Shown here: one piece after another, positions 1-64,000 of the stretch | Numbering within the stretch: the first letter of the stretch is position 1 | Layout: each line of letters starts with the position of its first letter | DNA from: Thalia democratica | Lineage: Eukaryota | Assembly (NCBI GenBank): GCA_965202585.1 | Contig: OZ241833.1 | Span: 13,144,001-13,208,000, forward strand | Reading direction: 5' to 3' | Length of the DNA: 64,000 bases | The notes under the pieces: generated by a model | What the model saw: only the letters and a program-made list of their open reading frames with translations | What the model was told of the DNA's origin: nothing | Database searches by the model: none | Made by a program: the position numbers and the translations under genes

Positions 1-1940
1 AGTGAAAGGCTGTTTTTGTTTAACTAAAAATAATGCTTTGTGGCTTATTTTTGAATTTTTGGTAATTATTACCTTTAGAGATACAAAATTTTATATAAGA
101 TTTTTCTAAAATAAAACAGTATGATGAATTGCGGAGGCGATTTTAAAACTTTCTCATAAAGCTTTGATATGTTAATTTTATTTACTTATTTAGTGGACTT
201 GTATTTTGCAAAAAAAAGTATATGTATTACAAAATGGTCATTTTATGGTTTTAAAAATCTTAAAAAGTTAGTTTATTGAAAACCACAAAGAAATCTAGCT
301 TCCAATTCTAGTCATAAGACTTGAATGTATAAACATACCTTTTTATCTTTAGTAACTTTTTTAAGCTATATAAAAGTTATTTTTCAAAAACAAAAAAAAA
401 TAAAAAAAAATAAAACATACCGTGCTTTTTTACTCAAGTTAAGTAAAGATAAAAATATAAACAGTTTAAAGTGGTGGAAAAACTATATGACAAACGTTAA
501 AAGTTCAGGTATGTTAACTGGATTTTGTTACAAAAAGTTATTTGAAATGTAATGGTTAAAATCTATTTGCTATCTAAAAAAATAACTTATATCTTTTTTG
601 ATATTTAAGTCCACGGTCGAAAAAGTCGTACATAAAGTAACAATCTACTCAGCAAAACGAGTAACTTAAAAACGATTTGGGATCAACAGATGACAAAAAA
701 AGGTGGTATAACCAAAACAGTGAATTAAAACACATAAAGAAAATTGAACCCAACAATCAAAACATATCTGGAAACTTAAAAGTACTAATATTAACTATAC
801 ATTCGACTGAAAAATAATTCATCATTAAGAAGGACCTAAAAACTCACACAGTACTAGTAGCACCTTCACTTTTGAGAAAATTGCAATTTCCAAGGTTGAA
901 AGAAGAGGCAAATTAAGCAAACTATACGAACTTCTCTACATCAGTACCTATTTCAAAAAAATACCTTTCAAAACTTAATGTCTGAACTATCAGTATATTA
1001 CATATTTGAAATAATTTTTATTTAAGTCTATTCATTACCACAGCTTTGAAATTCTCTTGACAAAATTCAACAGCTTCTTACTTTTGCAGTCATTAAAAAG
1101 TTTCTAACCTTAAGAACTCGATTATAAACTTAAAGTTTTAAAAATTTAAGTCATAATACAGAACATATCATATGATAACTTTTGTTATTACTAATCTTAT
1201 ATAATAAAGTTACAGCACTAGTTTTGATTTTTAACATTTGTCAATTTTAAATTGAAAAAGGCAATATCTAGGTTTTAATTATTTTGTTATGTAAAATGTA
1301 GTCAATTATTTACAACTAAAGTATGACTTAGTTTTGAATTCAATTTAAAGAGCAACAGGAAGCTTTTAAGTAAGAACCAAGTTTATAAATAGATTTAAAA
1401 AACCTAGTTTTTACTCTTATAGTGTTGAAATTTTAAACCGTAAGTATGTAAGTTTAACAAAGATTAATTTTAGAATACTATAATTTTAAAAGATTATTTT
1501 TTGTTCATGGTGATTAATTTAATTACTTCTTTTATAAGTTACTTAGCTTTTGTTTCATTAAAGAAAAACTTTAAATTATTTTTATTAGTTTTTGTTCTAA
1601 GTATTAGCTAATTGCTAAATTAATAATTTGTTAATCATAAAATTTACGTGTTTTTTCAGAGTTATTTATTATTTAATGCACTGACGAGCCGTTTGAGAAA
1701 AATATTAATATTCAATAAATGTTTGACATAAAAAAAATGTATTTGTTCTCCTTCTATGAACTTGAATTATTTTCTAACAACAAAATCTATAGCAATGTAT
1801 AAGTAAAGAAAAAAAAAAAGTAGAAGATTTACAAATATATTTATTTTAAATATTTTTATATACTATTAATATTGTAACTTATTTTAAATCAAACAATTCA
1901 AAATTCTCGACTTAAATGTCTTTAAGGATATTTTTTTCTT

Positions 1941-2454
1941 TTATTTATTTTAACAGTTTATTACTAAGAAAACAATGTTTCACTCCAATATTAGTATATA
2001 GGAGATCCTCAATTGTTGTAAACAAATCTGAAAAAATTTTTGAACAAAATAAAAAGAAGTAAAACAATACAATTAAATTAAAAATAATTAAGTTTGAATA
2101 AATTTCAAAATAAGTTACAATATTATACTGCACTTCGAAAGTTCCGAATCGAGCACTTTTATAAAGAGAACAATACTGAACAAATATAATGGAATATATT
2201 CAAAAAGTTAATTTTAAATATAGTTTAAAAGACATACAGATTTGTAACAAGAAAGAATACTCAAGTTTCGTATCTTTAAGTTTTATTTTTGTTGTTAAAC
2301 CATTAGTTCAATATTTTGTTTTTAATTTTGTTTTACTTCCATTTAATTTGTTCAAATTTTTTTTCAGATTTGTTTACAGCAACTGAGGATCTCCTATATG
2401 CAAATATAGAAATGAAATATTGTTTTGGTACTAATAAACTGTTAATATAAATAA
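1941..2454. mobile_element. MITE-like element with about 130-bp inverted arms
   Basis: taacagtttatta...ataggagatcctca.ttg.tgtaaacaaatctgaaaaa...gaagtaaaac is mirrored at about 2330-2444. Confidence 0.75.
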
Positions 2455-3784
2455 TAGATATTCATATATACTATTATTTTATTTTAATACAAAAAAAAAA
2501 AAACGCTCAAAGGACCTGGTGCACGAAGAACCAATCGGTTAACGAGTCGCCAACCTCTTGGATACCTTTTAACGTCTTGTCCAGGACTTTATAACTTACT
2601 TATAGTGTTCACTAAAATATTTCTATGCAAGTTTGAGATATATGCCTAACCCAACTTAATTGTTGTTTGAAACGGTTAGATAGAGTATAACTTACTATTT
2701 AGTAATGAAATATCAGTATTTTTGGTATAAAAATTAGTTGTTTAAAAAGTTATTGTCGTTAATACTTAAGCTGTAGGATAAATATAAAATATTTAAATTT
2801 TAGATTGTTATTATCATAAAACTTAATAGAAAAACTGTTTAGTTTTTGACACTTTTTTAAATTTAGTTTAAAGTTTAAGTAGCTTGTAAACTATTAAATG
2901 TTTCAAAATAATCAAAGCTTAAAGTTTCTGTATAAACTAAATACGCAATTATAATGTAAAAAAATACCTAACAAAAATAAATTTTAAATGTTTTTTGTAT
3001 AACTATTTAAAAAATTTCTGTTGAGTCATGTTGAGAGATTCTATCGTTTAATTTTAGTTTGTCTTATAATATTATTATAGGTTATTGCAGTGCTCGTCAA
3101 AGTGTGTACGAAATTTATTTTAGCGTGCACGAACGGAATCTGTTTTGGTATGCATATAAGAAATACTACAGTTTGAAACTTACACTAGATATTTTGAAGT
3201 TGATGATAAAGAGTAAAAAAAGTCTTAAGTGTTTTTAGTGGTAGTTTTTTAGCAATCTTGTCGAAGGGGACCATAGCTTTTATAATTTCTTTAAAGGGAG
3301 TCTTTTGAAAAACGTTTTGGAAACCCTGTACTAGACATTATGTGAAAATTGTTCATTGGGATGCACAGATTTCGTTTAGCTTGACGACTACCGGTTTATT
3401 GAACGACAGAAAAAAAAGACGTTCGAGGTATTTAGTTTTAGGACCTGTTGCACGAGGAACCTTTCGGTTATCAAATCACACACAATTTGTACATTATGAA
3501 CACTGTTTTTATATTTTTACATTAGATATAACAACAAAGCTGTACTTCAGCTGCTGGCAGTACCCTGCTAACATTTATATATTTTTATCTTAACTCTGGT
3601 GACTCATATCACTATTTTGAAAATTTATTAAACTTTTTTTAAGATAGATTTTGACTTAACGTAAAGCAAGATGTAAAAGGAAAATAAAATTAAGATGGTA
3701 AGCTTTGTAAGCTTTACACTTTAAAAGAAAATTATGTTTATTATTTTGACCTTTTTTACCAGAATTTATATAAGAAATAAAATA

Positions 3785-6700
3785 ATGATGCGTTACTTAG
3801 TTGTAATAGCATCTTTTATAAATAGTTTGATTATAATATCGATTCTTCCCATTCTTATAGTTCTAAAAGCTGCTATGAAAATCGGAATAAAAAAAGCCTT
3901 TCTTGAATTTTTCAAAAAACCAACAATGAAAGATTTTGATGAAACACTATTTTGTTAGTGAAAATTTAAGATTAAACGCCAGTATAAATTAATTTTTATT
4001 ACAAAAATGTATTAGCTATAATTTAGTTTAAATTAAAAAATACTTTTAAAATTTTATTTATTTTTTATTTTTTAAAACACAAGTAAAAAAGTATTATAAG
4101 TTTTTTAAAAGTTTAATTGCTAATGTATTAAACATCATATATAATTTCTTTTTTTAAATTGTAAAGTAAAAACTGTTAAAAAAAATTTAAAGCAACAAAA
4201 AACTTAAAAAAAAAGTACTATTTGTACTAAAAAAGAGTACGTTCGTTCATATATGTCAAAAAAATTTAGTAAAGAAGCAAGAACTTAACTTTAAGTCAAG
4301 TTTTCTGCGTAATAAGTTTACAGGAACGAATATTCATTATATGGAATGTGGTGATGAAAATAGCCCACTGATGATTTGTCTACATGGTTTTCCAGAGTGT
4401 TGGCTAGTTTTGTATATGGTATTTAAAAAGGAAAATTTTATACCTACGATAGGGGAGAATAAAAAAATATTTATGTTTTAGTCTACGGTTTAGTTTGTTT
4501 ACGTGTATTTAGTATTTGGTGTATAAAAATACTAAACTTTAATAGTATTTTTTGTAAAAATTTTCTCTTTTTTATTTTTAACTAAAAAAATCAGATCATA
4601 AAAGTTTTCATCTAAAAAAATTACTCACAGTAAAAATAGTTTAATAAAGTTAAGGCATTCAATAAAATAAGTATTTTTATTCAACGTATAAATAAAAAAC
4701 TAAATCCAAAAAGTCATACGTTTTAAACTTATCTATTACAATTAAAAAAACGGCATAGTTTTATCTAAATAAGTTTAATTGATTTTAGTTACTATATATT
4801 TTTTGTTGTATAACTATTAAAGGCTTTATTATTTTTGTTTGTTTATTCTATGGATAAAAAATTAAAATGACTAGAGTAAACTACGGTTTATCATTTATGT
4901 TTTATTTGAAATTAAAAAAAAAGGATCTACACAAGATATTTTCAAAATAACTTTCATTTTTTGTTACATCAATAGTAGCACCGTTATACTTATTTTGTTT
5001 TTTTACTTATAAGTGTTTGAAAGTACTTAACAAACTTTAAAAAAAAAAGTTTTTCTACTTATGTTACTTGTTTTAATTGCTGAGACGAAAAAAGTCAGTG
5101 TTTTTCTTTGAAATTTGATCAGTTTTAAACATAAAAACTTAATTTAGCTCCTTATTTAAAAATACTTCCTACTTTTTTAGAAATAGTTGATTTATTTTAA
5201 CAGTGAATTTAGAATGTCGTAACAAACCTTGTAAGATTTTTAATATCTAAAAAAATTCAATGTAAAACAGTTAGTATAAGTATAATAAGTGATAAACTTT
5301 AATAAAGTACATATGATGAAACAGCATTTTTACAGGTATAGCTGGAAACATGTAATGAAAGCATTTAAATTTAAATACCGTGTCGTTGCTATCGATATGA
5401 GAGGGTATAACAAATCGGACAAACCTAAAGGTATTTTTTTATTTAATCACTACAACTAAGAAAGGTTATTTAAAAGTTATAAATTAAAACTTTAAGCAGC
5501 ATTAGTATTAAAAAAAGGTAGTTTCGGTTTCTCTATAAACAATTAAAAACTTTTTAGAAAGTAATGTTGAAATAAGTTTTAACATTCTAAATACTTTTTT
5601 GAAACAAAACAGATGTGTCTTCATACCACATACATCACTTGGTTAACGATGTACGAGAAGTAATAGAAGGTTTAGGATTCACACAGGCTACTGTTGTGGG
5701 TCATGACTGGGGTGGTTTAGTAGCTTGGAATTTTGCAAGGTTTTGTCCTGACTATACTCGTGAGCTTATTGTACTAAATGCTCCTTTCGAAGAGGCGTTT
5801 GAGTAAGTTAATATCAGGTTATGCTAATCTTTGAGATAACGTAAAGATATTTTTAAAGTATATCTGGATAAATTTTAAGTTTTTAAAAGCTTTTCAAGGT
5901 AAAAGAATTTGAAATAAGTTTAGTTTTTAAGCAAAATAACTAAATTATCTGAATTTCTTTTTAAATAACACTAGTTGTTCATTGAACTGATGCACTCTTA
6001 AGTTTAATCTTGTACTGATTTATTTACTTAGTTCGATTTTACTTACCGTTTGAACTATATTAAACTAAATCATTTACCTTTTTAATAACAAAGAAAAAAA
6101 AAACTCTTAATTGATATGATTTTATTTAAGTTTTCAATAGCTCGTTTAAAACAAAATAGTACTTTTACTTAACTTGATACAAGTTAAAACTTTACGAAAT
6201 AGTTTTAAACATATTTTTAAACAGATCTAGGTTTGTTTAGTTTTTTTTGCTAAGAATGTTTTACTAATGACTTCAGCCGAAATTTTTTTTAGTAAGCTTT
6301 TACAAAGTCTTTTAATTTAGTTTTTGCTATTCCTGTTCAAATTTTTTTTTGAGAGAAAGTTAGTTAAACATTTGTAATGTAGAGTTTTACAATATTAAAA
6401 ATTAGTTTTCTGTTAGATTTTCAAGACAAAAAGTAAAACTAGTTGCACAATTTTTCAATAACTCAAGTTACTTAGTTTTTAAGTTGTAAATAAAATAGTG
6501 AAACATGAATAGCAAAACAAATTTTAAGCCTTTGTATGTTTAAAAGTTTAATTTTGCATATATATTTAAAATAAGATATGCGTTTCCTTGAAACACTTTT
6601 TCGCAATTTTGATCAATTCTAATTTTATATACTTTTTACAATTATTTTTTAAATCACGATTCGACTAAATTTAATGAAGGTTTTAATTCTTATTCGATTT

Positions 6701-9700
6701 AAACAAAAAAATAATCTTAAACAACTTCTCTTGTTTTATAGACACTAATTTTATTATTTAGATTAGACATAAAAACAATAATATAAAGTGTCTATAAAAG
6801 TCAACTATTTCTTACATGTCTATTACTTATAAAAGTAAACACTTTTCCAAAAAACTTAATTTTATTTTAATAAACTTTTTTTCGTTTTAGAGTTTAAATT
6901 TTGACTGTATTTTTTTTTCTTTTTTTCATTTGTAGCTCATTATAATTTTGATTAAGTTGGGTATGCAACTCGCTGACCGAGAGGTCTTTTTGCGTATCCA
7001 AGTCCTTAAACCAAAACATTTAGAGCAATTTTTCGTTTTTGTTCAATAAACCACTATTAATGAAGCTTACAATGCTTAAACAATTAAGAAAAAAATAACG
7101 ATTTATCTTGCTTTGTAGATTTCACATTTTAATGAAACTAGTTAAACATATTTAAATGAGTCGTAAACTTTAATCAAAAAAGTAAGAGTCTTTAAAATTA
7201 AAAGAAACACTTCGTGATCTTTTATCTTCTGTAGCTTTTTCTTTTAGTTGGTCTGTTAAAATAATTGCTATAAGATTATTAACACTATAATTTAGTTCTT
7301 TAGTACTTTTTAAACTATTAAAGCCTCAAGATACTAAAGTAGTGGTCTTAACTCTGTTTTTATCTGATTCCTTCGTATTGATAAGTTACATTTTATTAGT
7401 TGGTATTCTTTGAAAGACTCTTAGTAACGATTAAGCTGTCTGCAAAAAATATAATAAAGACCTTTTTATTTGATTTAAGTTAAGGCATTTTCTTGTTTAA
7501 GACCTAATAATGAAATATCAGATTGTTTAACCTCAAAATTTTTTGAATAAAAGTTTGTATAAAAATATAGTTTATATTTTTTCTTTAATCCGAATATATA
7601 AGTTTATATTTTCATAGCAATGCATATGACTTAAATTTCTTTTTGTTACAAATAATCTAGAGTTTAAAGCTGAAATAAATTTATTGGAAACGTGTTTATG
7701 TCAATACATATAAAAGTATTTGGTTTTTAAGATCACAAGATAATATTTTTTGGTGTTTTTTGTCTAAGTAAAAAAATATGGTATCTACAAGGCAAAATAA
7801 ACTTTTTAAAATATGGTTTATCTTATTTACTTAGTTTAAATTAAGAAAGAATGTAAGCTCCACTAAATTTATTAAAAACGAGTATAATTTTATAAAAATT
7901 AAACATGTAAAAATTTAATCGATCTTTAAGGTTAAAAAAAAACACCTTTTCGTTGATTTTGTTTAATCTAAACAGAATATGTGATACCTACCAAGCAAGA
8001 CAAGTTGTAAATGTATTTTTTGTTTAATTTGAAAAGCAATTGCAAATGTAATAAATAAAATTAAAATATGGTAAAATTGCTAAAAAGTTTTTAAACTACA
8101 CGAGTTCTTATTTAAATATCTGCGAAACTTTAGCTTGTTTTGTATGTTTTATTTGAAATCAAAAATGTCTCAGAACATTTTTGATTTTATGTTTACAGTT
8201 TGAAAATACTTTAGAATAACCAAAAAATTATTCAAAAAACAAAAGTTCTTTTTTTTAAAGTTGGTATAAGTACTTGTATAAAAAATATTGCATTTTAGTG
8301 AATTTCTGTCTGAATACTGGTGGCAAAGATGGACGCGTTTTTGGTATATGTCAGCCTTTTTTCTACCTACAGCTGCAACGTTTTTATTCACAAGGTATCT
8401 TGTTTCAAACAATTAAAAAAATAAATAAATAAAATATAACGTTAGTTAAACTTAAACTTCTGTCATCGGTTTGTAAAAAAATTACATAATTTGTATAAAA
8501 AACAACTACTATTATTTGATTAGCACTACGTTATTATTTTTAAACGTTTGAATTAAAAAGTTTGTAGTTATACAACAACAATGAAAACATCGGCTAAAGT
8601 CTACAACGCTTAAGCCTAAACTTTTGTATGCCCCCAGAAAAACTCAACTAACAAAAAGGTTTTATTATTAGACCTTTCGGTAGGCTGAGACCCAAATTTT
8701 ATTCTTATTGTAACTTTTTAGTCGCTGCCAAAAAATATGTGGTTGTCATTTGTCAATATACACACGGTTTATGATGTTTAACTGTAAAGCTACCGTTTGC
8801 TGGGGTTACATGACAATTCAAATTCGCATAACTCAAATTCCGACAAATTCTTAAAAAATATCTAAAAGGTTACATCTCAATTACTAATATAACCTTGAAA
8901 AAATAAAAAATGCATATGTAGATCTTATTAATATCTACAAGCTATTTTAATCTTTTTTCAAAATCTAAAATACTTTTCATGATATTTCAAAATTACTAAA
9001 AATAATTATGATTTTTACTTTATTTAAGCCATATCTCAAAAAATATTTAATGTATTGCAAAAAGAAAAAAATTGCTTGTAGATTATTAAAATGACCTACA
9101 TATGTATTTTTTATAATTGAAAAATATACATTATTTTTTTATTTGTGGCTGTTTCAATTTATTTGAAAGAATTTAAATTGTCAGAATTTGAATTGTCCGA
9201 ATTTGAATAGTCGTGCACCCGTTTGCTGGTATGATATATGACGTCAGCTTTTCCCCTTTGCTGTCCAACGTTTAATACATTGTCCTTTAGGTGAGACAGC
9301 TCGTACGCTCGTTTTGAACAGGAACAAAGAAAATATCGGCAAAAGTTTGATTAAAGTAAAGAAACCCGGGTCTCAGTCCATCGAAAGCTTGTGGTCTGGT
9401 AACCGACATGGTATGATCAAACCTTTATTTTAAAACAATACGATAAATTTCATTTTTATTTGATAAAGCGTGAAGATAAATTTTAAACTTTTATAAAGAC
9501 TTGAATATTAGTAGTTTGCAATAAATGGTTTTAGTGAATAAAAAAACCCAAGGATGATGGTATATAAAAGACGTTTCTAAAACTTTTAAGATGACAGTCT
9601 AGATTGCTAGACAAAAATAAAGAAATCTAGTTTGAATAAATTCAATAAAAAACTACCTAAACTTCACCATTTTTTGTTTATACTATTAAATTTTAGCTTT

Positions 9701-12700
9701 ATTACACTTAAAAAAAATTGTTGTAGATATGATTACAACTTCATTAAAGATGCATTTAGTTCACGTGAAACTGGAATAATTAATTCAGATAATAGATTAA
9801 GTGATGACGAGATTACTTACTTTAAACATGCATGTGGAAAACATATTTATTACCCTATTTGTTTCTACACTGCAAGTTAGTAGTTGTAATTACTTTTTTA
9901 ACAAACATAGATTAAAGTAAAGTAATAAATTTTATAGAAATTGTCAGAAAATGTAAATAATAGCACTAAAATTACTTATAGTTTGATTTCTGTTTAAATT
10001 TAACTTTTAATTTTAGTTAAGTAACACTGTGTTTTTTACTAAACTTTACAGATTTAACTACTACTCTAGATTTAAAGGTACTCTTAGATATTTATAGATA
10101 TTATTAATATTTTCATTACAAAAACTCTTTATCTCAAAAATTACAAAAAAACTAGCTTTTTTAAAATAAAATTCTTTTTGAAACAGTAGATGTTTTTAAA
10201 ATAAAACTGTTGACTTTGGACCAAAAGAAAGGCTATGGAAATAAGTAAAATAATTAAAAAACTTTGTCTGTAATAGAAAAAGGCTTTTGATCGTTCTATT
10301 TATGTTAAGAAAAATCAAAATTTGAGACAAGAATTCATTTTGCAGTTTGTTTTGTTTTTTGTGAACCTAAAGTTTTTCAATCTACCCTTTTTAAAAGTTC
10401 TTGTAGATTACTAAATATATTTTTGTAAAATAGTAAACTTAATAAATTTGTAAGATTATGCGTCATAATAGGTAAATAAAATTATAGTACTATGCGATAC
10501 TGTTATAAAATTGTTTTATGTGAGTTATGTTTGAATTTTTTAGTTAAAATAGTTTAACAAAATTTAAAGTATAGAGCTTAAGTACTAGAAATTAAAAGCA
10601 TTAATAGCAATTTTAATAAGAGGAAACAGACTTATTTAAACTTTCTTTAAAATAAAATTAAACAACAAAAACAAAACTTATTAGCGAATTTACAATAATT
10701 TAAACAAATTAGAATTATAAACAAATTTTTGTTTGCATAAACTTGGCTTATTAGATTTATAAATATAGATTCTAAAACACTTATATGATACATGTAACGT
10801 CCTTTACAAACAATTGAAAACATATTATTGTTATAGTTTTTTGCCCAAGTTGTTATTTAACAAATGTTCAACTATAGCCGATTGACTTTTTATTGGCTTG
10901 TTTGTCCCATAGATCATCCAGTTTCTTAAGGTGTTGGTCACATGTTGGTCCCTTCTTATGTGGAATCGTTGCGAAGTTCTCCTAATATACTCACTATCAC
11001 AGTGGCATTTGTACTTAAAGGTTATGCTGCATTTTTCTGGATCAGGAGTGAGATCTTTAACAATCCCGTTTAGGGGTTTTCTTAGCTTTTGAAAACCAAG
11101 TTTTAGAAACCGTAGATAACACTTTTGGGGCATTAAATTTAAGAATAACTCATTCCACCAGAAAACCCCTTAACGGGATTGTTAAAGATCCCTGAATATC
11201 CTGATCCAGAAAAATGCAACATAATCTATAAGTACAAATGCCACTGTGATAGTGAGTATATTAGGAGAACTTCGCAACGATTCCACATAAGAAGGGACCA
11301 ACATGTGACCAACACCTTAAGAAACTGGATGATCTATGGGACAAACAAGCCAATAAAAAGTCAATCGGCTATAGTTGAACATTTGTTAAATAACAACTTG
11401 CGCAAAAAACTATAACAATAATATGTTTTCAATTGTTTGTAAAGGACGTTACATGTATCATATAAGTGTTTTAGAATTTATATTTATAAAAACTAATAAG
11501 CCAAGTTTATGCAAACAAAAATTTGTTTATAATTCTAATTCGTTTAAATCATTGTAAATTCGCTACTAAGTTTTGTTTTTGTTGTTTAATTTTATCTTAA
11601 AGAAAAATTAAATAAGTCTGTTTCCTCTTATTAAAATTGCTATTAATGTATTTAATTTCTAGTACTTAAGCTCTATACTTTAAATTTTGTTTAAAAAACT
11701 TTATAATAGCATTGCATAGTACATATAAATTTATTTATGACGCATAATCTTACAATTTTCTTAAGTTTACTATTATACAAAAATCTGTTTAGTTGTCTAC
11801 AAGAACTTTTGAAAAAGGGAAGATTGAAAAATTTTAAGTTCACAAAAAATAAAACAAGCTGAAAGATAAATTCTTGTCTCAAATTTTTATTTAAAGTTAG
11901 TTCCGAAAAGAAGTTATTTAGTATAAATTAAAATGCTTTTCAGGCTGCAAAAATCTTTAATTAACTTTATTAAAATAATTTTTTTTAATGTTAGTGTAGC
12001 AAGAATAGCTTTTTTTAGTTATTATGCCTTGTTTCATTTTTTTTTTAGATTGTTTCGGTATAGTAATTAATAAATCATAATACTATTTTTTAGAAAATCA
12101 AATCGTTTCAAATTTTATAAACAGATAAAAATAAATCAATAATAAAACAACAATATATAAAAACATCATCAAGATGTATATATTTCGTTATTACTTTGAT
12201 GAAAATACTTTAATAAATTTACTTTGTTTAAGTATAAATTATTAAAAAACTTAAGTTAAATAACATGATTAACATAAAATAGAAAGTAAGTACTCAATTT
12301 TTTAGATTAATTTTTTTATCATTCATTTATGTCAGATTTTTTCAAAGTGTACACTAATGAGCACTGAGCAGAGTAGTAGTGTGTATAGAAATTATTTTAC
12401 TCTGTACATAATTTTTATGAGTGTTATTTAAAAAAAAAATTGTATATTTTCTTATTTTTGAAAGGCGGTTTTGATAAATTTTGATACGTTTTATAGCAAA
12501 AAATGTAACTTAAAATTGAAAGCAGAAGTTTTGTTGTAAAACCAGCTAGCTTGATATTCTAATTTACAATTTTAAATAGCTTGGGAGCTTGTCACTTTAA
12601 GTAGATAGTTTTATGTTTCAAGCAAATATCAATAACTTAAGTAATAAAACATCTATAAACTATACTTCTGATTTTAAAACAGTAGATTGGTTTGTTTTAT

Positions 12701-13453
12701 ATAAGAAACGTAGTTAACTTTTAGTAAACACTTTACAAATAAAATTCAAGGAAACCCTTATTACAATGGAATCGGATTAAAGAAGCAAAACACGAAGGTG
12801 GTTAAACCAACTCTTGTTGTCTGGGGAAAAAATGATAGTATTCTTGACCACAGAATGATCTCTAAGTTTAAGGTTAATTCATTTTGATTAATCTCTTATA
12901 TGAAAAGTATTATATTTCACTAACTGTTTTTTTTAACTAGATAACTTTTAGGTGTTCTTTTATGTTAATTAAAACAATTTTTATACTACAATACAAAAAG
13001 CGTACACATTTAATATAAAAAAATTATGTTTGTCAAAAAAAAGTTATTTACATTTTTTTTCACTAATTCATTTAAATTTTTAAAAGTGTACATTGGTAGA
13101 ATTTTTGTGTATAGTTTTTTTATCAATTTAAATTTTTAAAAGTGTACATTGGTAGAATTTTTGTTTATAGTTTTTTTATCAATCAACGTAATTGAACAAT
13201 ACTAAAAATAGAACAGCTTCAAAACTTGAATAATTAATCATTTAAATTTGATAATACTATTTAGTATTTAAAAATAAAGTAGATTCCTTACTTGAAATCT
13301 ATTTTGCTCCACTTAATCAATTATTGACAGAAACACGTTCCTAACCTAAAAGTGAAAATGATAGAAAACGCAAGTCACTGGGTGGCACTTGATCAACCAA
13401 ATGAAGTCATAAAAGCAATGACTGATTTTTTAACTGACCGCCTTTCTTGTTAA
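3785..13453 (+). CDS. EPHX3/4-like: Epoxide hydrolase 3/4-like alpha/beta hydrolase with N-terminal hydrophobic anchor, 8 coding exons, 358 aa
   Basis: Exons 3785-3953, 4270-4402, 5336-5430, 5613-5802, 8299-8394, 9727-9875, 12751-12872, 13331-13453 sum to 1077 nt with matching phases. Motifs: LHGFPECWYSW, VVAIDMRGY..SDKP, GHDWGG (nucleophile Asp), FWYM and PICFY (lid Tyr positions), PTLVVWGKND, ASHWV (catalytic His). Intron 2 needs a GC donor. An upstream in-frame ATG at 3734 is an alternative start. Confidence 0.9.
8803..9220. mobile_element. Mutator-like MITE in EPHX intron 5
   Basis: TIRs GGGTTACATGACAATTCAAATTC / GAATTTGAATAGTCGTGCACCC with short subterminal repeats; TSD GTTTGCTG (8795-8802, 9221-9228; 8-10 bp depending on how the terminal G/C run is assigned). 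Confidence 0.85.
10556..11691. mobile_element. Head-to-head inverted pair of Penelope-like GIY-YIG endonuclease 3' fragments (about 530-bp arms, about 75-bp spacer) in EPHX intron 6
   Basis: Arms 10556-11084 and 11160-11691 are reverse complements. Both encode YKYKCHCDSEYIRRTSQRFHIRRDQH...SAIVEHL; frameshifted tails restore ...KPSLCKQK-FVY, matching the second copy at 63.2-63.9 kb. Confidence 0.85.
13072..13183 (+). repeat. 56-bp tandem duplication in EPHX intron 7
   Basis: taaaagtgtacattggtagaatttttgt.tatagtttttttatcaat starts at 13081 and again at 13137. Confidence 0.9.
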
Positions 13454-16164
13454 AAAATCATTACACTTACCAATTTATATTTATCAGTAAGTTATTTTTA
13501 ACCGTTTTAGTAGTTATATGAAATAAACTAATTCTTTTTCCCTTTTAAAATATTTAAAAAAGTTATGTTACCAATATTTTTATACAAATAAATATTTAAA
13601 TCTGTTTTTGTAAAGAACTGAATAAAAAATTCTGAAGATTAAAAGCATAATATTGAATTCGATTGAGCTTATAGCAGTTTTTATAGTTTATTTCAGATTT
13701 AGACACAATAATAAAAAATAGTTTAGTTGTTTGTCATCTTTAATCTAGTTCAAAAACTTCTTTTAAGGACATAGATCCGTACTTATGTAACCATTTAAAA
13801 ATCATTGATGACGTTAAAGCACAATCTGTTTATACTACTTTTTTTTTTGTAACTTAGAATTTATAATTATGCAGCTTCTAATAACAGACTGTTATTTTTT
13901 ATGTTTATCTCTTAAATTAATTGCCAACATAATTATTTTTCTTTTTTTATTTAAGTTTGTGTTCCAGTATCATATTAGTATTTAAAGTATTAATTACATT
14001 TTCATGTTTGATTTTGAACTAAGTATTTACTCTATTATAGCTATTAAAGTTTATTATGATAACTTATATAGCTTTTCTCTATTTTGTAAAGTTTTGGTTA
14101 CTTCATTTTGAAAGTTATATATAAGCTAAAGAAAGATTAAAATGTATAGACTTTTTATTTAGCTTTACCAGAAGTAAACATAGTGTAAGAATTACAAATT
14201 TGTAACTTAGTAAAACAATTAAGAAGATTTTGTCCGAATGTTAAAAGTTTTGACATATGGAAAATATATTTTATTTATTATAAAAAAAAGAAAAATGTTT
14301 ATTTAATGTTTTAAGTTTTATAATCTACAATAAAAAAGGTTTTACAATAAAAACATCTCAGATCTAGAATCATTGTTCATTAGAACTCGCGAGCCGAAAA
14401 TTTGTACACAACGAGAATTCTACAACATAAAACTTTATAAATAGCGTGATTTTAGTATTATTATTGTCGTTTTTTGTCATGTAATTTTTAATTTAGTTTC
14501 AAGTAAATTTTCTACAATCTTAAATGTTTTTATTCTAACAACTTTGTCTTAAAAATAATTTCAAATTAGTAAAGTATAACTTAACTCTAATTTAAACCTA
14601 ATAAACATATTTTTCACACTTAACTCTCTATGACGTAACTATTTTTAGCTAGACATTTAAAAACCATTATATATAACTAGATTTATACCATATTCTTATC
14701 AGTTTTTAGCATTCTGACGATGCGCTAAATAAAATTAATAAATAATATTTTTTAACATAAGTGATTTATGTTTAAACTTATAAGTAAAAACTCTTTAAGC
14801 TGTAATTTTTTCAATTTTTACTAAGACAAAAAAATTGCTTACAAACAAAAGTTTTGTTTTTCGTCAGATAAAAAATACTTATGGAATATAAAAGCATAAT
14901 ATTTATTTATAAAAAATGTACTGTTCAACTTCAAACAGTTTCTAAAGAATATCTAATATGTCCTGAAAAAGACGTTAAAAGGTATCCAAGTGGTGTGCGA
15001 CTCGATAACCGTTTGCCTATCACACGATGTAGGTTGCTACTTATATTAAGCGGACCTAGCGATTAACTGACTTAACGCGTTATAACAATATCGGCGACGG
15101 CCGCTTAAGTTAATGTTTAGAATTGACTTAGCTAAATAACTTAGCCAAGTCGCTTTATAAAATGTAACTTTAACTTATGCTAACATTTAAACTTAATCTA
15201 ATTTAGTAGTAAGATTGTTAGAATGCTTAGATGCTTATATAAAGAAATCGAGTCTCTGAAAAAAATGTGTATTAATGAATAGAAACGACTAAACAAAATA
15301 TAGCAAACTGTAGAAATAACAACTTTAATTCAAAAGTTCATATAAAACAGTCGCCATCGTACAAGTGAACGATGCGAACACAACACTTTTCAAGAAATAG
15401 ACGTGTTGTCAACTAAGACACTAAAAACTAACTCACCAAAACAAGCGCGTTACTGAATTTAAGTTAAATAAATTTGAGAGAAAAGAAAGAAAGCCGTGTT
15501 TCGACTGCGAAAAACACTGTTGAAGTGTTACAACTGAAAGGTTTTTTCGCGCACCAGGTCATAGGACCAAATATTTTGAGCAATTTTATTTTGTCGTTCA
15601 ATAATAAGTATTTGCTGCTTTTGTATAAGAAGTTTAACTTTTTGAAATAACTAGTTTTTTTAATATGGTTATTTAAAAAAAGTTAATTAAATCTACTGTA
15701 CACAACTAAAAAACTTAACAAAAACAAAACGATAATTGAATTTAATAAGAGTGCAGAGTGAAAAATGAAAAAAAAAACAGTTAGTAGCCAGAAAACAAGA
15801 TTCTAGCGCATTTAGAGCTTAAAACTTAATTAAAAAATCATATTTAGAAAAAAAGATTATGCAAGTTACGCGATTTGAAGGGTTTTTGCATATATCAAAT
15901 TTCAATGTCTTAAGAAAAACAAAAAAAAAACCTCTAAAATTTTACTTTAAATATTTTTTTTTTCCTTTACAATAGTTTTAAAAAAATATTTAATGTTTTA
16001 TCGTATAATAATATTAAATAATAGTTTTATCAGGGTTGCAACTCTTTAAGCCAAAAATTTTTCCCGAGTGACCAAAAACTACCCTTAGTCATTATGAGTT
16101 TTTTCTAATCCTTTCAAATTTTTTTTGTGTCTAGTGCAAACTACTATACCTCGTGTTCGGTATA

Positions 16165-16785
16165 CTATCAAAATCCACCCGCGTTCAAAATCCACCCGAT
16201 CAAAATCCACCCGCATTCAAAATCCACCCGATCAAAATCCACCCGGTTTAAAATCCACCCGATCAAAATCCACCCGGGTCAAAATCCACCCGATCAAAAT
16301 CCACCCGAGTCAAAATCTACCCGATCAAAATCAACCCGAGTCAAAATCCACCCGATCAAAATCAACCCGGTTCAAAATCCATCCGATCAAAATCCACCCG
16401 ATCAAAATCCACCCGAGTTAAAATCCACCCGATTAAAATCCACCCGGTTCAAAATCCACCCGATCTAAATCAACCCGACTCTAAATCCACCCGTTTCAAA
16501 ATCCACCCGATCAAAATCCACCCGATCAAAATCCACCCGGTTCAAAATCCACCCGATCAAAATCTACCCGGTTCAAAATCCACCCGATCAAAATCAACCC
16601 AACTCTAAATCCACCCGTTTCAAAATCCACCCGATCAAAATCCACCCGGTTTAAAATCCACCCGATCAAAATCAACCCGAGTCAAAATCCACCCGATCAA
16701 AATTCATCCGAGTTAAAATCAACCCGAGTCAAAATCCTACCGACACAAAATCAACCAAAGTCAAAATCCAACCGAATCGAAACAA
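16165..16785 (+). repeat. Tandem array of 15-16-bp units (core TCAAAATCCACCCG), left arm of the foldback element
   Basis: About 40 units with 1-2-nt variable linkers (A, GT, AG), degenerating towards the interior. Confidence 0.95.
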
Positions 16786-17415
16786 GCACCTTGTTTATTT
16801 ATTTCTTTTTAAATTAAGTATCATTTAAACAAATCTCACCACTCTAAAGTACCAATCTTAAACAAGTTTTATTTAAAAAACACTTATAAAATCTTGTATT
16901 TTTGTCCCTTATAAATTGACTTAAGAATATAAAAACTGTACTACAGATTGAACTTATTTTGTGAGGTTTTTTGAGTTGTTATTTGGTATTTTTGTTTATT
17001 ATAAGGAATTTTTGACAAAAATGTTTTTGTTTTTTTGATTACTGAATATAATTTTGAATAGCTACAGCCGGCAAGCAGCTTTTAAAGGTACTGTTGTTTT
17101 TGATATAAGTATAACTATAAGAGCTAATAAAATTTTAACAACGTCAGGATAAATAAATTAAAGTTTTACTATACAAATATGACTATGTTAAAACTTTTAG
17201 AAAACTAAAGGATGTGCCAGAAAAAATAATCTTGTATTATCTCAATCACAATTACACGACAATCAATTATAATTTACTGTTTCTAAGTATAAAATTTAAT
17301 AATTTAGAACTTTTAAGTAATTTTTAAACAAATACGTCACACGATATAATTTTTATAAAAACTGAGTATTACAAGTGAAAGCTACCATTTATACTACAAA
17401 TTAATCCATTTAATT

Positions 17416-18295
17416 TAGGGGTCAGCAAACTGCGGCCCTCGAAGTGTAAATATGTGGCCCTCGAGCATGTAAATTTGGTCAACTAAACAAAACAAAATTT
17501 AAATTGAAATTTTCAAAAAAGAAAAAGAAATTATAATAGTTTGTTTTTAAGTTTCTGAATATCATTTAAAAATCATTTATTATGCTTAAGCCTTAGATGT
17601 GAAAAAAGACAGACAGTAAATCTAGAAGTTTTTCTTTAAAGTTTAGACTTTACTTTTCCTTTTAAACAACAAAAGCTTACGTACTTGGATAAATTACTTA
17701 TATAATATTGCAAAGTTTTTTTAATTGGCAATTTTACATGTTTTTAACTTTTAAAAACACGGTGACTGGGTTGAAGTAACTGTTGTACTTTTTTTGTTTC
17801 AAAAAGTTGCAACCCGAAAAACTTTAGATAGGTTATTAAGGTATTTAAAGGTTTTAAAAGAAAAACTTACACTGTTTAAAATGAAAGTATTAATATTTGT
17901 TTATATTTTAACTAGTTTAACAAAATCACTAAAATTTTAAATACGTGATATGCTGTGCATTAAATAAAAAAAGATTTTTTTTAACTACTAAAAAGAAAAT
18001 ACAAATAAAATAATAGAAATTGATTATAAAAAGTGTACATAATGATCTACACCTGTTTTTAATGATCTACACCTTGTAAATAATGATAGAAATAATAATA
18101 TGACACAAGTTTTTAAAAAAAGATAGTTTTCGACTTTAGAAAAAAATATACATTTTAAATATGCCAGGCCTGATCCCTTTAAGTAGATAAACGTGACTAA
18201 AACAGATTAAAAACAAAAATTGAATAAAACAACGGCTCGTGAAAAAATTGAAACATGAAATTTGGCCCGAGATAAACAATTGTCTGCCGACTCTG
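17416..18295. mobile_element. hAT-type MITE nested in the foldback element
   Basis: TIRs TAGGGGTCAGCAAAC / GTCTGCCGACTCTG; degenerate TSD atttaatt/attaaatc. Confidence 0.7.
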
Positions 18296-20454
18296 ATTAA
18301 ATCCGACTGCATCTTCGTTACTTTTAATTACAAAAAAGTAAAAGGCAAACGTTTAAAATTCATTTAGTTTGTGTTTTTTTTAATATAATTTTTTTATGTG
18401 AAAGGTCTTAACAAGATATTTGTCTATAAAAGTTCTTTTTGTTAAGAAAAGGTCACTAATTTACTTTAGATAGTTACCTTTACTGTATTGCCATTTAAAG
18501 ATTTTTCAATATTAACTTTAAATTAAATATTTATTAATTTTCGGTTTTATTTGTTAGACAAAATTTTCACGCTTTTAAAGTTAATTTGTCTACTAAACAA
18601 TTTGTTATAACAATGGTTGTCTTTACCGTTTAAATTCGTTATAACCAATATAAAATTTTGTTTAATTTTAATATTGTTTCATTTTTAATTAAATTACTTA
18701 AAATTTCTTAAATTTTAACAAATGGACTTTTTTTATATGAAGATTATATTTAAAAATAATAGTGGTAAATAATAACATTTCCATTTCTATGAATTAAAAA
18801 ATATCAATTAACAATATAATATTGAACAGTAAATAATAATTTATCTTACTTAATTACAATTTCTATGCAACTTTATATTTATAAAAAAACATAAAACGTT
18901 TACAACTAATTAATTAAAAACATGCAGTTATAGCTTTTAACTTAAGTTGTCGGAAATTAATTCAAGAAAATTTATCGCATGTAAATTAAAAGTTTTAGAT
19001 TAGAAAATTTTAAATTTAAAATTTAAACGTTACCCAAAAAAGATTAAATTTTATAAAACCACTCAATTAATCACTTTCAAAACTGGTCTTAACCTATTAA
19101 TAAAATTAATAATACGATTTATTAAGTTGATACAGTCTGGTACAAAAATTCATAAAAATAACTTATACTTGAATTTAAACTCTCTTGTCTGAAATACATA
19201 CTTTTTTTAATGAACCTATGTAAAAATAGAACATTTTAATAATAAATTAAAAATGTTATAAGTTTTTTTTTCGTAATATTTGTTATAAATATAGTGTCAT
19301 TTCTAAAAAAACTAGACTTATTTGTTTACTACTACAATTCTAAAGTATATAATTTCCCTAGCTCAAGTCTAACTACTAACTTTTTTAGTTGCAATTTACA
19401 AGCTATTTGAGCAAACTCAATGAATTGTAGAGTCGATATTTGTTTTATGTAAAGGACTTTAGAATTCATAGAAAAATGTTTAGCTTTTTAATTTGTACTA
19501 TTAGTTAAAAACTAGCAAATTAAGTTGTTATCTAAATAAAAATAACTTATAACTTTAGTTACTTTAGACGAAACAATTTTTAGTTTTTTCAAAAATAGAT
19601 GGTTTATAAAAAAAACATTTAATAAAATAAAATTCAATTAACTTAAACACTTTGAAAAAACGATAATAGCAGCTAAAATTATTGTATAAATTAAAAAAAA
19701 TAACTAAAAAATATTTGTAACAAAAATTAGATAGAAAACAATAAAATTGTTTTAAAACAGTTATTGATTTCTTACATATTCCTCATTTATATTTTTAGTA
19801 AATTAGTTTTCGTATTTTTATATTAAAATTTATGTTCTGTTTTTAAAAATTACTAACAAAAGAAACGTCAATAAATTGCTTACTAAACGACAAATAAAAG
19901 CGCTCAAAATATTTGGTCCTAAGTCCTCTTGCACGAACATACCTTAAAGTTATCGAGTCGCACACCAAAAATATCTTTTAACGTCTTTTCCACGTCGAAA
20001 ACAATAATGTTTGAAATATAATTAATAGGTGATAGTTTTTCCAAATTTAACAAAGGATTTTTATTTTATTATCACGTAGCAATTTTATATTATTCTTTAT
20101 CTATATTTTATTTTTTATAAACACTGTTAGTTGAAATTTTTTATATAACAAAATATTGTATGTAATACTATTTTGAAATTTAAGTAAAGCACAAAACACA
20201 AAACTTTTTACATCAAAAAAAAAAGCTCAAAAATTTTAGATTAATATTTTAATTTTCTTTTTGTAACATTTAATTAACATTTTCCATAAATTTACATTAT
20301 TTGGTATTTGATTTTTGTAATTTTCTTTAGCTTTATAAATGTTATTAAAGATTCTTCTAATTTATAAACTTCTATAGTTTTGATATTTTAATTTACTATG
20401 AGTTGTCTTTAGTAAATATTTTTATTTAATTATGATTGACTTTGGGAAATTATC

Positions 20455-20890
20455 GGGTGGATTTTGACTCGGGTTGATTTTGATCGGGTTGATTTTAATC
20501 GGGTGGATTTTGAACCGGGTTGATTTTGATCGGGTGGATATTGAACCGGGTTTATTTTGATCGGGTTGATTTTAATCGGGTGGATTTTGAACCGGGTGGA
20601 TTTTGATCGGGTGGATTTTGAACCGGGTTGATTTTGAACGGGTGGATTTTGACTCGGGTGGATTTTGACTCGGATGGATTTTGATCGGGTGGATTTTGAC
20701 CCGGGTGGATTTTGATCGGGTGGATTTTGAACCGGGTAGATTTTGATCGGGTGGATTTTGACCCGGGTGGATTTTGATCGGGTGGATTTTGACTCGGGTG
20801 GATTTTGATCGGCTGGATTTTGATCGGGTGGATTTTGATCGGGTGGATTTTGATCGCGGGTGGATTTTGATTGCGGGTGGATTTTGAACG
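20455..20890 (-). repeat. Inverted tandem array (CGGGTGGATTTTGA), right arm of the foldback element
   Basis: Reverse complement of the 16.2-16.8 kb array, about 28 units. Confidence 0.95.
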
Positions 20891-21968
20891 TGTCCCCTCG
20901 TGTTCATTTTCTTAATAATTAAAAGAAAGGTTGTATGATGTTTATGCTTCTGCATTAGATATTCACTACACTTATGAGAAATTCTGTTTTCCAAGGTTCA
21001 ACGTTAAAAGTATAAATCGATTAAGATTTAAAACTAAATTTGTTGATAATTTTATGTAACCATGTTAGTTAACTTTTTATATAATATAAAATAGTTTGAA
21101 TCTTTTATAGCAAACAATTTTATCTACGAATTAAGGATGTATAAAACAGTATAATTTTACTAAACTATATGAGTAACTAAAATTATAGAGTATATTAAAA
21201 CTTTTTAGTGCATAGTTAAACTTTTATATCTCTAAACTGTTTATGTTTAACATAAACTCAAAAAATGATAAGTATTAGTTACAGATTTAAAGCAAAAACT
21301 ACAATCTTATTTCTGAGAATAGCAAAGAGCTAGCCGCAAGGCCCAAGTTATTTTAAATAAGCATTCCAAAATAAATAAAAGTCATGTTCTTGAACAAAAC
21401 TGGGTACATAAAACAACAAATATAGAATCTTAATCGATTAAATTTTATTCTAGATCTCGAAAAAAATCTGCCTTGAAATTTTTAAAACTGTCCTAGGATT
21501 AGAAAGAAAAAAAAAATTCCTGAGCTAATAAAAAAGTTAGTCAAAAAATTCAAAATATCCTGAGTTATCCTGAGTTAATTTAAGTTTCCCTGAGTATCCT
21601 GAGGAATAAATAACCCTGTTTTGTATATAGTAAACCTAGTTTTAAATAAAAAAACATACCGCAAAACTATTTAAAGAAGATTTTAATTTACAGAAGCTTC
21701 TTTCTTTTTATAACTTATGTTTTTTACGGATATCTTTAGTTAATATGTAGTGTTTTTATAACTTGAAAACAAAACAAACTTAGTTCTTATTTTAGTAATG
21801 TTTGTGTTTTAAGAGTTTGTAAATGTTTGTTAGATGTAAAACATAAAGTTTTTAATTAAAAAACTCGTTAATTTCAAGTTCAATTCAGTTCTCGCCCCAT
21901 TGTGTGTAACAGCACATCGTTAAATAATGTTTTTGACGACACTTATTTCATTTACCATTGCTTTAACC

Positions 21969-22318
21969 TAGGGGTCGGCAGCCTTATATAATAGCGTGCC
22001 AAATGTTTTACTAAAATATGCTCGCGGGCCGCACTATACAGAAAAAAAGTCTTCGCGGGCAGCAGTTTTTAAAAAAACTATTGTAATACTTAATACAAAA
22101 ATACAATTTTAAACCAAAAAATGTGACAACACAAGCTATAAAAGAGCACTAGTAATGCGTAATTACTTAAATTAAACCCTAGTTGCAAGTTTTTACCACC
22201 AAAACTTTTTTTCTAACATTAAAAAAAATATGTTTTTAGCTGAAATGTACCTCGCGGGCCACATATTTTGTCTTTAAGGGCCGAATTTGGCCCGCGGGCC
22301 GCAGTTTTCCGATCCCTG
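21969..22318. mobile_element. hAT (Buster-type) MITE
   Basis: TIRs TAGGGGTCGGCA / TTCCGATCCCTG; perfect 8-bp TSD CTTTAACC with central TA; GGCCCGCGGGCC subterminal motifs. Confidence 0.9.
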
Positions 22319-25300
22319 CTTTAACCTCTAGGTATAGTTGCCAGATTTCAATTAGTTGGATAGCACACAAGCTAAAGCAAATAAGTGGTTAAAACATCAA
22401 TAAAATCAGTCAAGCAATTTTGACTCTAAGTAATCTTTGTCCTTAGCTCATTTTTTCTGGATTTTTAGTAAGAAAAGAATGAGTGCAGCTTAGGGTTTAA
22501 AATGAAAAAACATAAAACTACTAACAACAAAGTCCGCAAGATTTTTTCTCAGCAGCAAAAACAGAAAGTTTAGGTGAACCATCATTATTTTTAAGATTGT
22601 GGGCTGATCTAGAATTGTTTGATGATAAAGCATCAGAAACTTTCGCTTTGAGCTATTAGACTGGTACCATTATCATATAAACTTAGATGAACTGGTTCTT
22701 TAGCAAAATGACAGAGGTGACAATTCAAGGCAATTAAAGCAAAGATTGCATAAAACTTATCAGTAGTTTTGTAATTTTTAGTGTTTTTATTAAGTCGAAT
22801 TCTTTGCTATAGGATGCCGAAACAACAGTACAATTGCTCTATTAGGTAACATAGGTACTCTGATAATGCTTTAAAGATACTGATAGTCGTTTTTGATGAT
22901 GTTTTTTCTTCTTGAGATAAAAACAGTTTTATAATTTTTTCTTTTCTTTTCTGTATTATTAGATAATAAAGGTATAGAATTTTATTTCTTTTGTTTTAAC
23001 TCTATTACCTTTTACTAAGTGCTGACTTTTCACAGAGTTGTCAAAAATTTTACCATAACAAATGTTATGCAGAACATTTTAATTGCACTAACAAACCGTA
23101 AAACACTGATATCTTTTCTTTTTTTGATCAATTTTCGTAAGTCAATTTAAAATAACTTTGTTAAAATTCTGCACCAAATACAAGAAGGTAGCAATTTATT
23201 TCCTTACAAGAAACAATTTTTATATATTTTAGGACCAGATAAGTTTGAATAATATTTTTTTGTTTTTTTAGTTTTCCTCTTCCTTAGAAAACAAAATTAC
23301 TTTTTTACTTTGATTTTTCTTACCTTATAAGTTGAGTTTATTTAAAAAAAATTGTTAAAAGCAACATATAATTTTGATAAAATTGGATAAAAAAAGTTAA
23401 CTTTCATTATAAAAAAAGACTGACCTGTCGTCAACTTTTTGAATATGCTGACATAAAAGAAATTTTAAAACATCATTAGCTAAAAGTTAGGAAGCTGTTT
23501 TTTGAGCTGTTTTATCTTATATGATATACCTTGCTAAAAAATTTAAAAAAACTTATAATTTTGTAGCGTCAAGTGCACCCTAAATTTTCCAATAACTTTA
23601 AATAAAATGCATAGCCTAGTGTCTGAAAACTTGTTCAATTTTTGTAAAAACTGTTTTACTAATAATCTAGAGTGCTGTTATATTTAATGATCAAATGAAA
23701 AGTACTTGTGGAATAGAAACTTTCTGATACATTTTATCATACCTGCAACGTGGGACCTTTAAGCAGTATACATATGGTAAATCATGAAGTATTTTAAAAT
23801 CAAAATTCAGCTAATTATTGTACATAAATAAAAATTTTATATTTGCCTTGCTAGAATAAATTAACTTTTAATATGCAATCTACTGTTAACCTTTTTTGAA
23901 GCAGAGCCGTAATAAATTAAGTTTAGCAAAATAAAACTGTTTTAAAACTTTATATCTTGACCTAAACGCGTAAAGACTACAAACTTAACTGTTAGAGTTT
24001 AATTAAAGCATTCAGAACTGCTAAGTTTACAGATAATTTATTTCTTGGAAGTATGGTGAATGTCTATTATTTATCTTTCGTTATAGACGAAATTGCTCTG
24101 AGAGGCCCCTGTAACCTAGTTACCAGGAAAGAAAGAAAGAAAAATGTGAACGCTCACAATTAAGGTCAATGGATTGGTGTGGAGAAAGACCTTTCGGTCA
24201 TCGAGCTGCACACCATTTACTTGTAACTAATTATTTGAGCTAACTTTAACACAATAATGAAAAAATAAAAACAAAAACTTAAAAAGTAACTGTATATACG
24301 AAATCATTTTTTTCTTTAGGTTTAAAAATGGTAAGCACCCTTTTTTAACCCATTACTGCCAATATTGACCATGGAAAGCATAGTCTATCATGGGCTCCAC
24401 ACTGTCTCCTCCCCTAAATTTCTATTTTGATGATCATGTACATTCAAATTTTTCTTGTTGCCCTTTCTACAAGAGCAACCACAAAAAATGCAACAAATAT
24501 CTCAAAATTGAATAGATGGGGATAGTTGGTAATGTCAGTATACATAATATATTAAGTAATGTCATAAAACTGTAAGAGCGCCATGTATTTTAAAATAGTG
24601 TTTTTAAATGGTGGATGGTATAAGTGTGATAGTAAATAAGTATAATAAGTATAAATAATGGTATAAGTATAATAGTGAAGCGTAAAATGGTGGATGGTAT
24701 AAGACATGTATGAGATATGTTATTTGTTTTGCTATGTCTATTGGGTGTCCGCAGAGCGGACTACGCATTATTATAGATCTCAACATGTGGTGTTTACTGT
24801 TATAAAAAAACGCTAAGCTTTCCAAATTTTTAAGTTTGATATAAGCATTTAAAATTAGTCGTAATCAAAAAATGTATAATTTTAGTTATAAGAAAGATGT
24901 TTTATTTTCTTATTTTATTCTGATAGTTGTAACTTTACCCATCCAGAGTGTTTTTCAGTCTTTAAGTTTCATAAATTTGTCATTTAGTAAACCTAATCTG
25001 AAAACTACAAATTAATAAAGTAGTTTACTAGTAGTTAACACTGACTGTGGTTAAAACTAATAAGTAAATATTAAAACTGCATTAAATTAAAATATATAAG
25101 TAGAAGTTAATAGCAACAATAAAGCAGCACATGCGTTTTTCTTGTATTAAATTTTAAAGGTGGAAAAAAATCTATTATAACAAACACAAAAAAGAAATTA
25201 GACAACAAAAATGTGGTCTATTGACCTGGTATGAAAAAAAACTTTTTGTTCATCTAGTTGCACACTACTCATTTACTTTTTAATTTGTTGAAAAAAAAAA

Positions 25301-27248
25301 CTTGTTACAATAAAACAATCATGTTGGGTATACCAAAATCAAAAAACTACTTCTTCAGTAAAAAAACACATAAAAAATCAACATAATTAAAACAATTTGA
25401 TTAAACATATAAATAACTTTACATAATTTATTTTATGTAAAAGTTTAATCACAGACATGTTAACCTTTCTTTCTTTCTAAGTATTAAAGCAAAATGATTT
25501 TTTTCCTTTTTTTTTGTGTATGTGTTGACTACAGGGTTTTGATATTATGGTTTACTTTCTATTTCAAAGAGCCTTCACAGCTGTCATTAGGACCCCTATG
25601 CATCAAGCCATATGTTTTCAAGCTAAAAATTTCTTGTAATGTATACACAGCAGGGTTGTAAAAAACTCAGGATACTTTGTATACTTTTAAAGTCTTGTCC
25701 AAGACAGGTATCCGTGGTTTGCAACATGATAATCAAAAGGTTCTTTGTGCAGCAGGTCCTAGGAGCAAATACTCTGAGCGTCTTTTTTATTGTTCAATGT
25801 ACTTGAGATAACTCAAGACAGTTTTAAGTTTTTGAAAATCTCAGAATGACTCAGACTAGTTTTTTTTTTAACTCAGGATAACTCAGGCCAGTTTTTTATA
25901 TATCTTGAAAATCTCAGTCCAGTTTTTCCAGTTCTTGTATAAGATTTAGTGGTTTCTAGTTTCTATACTTTGATATTTTTCAGCCAATTTTTTTCAAAAA
26001 CTTAATTTTTATTTATTTCTAAAAGTTTGTTTTTATTATTTTAACTATTTAAGACTTTTTTAAAGGATATAATTAAATTAGGACAGCATAAGCTAACTCA
26101 GGATAGTTTTTGACTTAAAGAGTGGTAGCCCTGATATGAATATATATATCTATATCTTAACATAAAAGTGTACTTAACAAAATATCATTGCAAAAAAAAC
26201 ATTTTAAATGAACAAGTGCATTAAACTATTGATAATGTGTTGTTACTTGGTTGTGTAGGGGACCTGTTGGAAGTGTGTTTTTAAGATTAAAAAATTTAGC
26301 TCATTTTATCCTTTAAAAAATAGTCTCAAATTTTCTTAAAAATACTCGTAGGTCAACAAATATACAAAAAAAAACTTTATACTTAGTTAGTAATTTTAAG
26401 TAATGATTAAACTATTACTTTGTCTTCAATAATAAATGATAAAAGAAAGTAATAAGTTTACATAAACAAAGAAACATCAACTATTATGCAAGTTTTTTAA
26501 AACTATAATCTGAGATTAATAAAAACCTGGCATAGATTACTAGAATACAGACTGGATTCTCTTAAGCACAATCAACATATTGACCGTCCTCAGGTATTTA
26601 GATATACTCTTAGATTGAAGCTCTTTCAAATAAAATAACTTAAAATTAAAACTTATTTACTATTAGTATTACTTAAATTAGAAAAAGTTGTTAGAAATCT
26701 ATTAGTTTATCAAAAGTTTACTGAGGACGGATTTTTATCTGAAAACGTTTTGAACTTAACTAATATGCAATAAATTTGTAGATTCTTCTAAACTATCTTC
26801 ATATTTTTTTCTAATTATTGGTGCAAAAGAAAAATTACATATAAAAAAAATGACTGTGTCCTGGACTGACCTAAGAATTTTATATAAATCTTGTCTATTA
26901 CTTGAAGAAATGTGATTTTTAAGATAAATGTTACTAACTTTATAGTTTAACTTTCAGCTACTGCAATTTAGTTTCTTCTAAAAACTAAAAAAAAAGTTAA
27001 GTATTTGTTTAGCATAAGTATCAGTCATTTTACTTTTTTTCTACAAAAGGTTTATTTAAAAGAAAAATAATCATAAACTGTACATAAGAATGTAATTTTA
27101 TGACAGCTTATTTATTATTATATGCTTGGTAATTTTTAAGAAGTTTTTCTCTGTTTTAATTTAACTAGAAACTATTGCTTTGTTAAAAAGAAAAAAAAAA
27201 CTAGATCAAAACAGTATAGTGAAAGTACACTAATATTATCTATTAGTT

Positions 27249-27577
27249 CAGGGGTTGGCAAACAGCGCCTTAAAAACCAAATGAGGCCCTCAAAGCTAGA
27301 ATTCAAGGCTGGCAAAGTTGTTTTTAGCCTAAAACATACAAACACAAAAAGCTTTTTTGGTAAAAGCTTACAACTAGACTCTTAATTTATTGACTCCTCA
27401 TTGCAACTGCTGTATTATAACATTTTTGGTTTAAAGTATATTTTCTATTTTGATTTATATAAATATATTAAAACAACTGTAGCCCACTAAAGACACATTT
27501 TGTACAGTGCGGCCTGCAAGCAACTTTTTCTAAGAAAATTGGCTGCTTCTTACAAAAAGCTGCCGTGCCGACCCCTG
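27249..27577. mobile_element. hAT (Buster-type) MITE
   Basis: TIRs CAGGGGTTGGCA / TGCCGACCCCTG; TSD tattagtt/tattagga. A related 3'-end fragment lies near 57160-57230. Confidence 0.8.
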
Positions 27578-29752
27578 TATTAGGAGAAAAGAAGTTAATT
27601 ATTTAGTATAAAGTGGTCCACCTTAAATTTAAAGTTGCTTTGATTATAACATTTCAATGCCTAAGATTGACTATATTGGCAAAATAAGTTGTGAGCTAAG
27701 TAAATTCTTTTTTGATAATGGAAAGCAAAAAAAAGGTTGATCTTTTGTTCTCCTTCATTTTTAAAGAACTCTTCTTTAAACTAGTACATTTTATTTTAAG
27801 CTAATTACATGACTTTATATTTTATTATTATTTATTTATTTATTTTTTTTAAATAAAAAACTTATTTACTATTTTAAGTGTTTTTTTGTAGTTATTTACA
27901 TGATTGTTTTGATGTAGTTTAGTTTCTATATTTAGACACTTAGACAAAAACTGATAGTTTTAATTAAAAAAGTGGATTTATTTTATACTTTTTAATTAGT
28001 TTAAACAATTTTTTTTTATAAATACAGCTTTATTTTATTCCTTCATTTTGAATGTTGCAGCTTTATTTTATGTATTTTTTATTATTTTTATTTTCTTATG
28101 TTATAGCTTTAATTTATTTTTGCTTATTTTTTGTTGGTTGAAATAAGTTGATAGTAGAGTCTAAATTCTTTAACATGATTAAAAAAGAAACTTCAAATTT
28201 ATTTATTAATTAATTTTTATTTTTTAATCTTTTTTAAATCATATAAAAAGTTAAATTATTTGCTAAAACTATTGATAAATTAAAAAATTAAAAACAATTC
28301 AGATAGAAACTTTACCTTTTGATGTGGAGTTCAATATATATTTTATGTGTATTTAATGTTAGATATATTGTGTATATAATTATTTTATTAATTTTTTATA
28401 TAGTTAATTTATTTCTTAAAATTTTTTAATGTTGTAAAGTTTAATAGTCTCATTTTAGATAGATTTTTTTGATTTAGAGTCTAAATTTTGACTGTAAAGT
28501 TTTTTTTATTTTTTTTTTCATTTGTAGCTCATTATAAATTTGATTAAGTTTGGTATGCAACTCAATGACCAAGAGGTCTTTTTTCGTATCAAGGTCCTTG
28601 AACCAAAAAATTTTGAACAATTTTTTGTTTTTCTGAATAAACCACTATATAAAGAAGCGCACCAGCTGTCTTACTAATTTTATATGTTGCACTGCAATTA
28701 AACAAAGCTAACGTCATTAATCTTATCAGCAAATGGTAGGTTGATAGTAAAACATGATAAACTGTTTGTAGATTGAAAACTGCAGGTTTAAGGGTTGTGA
28801 CTGACTAACAATAGTTTTGCTAAATACACAAGATACTCGGACATTGAAGTTTTAGAAAACCCTAGGATGACTCAGTTTCACTCAAGGATAGCCCAGGATA
28901 TTTTGAGTTTATTTTTTAAACTCAGGATAGTTTTGTTATTTAAAAAAACAGAGCAGAATAGTTTGAAGATTTCTGAAAATCTAAGGCCAGTTTTTTTCAA
29001 GATATTGAATTAAATTAGGTCGATTTAGTTCCAACTTTTTATTTATTTTAAAACCAATTTTTTGAAAAATTACGTTTTTATTGATATTGAAAAGTTTCTA
29101 AGTTTTTCTAAGGGTTCAAAAATACTAAGGATGACTTAATTAAAGCCAGGTCTCAGTCCACCAAAAGTTGTCTGATAATCAAAGTAGTATGATCAAACCT
29201 TCATGTTAACTATTACAACTGTTGTTGTAGAGTTGTTTTTATTCAAAATTTTTTTTGTGCAAATTAATTTTTTTTTAACTGAATAGCAGATGTTCTCACA
29301 AAATGCCATTTAATGATGAATAGTATTTTGCAGGTTTAGAATAAGTAGTATTGAAAAAGTAAATAAAAAAAAGCTTTACCTATAAATTCAGGCTAACTCA
29401 GGTAAGTTTTTAGTGTTGCAGGCTAATTTACTTTGCTTTAATATGTGTAGAAATATATGTTAACTGTATTTTAATTATATTTAGATTACAAAAGATTTCT
29501 TTAACTGAAATCAAGTTGCAACAAAATGCTTATTAAAATAGCAAGTTTTATTTTTATTCTTATTGTTTTCTTTAACATCTTTTATAAAAGCTAAGTAACT
29601 AAAAAAAATAGTAAAATTTCCTACGTTTTTGTCTTAAAACTAAAATGTTGAAAAATAACTTAAAAAAATAACTAAAAAAATGTCAAAAATTAAACTTAAA
29701 TTTGTTTTTCTCTTTTAGATGTTAACTTAGTATAATGTGGAACTAAAGTTTA

Positions 29753-32700
29753 ATGGAAATGGCAGCAAAACTAGCTTTAAAAATTAAAGAAAAGTATAAA
29801 GATTATTGTCAGAAAGAAAATAGAAAACCTCATTCTTATATCTTAGAGTGTTTACAAAATATAGCTTCAGATGATTCAATAGACTCAATAACAGAAATTA
29901 ACTTAAATTTATGTGGCAATGGAACATTGAAGACAGCTGAAAGAGTTGGTTGTGGTATATCTGCAAATAGAATAACAGATGATGACTCAAACTTGTTTTG
30001 TCAATCAATCAGTTTTAATACTGCTATACGCTCTATAGATCTTAGGTATAACAACTTGACAGACAATGCTGTGCAAGGATTTAGACAACTTTTAGAAAAC
30101 TCTATTAGCTTACAAGAGTTAAATTTGTTGGGAAATAACATAACTGAAAAAGGTGTAAAGCTTTTAGCTCAATCATTACAAAAAAACTCGGTACTGAAAT
30201 CTTTAAGGTTAACTGGCAACAAAATTGGAAATAGAGGAGGCATGTTTCTAGCTCAAGCACTTCAGGTAGTTTATTATTACTTACATATATTAATAAATGG
30301 TGTAAGGTAAAACGTTTGGCAAACTTGTCTAATCAAAATACTCTCACTTGTAACTTCTAATTTAAAACAGCGTATTTGATTTTTAGTTTATATTTAAAGT
30401 TTTTAAAAAAGGTGTTATGTTAATTGTTAATAAGCAGTACTATTCTGCAATAATAATATTAATTTATATTTATTATATTATTTTTTTCAAAGTTCAATGT
30501 TTCTGGGAACCCCTAATTTAATTTATCATAAAATGTTTAATATAATATTTCCTGCAAAAAAACAAAAATAATTTCAGTGAAAAAACGAATTTTTTAGCAA
30601 AACTATATCATTGTTTAAAATCATACCAATTGTAATTATTAAGTCAAGTCAAACTCAAAGTGCGCCAGAGGCAATATGTATTTTTTATCCTATAATAAGT
30701 AAACTAAAACAAACCTGATTAATCGCAACGTCATAAAAATCTTTCCTTGCATAATAAAAACAAAATGAAAGCTACAACCATTAACAAAATGAACATGAAC
30801 CAAATCGAATTCACAGATTACTGTAATAAACGGGTAAGAAGCCCAACGATAATAAATAAAAAACATTTTGTGCGAAACTTGAACTTATCTCTTAGCAACA
30901 AGCATGTCAATGCGCGGATAGATTTTGATAGATAGAGACAGGCAGATAAGGTTAGAGTCAGCATACAGTTCCTTTGCTTCGATTTAATGTTTGTTACATG
31001 CGAAAAGCCGGACTCGCAAAGATAAGTGGTGGTGAATAGTAAAATAAATTTTACTGCACGCTTTGCTAAGACGGGGTACTCTGAAATTGCACATATCTAA
31101 AAGCTCCTTCCCTTTGAAACTCAATTTTGAATTGCTATCTTCAGATAGTTGCAGCAATTTGTTTTCTGTATCTGTAGGAAGATTCACTTCTTCTGAAGCA
31201 ATATCACACATAAAAGGATTCAAAATCCATAAATTTCCGATGCAAACATCTTCAGGAAAATAATGATGAAACTTTATGGACAAAAGATCAAGGTGGTTGT
31301 ATATTGTCAGAGAAGTTGAATTCTATGCATTTTTCATGGGCCTCATCAAACCGGTGAAACATTGCAAAATTACCATTGCTTACCTTTTTCTTCCAAAATT
31401 TAATTCTAATTTAAACGCCTCAATCTTGTCTGTCATGACAAAAATGCTTCCCTTGCATGCTTAAGTTCAAAGCGTTCAATTCTTCAAAAATATCGGTGAG
31501 ATAAGCTAGCCTGGCCAAAAAACATCATCTTTAAAGAACTTCACTAATTCTGAGCCTTCATCTTTAAGAAAGGTGAACACCTGCTTCTTTAATTCAACGA
31601 GACGAACCAAAGTCCGCCTCTTCGACAGCCAGCAAACTTTGTTGTGATAAAGAAGTCGCAGATGGTCAGCATCTAAACTTTCACATAGGTCTTTGAAACA
31701 TCTGGCCTTTGTGTCACTTTTCTTTATATAATTAAAAGTTTTATTCGACGCTGAGAGAACTTCTTGTAAACAAGATGGAAGATGTTTTGTTGCGAAATTT
31801 TCTCTATGTAAAAAACAATGTATCCATTTAGCTTCAACTGCTTTATCCTTCATTTTTCTCACTACACCATTTTTGGACCCAGTCATAGACGCTGCACCGT
31901 CAGTACAAATGCCGACACATTTTTCCACTCTAAACCCTTGCTGATGAAATAATTTTTGACACCTTTCATTACTTCAACGGAAGTTGTTTTTGTATAGTGA
32001 TGTACCGAACCCACAATTTTGAGTCCGGCCGGACCCGGATCCGGACTTTTTTTTTCAAATTAGAATCCGGCCGGAACCGGATTCGGACTTTTTTTTTTTA
32101 TATCAAGATGCTGGATCCGGATATCAAACAAAAATGGCAATATCCGGCCGGATCCTGACCCAGATAGTGAGTCCGGTACATCACTATTTTTGTGGATAAT
32201 TCTCCACAAAATAATATATCTTCGTTGAATCCTTCCTGGGTTACATGACAATTCAAATTCAGACAACTCAAATTCTGACAATTCAAATTCTTAAAAAAAA
32301 GTTCAAAAGACTATATCTCAATAAGTAATATAAATTAAAAAAAAAATAAAGATATATATGTTGATCTTATAAATAAAAACAAATTATACAGTAATCTTCC
32401 TTTATTCTACCAACATTTCTGTGTGTCAACGAATCAACACACTTCAACTGGGTTCTGTAAAAAATAATTACTGTAATGAGAGAATAGAAGCATAGAATAA
32501 AGTAGGTGTATACATGTTTTCATTAAAATAAGATATTTTCTACAGATAATAGTTATTAATAGGTGAAATACTTAATATTAAGTCCGACTGTTATAAAACT
32601 ATATAATGTTTTTGATTATAGTCTAAAATAAGTAAATTAAGCTAAATTACACAACAAAACATAATATAAACAAATAACTCACGTTAATGGGAAAGATAAC

Positions 32701-35700
32701 TAATTCAAATTTTATTGTTGTTAACTAATGAAAAATACATTCGTTACAACTAATAATTACGTCACAATGTAAATTAGGTTATTTAAGGGCATAGGGGGGG
32801 TAAACACCCTTTTTTGGTTTTTGATCTTATTTTATATAGTTTTTACTAAGCTACAAGATGCTTTTTACAGATTTAAAAAATTCAAATCAATTTTTGAGAT
32901 ATAGCCGGTCAAAGTCGGAGCCAACAATAGGTTCCTTATGGAAGGCGCAAACTAAAACGGCAAAAATAGACTATTTCACTAAAAATCTATCTTCTCCTAC
33001 GTTTTTCAAGATAACTACCTCAAACTTTCAGGAAGTGTTCCTTGATATATTTAGAAAATTCTGTCATAAGGAATTTGAAAAAAAAATTAAAAATGAAAAA
33101 ATTATATAAAAAATAAACAAAAAAAAACAGTTTTTTTTTGTTTTTTTATTATAAATTTCTTTTTTGATTTACCCCCCCCCTATGCCCTTAAACTATTTAA
33201 TTTGTATTGCAAAGTACATTAATTTAGTTTTTATGTAATCTATTTTGAACAAAAATAAAACATTAACAGTTAGTGAATCAATAAAATCTAATAAAACTTA
33301 ACGACGCTGAAGGCAATAAAAGTCACAGAAACTTGATGTAACATGTATATTATATATTGAATATTTGTAATGATTGAATCAAAGTTATATAGAGTTAGGA
33401 AGCAAATTTAGTTCAAATGTATAAATAAAAAATGAAAAAATTAAACTTAAAAAAAAAAAAAAAAAAAAACACAAAAAACAAAATTGTTATTGGGCTTAAA
33501 ATGTACTGACCGATAATTAATTTACAGCAACATACATAAAATCATAATGACCTAAATTAAATATATATTGTATTTTATAATTAATAAAATAATAATTGGT
33601 AAAGTAGGAGTCGGCTGTTTAATTTAAATATCCCATACAGATATTTTAAATATTTAATAAGTAAATTGTGTTATATATGAAAGTTAAAATGTAAAACAAC
33701 AAGGTAGTCATATGCTAAGTATAAACCTGCAGTAAAAAACCTACTAGCTCTCTTGGGCGTAGTAGGTAAAAAAGCACGGTTTATCTGTGATTTGAATACA
33801 GATATAATCTGTATGAATATGTTGATTTTATTACTATCTACAGGCCACTTTTTCCTTTTTTGCAAAATCTTAAACATTTTTCAAGAAACTTTAAAAATAC
33901 TAAAAATAACTATATTTTTTACCTTATTTAAGCTATATCTCAAAAAATATTTAATGTCTTGCAAAAAAAAAAAGTCTTGTAGATATTAAATATGACCTAC
34001 ATATGCATTTTTTATATTAGACAAATATACATTATTTTTTTTGTTTGTGGCCCTTTCAATTTTATTTTAAGAATTTTAATTGTCGGAATTTGAATTGTCC
34101 AAATTTGAGTTGTCGTGCACCCCTTCGTTGAATCCTTCCTGCCCCCACAATATCTAACAAAAACGAGTAACAAGGCGTTGCCGCTTACGTCAGTGGACTC
34201 GTCTAATTGCACAACATAAAATAGACTGGCTTTTAATTTCTCCAGTAGTTGATCCTCTGTATCACTAGCTATCTCCATGACCCTGGATTGGATTGTGTCA
34301 TTAGACAGAGGAATTGTTCTAAGTTTTTTAACATGTGCTTTTGATGCAACTTCCTCGCACAGATCAATAGTAAAAAAAGGATATTTTCTTGACTTCACTA
34401 AAAATAGAAATTAAAAAAATTTCAAAAATTTGCGCAACCAGGACACCTATTAATAATGAATACCCATTAAAATTCCTACCGCTAGATACACACTAAACAG
34501 ATTAATGAATGCTATAATTATATATGTTTTCCATTTTTTTTTAAGTTTTATGATTTATGTTTTTTTTTTCTTTCAAATTTCTCTTTTAAATTTCGAAAGG
34601 CTTCACGGAACCCCTGAGAGGCGTTGCGGAACCCTAGGGTTCCGCGGAACCCCATTTCAGAAGCACTAATCTAGTTGACAAGTGTAAGTTTGAAAAAAAG
34701 TAGAATTTAATTTCAAGTGCTTACCATTTAATAATTTTTATGACACTTGACGCATGCCACATAGAATCAATTTAGACCGCAATGTATTTTTCTGATTAAA
34801 AAGCCCACCCATTGTGTTTACAGTTTACAAGGTTTTTCGGCTCATGCAACTCTGAGAGCTTCGAAAAATAACTATACTATATTTAAAAATAAAAACAAAT
34901 TGCACAGTAATCTTCCTTTATTGTACCAACATATGTTTCTGTGTGTTAACGAATCAACACACTTCAACTTGGTTCTGTAAAAAAATAATTACTGTAATGA
35001 CAGAATAGAAGCATAGAATAAAGTAAGTGTATACATGTTTTCATTAAAATAAAATGATTTCTACAGATAATAGTTAATAATAGGTAAAAATACTTAATAT
35101 TAAATCCGACTGTTATAAAACTATATAATATTTGTGATTATTAAATCTAAAATAAGTAAAGTAAACTAAAATACACAACAAAACAACAAATCATAACATA
35201 AACAAAGCACTCATTTTAATGGAAAGAATAACTGATTCAAATTTTACTGTTGTCAATGAATATACAAAATACATTAATTACATCTAATAATTATGTTACA
35301 ATATAAATGAGGTTATTTCAACTATTTAATTTGTATTGCAAAGTTTGTTAACTTAGTTTTTATGTTTGTAATCTATTTTGAACAAAAATAAAACATCAAC
35401 CATTAGTTAAGGAATCAATAAAATTTCATAAAACTTAACAACGGTGAAGACAATAAAAGTCACAGAAACTCGATGTAACATGTATATTATATATTAAATG
35501 CTTGTAATGATTATATCAAAATTATATACAATTAGGAAGCAGATTTAGGTTAAATGTAAAAATCAAAAATGAAAAAAATTAAAATTTAAGAAAGCAAAAC
35601 ACAAAAGAAAACCAAACTTGTTATTGAGCTTACAAAGTACTGACCGATAATTAAGTTACAGTGACATACATACATAAAATCACAATTACTTAAGTTACTT

Positions 35701-37462
35701 ATATATTGTGTTTAATAATTATAAAAATATAGAAATAATTGATTGATAAAGTAGCAGTCGGGTGTATAAATTAAGTATCCCATACGGATAAATTAAATAC
35801 TTAACTTAACTTAAATGTAGTTTTATAACAGTATAACAGAAAGAGAGCATAATTAAATTTATAACTTGATAGGCTACTAGCTGACTTAAGTTAAATCCAA
35901 ATAATTGAAAAGTGCATTGAAAATTTTCGAATGTTATTGATACTATCATTATGACGTAACTAATATATGGTTTAAACAGTTTAAATAGCTAGTTTAACAA
36001 TATTAGTACTGTACAGTCAAAAACATTTTAATTAACATTTATACATTCTAGTACTTCAACCTATTAAACAACTTTTTTTTTAATTAATAACTTTTTTTTT
36101 TCAAGTTTTGTTTTTTTGTTTTAAAATAAACAAAATCATTGCGAAAGTCTATAGAGCCTAAGCCTGGATTTTTATATACTTGTATGCTGTAAAACAAGCT
36201 CAAGTTTACATTCTTGTTTTACAGGTTCAAAAACTATTAATTTTACGCATCTCTTTTTACTTGATTTAACTTTAAAACATTTGCAAATGTAAGTTTTGTG
36301 GATATAGTTTTACATTGGTTGTTCTTTAGGTAAATTTTTGATTACTCCGGGTTCGACAAACATGAAACAGTTTATTTTTGTTTTAGTTAGACAAAGCTGT
36401 AGAGTTGTTAAGCCGTAAATATTGAGAGTCTTTTAAAACTACAATACTAACAAGATGAAATTTATTAATAAGTATTTACTAATAAAAATAATTGGTTATT
36501 TAAGATATTAATAAATTAAACTGATAAATCCCATAACTACAGCTTTGAAAATATATAATATACCTAAATAAACACTTAACTTTACACAATAGTATTCAAA
36601 CTTTAAAAATAAAAAACTTTTTCATTATAAGTAAAAATTGAGTTTGCTCTGTATCTAACAGGTCAATAAAAGTTTACATATATTGGATGTTGGAGATTGT
36701 GATTTACGTATAGAGTGTATCATTGCGTTGTCAACTGTTCTTACACAAAATACGCATCTAAAGGCAGTGGTACTAAGTCGTCCTATTTTTTTCTCACATC
36801 AGGAAGAGCAGGCAGTTCACATTAGCAGAATGCTTCGAATGAATTCGAGCCTTACAGAGATTCATTTAGAAAAATTCGATCTGCAAGACTTTGGTTTAAA
36901 AACGTTATGTGAAGGCTTGTTAGAAAACTGTGTGCTTAAGTACCTTAACATAAGCAGCAACCGTTTTTCTCGAGATGGAGGTCATATATTGGCTAAATAT
37001 TTAAAAGAAAATACTCCTCTTGAAATTCTTGATGTATCTAATAATAGACTAGAAGATGAGGGTATTTCAATCATATCAAACTCTCTTGCTTTATACAACA
37101 CACATCTACTAGCTCTTTCAGTACGATTTAATCAAATAGGACCAGCTGGTTTATACAATTTGTCACAGTCGCTGTACCACAATAAAGTACTAAAAAACTT
37201 GTATGTTTGGGGTAATAATACTACTAACTCAAAAGGATGTGCAGCCATTGGCCAGCTTTTAGCTAACAAGCGTATAAAAGAAAGAAATACAGATGTTAGA
37301 CCTTATGTTGTTAATGGTGAAATGTGCTTAGCTGAACTTTCACATGGCTTGAAAAGATTTTACTACTGGACACCAACCTATGGGCCTGACCTCAACCCCT
37401 ATAAAGAAATAGAAGACCACCCATGTGATGTCGGAGATGGATATACGTTGCCATCATGGTAA
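29753..37462 (+). CDS. LRRC34: Leucine-rich repeat-containing protein 34, 2 coding exons, 437 aa
   Basis: Exon 29753-30265 (ends ALQ|gtagtt, phase 0) joins exon 36662-37462 (ctaacag|VNKSLHILDVGDCDL). RI-like LRRs (LDLRYNNL, LNLLGNNI, LRLTGNKIG, LDVSNNRL) plus the C-terminal D/V-PY-V.G...LAE-S-GLKR-YYW-PTYG segment characteristic of LRRC34. Confidence 0.88.
31995..32186. mobile_element. hAT-type MITE (TAGTGATGTACCG TIRs) inserted in the hAT transposase ORF
   Basis: TIRs TAGTGATGTACCG/CCGGTACATCACTA; 8-bp TSD tttttgta/tttttgtg; internal CCGGATCCGG repeats. Removal restores S-T-K-T-T-S-V-E. Confidence 0.85.
32238..34122. mobile_element. Mutator-like TIR element (GGGTTACATGACAATTCAAATTC...) with nested inserts and an 18-bp flanking duplication
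   Basis: Same termini as the 8803-9220 copy. Flanked by CTTCGTTGAATCCTTCCT at 32220-32237 and 34123-34140. Confidence 0.85.
32787..33187. mobile_element. MITE with TTAA TSD and GGGCATAGGGGGGGTAAA TIRs (Kolobok-like)
   Basis: TTAA at 32783-32786 and 33188-33191. The paralogous uninterrupted site is visible near 35311-35330 (ggttatttcaactatttaat). Superfamily assignment rests on 5'-RR termini plus TTAA only. Confidence 0.75.
34887..35820 (+). repeat. About 0.9-kb unclassified interspersed repeat, second copy at about 32371-33670 (interrupted by the TTAA MITE)
   Basis: Colinear similarity from aaataaaaacaaatt..cagtaatcttcctttatt through atcccatac.gata; no TIRs or ORF recognised. Confidence 0.8.
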
Positions 37463-38792
37463 AACAGTTTCTTATAAAACTGTATTGTCTTGGTTATATA
37501 ACATTTTTGTTTACACTAAAAACGAATAACTTATTTAGTTAGTTGATGTAACCATTTTTGTGATACTATTTATCAACTATGAATACAAATACTTTTCAAA
37601 ATTAGTAGGTAGTTTATCGACTTATAATTTTTTTGTACATTTAAGTTAGTATTTTTTTAAATATTGAATATAATTTATTTTAATTGTATTTTTTGTTAGT
37701 TCATAAACGATGTTATATATAAAATTTCAAAGAACTAACTAACTTATAAAAACTATTGCAGTAATTAAGCTATTAATGTTATTTTTTATGAAGATGTGGT
37801 CAAATTTTTTATCTAACATTATTTAAATAACTAAATTAAATACTATCAGTTTAATATAAAAAATACCATTTTTTTCTATTGCAATGAACAAACATTATTA
37901 TTGGTTTTAATTAAAAGAATATATGCAGTATAAATTTAGTGAAGTTAGTTGATTAACTGCAATTATAAACTGAAAAAAACGAACAAACATTTTTTTGTTT
38001 TGTAAAATGGTTTTAATTTAAATATAATATTAAGTTTCTTAAAAATTTTTCATATGCATGTGATAGACCTATAACTTTTATCTCATTATTAATATAAGCT
38101 TTCATTTATGTTAGAAAAAAGTTAGTTAACTTTAATGTTTAAAACATGTATAATTTAATTACTGTTTTGTATTACTTTTTTTTTCTAGATAACATGGAAT
38201 TTCAATTATATTTTTGCGAAAATTAAAGAAATAAATTATTAAACACTACTTAGTAGTAATAATAGTCGCTATTTGAAAAGTTATAACTCAGTAAGCAACA
38301 TATTATGCGTATATATTTTTTTGAAATTTAATAAAAAAACTTAACATCGTAACTACTTTCAGTTTTACAATACTTGTTTTAAGTTTAACGAGTCAAAAAA
38401 TTTGATTCGCTAAATGCAAAAAAAAAGTTTTTATAGTATTTTACGTAAGTTAGTTGAATACGTTAAAAGATTTTACATCAAAATTATTTCTCAAACTTTT
38501 ACATGTAAAAGAGCGTACAAACTAAAAGCAGAAGGCAGTTAATAAAAATAAAAAGTTTGATAAACAACACATATTTACTTTTAAAAGAAGTCAAGAGTAA
38601 TATTTTTTTAGACATATTTATACAAGTTTTAGAAAGAAAATTTTCCTAAGAAAAGCTAAATAGTAATAAAATAACAGTTTTCAGATTTGAAAGGTAAAAT
38701 CGAATAATAATATTTATTATTTAAGCTTGTTAAAGTAATTAAACACTGGACTTTGTTACTAAAATTTTTTTTCCGGTATGATAATAACAGTT

Positions 38793-41700
38793 TTAACACC
38801 TAGTTCCAACACAACGTTGTCTATCCACAGGCAAGCCAAATGTTACACATTTCGTAAATGGCTCTGACACAGTTTCACCTCCCCTTTCGCTAATGCAATA
38901 CCTAAACCTCCTTCTGTTTCCCCTTCCGCATCGCCTGCTACATGGGCCCCAAGAAGTCCATTCGGTGAAACGTGTCGTACACTCTTCACTGCCACACTCT
39001 TCCACCTGTTAATTAAACTTGTTGTTTTTTTTATAATTCTACTTTTAGTCATCGACTAGTAGTATTAGAAATATACTATTTTTTTTTAATTTTACCAATT
39101 TATTGAAATATATTAATGTAGATTTCAAATGACTAAAACCTTTAGCATGCAGCTTTGGTCTCGAGGTCTGGCACTTTGAGGCCTTACAAGTCCTTTTCCG
39201 TCACATCTTCTCATTACAGTAACTTTTCCATTGCATTCAGCACTGCATTTGCCTATTTCCTTCCATTCGCTCCAGTTATTACACATTCCACGATTACATG
39301 CCTTAGTCTCGTTGCTGTTACTGTTTCCAAAACGGGTATCTGCGCAAAATTTCGGATCTACCGGTTTTCCTTTTTGCACACAGCTTCTGGTTCTGAATGT
39401 TTCACCTTCACCACATTTTTCGTCGCACATTGCCCATTGTGACCATTGTGAAAATACTGCTCGGCAGTATCCTTTGCACTCTTTAAAATCAGTGTAGCAG
39501 GACTGATCAAATATTTGAGCTGTTTTAGGAGAAAAAGACCTGTTAGATTGACAAACACGATTTCGTTTCTGAATTCCTCTCTGACCACACATAGATGCTG
39601 TACAACTTCCTACTACCCACGTAGACCATTTAGGACAGATACCTATATTACAAACTTTAACTTCAGTGTTGCCTTCGCGAACAATTTCCTCTAGGTCTGC
39701 AGGCTCACCAATTTTTAAGTCAGCACATTGTTCTAGTTCTACAGCTTCCCCGTCCAATAAGCAACCGCGAGTTCTCTTTGTTTCACCAACAGCACATTTA
39801 TTTGAGCATTTTGACCATTCTGTCCAGGGACCCCAAGAAAATATGCATTCCCGGAAGCATTCGACTGTTTGGAATGTACACTCTTCCGGCGTGTCCATTT
39901 TGTTGTACATTGGGTTAGAACATGTCCTTGTTTTGACTAAGAAACCTAAGCTATTGCAGCTGGCTTCGCAACTAGTCTCTTGCCAATCATTCCAAATTTC
40001 ACAGAAATCTTCTTGACATTGTTTTTCCTCATATGGCTCTCCATCTTCACATCTACTACTTTCCACGAGTTCCCCTTTTACGTAGCAACTCCTGGTTCGA
40101 TTATGCCAAGTTGGACTACAAAAGCTATCGCAATAAGACCAGTCACTCCAAGGACCGAAAATTCCAGGACACAAGTCGCCTAAGCATTTTGTTACATTTT
40201 TTTCACACTGCGCATTAGAAGGAAAACTACTTGGTGAATTGCAGTGTCTTTTCCACTCTATAGTTCCTTCTTCTTCACAAAAAGCATTGCAAGGTGTTGC
40301 TAAAGTAAATTCTGACCAGTTACTACACATTTCTTCATTACACTCTCCTTCTTCTAAAAAGTTTTCTTCATTTCCACAATCCCCATTTTGAGTTAAATCT
40401 CCAAACTCTGTCAAGCATGACCTTGTTCGCGTTCTAAAACCTGGCGTACAGGAGGTGGAACATTGTGACCACTCTCCCCAATCACCCCATTCAGGTGGAC
40501 ATGTAGGTGGACCTTCACATTCTCGCATTTCAGCGTAGCACAAACGTTGGTGAGATCTGAGCCTGAAATTTTTAGTTTCTGATGAACACATTCTTTTCCA
40601 ACGTTGCATAGAAGTAGATCTACAAGGAGCGTCGCATTCTTCTGCAGGTTCCCAGTCGTACCAAACAGAGCATAAGTTTTCGTTGCAAGTTTTTGTTTCT
40701 AAGTTCAAGCCTTGTTTCGGACACTCTGAGTTATCTACAAGCGTGCCATTTTCGTTAAAGCAAAATCTTTCACGTGTCTGTTCTCCTGGAGAGCATATAT
40801 TAGAACAATTCGACCATTCTTGCCATTGCCCCCATTGAGCGGGACATATTGGTGGTCCATTGCACGTTCTAGTGTCTTCGTAACAAGTTTTTTTATGCAA
40901 GTTTAGATCAGTATTAACCAAACATAACTTTGTGAAATTTTGCATAGATTTTTGGCGACACTTCGCCTGACATTTTTCTGTAGGTTGCCAGTCCGACCAT
41001 TGTGAACACAAATCACTGTTGCATACTTTTTCTTCAATATAGTCTAAAGTATCAGGGCATTGAGAATTATCAACTTGAGTTCCATTTTCATTTAGGCATG
41101 GTCTTATGCGCTCTTTTACTCCTGGACCACAAGATTCAGAGCAAAGTGACCAGTCATTCCATTCTCCATATTCAGGAGGACATACTGGGACACCTAGGCA
41201 TGTTCTAGTTTCAGAATAGCATGATTCTTTATGAGTAGTTAAGTCAACAAAAATACTACATGACCTTTTAAATGGCTGATCTGCTGTACTTCTACACTCT
41301 GCAGAACAGTTTTCTGCTTCAATCCATGGTAACCATTTTGGACAAAGTTCTTCATTACAGTCTCGAGTCTGTAGATAACTTTCATCACCAGTACATTTAG
41401 ACACAACTACTACTGTTCCGTTTTCATTTATGCAATTCCTTTTTCTTGTGCTTACACCTGGAACACAAACTTCAGAACATGAAGACCAAGAATCCCATTC
41501 TCCCCACTGTGGAGGGCATACAAGTGCTCCATAACATACTCTGTTTTCCTTATAACAACTTTCAATATGTAAATAAAGATCAATAGTGGTATTGCATGAT
41601 CTTTGCCAAGTTTGATTTGCAGTTTTTCTACACTCTGCAAAACAATCATTTTCAGGAGACCAATTGGACCAGTATGGGCAAAGATGACTGTTGCAACTTT

Positions 41701-44700
41701 GCTCTTCAACAAAACTAAATGGATCTTTACACTCTTTATTACTGACTTCAGTACCATTCTCACTTAGACATGGTCTCTGACGTTCTTTAAAACCAGGACC
41801 GCAAGAGTCAGAGCAACTTGTCCACGGTTTCCAAGATCCCCACTCAGGTGGGCATATAGAGGCACCTGAACAAATCCTGGTTTCTAAGTAGCAGTCTGAA
41901 TCATGTTCTTCTATGTCTATTTCTTCAAAGCAAGTTCTTACAAAAGTTTGGTCAGCTAAGGATCTACACAATGCTGAACAGTTTTCAGCAGCGGTCCAAT
42001 TAGACCATAGAGAACAAAGATTTGGGTTGCAAACTTCTGTTTGTAAACTAGAGCTTGTACTTGAACACTGTAAATTGTCAACTAAAGTTCCGTTTTCATT
42101 AAAACATTTTCTTATTCTTTCTCTGATACCAGGTGTACATGAAGATGAACAATTTGTCCAAGGCTGCCAATCACCCCATTCTGGCGGACATATTGGAGTT
42201 CCGGAGCATATTCTTTTTTGTTCGTAGCAAAAAGATTGGTGAACTTCAAGTTCCACGTTTTCTTTGCACATCCTATTGAATTTTTGATCACTTGTTGACC
42301 TGCAATTAGCATTACAACTCTCAGAAGGTTGCCACTGTAGCCAGAGAGGACAAAGATTGGTGTTACAAGGTTTACTTTCAGTATGACTTTCCGCACTATA
42401 ACATTCAGCATTGTGAACAACTGTTCCGTTTTCATTTATACACGGTCTTGTCCTATGTTTAACTCCCGGTGTACAGTCTTCAGAACAAGTAGACCAAGGT
42501 TCCCAATCACCCCATTGAGGTGGGCATATCGGTGGTCCGTAACAAGTTCTAGTTTCCTCATAACAGTTAAGATCATGTAAATTCAAGTCAACATTTTCAT
42601 TACAAGTTTTAACAAATAGTTGATCTGTTGAAGATCTACACTCAGCTGTACAATTATCTAAAGCCTCCCATTCAGACCAATCAGGACATAAATTATCGTT
42701 GCATTTACTTTCTTCAATAAAAGATTCAGGATTTTCACACTGTGAGACTTCTACAACAGTTCCATTTTCATTAAGACAAGGTCTGAAACGTTGATGCAAT
42801 CCTGGTGAACATGAGTTAGAGCAATTAGACCAGGACTCCCATGATCCCCATTCAGGAGGGCATATTGGAGGTCCGTAACAAACTCTTGTTTCTTCATAAC
42901 ATTTTTTAGCGTGAATGTTTAAGTCAATATCTTTTGTACACGTTTTTACAAATACTAGATCGGATTTCGAACGACATTCAGCAGTGCAGTTTTCTGTTGG
43001 TTGCCAGTCTGACCATACAGGACATAGGTTTTGGTTACAAGCTTCTTTTTCTGAATATTCTGTTGGTACTGGACATTCAGATCTATCAACTATAGTACCA
43101 TTTTCATTTATACACGGTCTTGTTCTATGTTTAATTCCAGGTGTACAGTCTTCAGAACAGGTAGACCAAGCTTCCCAATCACCCCATTGAGGTGGGCATA
43201 TTGGTGGTCCGTAACAAGTTCTAGTTTCTTCATAACAGTTAAGATCATGTAAATTCAAGTCAACATTTTCATTACAAGATTTAACAAATAGTTGATCTGT
43301 TGAAGATCTACACTCAGCTGTACAATTTTCTAAAGCTTTCCATTCAGACCAATCAGGACATAAATCTTCGTTGCATTTCCCTACTTCGATATAAGATTCA
43401 GGGTTTTCACACTGTGATATTTCTACAACAGTTCCATTTTCGTTAAGACAAGGTCTGACACGTTGATGCAATCCTGGTGAACATGAGTTAGAGCAATTAG
43501 ACCAGGACTCCCATGATCCCCATTCAGGAGGGCATATAAGAGGTCCGTAACAAACTCTTGTTTCTTCGTAACATTTTTTTGCATGAATATTCAAGTCAAT
43601 ATCTTTTGTACACGATTTTACAAGTACTAGATCGGATTTTGAACGACATTCAGCAGTGCAGTTTTCTGTTGGTTGCCAATCTGACCAAAAAGGACATAGA
43701 TTTTGGTTACAAGCTTCTTCTTCTGAATATTCAGTTGGTACTGGACATTCAGATCTATCAACTATAGTACCATTTTCATTTAAACACGGTCTTTTTCTAT
43801 ATTTAACTCCCGGTGTACAGTCTTCAGAACAAGTAGACCAAGGTTCCCAATCACCCCATTGAGGTGGGCATATCGGTGGTCCGTAACAAGTTCTAGTTTC
43901 TTCATAACAGTTAATGTCGTGCAAATGCAAGTCAAGAATTTCTTTACAAGTTTTAAAAAATATTTGGTCTTGAGAAGATCTACACTCAGCTGTGCAATTT
44001 TCTAAAGCTTTCCATTCAGACCAATCAGGACATAAATCTTCGTTGCATTTCCCTTCTTCGATATAAGATTCAGGGTTTTCACACTGTGATATTTCTACAA
44101 CAGTTCCATTTTCGTTAAGACAAGGTCTGACACGTTGATGCAATCCTGGTGAACATGAGTTAGAGCAACTAGTCCAGGACTCCCATGATCCCCATTCAGG
44201 AGGGCATACAAGAGGTCCGTAACAAACTCTCGTTTCTTCGTAACACTTTTTAGCGTGAATGTTTAAGTCAATATCTTTTGTACACGATTTTACAAGTACT
44301 AGATCGGATTTCGAACGGCATTCAGCAGTGCAGTTTTCTGTTGGTTGCCAATCTGACCAAACAGGACATAGGTTTTGGTTACAAGCTTCTTCTTCTAAAT
44401 GTTCTGTTGGTACTGGACATTCAGATCTATCAACTATAGTACCATTTTCATTTATACACGGTCTTTTTCTATGTTTACTTCCCGGTGTACAGTCTTCAGA
44501 ACAAGTAGACCAAGGTTCCCAATCACCCCATTGAGGTGGGCATATCGGTGGTCCGTAACAAGTTCTAGTTTCTTCATAACAGTTAATGTCGTGCAAATGC
44601 AATTCAACATTTTCTTTACAAGATTTAACAAATAGTTGATCTGTTGAAGATCTACACTCAGCTGTACAATTTTCTAAAGCTTTCCATTCAGACCAATCAG

Positions 44701-47700
44701 GACATAAATTTTCGTTGCATTTTTTTTCCTCATTATAAGAATCAGGATTTTCACAATGTGAGACTTCTACAACTGTACCGTTCTCGTTAAGACAAGGTCT
44801 GACACGTTGATGCAATCCTGGTGAACATGAGTTAGAGCAACTAGACCACGTTTCCCATGATCCCCATTCAGGAGGGCATATTGGAGGTCCGTAACAAACT
44901 CTCGTTTCTTCGTAACACTTTTTAGCGTGAATTTTTAAGTCAATATCTTTTGTACACAATTTTACAAATACTAGATCGGATTTCGAACGGCATTCAGCAG
45001 TGCAGTTTTCTGTTGGTTGCCAATCTAACCAAGCAGGACATAGATTTTGGTTACAAGCTTCTTCTTCTAAATATTCTGTTGGTACTGGACATTCAAATCT
45101 ATCAACTATAGTACCATTTTCATTCAAACACGGTCTTGTTCTATGTTTAACTCCCGGTGTACAGTCTTCAGAACAAGTAGACCAAGGTTCCCAATCACCC
45201 CATTGAGGTGGGCATATCGGTGGTCCGTAACAAGTTCTAGTTTCTTCATAACAGTTAATATCGTGCAAATTTATATCATTATTTTCTTTACAAGATTTAA
45301 TAAATAGTTGATCTGTTGAGGATCTACACTCAGCTGTACAATTATCTAAAGCCTCCCATTCAGACCAATCAGGACATAAGTTTTCGTTGCATTTCCCTTC
45401 TTCGATATAAGATTCAGGGTTTTCACACTGTGATATTTCTACAACAGTTCCATTTTCGTTAAGACAAGGTCTGACACGTTGATGCAATCCTGGTGAACAT
45501 GAGTTAGAGCAATTAGACCAGGACTCCCATGATCCCCATTCAGGAGGGCATATAAGAGGTCCGTAACAAACTCTCGTTTCTTTATAACATTTTTTTGCAT
45601 GAATATTCAAGTCAATATCTTTTGTACACGATTTTACAAATACTAGATCGGATTTTGAACGACATTCAGCAGTGCAGTTTTCTGTTGGTTGCCAATCTGA
45701 CCAAAAAGGACATAGGTTTTGGTTACAAGCTTCTTCTTCTAAATGTTCTGTTGGTACTGGACATTCAGATCTATCAACTATAGTACCATTTTCATTCAAA
45801 CACTGTCTTGTTCTATGTTTAACTCCCGGTGTACAGTCTTCAGAACAAGTAGACCAAGGTTCCCAATCACCCCATTGAGGTGGGCATATCGGTGGTCCGT
45901 AACAAGTTCTAGTTTCTTCATAACAGTTAATATCGTGCAATTGCAAGTCAAAATTTTTTTTACAAGATTTAAAAAATAGTTGATCTGTTGAGGATCTACA
46001 CTCAGCTGTACAGTTTTCTAAAGCCTCCCATTCAGACCAATCAGGACATAATTCTTTGTTGCATTTTCGTACTTCGATAAAAGATTCAGGGTTTTCACAC
46101 TGTGAAACTTCTACAACAGTTTTATTCTCGTCAAGACAAGGTCTGACACGTTGATGCAATCCTGGTGAACATGAGTTAGAGCAACTAGACCACGTTTCCC
46201 ATGATCCCCATTCAGGAGGGCATATTGGAGGTCCGTAACAAACTCTTGTTTCTTCGTAACATTTTTTAGCATGAATATTCAAGTCAATATCTTTTGTACA
46301 CGTTTTTACAAATACTAGATCGGATTTCGAACGACATTCAGCAGTGCAGTTTTCTGTTGGTTGCCAGTCTGACCAAACAGGACATAGGTTTTGGTTACAA
46401 GCTTCTTCTTCTAAATGTTCTGTTGGTACTGGACATTCAGATCTATCAACTATAGTACCATTTTCATTTATACACGGTCTTGTTCTATGTTTAATTCCCA
46501 GTGTACAGTCTTCAGAACAAGTAGACCAAGCTTCCCAATCACCCCATTGAGGTGGACAAACTGATGGCCCCTTACATACTTTTGTTTCCTTATAACATTC
46601 AATATTATGGTTTGTAATAATTGTTGATTGAGAGCATTTTCTTTCGAACTCTTGACTACTTGTAGATTTACATTTTGCACTGCAAACTGCTGTTGGTTTC
46701 CATTCGAGCCATGATTGACACAAGTTTTCGTTACAAGTTCGTTCGTCAATGTACTTTTCTGGATTTGAACAAGCTGTAAAATTAACACTTGTTCCGTTTT
46801 CATTCAAACATAGTCTATTTCTTCTCTGTAATCCTGGAGTACAAGAATTTGAGCAATTCGACCAAGCTTGCCATTCACCCCATTCAGGAGGACATATAGG
46901 TGGTCCTGTGCAAGTTCTTGTTTCAGAATAGCACTCTTCATTATGAACTTTGTGATCCATTTCAATCGAGCAATTTCTTTTAAACACTTGTTCACCTTGT
47001 GACCTACAATTCGCCGTGCAATTTTGTGTAGGCTCCCAGTTGTTCCAATATGGACAATAATTAGAGTTACATACTTCTTTTTCATAAAAAGAATCAGGAT
47101 TTACACATTCTTTGTTTTCTACTAGCGTATTGTTTTCATTATAACATGCCCTATTACGCGTTTTTATTCCTGGACTGCACGAAACCGAACAGTTTGACCA
47201 AGGTTCCCAATCTCCCCAGTGTGGAGCACATACTGGAGAACCATAACATAGTCTAGTATCTTTATAGCACTCTAAACTGTGTAAAGATAAATCTGTTGGT
47301 TCAGAACAAGTTTTAATGAATACTAGCTCAGCAGATGAACGGCAGAGAGCAGTGCAATTTTCAATTGCTTTCCAGTCTGACCATAATGGACACAATTTTT
47401 CATTACAGGTCGATACTTCTTTGTCAGTGTTAGGGTTTTCACATTCGAAATTGTCAACTAGTATACCATTTTCATTAAAACACGATCTTGATCTAGTTTT
47501 TACACCTTTTGCACAGCTTTCTGAACACCCTGACCAATGATGCCATGTACCCCACTTAGAAGGACAAATAGATGGTCCATTACAAGTACTATTCTCCATA
47601 TAGCATTCTGAAGAGTGTAAAGTCAAGTCAGTTTCTTGTTTACATTTTTTCAACAACAAAATATCAGCTGTTGATCTGCAATCAGCTGTACAGTTTTCAA

Positions 47701-50700
47701 TTTCTTCCCAGTCAGACCAAACTGGACACAAGTTTTTGTTACATTCAATTTGTTCACTATATTTGTCGAAACTTGGACAATGAGAAACATCTACTATTGT
47801 ACCGTTTTCATTTGAACATTTTCTTGATCTTTGTTGGATTCCTGGAGAACAAGATTGAGAACAGCTTGACCAGGCTTCCCATTCATTCCACTGTGGAGGA
47901 CAGACTGGTGGGCCATGACAAGTCTTTGTATCTTTATAACATAATTCTTGATGTAAACTTAAGTTAGTTTCGCTTTCACACGTTTTAAAATAATTTAGTT
48001 TTGCTGATGATCTGCATTTAGCTGTGCAGTTTTTCGAAGGTTTCCATTTAGACCAAAGGCGACATAAATTTTCATTGCAAAGTTGCTTTTGTTTATATTC
48101 ACTGTTTGGACATTTTAAATAGTCTGCGATAGTTGAATTTTCATTCAAACATAACCTTGTTCTTTCTTGAAAACCCGGCGTACAAGTTTCGGAACAATTA
48201 GACCATGGTTTCCATGACCCCCATTCTGGAGGACATATGGAAGGTCCATCACATGTTCTAGTTTCTACGTAACAGCTTGGCGAATGTAAACTGAAATTGA
48301 TATCATTCTTTCCAAAACAAGTTTTTCTGTAAACAAGCTCAGCAGTCGATCTACATTTTGCTGTGCATTGTCCAGTTGGTTCCCATACATCTGACCAAAC
48401 TGGACATAGTTCTATGTTACAAGCTTGTTCTTCGATATAATCATTTGGATCATCACATTCAGATTTGTTTATAGTCGTTCCATTTTCATTTACACAAGGT
48501 CTTAAGCGTGTTTGTACACCTGGAGTACAGGATTTCGAACATGAAGACCACGTTTCCCAATTCCCCCATCGTGGTGGACATATTTTAGGTCCTGAACAAG
48601 CTCTAATTTCTTCATAACATTTTTTCTCGTGAAAACTTAAGTCAACATTTTGAAGGCAACTCTTTACAAACAATTGATTGGTAGAAGATCTACACTTTGC
48701 TTTACAATTTTCTTTTGCTATCCAATCTGACCAAACAGGACATAGGTTTTGGTTACAAGCTTCTTCTTCTAAATATTCCCGTGGTACTGGACATTCAAAT
48801 CTATTAACTATAATACCATTTTCATTTATACACGGTCTTGTTCTATGTTTAATTCCCGGTGTACAGTCTTCAGAACAAGTAGACCAAGCTTCCCATTCGC
48901 CCCATTGGGATGGGCATATCGGTGCTCCGTAACAAGTTCTAGTTTCTTCATAACAGTTAATATCGTGCAAATTTATATCTTTTTTTTTTTTACAATATTT
49001 AACAAATAGTTGATCTGTTGAGGATCTACACTCAGCTGTACAATTTTCTAAAGCCTCCCATTCAGACCAATCAGGACATAAGTTTTCGTTGCATTTACTT
49101 TCTTCAATAGACGAACCAGGGTTTTTACACTGTGAAACTTCTACAACAGTTCCATTCTCGTTAAGACAAGGTCTGAAACGTTGATGCAATCCTGGTGAAC
49201 ATGAGTTAGAGCAATCTGACCAGGACTCCCATGATCCCCATTCAGGAGGGCATATAAGAGGTCCGTAACAAACTCTCGTTTCTTCGTAACACTTTTTAGC
49301 GTGAATGTTTAAGTCAATATCTTTTGTACACGATTTTACAAATACTAGATCGGATTTCGAACGGCATTCAGCAGTGCAGTTTTCTGTCGGTTGCCAGTCT
49401 GACCAAACAGGACATAGGTTTTGGTTACAAGCTTCTTCTTCTGAATATTCTGTTGGTACTGGACATTCAGATCTATCAACTATAGTACCATTTTCATTTA
49501 TACACGGTCTTGTTCTATGTTTAACTCCCGGTGTACAGTCTTCAGAACAAGTAGACCAAGTTTCCCAATCACCCCATTGAGGTGGGCATATCGGTGGTCC
49601 GTAACAAGTTCTAGTTTCTTCATAACAGTTGATATCGTGCAAATGCAAGTCAACATTTTCTTTACAATATTTAACAAATAGTTGATCTGTTGAGGATCTA
49701 CACTCAGCTGTACAATTTTCTAAAGCCTCCCATTCAGACCAATCAGGACATAAGTTTTCGTTGCATTTACTTTCTTCAATAGACGAACCAGGGTTTTTAC
49801 ACTGTGAAACTTCTACAACAGTTCCATTCTCGTTAAGACAAGGTCTGAAACGTTGATGCAATCCTGGTGAACATGAGTTAGAGCAATCTGACCAGGACTC
49901 CCATGATCCCCATTCAGGAGGGCATATTGGAGGTCCGTAACAAACTCTTGTTTCTTCATAACATTTTTTAGCGTGAATGTTTAAGTCTATATCTTTTGTA
50001 CACGTTTTTACAAATACTAGATCGGATTTCGAACGACATTCAGCAGTGCAGTTTTCTGTTGGTTGCCAGTCTGACCATACAGGACAAAGGTTTTGGTTAC
50101 AAGCTTCCTTTTCTGAATATTCTGTTGGTACTGGACATTCAGATCTATCAACTATAGTACCATTTTCATTTAAACACGGTCTTGTTCTATGTTTAACTCC
50201 CGGTGTACAGTCTTCAGAACAAGTAGACCAAGGTTTCCAATCACCCCATTGAGGTGGGCATATTGGTGGTCCGTAACAAATTTTAGTTTCTTCATAACAG
50301 TTAAGATCATGTAAATTTATATCAATATTTTCTTTACAAGTTTTAACAAATTGTTGATCTGTTGAAGATCTACACTCAGCTGTACAATTATCTAAAGCTT
50401 TCCAGTCAGACCAATCAGGACATAAATTTTCGTTACATTTTTCTTCTTCAATAAAAGATTCAGGATTTTCACACTGTGAGACTTCTACAACTGTACCGTT
50501 CTCGTTAAGACAAGGTCTGACACGTTGATGCAATCCTGGTGAACATGAGTTAGAGCAATTAGACCAGGACTCCCATGATCCCCATTCAGGAGGGCATATA
50601 AGAGGTCCGTAACAAACTCTTGTTTCTTCGTAACATTTTTTAGCATGAATATTCAAGTCAATATCTTTTGTACACGATTTTACAAATACTAGATCGGATT

Positions 50701-53700
50701 TTGAACGGCAATCAGCAGTGCAGTTTTCTGTCGGTTGCCAATCTGACCAAACAGGACATAGGTTTTGGTTACAAGCTTCTTCTTCTAAATATTCTGTTGG
50801 TACTGGACAGTCATTTGTATCAACTATAGTACCATTTTCATTTAAACACGGTCTTGTTCTATGTTTAATTCCTGGTGTACAGTCTTCAGAACAAGTAGAC
50901 CAAGGTTCCCAATCACCCCATTGAGGTGGGCATATCGGTGGTCCGTAACAAGTTCTAGTTTCTTCATAACAGTTGATATCGTGCAAATGCAAATCAACAT
51001 TTTCTTTACAAGATTTAAGGAATAGTTGATCTGTTGAAGATCTACACTCAGCTGTACAATTTTCTGAAGCGTTCCATTCAGACCAATCAGGACATAAATT
51101 TTCGTTGCATTTTTTTTCCTCATAATAAGAATCAGGATTTTCACAATGTGAGACTTCTACAACAGTTCCATTTTCGTTAAGACAAGGTCTGAAACGTTGA
51201 TGCAATCCTGGTGAACATGAGTTAGAGCAATCTGACCAGGACTCCCATGATCCCCATTCAGGAGGGCATATTGGAGGTCCGTAACAAACTCTCGTTTCTT
51301 CGTAACACTTTTTAGCGTGAATTTTTAAGTCAATATCTTTTGTACACAATTTTACAAATACTAGATCGGATTTTGAACGGCAATTGGCAGTGCAGTTTTC
51401 TGTTGGTTGCCAATCTGACCAAACAGGACATAGATTTTGGTTACAAGCTTCTTTTTCTGAATATTCAGTTGGTACTGGACATTCAGATCTATCAACTATA
51501 GTACCATTTTCATTTAAACACGGTCTTGTTCTATGTTTAATTCCCGGTGTACAGTCTTCAGAACAAGTAGACCAAGGTTCCCAATCACCCCATTGAGGTG
51601 GGCATATTGGTGGTCCGTAACAAGTTCTAGTTTCTTCATAACAGTTAAGATCATGTAAATTCAAGTCAACATTTTCTTTACAGGATTTAAGGAATAGTTG
51701 ATCTGTTGAAGATCTACACTCAGCTGTACAATTTTCTAAAGCTTTCCATTCAGACCAATCAGGACATAAGTTTTCGTTGCATTTTTCTTCTTCAAAAGAC
51801 GAACCAGGGTTTTTACACTGTGAAACTTCTACAGCTGTACCGTTCTCGTTAAGACAAGGTCTGACACGTTGATGCAATCCTGGTGAACATGAGTTAGAGC
51901 AATCTGACCAGGACTCCCATGATCCCCATTCAGGAGGGCATATAAGAGGTCCGTAACAAACTCTTGTTTCTTCGTAACATTTTTTAGCATGTATACTTAA
52001 ACTTGTACTTTTTGTACATGTTTTCTTAAACTTTTGATTTGTTTTTGAACGGCAATCAGCCGTGCAGTTTTCAATCGGTACCCAATCTGACCACGCCGGG
52101 CATAGTTCCTTGTTACATTTCTTTTGTTGAATGTAATTTTCGCTGTTTCCACACTCTAAATTATTTAATACTGAATTACTTTTATCCATGCATTTTCTCG
52201 TTCTAACTGTAGTTCCAGGACTACAATCAGAGGAACATGCTGACCAATTTTCCCATAAGCTCCATTTAGTTAAACACTGTCTTTCATTAATGCAATTTAT
52301 TTTTTCAAAATAGCAGGCTTCGTCGTGGTCCTTGAGATCGAAATTAATTGGTTCACGCAAACATGTTTTGTTATAGGTTTCATAGCCTATAGATTCGCAT
52401 TTAGCATCACAGCTTTTACTAAATTCCCATTCAGACCAAATAAAACAGAGTTTTGAATTGCAAGTTCTTTTTTCTTTTAAGTCCCCAGCAGGACATTCCA
52501 TTTCACTAACAGCTTTACCACCTACAAAGCACACTCTTGAACGTTCTTGAAAACCTCTTGTGCACGATTGTGAACAATCTGACCATTGGTTCCATTCTCC
52601 TAAAGTATATTTAGTATCACTTCGACAACTTTTTTCACTTACACAAGCTCTAATTTGAGAATAGCATGTAGACTTTAAACTTTGATAATCGAAACGAAAA
52701 TCATTTGTATTACATACTCTTTTAAAAATTCGGTACCCTCTACCCTGGCATTCGGCTTGACAATCTCCATCCGGCATCCAATCGCTCCAACGTGAGCATG
52801 AAGCTTCATTACAAGGTTTTGTTTGGCTGCTTTCGTTTTCGTTACAATTGACATTGTCTAACTGATTGTCAGCATTGTTTAGGCAAGTTCTTGTTCTGTT
52901 TGTTATTCCTGGACTACATTCATTTGAGCATTTTGACCAAGAATTCCAATTTGACCAACCAGATTCCTCAGTATTTTTTAGAAAATTTTTGAATGTTGTA
53001 TCTAAAATGTTTAAAGAATTTTGTAAGCTTTTTAGAAACACTTTTAATTGTCTTTGTGTTCTTTTAAAAAAAATTTATTTACGTTATTTTAAACAATACT
53101 TGTTTTTAAGTCTTTTTTATATAAAGTAATTGTGTAGTTTTATTCAAAAATAAATGCAATTTGTTAAGCAAATAATTCAAAAAATTTTTGTTAAAAACAT
53201 TAAATGTTTTAGTTGAAAACTAACTTAAGGGCTTCTACAACTAAAATTGTTAGCTAAAATATCAACATTATTTGATTCACCCACATTTTATCTTTCTTTT
53301 GGAAAAGTTTCTCAGCAATGAAATGTACAATTAACAAAAAATGTACTACTAAATAATACAAAATATTAAGATATAAAAGTTTAGTTTCTACTTTAGTTTA
53401 ATAACCATTTGTCTAGTACTATTTTTTAGACATGCTATCGCTTTCCGCTTTGTTTCAGTTTAATTGTACTCTAACAAGTTTTAATAGTACAGGAAAGTCG
53501 TATCGCATTTAATTAATTTTTAATCTAACCTTAGTTTTTTACTTTAACTTCATTTTATATTTTAAAGTTTTAACCTTCTGACCACAATATAACATTATTT
53601 TAGTCTTAAATTAAGTAGATACATTTTTTATACGTATTACTTAAAAGTCCATTTAATTTTTTGTCACCTTTTACTTTTTTTTTAATATAAACTGTATGTG

Positions 53701-56700
53701 TAACATAGTTTCTAGATTTCTCTAAGCAAGTGACCACATAATTATTTTGTGCATAAAACTTAAGGTTCAAACAAGCAAACATTTATTTAGTTTTAATAAG
53801 AACTTATATTATAAAACGCACGACAAACAAATTTAAAAGTTGACGCTTATTTATAAAATATCAAAAAAATTATCTGTATTAAAATTACTAACAGACCTAC
53901 AAAAACACTATTCTTTTCAAGTAAAGGTTGAGAAAAGATTATTTACTTTCTTTTTAAATATTGACAAAAGCTTTTAGAATCTTTATTTTCTTACTTTGGA
54001 TAACATTAGAATAAGAATGTTTATACTTACACTTTTTGAGGTATATTTATATTTTAATTAACAAATCTAACCAATGTTGTGGTAGCAAGACGGAAAATTT
54101 TTACTATCATAGCAGCACCCTTTACTTAGACACTTTGATTGCGAAATAAATGTATTTGAACATGGCTTTCTTTGAAAAACTTCTATAAAACATTGGTCCT
54201 TGCAAAATTCTGTTGTAATAATGTTTTGTGTCAATAACTGAAATTTTATACTTTGTTCGTAACCGCTTTTAGCTTATGCTCACTTGATAACTTATAAAAA
54301 TAAAGTCTAATTCAGTTTGAGTACATCTATTTACGATAATTAAATACCTTGAACATTAAAATGAAACTAAATTTTTAAAGTTTTAATCTTTTTACAAAAG
54401 AGTTTAAATTTTTATTTGGAGACAGTATGTATTATTTTTGAACATAATCTTTGATATAAAATTACTTTCATGTGCAAACTAAGATAGATTTTTTTAGCAT
54501 ATAAGCGAACGTTTGAAAAAACTATAAAAAAATGTTTTTTAAATTTGTAATATTAAAGAAATGCCATAAATCTTTAAATTGTTTGGAGTTTATGTTATAC
54601 CAATATATTTAAAGAGATAAAAAATTAAAAACACATTTGGTAAAAGTTTACCTTTTCAACACTTAATACTATGTGTGCTAAATATTTTTCTAAGCATATG
54701 ATATACTTTTTTATAGTTGTTTATATATATTTTTATTAGCACAAGCTTGTTATTCTAAAACTAGTTTACAAAGTATGTTACTTTAGTGACCCTTTCTTTC
54801 ATAGCAGTCTGGGACATTTTCATGTTGACTTTGTTGGTAGCAACAACCATTTTTGTTACATTCTTTTCTATCAAGTTTTCCTTGACCTCGAGGGCAATCT
54901 TTTCGCTCACTATCAGGTATTTTGCAGTAGCAATTAAGATGACGAGGGAAGATTTTTGTAAAATCAAAGTTGTTCTCTTTTATCACGTTTTCTTCTAAAA
55001 AAAGTCGTTTTCAGTTAATCAGATAAATAAATATTAAACTAATAAAGTTAAGTTATCTTTCTTTTTAGAATTAAAATATGACATTAATTTTAAAATTTCA
55101 AAAAAAAAAACTATTTTTGTTGCTTCCGCTGTCCTTTGTTTTTCCGTACAATTTTTCTAGCTCCTCAGGATACTCAGTTTGCATTGTCTCACCCTTGTTA
55201 ACAAAGTTTTCGAAAACATCTTCTGTTTTTATTTGTTACATAAACTATTTTTATACCAACAATTCTTTGCTTATTTTATTTAAAAAGCTGTATTTAACTA
55301 TATCTTTCAGCCTACAAAAAATTTTGTTTTTGTAAAACTAACGCTTCTCGTTTAAAAGTTTTCATAGATAAATAGAACATTTTTTACTATTATGGTGCTC
55401 TAGTTAAAATGTATGTTAAACCTTTAGAACTTTGTGTAAAAATAAACTGCTTAAAGTTTATCTATTAAATTAAGTAATGTTTTCTATATTGTTTTGTAAT
55501 GATCGATTTTTTTTTCTTAATCAGTTAACCATACATTTTACTATTCTTTAAAAAATTTAAGAGAATTAAACTATACTTTTAAACTTATTTAGTCATAGTT
55601 ACATATTTAAAAAGTACTTTAGTTATTTCTCAAACTTATAAAACTTTGAAACAATAAACTTTGCATACAAAAATCTGCAAATAAGTAAAAAGTTAAACAG
55701 TGTAACAAGTTTTTTTTAAATTATGTAGTAAAGTTTTTAGATAGTTTTACCAGATTTGCAATTAGAATTTTTTATAAAAAAAATTTGATGCAAGTAGAGC
55801 CGTACTAGGTGTTTTTCTTTTAATTTATTTCAATAATTAAACTTTCTACGAAAAATTTAGTTGTGTATTTGATAAGTTTAACTTTATATTTATGTTCTAA
55901 ACTAAAAAATATGAAGTAAAAGTGCTTAAATGGTTTTGTATTATGTTCTTTGAATTTAGCTGTTAAATCAAACTGTAAACAAATATTTTAAACATTTGTT
56001 TAACTAACAATTAAAACAATGTACTTTTAATTTATCGAAACTACTTTTAGATATTTGTTTTTGCTAATTCTTTTTTAATACTGTGCTGTATATCTTAACA
56101 CAGAACTTAAGTTTAGATGTTAAAAATGTTAGATTACTTGCATGTTTGACAAAAAAATCTACAACAAATTCATCGGAGTATAACAACATCTTTTTACTAA
56201 GTACTTTCTATATTGAAACTGACACATATTTCTTTTTGTTAAACTAGTTATCATTCTTTTAAAGATTTATTGAAGTAATATGAAAAGCTTCAAATTGATA
56301 ATGAATAAAACTATTTTACTTTTCAGTTGCAAATGGAATTTATTTAAAGCATTTAAACATAGCAACTTTTGTAGAAATATAGTTCTAGCAGCTTACAAGA
56401 CGCCAATTTTTAACTGATAAGAACTGTATTGATAAATAAATTATGATGAGTTATCTAAAAGTTTATAGTTTTAGAACAATTTTTCTTAAGTTCATCACCA
56501 AAACTTGTCAATTAACAGAGTCATAATGTATTTTAACAGGCTTTTTTTAATCAAAGTTATATATTTAAATTAAACCTTGTGCATAGTAACAAGATGGAAA
56601 TGTTCGTCTGTCAAAACAACACCCCTTACTCTCACAAGCAGATTTAGATGCCATCCAGCTCAAGCAAGGACTCCGAAGTCTTTTTTCGACCGAACAACGA

Positions 56701-58886
56701 TTTACACAAGATTCTGTAAATGAGATAGGTGCAAAGTATAACATTTTCAGTTTTAGAAAAATTAAAAGTTTTAAACTTTATTTAAAAGTTTTAAAATATT
56801 GAAAATTATGTATACAGTGTTTATTCACTTATCCGTAAAGTTTTACTTGAGAAGAAAAAAAAAATCAATATTTAACACAAACACTTTTGTGTGATACAAT
56901 TATTTAAGCTTTTATTCTGTAAGAAAGTTTAAAGTGTAATTATAAATTCTGCAATTTAGTTTGCAATTATGACGTATTAATACTACTAAAGCTTACATTT
57001 AAACTTTATTCAAAACTGGAAACAGATTTACATGTTTTTCATTGTGATTAATTTGTTTATATTTTTATAGACAAATACAATTATTATTTTTCTTAATCAA
57101 ATATTAGTCTATTTTAAATTAAAAGTAAGGGCAGGTGAAATTACAAAAGATGAATTTTTATACAGTGCGGCCCGCGAGCAAGTTTTTCTAAAAAAATTGT
57201 CTTGCGACTTATAAAAGGCTGCCGATTCACAGATTGTAACTATTTATACTAAGTAAAAAATATTATTATGTATGAAATTTTCTGTGTGCTGCCAATCTTT
57301 TATAATAGCTAACTAACTAACTTAATTAAAACAAATTTTAGGAAAAAAATTCTTGCGTAGCATTTTATTAAGAGCAAAAAAGTTATATTTAAGTACAAAC
57401 TTTTTTTTAAAAAACATCTTGGAGCATCCTCACTCAATGGTTCAATATAGCAGCACCCATACTTATGACAAGTTAATTGATCAAGATCGGCTGCATTTTC
57501 TCCACACGGTTCCCTGTAACCTTCTAAGACTTCACAATAGCAGCTTCTTTTTGCTGAAATTTTTTAACAAATAAAGCAAAAAAAGATAGGTTTTACTTTA
57601 GGTTTTTTCTAACTCAATAAAACGGCAGTATGTGTACGCTCTACTTTAATGACCTACTGCGTTTTGCTTCTAATAAAATCTGAAAAGCTCTATGAGTCAG
57701 TTGTTTTAATTTTTAATTGAGCGTTGAATGTTTTGATCCCTAAAATTTAACGCCTTGTTGCTATGTCTTTATCTTGTTTTTCAACAGGAAAATTTTTACT
57801 TTTATTAGTTATAAGTTTATTTCTGATATGAAATATTACTTTTGTTATAACTTCAATTATTTTTGTTATTTACAGAAAACTCATAAAATATTTAGTATTA
57901 CAAATAGCAGTATAAAGTTATAAAAATAGATTTTTGTAATACAATTTTAAGAAAAGTATTAAAAATGTTTTTGTTAGTTGAATTCAGCCTGATACTTATA
58001 AAACAATCCTTACCCCTAAAGTATTATAAGTGCTGAGTATAAAATATTTTTGGACTAAAATGTTGAAGAATTTTATAATTTAGTTATTTTAAACTTGTTT
58101 TAATTGTAATTGTTTATTGATCAACAAAAAAGCGTTTAATAAATTTAGTCTAAGGACCTTGTGTACGAAAAAACATTTCGGTTATCAAGTCATACTCCAC
58201 GGATACTGTTTCATGTCTTGTTAAAGTAATTTAATTATTTACATGAAATATTTATTTGTTTAACCTTTTTAATTTTTACTTTATTTAAAAAAAAACGGTT
58301 ATTTTTTACTAACTTTTGCTATTTTTAACACGAATATGATTTGATAAAAATTTTATAACTTAAAACGGCTCAATCAAAAGCAAATACCTGGACAAAAGTT
58401 AAACTGTATCCGTGGTGCGTGATTTGATAAACAAAAGGTTTTTTCGTACACCAGGTCCTTTGACCAAAGTTTTTGAGCGCTTTTTATTCTTTAATAAATA
58501 AACAATGTCTATTTTGTTTTTAATATTTTAAAAATCGATAGATTGAACAATTTTTTAGATTTTTATGCTTAAAGTACTAATGGAGCATTTTAAATATTTC
58601 AATGAAAATAGATAAATTTTGTTGTGTTTTGTTATACAGTTACAAATGACAGATAAGTATTATTTTGTAAAAAATCAATAGATTTATCGTTCTTAACATT
58701 GCAAAATATCTTTACAAGTACATTTTTTAAAACAAACAAAAAGTTGTTTTAGATTTTCATTTTAACCATTATTGTCAACTAACAATGAAAAAGATCGAAT
58801 TTTTCAAATATGGCATCACTTTTCACACTAGAACCCGATAGGAAGCTAAATACTAATAGTAAAACTATAAAACTACTTTTCTGCAT
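38793..58886 (-). CDS. Giant secreted protein: signal peptide + 3 trefoil (P-type) domains + 83 TSR-type modules, 4927 aa
   Basis: Minus-strand exons 58886-58784 (MQKSSFIVLLLVFSFLSGSSVKSD, signal-peptide-like), 57553-57401, 56713-56576, 55222-55112, 54994-54791, 53001-39140, 39005-38793 sum to 14784 nt = 4928 codons including the stop. All junctions are GT-AG with matching phases (1,1,1,1,1,0). No transmembrane segment seen. Additional small exons cannot be excluded. Confidence 0.85.
39140..53001 (-). CDS. Giant 13,862-nt coding exon encoding 41 canonical TSP1 repeats alternating with 41 divergent TSR-like modules
   Basis: Uninterrupted ORF (track 39125..53041). Acceptor aacattttag|AT ACA at 53001; donor CTA AAG|gtttta at 39140. 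Recurrent WGxWxxWSxCSxxCxPG..RxRxC motif alternates with WSDWxxxENCTAxCRS. Confidence 0.95.
42430..46555 (-). repeat. Coding higher-order repeat block 2 (units B,A x6 + partial B; 672-bp period)
   Basis: Same A/B units as block 1. Recurrences at 42915, 44259 (2 x 672), 45000, 45672, 46344 (672 steps). Boundaries approximate. Confidence 0.9.
48740..51935 (-). repeat. Coding higher-order repeat block 1 (units A,B x5; 672-bp / 224-aa period)
   Basis: Near-identical DNA segments recur every 672 bp (e.g. shadow ORFs at 49305 and 49977). A = EWGSWESWSDCSNSCSPGLHQR; B = QWGDWEPWSTCSEDCTPG.KHR. Boundaries approximate. Confidence 0.9.
54791..54994 (-). CDS. Trefoil (P-type) domain exon 3 of the giant gene
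   Basis: Phase 1-1 exon, 204 nt: ...LNCYCKIPDSERKDCPRGQGKLDRKECNKNGCCYQQSQHENVPDCYERK. Confidence 0.85.
56576..56713 (-). CDS. Trefoil (P-type) domain exon 2 of the giant gene
   Basis: Phase 1-1 exon, 138 nt: SCVNRCSVEKRLRSPCLSWMASKSACESKGCCFDRRTFPSCYYAQ; classic C-x9-C-x9-C-x4-CC spacing. Confidence 0.88.
57401..57553 (-). CDS. Trefoil (P-type) domain exon 1 of the giant gene
   Basis: Phase 1-1 exon, 153 nt: KRSCYCEVLEGYREPCGENAADLDQLTCHKYGCCYIEPLSEDAPRCFLKK; C-x9-C-x11-C-x4-CC-x11-C spacing. Confidence 0.85.
58114..58497. mobile_element. MITE with about 100-bp TIRs; full copy of a dispersed family with single-arm copies across the window
   Basis: Arms AAAAAGCGCTCAAAA..GGTC.AAGGACCTGGTGTACGAA..GGTTATC are inverted here. 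Related arms at about 2500, 3411, 6960-7050, 14965/15536-15605, 19895, 24140, 25690-25800 and 28555-28645. Confidence 0.75.
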
Positions 58887-61800
58887 CGCATTAGTTCATA
58901 ATACAAGTTTATGATTCTGCCAAAAAACATTATTGAGTTTTTTAAATTCAATTTACCATGTTTACTTGGTGAAAAAATAGATGCTCGACAAAAATACTTT
59001 AATGTAAAAAAAATCTTTATAAATATTCAATTTTAAAAGCTAATGGTATCTTAATACAGGTTGTAAGGAAGCAAGTTTGCAGCACAAGTATTGTGCGAAT
59101 TGTATTTTTACAATTTTAAGTATTTTTAAGATAAAGTTTTACTTATATAAAACTTGACAATTTTAAATTTATTTGCCTAAAGGATTTAGACATTTTTTTT
59201 AAATTGATATAAGTTCAATACTTAAAATGTTCATATTTTTTATACAAGTATTGATTTTTTTAAACAGCTCTGATCTTTTAAAAGATCTTTTATAAAATAA
59301 CTTATTATTTTTGTAAAGTTTTACAAGATTGTTTAGAATCTTAGCCACATATGTTTTATTTTACTTTGTTTGTAAAAGTTATGTAAAAATGAGCTATACC
59401 AATGTTTTTCTTAAATTTTAGATAATTGATTTTTTTAGTTAAAATGAATATTATACATAAAATATTTTTCAAAATAATAATTTCAATAAAAATTTAAAGT
59501 TGTAAAAGTTTTGGATAATTTTCTTTATACATTTATAAACAAAACAATTATGTTAGCAAAAAAAAAAAAAGGTATAAAGTCAAGACACGAACTGATGAAA
59601 AACACAAACAGATTTGTTTGAAATTTAGTTTGTTTGACAAAGTTAAACGCTTAAATATATAACTTATAAAAAATTATTGTGCAATTTTAGTTTTTTTATT
59701 ATAAAAAATAAAAGCACAAAAGTTATAATTTAAAAAGATTTTTGCCATTAAGCAGTTTGAAAAAAATATCTTCAAAGCTGTAAGTTTTTTCAGTCTGATA
59801 TGTTAAACGTTTATAAAGTCTAAATTCAACAAAAGGCTCCGTTTTATTTTTAATCGTTGGAACAACTAAAGTTAAGTAAGTTGTCACTATCAGATTATTA
59901 AACAACGACACGAGATTTATACAAAAAATAGCGTGAGTACCAAAATAACGTTAGACAGATAATTTATATATCTCAATACTCTTGTAAAAAAATAGCATAA
60001 AACTAAGCTTGTTTAACATTTGGTTATACCTGAACATGAACTGAAAAATTAAAACTCAAAAGGTATATATGGTTTTAAGTATAGTTAAAACAACTTTTAA
60101 CTCCGTTTATCAACTTATATACCAAAAAAATATTTGCTTTTTTTGCTAGAAAATTGTAAGTTTAAATCTAAACCCCAAAATTGAATATTGCAAACCAAAA
60201 AACTTTAAGATAAAAAAACATTTAAAATAAATGAGGTGAATTACAACATTCCATTGAAACTCTTACTTCCCTGCAGGCTCTTTTGTAAGTGATTACAACC
60301 TGATAAAGCAGTTCACTTCCAGCACCTTATATTTGTATAAAAACAACACATACAGCGTGTGCACTATTCTTTGACATATAATTTAATATTTAGAAAAACG
60401 TTTTGTGTTTAATCCGAGGCTTGTCAATGTTTTTGTGATGATGCAAAAATAATCCTAGCTAAAATATTTAAGTTTTTATCTTTTTATAAATGGTGCAGGT
60501 ATAGTTATTTTTTAACAAAATACTAAAAGCTAACGTTCAGAAAAATCTTCTTAAAGTAAAAACTGAGTTTTTAGATTAAGTTTTTTCGTTATAAACTTAT
60601 GTTAACAAAATCTATCAGGAAAAACTACGATTTACCAAAATTAAAAGGATACGGAAAAAGTTTAGTCAAGACCATTATTTACAAAAAAAAAACTAAATGT
60701 ACTTACTACGCTTAAGTACTGAATAACTTTTTTGAAATTGAGTACTAGAAGCTCGTTTCTGGATAACAGTCATGAAATAAACAATTGATCTGTCAATACG
60801 TTAACCTAATTTGTACATACACTGTTATTGATCACTTGTTTAAAGTTCGCAAATAATAAATCACGCTAATAAATTAACATATCATTTTATAACTGCCATA
60901 AACGATTTTTTAGTCTTAACATATGTATAGATGTGGACTAAGCTTTTGTTATGTTTCTAAAACATTGGTATTTATAACTGATCTAATAACTCATTTAAAG
61001 TTTCAAAAATAAGGCTATTCTTTTAATATTTAATCAAACTTAATGTGCAAATTACTAACACAAAACTTACTTTATGTACAAAATAATACTTGAAATATAC
61101 AAAACCAAACGTAAATATTTACAAAGTAAGGCTGTTAGAAAAACTTGAAACTAAAACTTTTACACTAAACCCTGCACACTTAGATCACACTTCATACTAT
61201 ATCGCATAATTTCGAGTAATAACCAAACTAGATGCAGTAGCTAAAGGTGCCCGCAGGCAAGCTGTTGGTTTTCAAATAAAATTTAATGCCACATTAATTC
61301 AAACCCTACACAAAAATGACCCAAAAACGTTTAATGAAAGTGTTTAATATTTAATACTTTTAAAGTCTTTTAAATCTTCTTTCAGAACTTGTAAAGACGT
61401 AGTATCAAACCTTAAATTAAATACAAAAATCTTGTTGAGTCTGTACATCAAAGTTGTTATTTTTTCCTTAAAAAGTTATTTTTTTACAGCTTATATTGAG
61501 TTTAAGGTAATTATCAACAAGCAATTAAATTATAATAACAAGCTACAGTGTGAAAAACCAATTTTGAATTCAGCGTTTTTTACGCTAATAGCATTATTCA
61601 TAAAGCAAGATTAGTAAGTTTTCCTATATGTTATATACACACTGAAAATTAGTACTTTAAAATATTTAAATAAGTTAATAAAAAATATCAAGTTGAAAAT
61701 TAAGTAATAAAATTATCATCGTTCTTCTTTTCAATGTTCTTTTTATTGACTGATTTAAACTTAAAATATTTTATTATCGTTTTGCTTTAATTATAAAAGT

Positions 61801-62221
61801 TGTATAAGTTGTGTCATTAATACTTTTAATCTTCTGTTTAATTGAACTGAATTATAGTGAATTTATTAAACCCGTTTCCTAACAAAAAGTATTTTGTTTT
61901 TGTTTCAATCAATAAATAAACTTGTAATAATTAAAACCAAACCTTTTAGTAGACGTAATAATTTACTCTTTTCGATTATAAAAGTAGAACAAGTAAAAAT
62001 ACTTACATGCTTTAATAAAACTATAGTATAATTTTAGCGTAAATTACCTTTTCAAGCTTTATCGAAGAAAAAAAATGATATGGAAAATATATAATTTTCC
62101 AGTGCATAACTTATTTAAAAAATATAACAAAACACATTTCATTTTTTTTTAAATTTATTTGAGCACTTTTAAGTAAGTTTTTTCAAAAATTCTATCTTAC
62201 TAAATTAAACTGAATTGAAAT

Positions 62222-63194
62222 GGGTAGGACTTTTTATGGGCACTATTTTGTGGGTAGAATTGCTGCAATTAAATCTGCCCATAATTTGATGTGAAGTCAT
62301 TATTTTGTATTTAAAAAATTACACAAAAAAGTTACTAAAATACGTTACGCTTAAAAGTTAATTGAACAATTTACAAATTTTCTTTTTCTTTTCTAATGCT
62401 ACATTAAATGTAAAAACTACTGCTAGTTTATAGGGCTTTAATATTGTAAACATACAAGAAAAAACGTCTCGGTTTATGAGAAATAGACTCGGTTTGTGAC
62501 TTTTTTAAAATAAATACAATTAAACGTATGAAAATCATTATCTATCCTATGTTTTGCTTGTCAAAACACACTTGACCAGTTAATAAAATGATTAAAGGCA
62601 TATATGTGTTTAGGTAAACTGAAATAAGGAATAATTAAACAAATTAGTTTTAAACTAATTTTAAAGAGATTACTCGCATTTAAAAAGAAAAACTTAGTAA
62701 TTTTTTAAAATATTGTAAGCTGTTTGATATATTAATTTAATTAATACTTAAAAGTAGCCATTAGTGTTCTTAAATTTATTGTTTACCAAAATTTATCATT
62801 GCTCTTATTTGAAAGCTTAAGTTAAATTTTAAAGTTATTCAATTATAATTATTACATTTTGTTATACTGTTAATTATAAATTTGATTTAAAAGTTATCTT
62901 TAGTTGTATACAAACTATATATCTACTTTAATTTTACTTGATAAAAAAATAAATAAAAACAGTTTCGTATTTTTTAGTTTATTATTTTAAGTCATGTTAA
63001 CTTTTTCACATAAACTAAAATAAATAAAAATTTCGTTATATACACCTAAATGTATAAGATTCACGCTTTGTTATAAAACATCAAATAAAGTTCATAATTT
63101 ATCTTTAGTATGTAAAACAACCAAATATACTTTAAAAAATATGTTCTACCCACAAAGTAGTGCCCGTAAAATGGTACCCATAAAAAGCCTTACC
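62222..63194. mobile_element. Old TIR element (GGTAGGACTTTTTATGGGCAC... termini), non-autonomous
   Basis: Inverted similarity between 62222-62262 and 63143-63194; no clear TSD and no ORF. Confidence 0.55.
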
Positions 63195-63229
63195 GAAAAT
63201 TGACTAAATGTTTCACCATACTTTAATCT

Positions 63230-63990
63230 CGTTGCTATCTTGAAGGCGAGTTGAAAATACTTAAAAATACTTTCCTTTTCCTTGGTTATCCAAGTAACTT
63301 AGTTTTTTAAGTTATAACAAGAGCAAGAAGTTCAACAGCTTTAAAAATGATTGGCCCTCAGAAGTGTCCAGAATTACCTTGGAAATATTTCTGAGAGGTT
63401 TTCTAAGGAAGTAAACAAGGTTTTCGGCTCTGTTCGTTCAAGAACAACTTTGTATACTGACCGACCTCTAAGTGGACTTACAAAGATTCTTCCACCAAAG
63501 AAAAAAGTAACACCCTCTATAAATTCATTGTCACTGTGGTAGTGACTACGTGGGAAAATCATCTCAAAGGTTTCACGTAAGAATCGATCAACATGTTCCA
63601 ACACTCTTAAAAAGTTAGTTTGATGGTCGTTCGGAGAAACCTGCATGAAAATATTTCTCTGCGATTGGACAACATTTGTTAGAAAATCATGGGTGTGCGA
63701 ATAGTTATAAAGAAGAGAACTTTTCAGTTTTAGTGAGAGCGGAGAACTCTTTTCAGCTAAATATTTTGGAAGCCTTATGCATTCAATCTAAAAGGCCCAA
63801 TTTATGTAAGCAGAAAAAGTTCGTATATCAAACTAGACTTTTTAAATCCTTACATAAATTAACCTTAAAGTAATTGGTTCCTTAAATTTCAAAAAAGTTT
63901 AGTTTTATTACTGTTAGTTTTTATCGATGGTTTATTTTAGTTTGATTTTAATGTAACAAGTTTTATTAGTACAGCAAAGTTCTTTAGTAT
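63230..63990 (+). mobile_element. 5'-truncated, frameshifted Penelope-like retroelement (end of RT region + GIY-YIG endonuclease)
   Basis: Fragments ELKILKNTFLFLGYP, GPQKC..LP, KSNTLYKF..CGSDYVGKSSQRFHVRIDQH and SAIGQHLLEN...LEALCIQSKRPNLCKQK across frames. Confidence 0.85.
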
Positions 63991-64000
63991 TAGCATTAAT

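Follow-up and report, generated by a model that had tools for sequence, protein, structure and literature searches.

A minus-strand gene of Thalia democratica predicted to encode a very large secreted protein with trefoil domains and 83 TSR-fold modules

The window (the whole stretch of 64,000 nucleotides analysed, positions 13,144,001 to 13,208,000 of contig OZ241833.1) contains a real gene of Thalia democratica, which runs from 58886 to 38793 on the minus strand. In our model it consists of eight exons, all joined in frame and with the trefoil exons in phase 1-1. The giant open reading frame on this strand is intact (4638 codons, 39125-53041). The exons, in the order of transcription, are:

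58820-58886, minus strand: exon 1, signal peptide (MQKSSFIVLLLVFSFLSGS...) with the ATG at 58886, from hydrophobicity and a phase-1 GT donor
57401-57553, minus strand: exon 2, trefoil 1, phase 1-1 (Pfam Trefoil, 26.4 bits; X1 record 3)
56576-56713, minus strand: exon 3, trefoil 2, phase 1-1 (Pfam Trefoil, 31.4 bits; X1 records 3 and 2)
55112-55222, minus strand: exon 4, acidic linker of 37 residues, 111 nt, phase 1-1 (RNA, X1 record 2)
54791-54994, minus strand: exon 5, trefoil 3, phase 1-1 (Pfam Trefoil, 39.4 bits; X1 record 2)
54072-54209, minus strand: exon 6, trefoil 4 (Pfam Trefoil, 36.2 bits; acceptor confirmed by RNA, phase-1 donor at 54072 predicted)
39140-53001, minus strand: exon 7, the giant exon (13.9 kb), linker, modules 1-81 and most of 82 (open reading frame, translation, Pfam)
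38793-39005, minus strand: exon 8, end of module 82, module 83 and stop (Pfam TSP1_ADAMTS, 29.9 bits)

Some borders have alternatives. The phase-1 donor of exon 1 lies at 58820 or alternatively at 58829, and the preferred acceptor of exon 7 is 53001 (TTTTAG), with 53040 as a phase-compatible alternative that has a weak AAG. Exon 4 was detected from RNA only; it has AG/GT borders and keeps the frame open. Exon 8 is joined in phase 0 and ends with the stop codon at 38795-38793, and the predicted junction between exons 7 and 8 gives module 82 its two completing cysteines.

The predicted product has ~4,960-4,975 residues, with 10.6% Cys and 10.4% Glu, and its mature form would be acidic (pI ~4.9), with ~566 kDa before glycosylation. 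The initial annotation had counted three trefoils, 7 exons and 4927 aa; Pfam gives four trefoils (57553-57401, 56713-56576, 54994-54791, and 54209-54072), and with the extra acidic exon (55222-55112) the gene has eight exons and ~4961-4974 aa. Its general design was right: a secreted giant with N-terminal trefoils and a TSR-only body, with the signal-peptide exon at 58886. The N-terminal signal is the sole strongly hydrophobic stretch, and no transmembrane helix was found in the predicted protein, as the annotation had stated. The same applies to the lack of protease, vWD, and EGF domains, since Pfam returned only Trefoil and TSR families.

Marine metatranscriptome contigs confirmed all the junctions from the signal peptide through trefoils 1 and 2, the acidic exon and trefoil 3 to trefoil 4. 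X1 record 3 connects 57553-57409 (trefoil 1) with 56712-56642 (trefoil 2); between the two pieces it has 11 letters vs. 9 by the model, at an A-run, which leaves the exact joint ambiguous. In bin 58750-58930, X1 has a depth of 1.14, which is what 52 nt of record 3 (depth 3.98) would give, indicating that this record runs on from trefoil 1 into exon 1. By the same depth arithmetic, the first 38 nt of X1 record 2 fall in exon 3, and thus exon 3 is spliced to the acidic exon 4. Record 2 is then contiguous over 55222-55112, 54994-54791, and 54209-54128, confirming both exon 5 borders and the acceptor at 54209, and ends inside trefoil 4. The chain of exons with matching phases proposed initially is therefore in frame and backed by RNA as far as trefoil 4. 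Of the cDNA check proposed across all exons, the RNA contigs supplied the spliced part from signal peptide to trefoil 4; the metatranscriptome contigs gave no RNA evidence for the junction of the giant exon with exon 8, and the one between trefoil 4 and the giant exon is taken up below.

The four trefoils (26.4-39.4 bits, Pfam cut-off of 21 bits) have the six cysteines of PF00088 in the spacing C-x9-10-C-x9-11-C-x4-CC-x8-11-C. These cysteines are invariant when aligned with the Ciona and Styela domains described below, and the best PDB matches of the trefoil profile are TFF2, TFF3, and TFF1 (E 2e-9). Each of the four domains also carries an extra N-terminal cysteine, which in exon 2 is a seventh cysteine ahead of trefoil 1. 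Only two side chains of TFF trefoils contact GlcNAc-alpha-1,4-Gal (PMC7221086): the Asn/Asp directly preceding Cys2 and the Trp directly preceding Cys6. In trefoils 1-4, the residues preceding Cys2 are P, P, D, and P, and those preceding Cys6 are R, S, D, and S. The Trp is thus missing in four of four trefoils and the Asp present in one of four, and the Trp before Cys6 occurs in none of the 15 aligned family domains. With these lectin residues missing, the glycan-binding head proposed in the initial annotation is unsupported, and we can offer no better than a guess on the role of the trefoil head.

As assembled, the array contains 83 modules of two types in strict alternation, 42 A and 41 B. 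The A modules are canonical TSRs recognised by Pfam: single modules scored 27-38 bits (PF00090 / PF19030 / PF19028; cut-off 23.8) and presented W-x-x-W-x-x-W, C-S-x-x-C-x-x-G, R-x-R, and six cysteines. In an alignment of 40 distinct A modules, W7, W10, R24, R26, and the six cysteines were invariant. On the giant exon, Pfam matched TSR families only, including 38 TSP1_ADAMTS stretches.

The B modules are six-cysteine modules of ~55 residues, lacking the third Trp and the R-x-R (Arg ladder), and they were found nowhere else in the T. democratica genome. When scanned singly (6-8 tested), they matched no TSR family above the cut-off (E<=1). However, hhalign aligned the B with the A profile at 95% probability (E 4e-8) and with all six cysteines in register, and against PDB the B profile matched TSR chains only (TSP-1, properdin, BAI; best 1LSL, E 0.0027). 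An AlphaFold (AF2) model of an A-B pair, built from the alignment, reached pLDDT 95.1, and its strong Foldseek matches (E <= 0.001) were all TSR-containing structures; the top matches, TSP-1 TSR2-3 among them, span both modules, with ~119 columns aligned to two-TSR structures. Profile comparison and predicted fold place the B modules as divergent TSRs. The initial count of 83 TSR modules was correct as a number, but only the 42 A are TSRs by Pfam and the 41 B are TSR-like by profile and predicted fold.

Two younger blocks of the array are built from one 672-nt unit of four modules, A1-B1-A2-B2:

48905-51928, minus strand: younger repeat block 1, A-B pairs 4-12 (nucleotide identity)
42515-46546, minus strand: younger repeat block 2, A-B pairs 20-31 (identity matrix)

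Equivalent A-B pairs are 88-97% identical at the nucleotide level (21 near-identical pairs as assembled), and the two kinds of pair are ~65% identical to each other. The pairs between the two blocks (13-19) are older and share 55-66% identity with the other pairs, except that pair 13 is ~80% identical to one of the pair kinds. The repeat units present a dN/dS of 0.26-0.31 with a dS of 0.14-0.22, every unit retains all its Cys and Trp, and the frame stays open across 13.9 kb. From these comparisons, about half of the array derives from amplification of the 672-nt unit, under purifying selection.

For the initial claim of an architecture without a match, the databases gave a different answer. 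A B-profile search of 1.84 billion representative proteins returned, among the best foreign matches, Ciona XP_018672591.1 / XP_078495944.1 and Styela XP_039265876; the top-scoring foreign match, a gastropod protein, was set aside as an ordinary TSR array. Ciona intestinalis XP_078495944.1 (3763 aa) and Styela clava XP_039265876 (1578 aa) are RefSeq models with a signal peptide, 5-7 trefoils and a strict A/B array up to the C-terminus, and no further domain was found in them. Their first trefoils share the extra cysteine as C-x-C or C-x3-C. The match by BLASTP is collinear over the trefoil-to-TSR boundary (residues 89-640 vs. 283-840), and the C-terminal 694 residues best match the Ciona C-terminus (34% identity, 473 bits). 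In genomic contigs of two further organisms, too, A/B exons are immediately preceded by trefoil exons.

The relatives differ from the T. democratica protein in several respects. Identity is ~27-34%, the trefoils number 4 in T. democratica vs. 5-7, and the modules 83 vs. ~57 in Ciona and ~17 in Styela. After trefoil 2, Ciona has a Pro/Thr-rich mucin-like linker, whereas T. democratica has the acidic exon. The Ciona and Styela proteins are automatically named "SCO-spondin-like", and the older partial Ciona models (XP_018672591.1, XP_009857833.1) are labelled 'ADAMTS adt-1-like'. A literature search found no paper describing a trefoil + A/B TSR family, so the initial view that a described family is lacking holds, the relatives existing as automatic annotations only. 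The features of this family –signal peptide, at least four trefoils and alternating A/B modules– are present in T. democratica, ordered and on one strand, with an inferred junction between trefoil 4 and the array. Since the same design is annotated in Ciona and Styela, the gene is not a one-off; judging from the sequence comparisons, it would belong to a so far uncharacterised family of tunicates and be a very large member of it, enlarged by the tandem amplification of the 672-nt unit.

Altogether, the locus probably represents one minus-strand gene of this family, encoding a secreted extracellular filament protein with trefoils and 83 TSR-fold modules. The protein would be exported via its signal peptide, and its TSRs may be C-mannosylated, O-fucosylated, and N-glycosylated. 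It would then form a long semi-rigid filament, perhaps 0.4 um in length, and the trefoil head, with its four unpaired-looking cysteines, could serve for end-to-end or lateral cross-linking or dock to a different component of the matrix. Such an extracellular filament, secreted and cross-linkable, is the most likely function. Candidate matrices would be pharyngeal mucus or a feeding net, gut mucus, and the tunic; we regard the mucus and feeding-net roles as speculative, and the tunic and egg-coat roles considered initially are likewise conjectural.

With the gene model unchanged, the protein could instead be soluble and act in pattern recognition or signalling, for example as a properdin-/complement-like opsonin or a guidance cue, with TSRs that would bind microbes, glycosaminoglycans or receptors. 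The nearest solved folds are TSRs of properdin, TSP-1, C6, and semaphorin-5A, which act in recognition, and tunicate gut barrier immunity employs TSR proteins such as Ci-MACPF1, with 10 TSRs (PMC6109156). We regard this function as unlikely, since 83 modules derived from one near-identical unit fit selection on length or valency better than specific recognition, no effector domain (MACPF, protease, CTCK) was found by Pfam, and module numbers varying from ~17 to 83 across species are seen more typically in structural repeat proteins.

The junction of trefoil 4 with the giant exon, which was not seen spliced in either the metatranscriptome contigs or the Tara unigene, bears on whether the locus makes two products instead: a short secreted peptide of four trefoils (a four-domain TFF-like product) and a separate TSR-array transcript starting in the intron upstream of 53001. 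Read-through of the trefoil 4 donor gives Gly and then an in-frame stop, so the short product would end just past trefoil 4, and the spliced trefoil contig does terminate within that domain. Upstream of the preferred acceptor, two RNA contigs extend as far as 53041 and 53050, and Tara unigene P0029, which is 96% identical and overlaps the beginning of the giant exon, extends to ~53080; all remain collinear with the genome, and none is spliced to trefoil 4. However, X2 record 6 covers trefoil 2 plus both its flanking introns, which demonstrates unspliced material in the libraries, and this, although unproven, is likely to account for the collinear RNA. In the giant exon, there is an in-frame stop at 53077-53075, and the first TSR is preceded by neither an in-frame ATG nor a signal peptide, so that on its own the array would not be secretable and its disulfides would not form. 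The donor and the 53001 acceptor agree in phase, the acceptor is YAG as in five of the five RNA-confirmed acceptors of the gene, and the Ciona and Styela models join trefoils and array in a single protein. Intron phase, acceptor and homology point to the junction being used, and two separate products seem improbable. A short four-trefoil isoform may coexist with the long form.

That misassembly accounts for part of the extreme size, with a true copy number of the 672-nt unit lower or higher, is very improbable despite the 21 A-B pairs at 88-97% identity, because copies diverging by 3-12% are easily resolved by long reads, frame, Cys and Trp are complete throughout, and the Ciona model is likewise large, with its ~57 modules.

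Compared with known systems, the predicted filament protein of this single gene resembles SCO-spondin, the Reissner fibre protein, which is also giant and secreted, a glycoprotein rich in TSRs that assembles into an extracellular fibre. SCO-spondin, however, interleaves its TSRs with EMI, vWD/C8/TIL, LDLa, EGF, and a C-terminal cystine-knot and has no trefoil head; with Pfam giving Trefoil alone on the matching small exons and TSR families alone on the giant exon, we reject this identity. ADAMTS / adt-1 is rejected as well: Pfam found no Reprolysin, disintegrin-like, Cys-rich or spacer domain in any exon, nor ADAMTS domains in the Ciona protein, scanned over its first 460 and last 464 residues. 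Gel-forming mucins combine vWD assemblies and a CTCK with a long O-glycosylated region rich in Pro/Thr/Ser; Pfam found no vWD or CTCK here and there is no PTS tract, a short PT-rich linker being present in the Ciona relative only, and thus this candidate was discarded too.

The best word-index matches to the giant exon were Ciona intestinalis LOC100179634 (7432 aa) and giant TSR+VWA proteins of Styela and Oikopleura. In LOC100179634 a trefoil precedes the TSRs, as in T. democratica, and a cysteine motif resembling a trefoil, with no Pfam call, is present in the Oikopleura protein. These TSR+VWA proteins form a separate family: they contain C-type lectin, EGF, and repeated VWA domains, and their TSRs are nearly all canonical, with no A/B alternation.

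An ectodomain of two alternating TSR subtypes is also found in THSD7A, whose d1-d2 structure (8oxr) appeared at Foldseek rank 30. THSD7A is a membrane protein with ~21 TSRs and no trefoils, and the second of its subtypes resembles TSRs of C6/F-spondin, whereas the B module retains the cysteine register of TSP-1. Finally, TFF1-3 share the six-cysteine P-domain signature but are peptides of 60-106 residues, with lectin residues that are not conserved in the T. democratica trefoils. TFF2 starts with C-R-C, comparable to the extra N-terminal cysteine seen here, and in TFF2 the extra cysteine forms an inter-domain disulfide.

At the gene level, the locus differs from the surrounding AT-rich DNA in composition (G+C of 37-40% within the coding block vs. 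~23-29% outside the gene). An uninterrupted minus-strand ORF of 4638 codons (53041 to 39125) is preceded by four small minus-strand ORF pieces with the CC[FY] trefoil signature, and the start codon at 58886, further upstream, opens a classical signal peptide. All four pieces scored above the 21-bit Pfam gathering threshold for Trefoil (26.4, 31.4, 39.4, and 36.2 bits), and all four exons are phase 1-1 and have YAG at the acceptor and GT at the donor. The initial annotation was largely right overall, but it counted three trefoils, missed one exon, and labeled every repeat module simply as TSR-type. At the other end of the gene, a phase-0 splice (39140 to 39005) brings in a final Pfam-positive TSR downstream of the giant exon, and the last exon also supplies the two cysteines completing the penultimate module. 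Across the whole protein we counted 526 cysteines and 118 W-x-x-W motifs, together with 91 N-glycosylation sequons and 22 POFUT2-type sites; its signal peptide is the sole hydrophobic segment.

RNA libraries containing the gene sequence were marine metatranscriptomes only, and we placed their contigs on 52950-58930. One contig carried 55222-55112, 54994-54791, and 54209-54128 contiguously. It confirmed two predicted junctions and exposed the exon absent from the earlier model, an acidic one of 111 nt (55222-55112) that keeps the frame. A second contig spliced 57553-57409 to 56712-56642. The unplaced contig ends matched the binned depths: the second contig accounts for 52 nt in the signal-peptide exon, and the first for 38 nt in trefoil 2. 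These contig joins and the depth match show that the signal peptide, trefoil 1, trefoil 2, the acidic exon, trefoil 3, and trefoil 4 belong to a single spliced transcript.

For the step from trefoil 4 into the giant exon, neither the metatranscriptome contigs nor a Tara Oceans unigene (P0029) provided a spanning sequence. We favor one protein joining the trefoils to the TSR array through the acceptor at 53001, a junction read from phase, its YAG acceptor, and the homologues. No other YAG acceptor lies in the correct phase, a stop at 53077-53075 closes the frame upstream, no ATG or signal peptide of the giant exon's own was found, and the homologues join both parts. The resulting protein would have 4961 residues. 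The acceptor at 53040 is an alternative only: it is in phase 1, but it is a weaker AAG site, and it would give 4974 residues. A third candidate, 53060, was ruled out, since it is AAG and in phase 2 vs. the phase-1 donor of trefoil 4, and the other two frames hit stops. Metatranscriptome contigs at the giant-exon start extend to 53041 and 53050, and P0029, 96% identical and the only near-identical protein covering this start, is collinear with the genome to ~53080, past 53001. We read the collinear contigs as intron-retaining because the libraries contain unspliced or genomic material, as seen in one contig that covers trefoil 2 and both flanking introns. Two scans of JGI metagenome contigs, one querying the giant-exon start and the other trefoil 3, yielded no relatives.

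Segmentation of the array gave 83 modules, the number first annotated, of 44-74 residues (mostly 55 or 57) and six cysteines each. Two types alternate without exception. The 42 A modules carry W-x-x-W-x-x-W, C-S-x-x-C-x-P-G, and R-x-R; they are textbook TSRs recognized by Pfam. The 41 B modules retain W-x-x-W and the cysteines but no longer have the third Trp or the Arg ladder, and none of those scanned singly matched a Pfam TSR model. Over all 4620 residues of the giant exon, Pfam returned TSR families only. Three independent tests nevertheless place B among the TSRs, as a subtype invisible to Pfam. In a profile-profile comparison, B matched A with 95% probability (E 4e-8) and all cysteines in register. 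PDB matches of the B profile were only TSRs of thrombospondin-1, properdin, and BAI1. AlphaFold modeled an A-B pair with a pLDDT of 95.1 (alignment of 53 pairs), and every strong Foldseek match to this model contained TSRs, the best covering both modules; modeling of an A-B-A-B unit from a single sequence reached a pLDDT of 37. Within the 802-Mb genome, B modules are confined to the gene at this locus.

Regarding the growth of the array, a 672-nt A1-B1-A2-B2 unit recurs throughout A-B pairs 4-12 and 20-31. This period exceeds the Tandem Repeats Finder limit of 500, so the program returned nothing and the repeats were read from the identity matrix instead. Equivalent positions of the unit copies share 88-97% nucleotide identity; the other pairs are 55-66% identical to anything else, except for pair 13 (~80%). 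Younger copies presented a dS of 0.14-0.22 and a dN/dS of 0.26-0.31. Thus, the amplification is of some age, its copies can be told apart, and the protein sequence is constrained. As the family shows, a single 13.9-kb exon can accommodate the amplification of a four-module unit that stays under purifying selection.

Other features of the window were as follows:
29753-30310 and 36683-37462, plus strand: LRRC34 orthologue in two exons (Pfam LRR_6), convergent with the TSR gene
31506-31928 and 34012-34398, minus strand: two ORFs of 140 and 128 residues inside the LRRC34 intron
16182-16743 and 20452-20871, inverted orientation: two short-tandem-repeat arrays, ~3.8 kb apart and 71-84% complementary

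The best named match of the LRRC34 orthologue was Styela clava LRRC34-like (50% identity), and metagenome and metatranscriptome proteins were 89-97% identical to the orthologue. Together with the marine RNA and the Ciona and Styela relatives of the TSR gene, this match speaks for a tunicate, probably a planktonic one, and against Hydra, which the AT-richness had first suggested. The two ORFs in the LRRC34 intron resemble remnants of a transposase, domesticated or decayed, but had no Pfam match. Translation of the inverted arrays gave KIHP/KSTR runs, and their GC skew is strong and opposite; they could be a palindromic satellite or mark the termini of a large transposon. Within the TSR gene, intron 1 holds a very high-copy repeat (58150-58550), probably a short interspersed or MITE-like element. 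Its summed contig depth in the DNA run was ~41,000-186,000 vs. ~100 in the flanks, so its copy number probably lies in the hundreds to thousands. Numerous contigs end within it, at 58426-58485, and it also occurs in RNA libraries. The intron between trefoils 1 and 2 contains a moderate repeat (56750-57350; DNA depth ~3,500-4,200 vs. ~100), with transcribed copies in metatranscriptomes.

At the functional level, the protein carries a secretion signal and combines a trefoil head with a disulfide-locked modular rod, and it lacks a membrane anchor; it is under purifying selection and is expressed in wild marine samples. It probably forms an extracellular filament, whose length would be set by repeat number. 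A single TSR is roughly 4.5-5 nm long, which would give ~0.4 µm at full extension. The glycan-binding head initially proposed is not supported by the trefoil residues. TFF proteins contact GlcNAc-alpha-1,4-Gal through an Asn/Asp and a Trp (PMC7221086), and both are replaced in the trefoils of the family, so binding of this ligand appears unlikely from the residues present. All four trefoil exons encode a seventh cysteine, and the TFF2 N-terminus likewise has an extra one; these cysteines could pair inside the head or cross-link molecules.

Could this family be the long-sought protein fiber of the tunicate mucous feeding filter, the pharyngeal net secreted by the endostyle? We consider it rather doubtful. 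The TSR rod (~0.1-0.4 µm) would set the mesh dimension, the cysteine-bearing trefoil head would form the knots, and module number would tune mesh size to feeding ecology in a planktonic species. The hints are limited to secretion, the association of trefoils with mucus, the differing repeat number between species, and a preprint (10.64898/2026.03.31.715263) reporting strong expression, in endostyle cells of Oikopleura, of a gene auto-named 'sco-spondin', a possible member of the family. Expression in the endostyle or another mucus gland would offer a molecular way into how filter nets and mucus are built in the vertebrates' sister group; otherwise, this would be one more lineage-specific matrix protein. 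Its interest is moderate, and would be higher if it proves to be the mucus-net fiber.

Regarding relatives, a word-index search with the giant-exon start retrieved further giant TSR proteins, those of Styela and Ciona ranking highest. We rejected these as family members, since they contain VWA, EGF, and C-type lectin domains and lack A/B alternation. This second tunicate giant-TSR family, with VWA domains, includes Ciona LOC100179634 (P0002, 7432 aa) and an Oikopleura protein (P0010, 3214 aa). The former also has a C-type lectin domain, EGFs, and, on the N-terminal side of its TSRs, a trefoil (21.6 bits; absent from the precomputed Pfam list); the latter has only a trefoil-like cysteine motif without a Pfam call.

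A B-profile search covered 1.84 billion representative proteins. Its top match, from the gastropod Batillaria (P0030), was discarded because it is an ordinary TSR array that has neither trefoils nor alternating modules. The second best was a Ciona intestinalis model whose cluster includes XP_078495944.1. BLASTP aligned this protein with ours collinearly over the trefoil-to-TSR boundary, and the two C-termini were mutual best matches. In genomic contigs of two further organisms, trefoil exons lie just 5′ of A/B exons. Smaller family versions from other organisms appeared in SRR25569774 (L009), SRR10746996/7 (L010/L011), and ENA/Logan metagenome contigs (L012-L014): L009 and L010 carry trefoil exons, A/B TSR exons, and then a final exon of ~2.5 kb, and L012-L014 only the C-terminal A/B part.

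The architecture, at first matched to no described family, is thus present in RefSeq, in the Ciona and Styela models, but still new to the literature: searches on trefoil plus TSR, endostyle plus SCO-spondin, the mucous net, and the Ciona and Styela endostyle atlases found no description of the family. The family defined here comprises giant secreted proteins of tunicates, wrongly named SCO-spondin or ADAMTS by annotation pipelines, and domain-based surveys undercount it because half its modules are the Pfam-invisible subtype.

In Ciona XP_078495944.1 ("SCO-spondin-like", 3763 residues), the signal peptide is followed by five trefoils (Pfam 79.5 bits), then by a short Pro/Thr linker and ~57 modules that alternate between A and B; the protein has no other parts. 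Styela clava XP_039265876 ("SCO-spondin-like", 1578 residues) follows the same plan with 6-7 trefoils and ~17 modules. The Thalia democratica protein is a new, greatly expanded variant of this uncharacterized family made of known domains, with a repeat number that ranges five-fold across species, from 17 in Styela and 57 in Ciona to 83 here.

Follow-up and report, generated by a model that had tools for sequence, protein, structure and literature searches.

A giant secreted protein of the tunicate Thalia democratica alternates strictly between a canonical thrombospondin repeat (TSR), here called A, and a second six-cysteine module, B. The combined evidence strongly supports that B is a divergent paralogue of the type-1 TSR and neither a new fold nor a spacer. 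The domain itself is known; B is a new variant of it that standard models miss, and the same gene is present in sea squirts. The gene was analyzed in a window of 64,000 nucleotides (GenBank assembly GCA_965202585.1, contig OZ241833.1, positions 13,144,001 to 13,208,000), and all positions given here are those of the window. The explanation that we put forward as a whole, in which B is a divergent type-1 TSR paralogue with a shorter stack, the alternation perpetuates itself and the product is a stiff rod or matrix fibre, is in our judgement likely to be right.

A giant exon of alternating modules

On the minus strand, an open frame of 4,638 codons (39125-53041) is free of stops in translation and holds a giant coding exon with a product of 4,634 aa (Table 1). 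The 3′ boundary of this exon is set by a spliced joint in contigs from four marine metatranscriptome runs, and the same spliced contigs document expression of the gene. The intron interrupts the last B module (B41) between Cys 4 and Cys 5, which leaves four cysteines in the giant exon, with Cys 5 and Cys 6 supplied by the next exon. Including that last exon, which ends with an A module and then a stop, the array amounts to 83 modules (42 A and 41 B). The translation of the last exon contains no transmembrane or other hydrophobic segment and aligns weakly with the C-terminus of the Ciona orthologue. The N-terminus of the same orthologue, used as a tblastn query, finds three trefoil exons, and a hydropathy scan of the minus-strand frames yields a candidate signal peptide. 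The protein is predicted to be secreted.

Table 1 Features of the gene, with positions in the window.
Feature	Position	Strand	Basis
Candidate first exon, Met and hydrophobic signal-peptide-like stretch	58782..58886	-	Hydropathy scan of minus-strand frames
Trefoil (P-domain) exon	56583..56735	-	Pfam Trefoil, 30.9 bits (cut-off 21); tblastn with Ciona N-terminus, E 3.6e-10
Trefoil (P-domain) exon	54792..54935	-	Pfam Trefoil, 40.7 bits; tblastn with Ciona N-terminus
Trefoil (P-domain) exon	54079..54210	-	Pfam Trefoil, 36.4 bits; tblastn with Ciona N-terminus
Giant coding exon, 41 A and 41 B modules	39140..~53001	-	Open frame, parsing, RNA splice joint
Module array inside giant exon	39140-52957	-	Module parsing
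First homogenised block, 672-bp A-B-A-B repeats, units 2-11	48569..51928	-	Lag-672 identity 89-96% over most of the block
Representative A module, 57 aa, WxxWxxW, RxR, Cys spacing 3-10-12-11-4	50750..50920	-	Pfam
Representative B module, 55 aa, Cys spacing 3-11-12-6-5	50585..50749	-	Pfam, hhalign, AlphaFold, structural matches
Second homogenised block, 672-bp A-B-A-B repeats, units 18-29	42515..46546	-	Lag-672 identity 90-95%
Intron, 134 nt, GT..AG	39006..39139	-	Joint skipping 134 nt in RNA contigs, splice-site letters
Last coding exon, Cys 5 and 6 of B41, 42nd A, stop	38793..39005	-	Translation, same RNA contigs

The original prediction had described a 112-aa unit and an alternation unbroken over 41 units, including the diverged ends, and both statements hold: parsing of the giant exon gives (AB)x41 with zero AA or BB junctions, and successive A starts lie 112 aa apart in 33 of the 35 central intervals, the other two measuring 111 and 115 aa. 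Neighbouring modules are joined by proline-containing linkers of only 2 and 3 residues. At the DNA level, recent amplification has copied a 672-bp unit, A-B-A-B. Identity at a lag of 672 is 88-96% inside two homogenised blocks, falls to ~65% at a lag of 336 and reaches the random level (~24%) at a lag of 168; that is, A and B have no DNA similarity.

B as a divergent type-1 repeat

The A module is an ordinary TSR. RxR is present in 41 of 41 A modules and WxxWxxW in 38 (one of them as YxxWxxW), Pfam TSP1 families match 40-41 of the 41, and the representative module scores 37.4 bits with TSP1_ADAMTS and 29.7 bits with TSP_1, both above the cut-off. Both of these marks of a type-1 TSR, the WxxWxxW ladder and RxR, are lacking in B. 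This module is 55 aa long in 34 of 41 copies, has six cysteines in 40 of the 41 copies within the giant exon (the 41st being the one completed by the next exon) and keeps two conserved tryptophans in all 41. At the position of the third Trp, none of the 39 parsed B modules has Trp, the place being taken by T, L, A, S, I or another residue. The description from which we started, a module of roughly 54 aa with six Cys and two Trp that has lost the third Trp, is thereby borne out. Its further statement that RxR is lost in the central units is right for one position and wrong for the other: among the 39 parsed modules Arg is absent from the first position (F 29, Y 3, W 3 and L 3, together 38, and K 1), whereas the second is basic in all 39 (K 29, R 10). 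Only the three C-terminal B modules keep K/R-x-R. Compared with A, B has one extra residue in the C2-C3 loop and 6 instead of 11 residues in the C4-C5 segment, and no POFUT2 O-fucose motif (CxxS/TCxxG) is found in it. The representative module is typical, with WxxW only, aromatic-x-K replacing RxR, an N-C-T sequon and no O-fucose motif.

Standard models do not recognise B. At E<=0.01, Pfam TSP_1, TSP1_ADAMTS and TSP1_spondin match 0 of 40 B modules, against 40-41 of 41 A modules, and the best related match, TSP1_CFP_C, scores 17.1 bits and is below its cut-off of 27. Profile comparison does find the relationship: the B profile aligns with the A profile over 51 columns (hhalign, 93.5%, E 2.3e-7) and, among PDB sequences, with thrombospondin-1 (TSP-1) TSR2-3 (E 0.0099, positions 1-53, six Cys matched). 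In the alignment with TSP-1 TSR2, the first Arg of RxR is paired with Phe and the second with Lys/Arg. Measured against TSP-1 TSR2/TSR3 (PDB 1lsl, 3r6b, 7yyk), B aligns end to end with its six Cys and the first two Trp, and differs by the missing third Trp, first Arg and O-fucose site, a longer C2-C3 and a shorter C4-C5. All listed language-model look-alikes of B are TSP_1-family clusters.

Structure prediction points the same way. AlphaFold gives a pLDDT of 91.7 for B alone and of 93.6 for an A-B-A-B model (10-residue block means 82-97), and the latter matches multi-TSR chains of properdin and TSP-1 over its full length, across B as well as A. Structural matches to the B-only model are each weak, as a chain of 55 residues would be expected to give (at best E 0.2 with Foldseek and Z 3.6 with VIA). 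The best of them are TSRs of F-spondin, Sema5A, BAI1, TSP-1 and properdin; the top 16 VIA rows and nearly all Foldseek rows are TSRs, with no other Cys-rich fold among them. The proposal that B is a remodelled TSR, in the TSR fold and missed by standard HMMs, is thus upheld. In the predicted model B has the three-stranded, elongated TSR fold. Judged from the alignments, its cysteines lie in the type-1 register, with C3 directly after the Arg strand and no Cys ahead of the Trp motif, and the disulfide connectivity would be C1-C5, C2-C6 and C3-C4. The stack is probably one rung shorter than in A, roughly Trp-Lys/Arg-Trp, capped by an aromatic residue. Between 672-bp copies, dN/dS is 0.25 in B and 0.37 in A, a comparison that is confounded by gene conversion and, at lag 336, near saturation; on these estimates, purifying selection on B is at least as strong as on A.

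Three other readings of B were weighed. That it is an unrelated Cys-rich fold (EGF-, TIL- or knottin-like) mimicking the WxxW start of a TSR could be argued from the silence of every Pfam TSR model and from single-domain structural scores under the usual significance levels, but it is extremely improbable in view of the profile-profile match to A, the six Cys in register with TSP-1 TSR2 from end to end, the TSRs that fill the structural and language-model neighbourhoods and the properdin and TSP-1 chains that span B in the four-module model. A degenerate TSR relic, acting as a flexible or ligand-binding spacer between functional canonical TSRs, would fit the loss of one ladder Trp, one ladder Arg and the O-fucose site, the scores below every Pfam TSR threshold and a reduced ladder that could in principle lower stability. 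This too is unlikely: the prediction is compact and confident, both alone and in context (pLDDT >90), the very short linkers contain proline, dN/dS in B is not above that in A, and the six Cys, with their spacing, do not vary in Thalia democratica and are conserved in Ciona and Styela. The earlier suggestion of a flexible spacer is not supported by these observations.

The remaining reading takes B for a type-2 (F-spondin or complement C6-like) TSR and the alternation for the type-1/type-2 alternation of THSD7A, whose 21 TSRs alternate two subtypes (PMC8298181; PMC8523383; bioRxiv 10.1101/2023.05.03.539264). F-spondin TSR1, which Foldseek ranks first for the B-only model (TM 0.59, E 0.2), would agree with it. 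In type-2 TSRs, however, an extra C1-C4 bridge that is absent in type-1 ties the very N-terminus (bioRxiv 10.1101/2023.05.03.539264), and in B none of the module's own Cys precedes the first Trp, one directly follows the (aromatic/R)-x-(K/R) strand, and all six align with those of the type-1 TSR2 of TSP-1. Furthermore, TSP1_spondin matches zero B modules, the structural similarity of B to THSD7A d1_d2 (8oxr) is low (Z 2.4, below canonical TSRs) and this structure is missed by the B profile at E<=10. A and B both have WxxW, in contrast to the THSD7A type-1 modules, which mostly have WxxxxW (bioRxiv 10.1101/2023.05.03.539264). We consider a type-2 identity very unlikely.

THSD7A nevertheless offers a precedent for B as a divergent type-1 TSR: its N-terminal ‘type 1A’ domains have a non-canonical layer stack of two Trp and one Arg (CC-W-PP-R-W-QQ-CC) with type-1 disulfides (bioRxiv 10.1101/2023.05.03.539264; PMC8298181). 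THSD7A and THSD7B also share with the Thalia democratica protein a long TSR array in which two subtypes alternate. THSD7A is, however, a single-pass membrane protein with a short cytoplasmic tail and 21 modules alternating type-1 (WxxxxW) and type-2, whereas the Thalia democratica protein has 83 modules, WxxW and the type-1 register in both subtypes, a trefoil head and no transmembrane segment. WxxW in both subtypes, the trefoil head and the stop after an A module rule out membership of THSD7A/B.

A tunicate family of trefoils and alternating repeats

A search of 1.84 billion representative proteins with the B profile, which was built from one species and from which distant B-like modules outside tunicates could escape, found 39 proteins. 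Alternating matches are present in Ciona XP_018672591 / XP_078495944.1, Styela XP_039265876, a marine metatranscriptome fragment and environmental contigs, and the gene with trefoils and (A-B)n also occurs in marine metagenome and metatranscriptome contigs. Across the 802-Mb Thalia democratica genome, this exon is the sole match. Models of ordinary TSRs do not pick up B, and the alternating pair turned up only in this one tunicate gene family.

The orthologues of Ciona intestinalis (XP_078495944.1, 3763 aa, and XP_018672591.1) and Styela clava (XP_039265876) have the same architecture, with a signal peptide, trefoils and alternating three- and two-Trp TSRs up to the C-terminus, and bear only automatic names, ‘SCO-spondin-like’ or ‘ADAMTS adt-1-like’. 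The Thalia democratica protein, homologous with the Ciona and Styela members at both ends, belongs with them to an unnamed tunicate family defined by a signal peptide, N-terminal trefoils and alternating 3-Trp/2-Trp TSRs; no paper on the trefoil and (A-B)n gene of Ciona, Styela or Thalia democratica was found in the literature searched. Like this protein, SCO-spondin is a giant secreted protein with many TSRs. It also contains VWD, LDL-receptor class A and EMI/TIL domains and a C-terminal cystine knot. By Pfam, none of these other domain types is found in the 3763-aa Ciona orthologue or the 4634-aa exon product. Two spurious repeat-summed hits aside, TSP1-type families and Trefoil are all that Pfam shows. 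We reject SCO-spondin identity and regard the name as an automatic label.

The Ciona orthologue has 57 modules in the order AAB(AB)n..AA, compared with 83 in Thalia democratica, and its C-terminal modules partly match the Thalia democratica ones one to one. The 3-11-x-6-x Cys spacing of B is common to Ciona, Styela and Thalia democratica, and the family pattern is C-x3-C-x11-C-x(11-15)-C-x6-C-x(3-5)-C. Among the B modules of other tunicates, C2-C3 is 11 in 29 of 35 and C4-C5 is 6 in 33 of 35; the third Trp is likewise absent in Ciona and Styela, and tunicate lineages have all kept the Cys spacing, the two Trp and a basic residue at the second position. The first RxR position behaves differently. 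An aromatic residue replaces the first ladder Arg in nearly all B modules of Thalia democratica, unlike in Ciona and Styela, and 21 of 35 modules in other tunicates retain a basic residue there. Loss of the first Arg, valid for Thalia democratica, does not extend to B in general: from these counts it appears mostly lineage-specific, and the spacing signature shared.

That the A-B pair is ancient, as had been proposed, is supported by its recurrence, with the same alternation and B Cys spacing, in environmental contigs as well as in the orthologues of Ciona and Styela. In a module tree, A and B labels cluster across species (9 changes; shuffled labels give 42.9), and the tree with all B modules as a single group has the higher likelihood and is not rejected (p-AU 0.749), although the tree has 59 columns and many long branches and the groups are defined by the Trp pattern, itself one alignment column. 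Alternation is likewise seen at the diverged, unexpanded ends of the array in all species examined. As far as sequences can tell, a divergence of A and B before the split of the sampled tunicate lineages is strongly supported.

Persistence of the alternation and the proposed rod

Because A and B share no DNA similarity, unequal crossing-over would pair only modules of the same type, and would gain or lose whole A-B blocks, here A-B-A-B of 672 bp. The alternation would hence perpetuate itself. Recombination that holds the register automatically could also mean that the alternation has no function at all and is the frozen by-product of a duplicated ancestral A-B, the peculiarities of B being neutral drift. 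The amplified blocks do differ by species, with two copies of one B subtype in Thalia democratica and A-B-A-B with two different B subtypes in Ciona, and the replacement of the first Arg is lineage-specific. Against pure drift stand the purifying selection on B, the features of B that tunicate lineages have in common and the alternation of ends that were never expanded. We give this reading an appreciable chance, short of even. It concerns why the pattern persists and not what B is, and is compatible with most of our preferred explanation.

Under that explanation, B as a divergent type-1 TSR in a self-perpetuating array, the protein probably forms a stiff rod of ~0.4 micrometre that is heavily glycosylated and has three trefoil domains at one end. 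This length and stiffness are estimated from the linkers of 2-3 residues and ~5 nm per module, given that THSD7A d1 and d2 measure about 55 Å. Its most likely role would be that of a structural fibre of a secreted mucus or matrix. The presence of the other module type on either side may also reduce disulfide mispairing between adjacent modules during folding.

The tunicate feeding net is secreted by the endostyle, and its protein composition is poorly known. A bolder proposal is that B is a tunicate-specific short-stack TSR subclass, that the alternation is functionally required and that the protein is a main fibre of this net; we hold it to be rather improbable. If true, the functional need would be, for example, that 83 disulfide-rich modules fold without mispairing, or that rod stiffness and glycan pattern are set, and the protein would be a trefoil-headed fibre of the endostyle-secreted tunicate feeding net.

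The giant exon and its gene

The exon product, translated from the giant minus-strand exon (39140 to about 53001), parses into 41 A modules, canonical TSRs with three Trp and an RxR motif, and 41 B modules with two Trp. The strict alternation over 41 units described in the original prediction is confirmed, as the order is (AB)x41 without any AA or BB junction, and A-to-A start spacing is 112 aa in 33/35 central intervals. The window is mostly AT-rich (23–29% G+C in most 2-kb bins) and reaches 38–40% G+C at 40–52 kb, coinciding with the giant minus-strand open frame. Read on the plus strand, GC skew and AT skew are both negative throughout. No hydrophobic anchor was found in the last exon, and the predicted product comprises 83 modules, A(BA)x41, preceded by three trefoils.

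Contigs from four marine metatranscriptome runs span the 3' part of the gene, with an identity to the window of at least 99% in two runs and 95–99% in two, and all four runs lack the same 134 nt; spliced transcripts of the gene exist in nature. In addition, the exon product has a near-identical counterpart for its N-terminus in a marine metatranscriptome protein of 279 aa (P0003, source 'merc'). At a second joint, seen in the two 95–99% runs, 904 nt are missing and 223 different letters stand in between. This joint does not look intron-like; a change of repeat number or sequence in a related strain or species, or misassembly of the repeats, would fit it better. On the plus strand, two open frames encode ribonuclease-inhibitor-type LRRs (Pfam LRR_6, 41.6 and 54.1 bits, above cut-off) and probably belong, as exons, to a single LRR gene nearby.

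Coordinates of features in the window
Feature	Position	Strand	Remarks
Met + hydrophobic stretch	start 58886	minus	hydropathy scan
Trefoil exon	56583-56735	minus	above Pfam Trefoil threshold
Trefoil exon	54792-54935	minus	above Pfam Trefoil threshold
Trefoil exon	54079-54210	minus	above Pfam Trefoil threshold
Open frame of giant exon	39125-53041	minus	4638 codons, single frame
Second joint in RNA contigs	40507-41412		904 nt skipped
Intron	39006-39139	minus	134 nt; GT..AG; skipped in RNA contigs
Last exon	38793-39005	minus	Cys 5 and 6 of B41, 42nd A, stop
LRR open frame	36683-37462	plus	259 aa
LRR open frame	29753-30310	plus	185 aa

The B module as a divergent TSR

The modules differ in tryptophans, strand-B motif, cysteine spacing, O-fucosylation motif and linkers, and an N-C-T or N-C-S sequon is present in 28/41 B copies. 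O-fucose would be expected only on A modules that have the POFUT2 motif, C-mannose on the first Trp of either module type, and N-glycans at the N-G-T sequon of A and the N-C-T sequon of B. B had been predicted to lack both the third Trp and, in the central units, the RxR strand: the loss of the Trp holds, whereas for RxR only the first Arg is gone and the second position is Lys or Arg in 39/39.

Features of the A and B modules (first and second position, residues at the first and second Arg of the RxR motif)
Feature	A	B
Module length	57 aa	55 aa in 34/41
Trp motif	WxxWxxW in 38/41 (one is YxxWxxW)	WxxW; Trp at third position 0/39
Strand-B motif, first position	RxR 41/41	F 29, Y 3, W 3, L 3, K 1 (n = 39)
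Strand-B motif, second position	RxR 41/41	K 29, R 10 (n = 39)
Cys spacing	3-10-12-11-4	3-11-12-6-5
Six Cys	41/41	40/41 inside giant exon
POFUT2 motif CxxS/TCxxG	22/41	0/41
Linker after module	2 residues (P-x)	3 residues, mostly PPE or PPQ

Scanned singly, 0/40 B modules match Pfam TSP_1, TSP1_ADAMTS or TSP1_spondin at E ≤ 0.01, and one reaches TSP1_CFP_C at 17 bits, under the cut-off of 27; Pfam TSP1-family matches are found for 40–41 of the 41 A modules. Yet profile and fold comparisons of B return TSRs. Profile-to-profile alignment of B and A reaches 93.5% probability (E = 2.3e-7, 51 columns), and against all PDB sequences the B profile matches only thrombospondin-1 TSRs and one BAI1 TSR. 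The alignment on TSP-1 TSR2 runs end-to-end (E = 0.0099) and matches the six Cys and the first two Trp, with the third Trp opposite a non-Trp residue, the first Arg opposite Phe and the second Arg opposite Lys/Arg in B.

AlphaFold2, using an alignment of 39 two-unit fragments, models an A-B-A-B fragment with a mean pLDDT of 93.6. Foldseek aligns this model to multi-TSR chains of properdin and TSP-1 over 114–252 columns, so B is covered too. Modelled alone, B has a pLDDT of 91.7 and its Foldseek and VIA lists are nearly all TSRs, including F-spondin TSR1 (TM 0.59), the circumsporozoite-protein aTSR, Sema5A, BAI1, TSP-1, properdin (Z 3.6) and UNC5D, with scores that are all weak, as expected for single modules of 55 residues. 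The language-model neighbours of B are TSP_1 clusters in all those listed. From profiles and predicted folds we class B as a divergent type-1 TSR, which bears out the original prediction of a remodelled TSR missed by standard HMMs.

A type-2 TSR is rejected because B and A are both in type-1 register, and a non-TSR fold is rejected given the profile, PDB-sequence and fold matches to TSRs. Pfam matches to DCX2_DCDC1, SAM_DprA and DUF5332, on B or on the exon as a whole, are artefacts: no single stretch passes, and the whole-protein E-values, down to 3.3e-8, come from one weak match of 20 residues added up across dozens of repeats. Such summed matches on the B array are a trap in automatic annotation. 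The suggestion that B is a flexible spacer is not supported. Five of its six cysteine columns show no variation and the remaining one is conserved to at least 90%. Copies at a distance of 672 bp have a dN/dS of 0.25 in B versus 0.37 in A (0.23 versus 0.24 for neighbouring units, a comparison near saturation). The short Pro-containing linkers and high pLDDT argue for a stiff rod over a hinge.

Relatives and the origin of the alternation

A profile of 40 B modules matched 39 proteins at E ≤ 0.001 in a database of 1.84 billion representative proteins, and in the window's own 802-Mb genome the giant exon is the sole match. Alternating matches are Ciona intestinalis XP_018672591.1, Styela clava XP_039265876, P0003 and several Logan/ENA/JGI contigs. 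The cluster of the Ciona protein includes a newer model, XP_078495944.1 (3763 aa), named 'SCO-spondin-like', which is also the database name of the Styela protein. Classed with the window's A and B profiles, the Ciona protein reads AAB(AB)n..AA over 57 modules, and Lingula SCO-spondin, an example of canonical arrays, is all A. Both tunicate N-termini have a signal peptide and then trefoil domains. Pfam reports no families beyond TSP1-type and Trefoil on the full Ciona protein, and 'SCO-spondin' is therefore an automatic label only.

Among B modules of other family members (n = 35), C2-C3 is 11 in 29/35 and C4-C5 is 6 in 33/35, the O-fucose motif is found in 0/35, and the second position is basic in 35/35 and the first in 21/35. 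The ancestral B signature is therefore a 3-11-x-6-x spacing without the third Trp; the Arg-to-aromatic change is mainly a trait of the B subtype that this genome has amplified. A tree of 128 modules (59 columns, with long branches) groups two-Trp and three-Trp labels across species (9 and 8 changes versus approximately 42 when shuffled). The best tree holding all 57 family B modules together has a log-likelihood 31.6 above that of the free search (p-AU 0.749), and the data are compatible with a single B origin before the sampled lineages split. Together with the alternation and B spacing in Ciona and Styela, this supports the proposal that the pair is ancient.

The amplified block in Ciona is A-B-A-B with two different B subtypes; the window's array repeats two variants of one of these subtypes and holds the other as a single copy near the C-terminus. 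In the ENA metagenome contigs L004 and L005 (10–12 kb), neighbouring gene calls of 315 and 360 aa are consecutive exons of another A-B-alternating family member. The top B-profile match (227.7 bits), P0001 from the gastropod Batillaria attramentaria (KAK7506180.1), has approximately 13 tandem two-Trp TSRs that do not alternate, with an 11-residue C2-C3 loop, canonical C4-C5 spacing and Phe at the first-Arg position. Despite its top score it lies outside the family, and it shows that the Phe-for-first-Arg substitution is tolerated elsewhere. A further ENA metagenome contig (P0023, 675 aa) has approximately eight TSR-like modules, each with an initial Cys, a motif containing only one Trp and a C-x3-C-E-S-S-G core. 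The window's profiles class them as B, and the array is clearly of another type, possibly from a protist.

Within the exon, DNA identity computed by script is approximately 24% (random) at a lag of 168 bp, approximately 65% at 336 bp and 88–96% at 672 bp in two blocks, and the recently amplified unit is therefore A-B-A-B. Tandem Repeats Finder (longest period 500) reported nothing on the exon because of its period limit and because 336-bp neighbours are only approximately 65% alike. As A and B lack DNA similarity, misaligned recombination would pair A with A and B with B only; mispairing would thus gain or lose whole A-B units and never yield AA or BB. Recombination register alone could account for the unbroken pattern in the amplified core. 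The B signature kept in the old unamplified ends is unexplained by recombination and points to constraint. Plausibly, unlike neighbours (approximately 25% identity) would make non-native disulfide pairing and swapping of domains less frequent along a chain of 83 modules. The array is a clean display of two unlike modules holding alternation through repeated 672-bp amplification.

Known systems and significance

The established two-subtype TSR alternation is that of THSD7A (PMC8523383; PMC8298181; bioRxiv 10.1101/2023.05.03.539264), a membrane-anchored protein in which type-1 domains, mostly WxxxxW, alternate with type-2 domains that have an extra N-terminal C1-C4 bridge (bioRxiv 10.1101/2023.05.03.539264). 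In contrast, the window's A and B are both in type-1 register with WxxW, in a predicted secreted protein with a trefoil head. The THSD7A 'type 1A' domains d1 and d2, with layers CC-W-PP-R-W-QQ-CC (bioRxiv 10.1101/2023.05.03.539264), are a precedent for a two-Trp, one-Arg stack. Unlike them, B is without WxxxxW and the central Pro-Pro, and the structure match is poor (Z 2.4); the comparison covers published descriptions and one solved didomain, to which the B profile gave no match. A literature search found no paper on this gene, and the TSR protein of PMC6109156 (Ci-MACPF1) is a different protein. The arrangement is already in annotated sea-squirt proteins, unrecognised, with THSD7A as its conceptual precedent.

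Trefoil domains of this kind bind mucin glycans in vertebrates. We read the product as a secreted rod with heavy glycosylation and a length of roughly 0.4 micrometre, from 83 modules at about 5 nm each, a value assumed because THSD7A domains measure about 55 Å (bioRxiv 10.1101/2023.05.03.539264). It would most likely be a fibre that gives structure to secreted mucus or matrix.

Pfam sees about 41/83 modules, that is, domain annotation misses half of this family. For an N-terminal Ciona model with 12 modules it reports five TSP_1 stretches only, and orthologues carry the wrong names 'SCO-spondin-like' or 'ADAMTS-like'. A B-type profile would mend both the undercount and the mislabelling. B is also a natural experiment on the TSR fold: the six-Cys frame survives without one of the Trp rungs and, in a single lineage, with an aromatic residue instead of a ladder Arg. 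It complements the 'type 1A' TSRs that were recently described in THSD7A. If the protein does prove to be a feeding-net or tunic component, it would offer a molecular handle on an ecologically important material.
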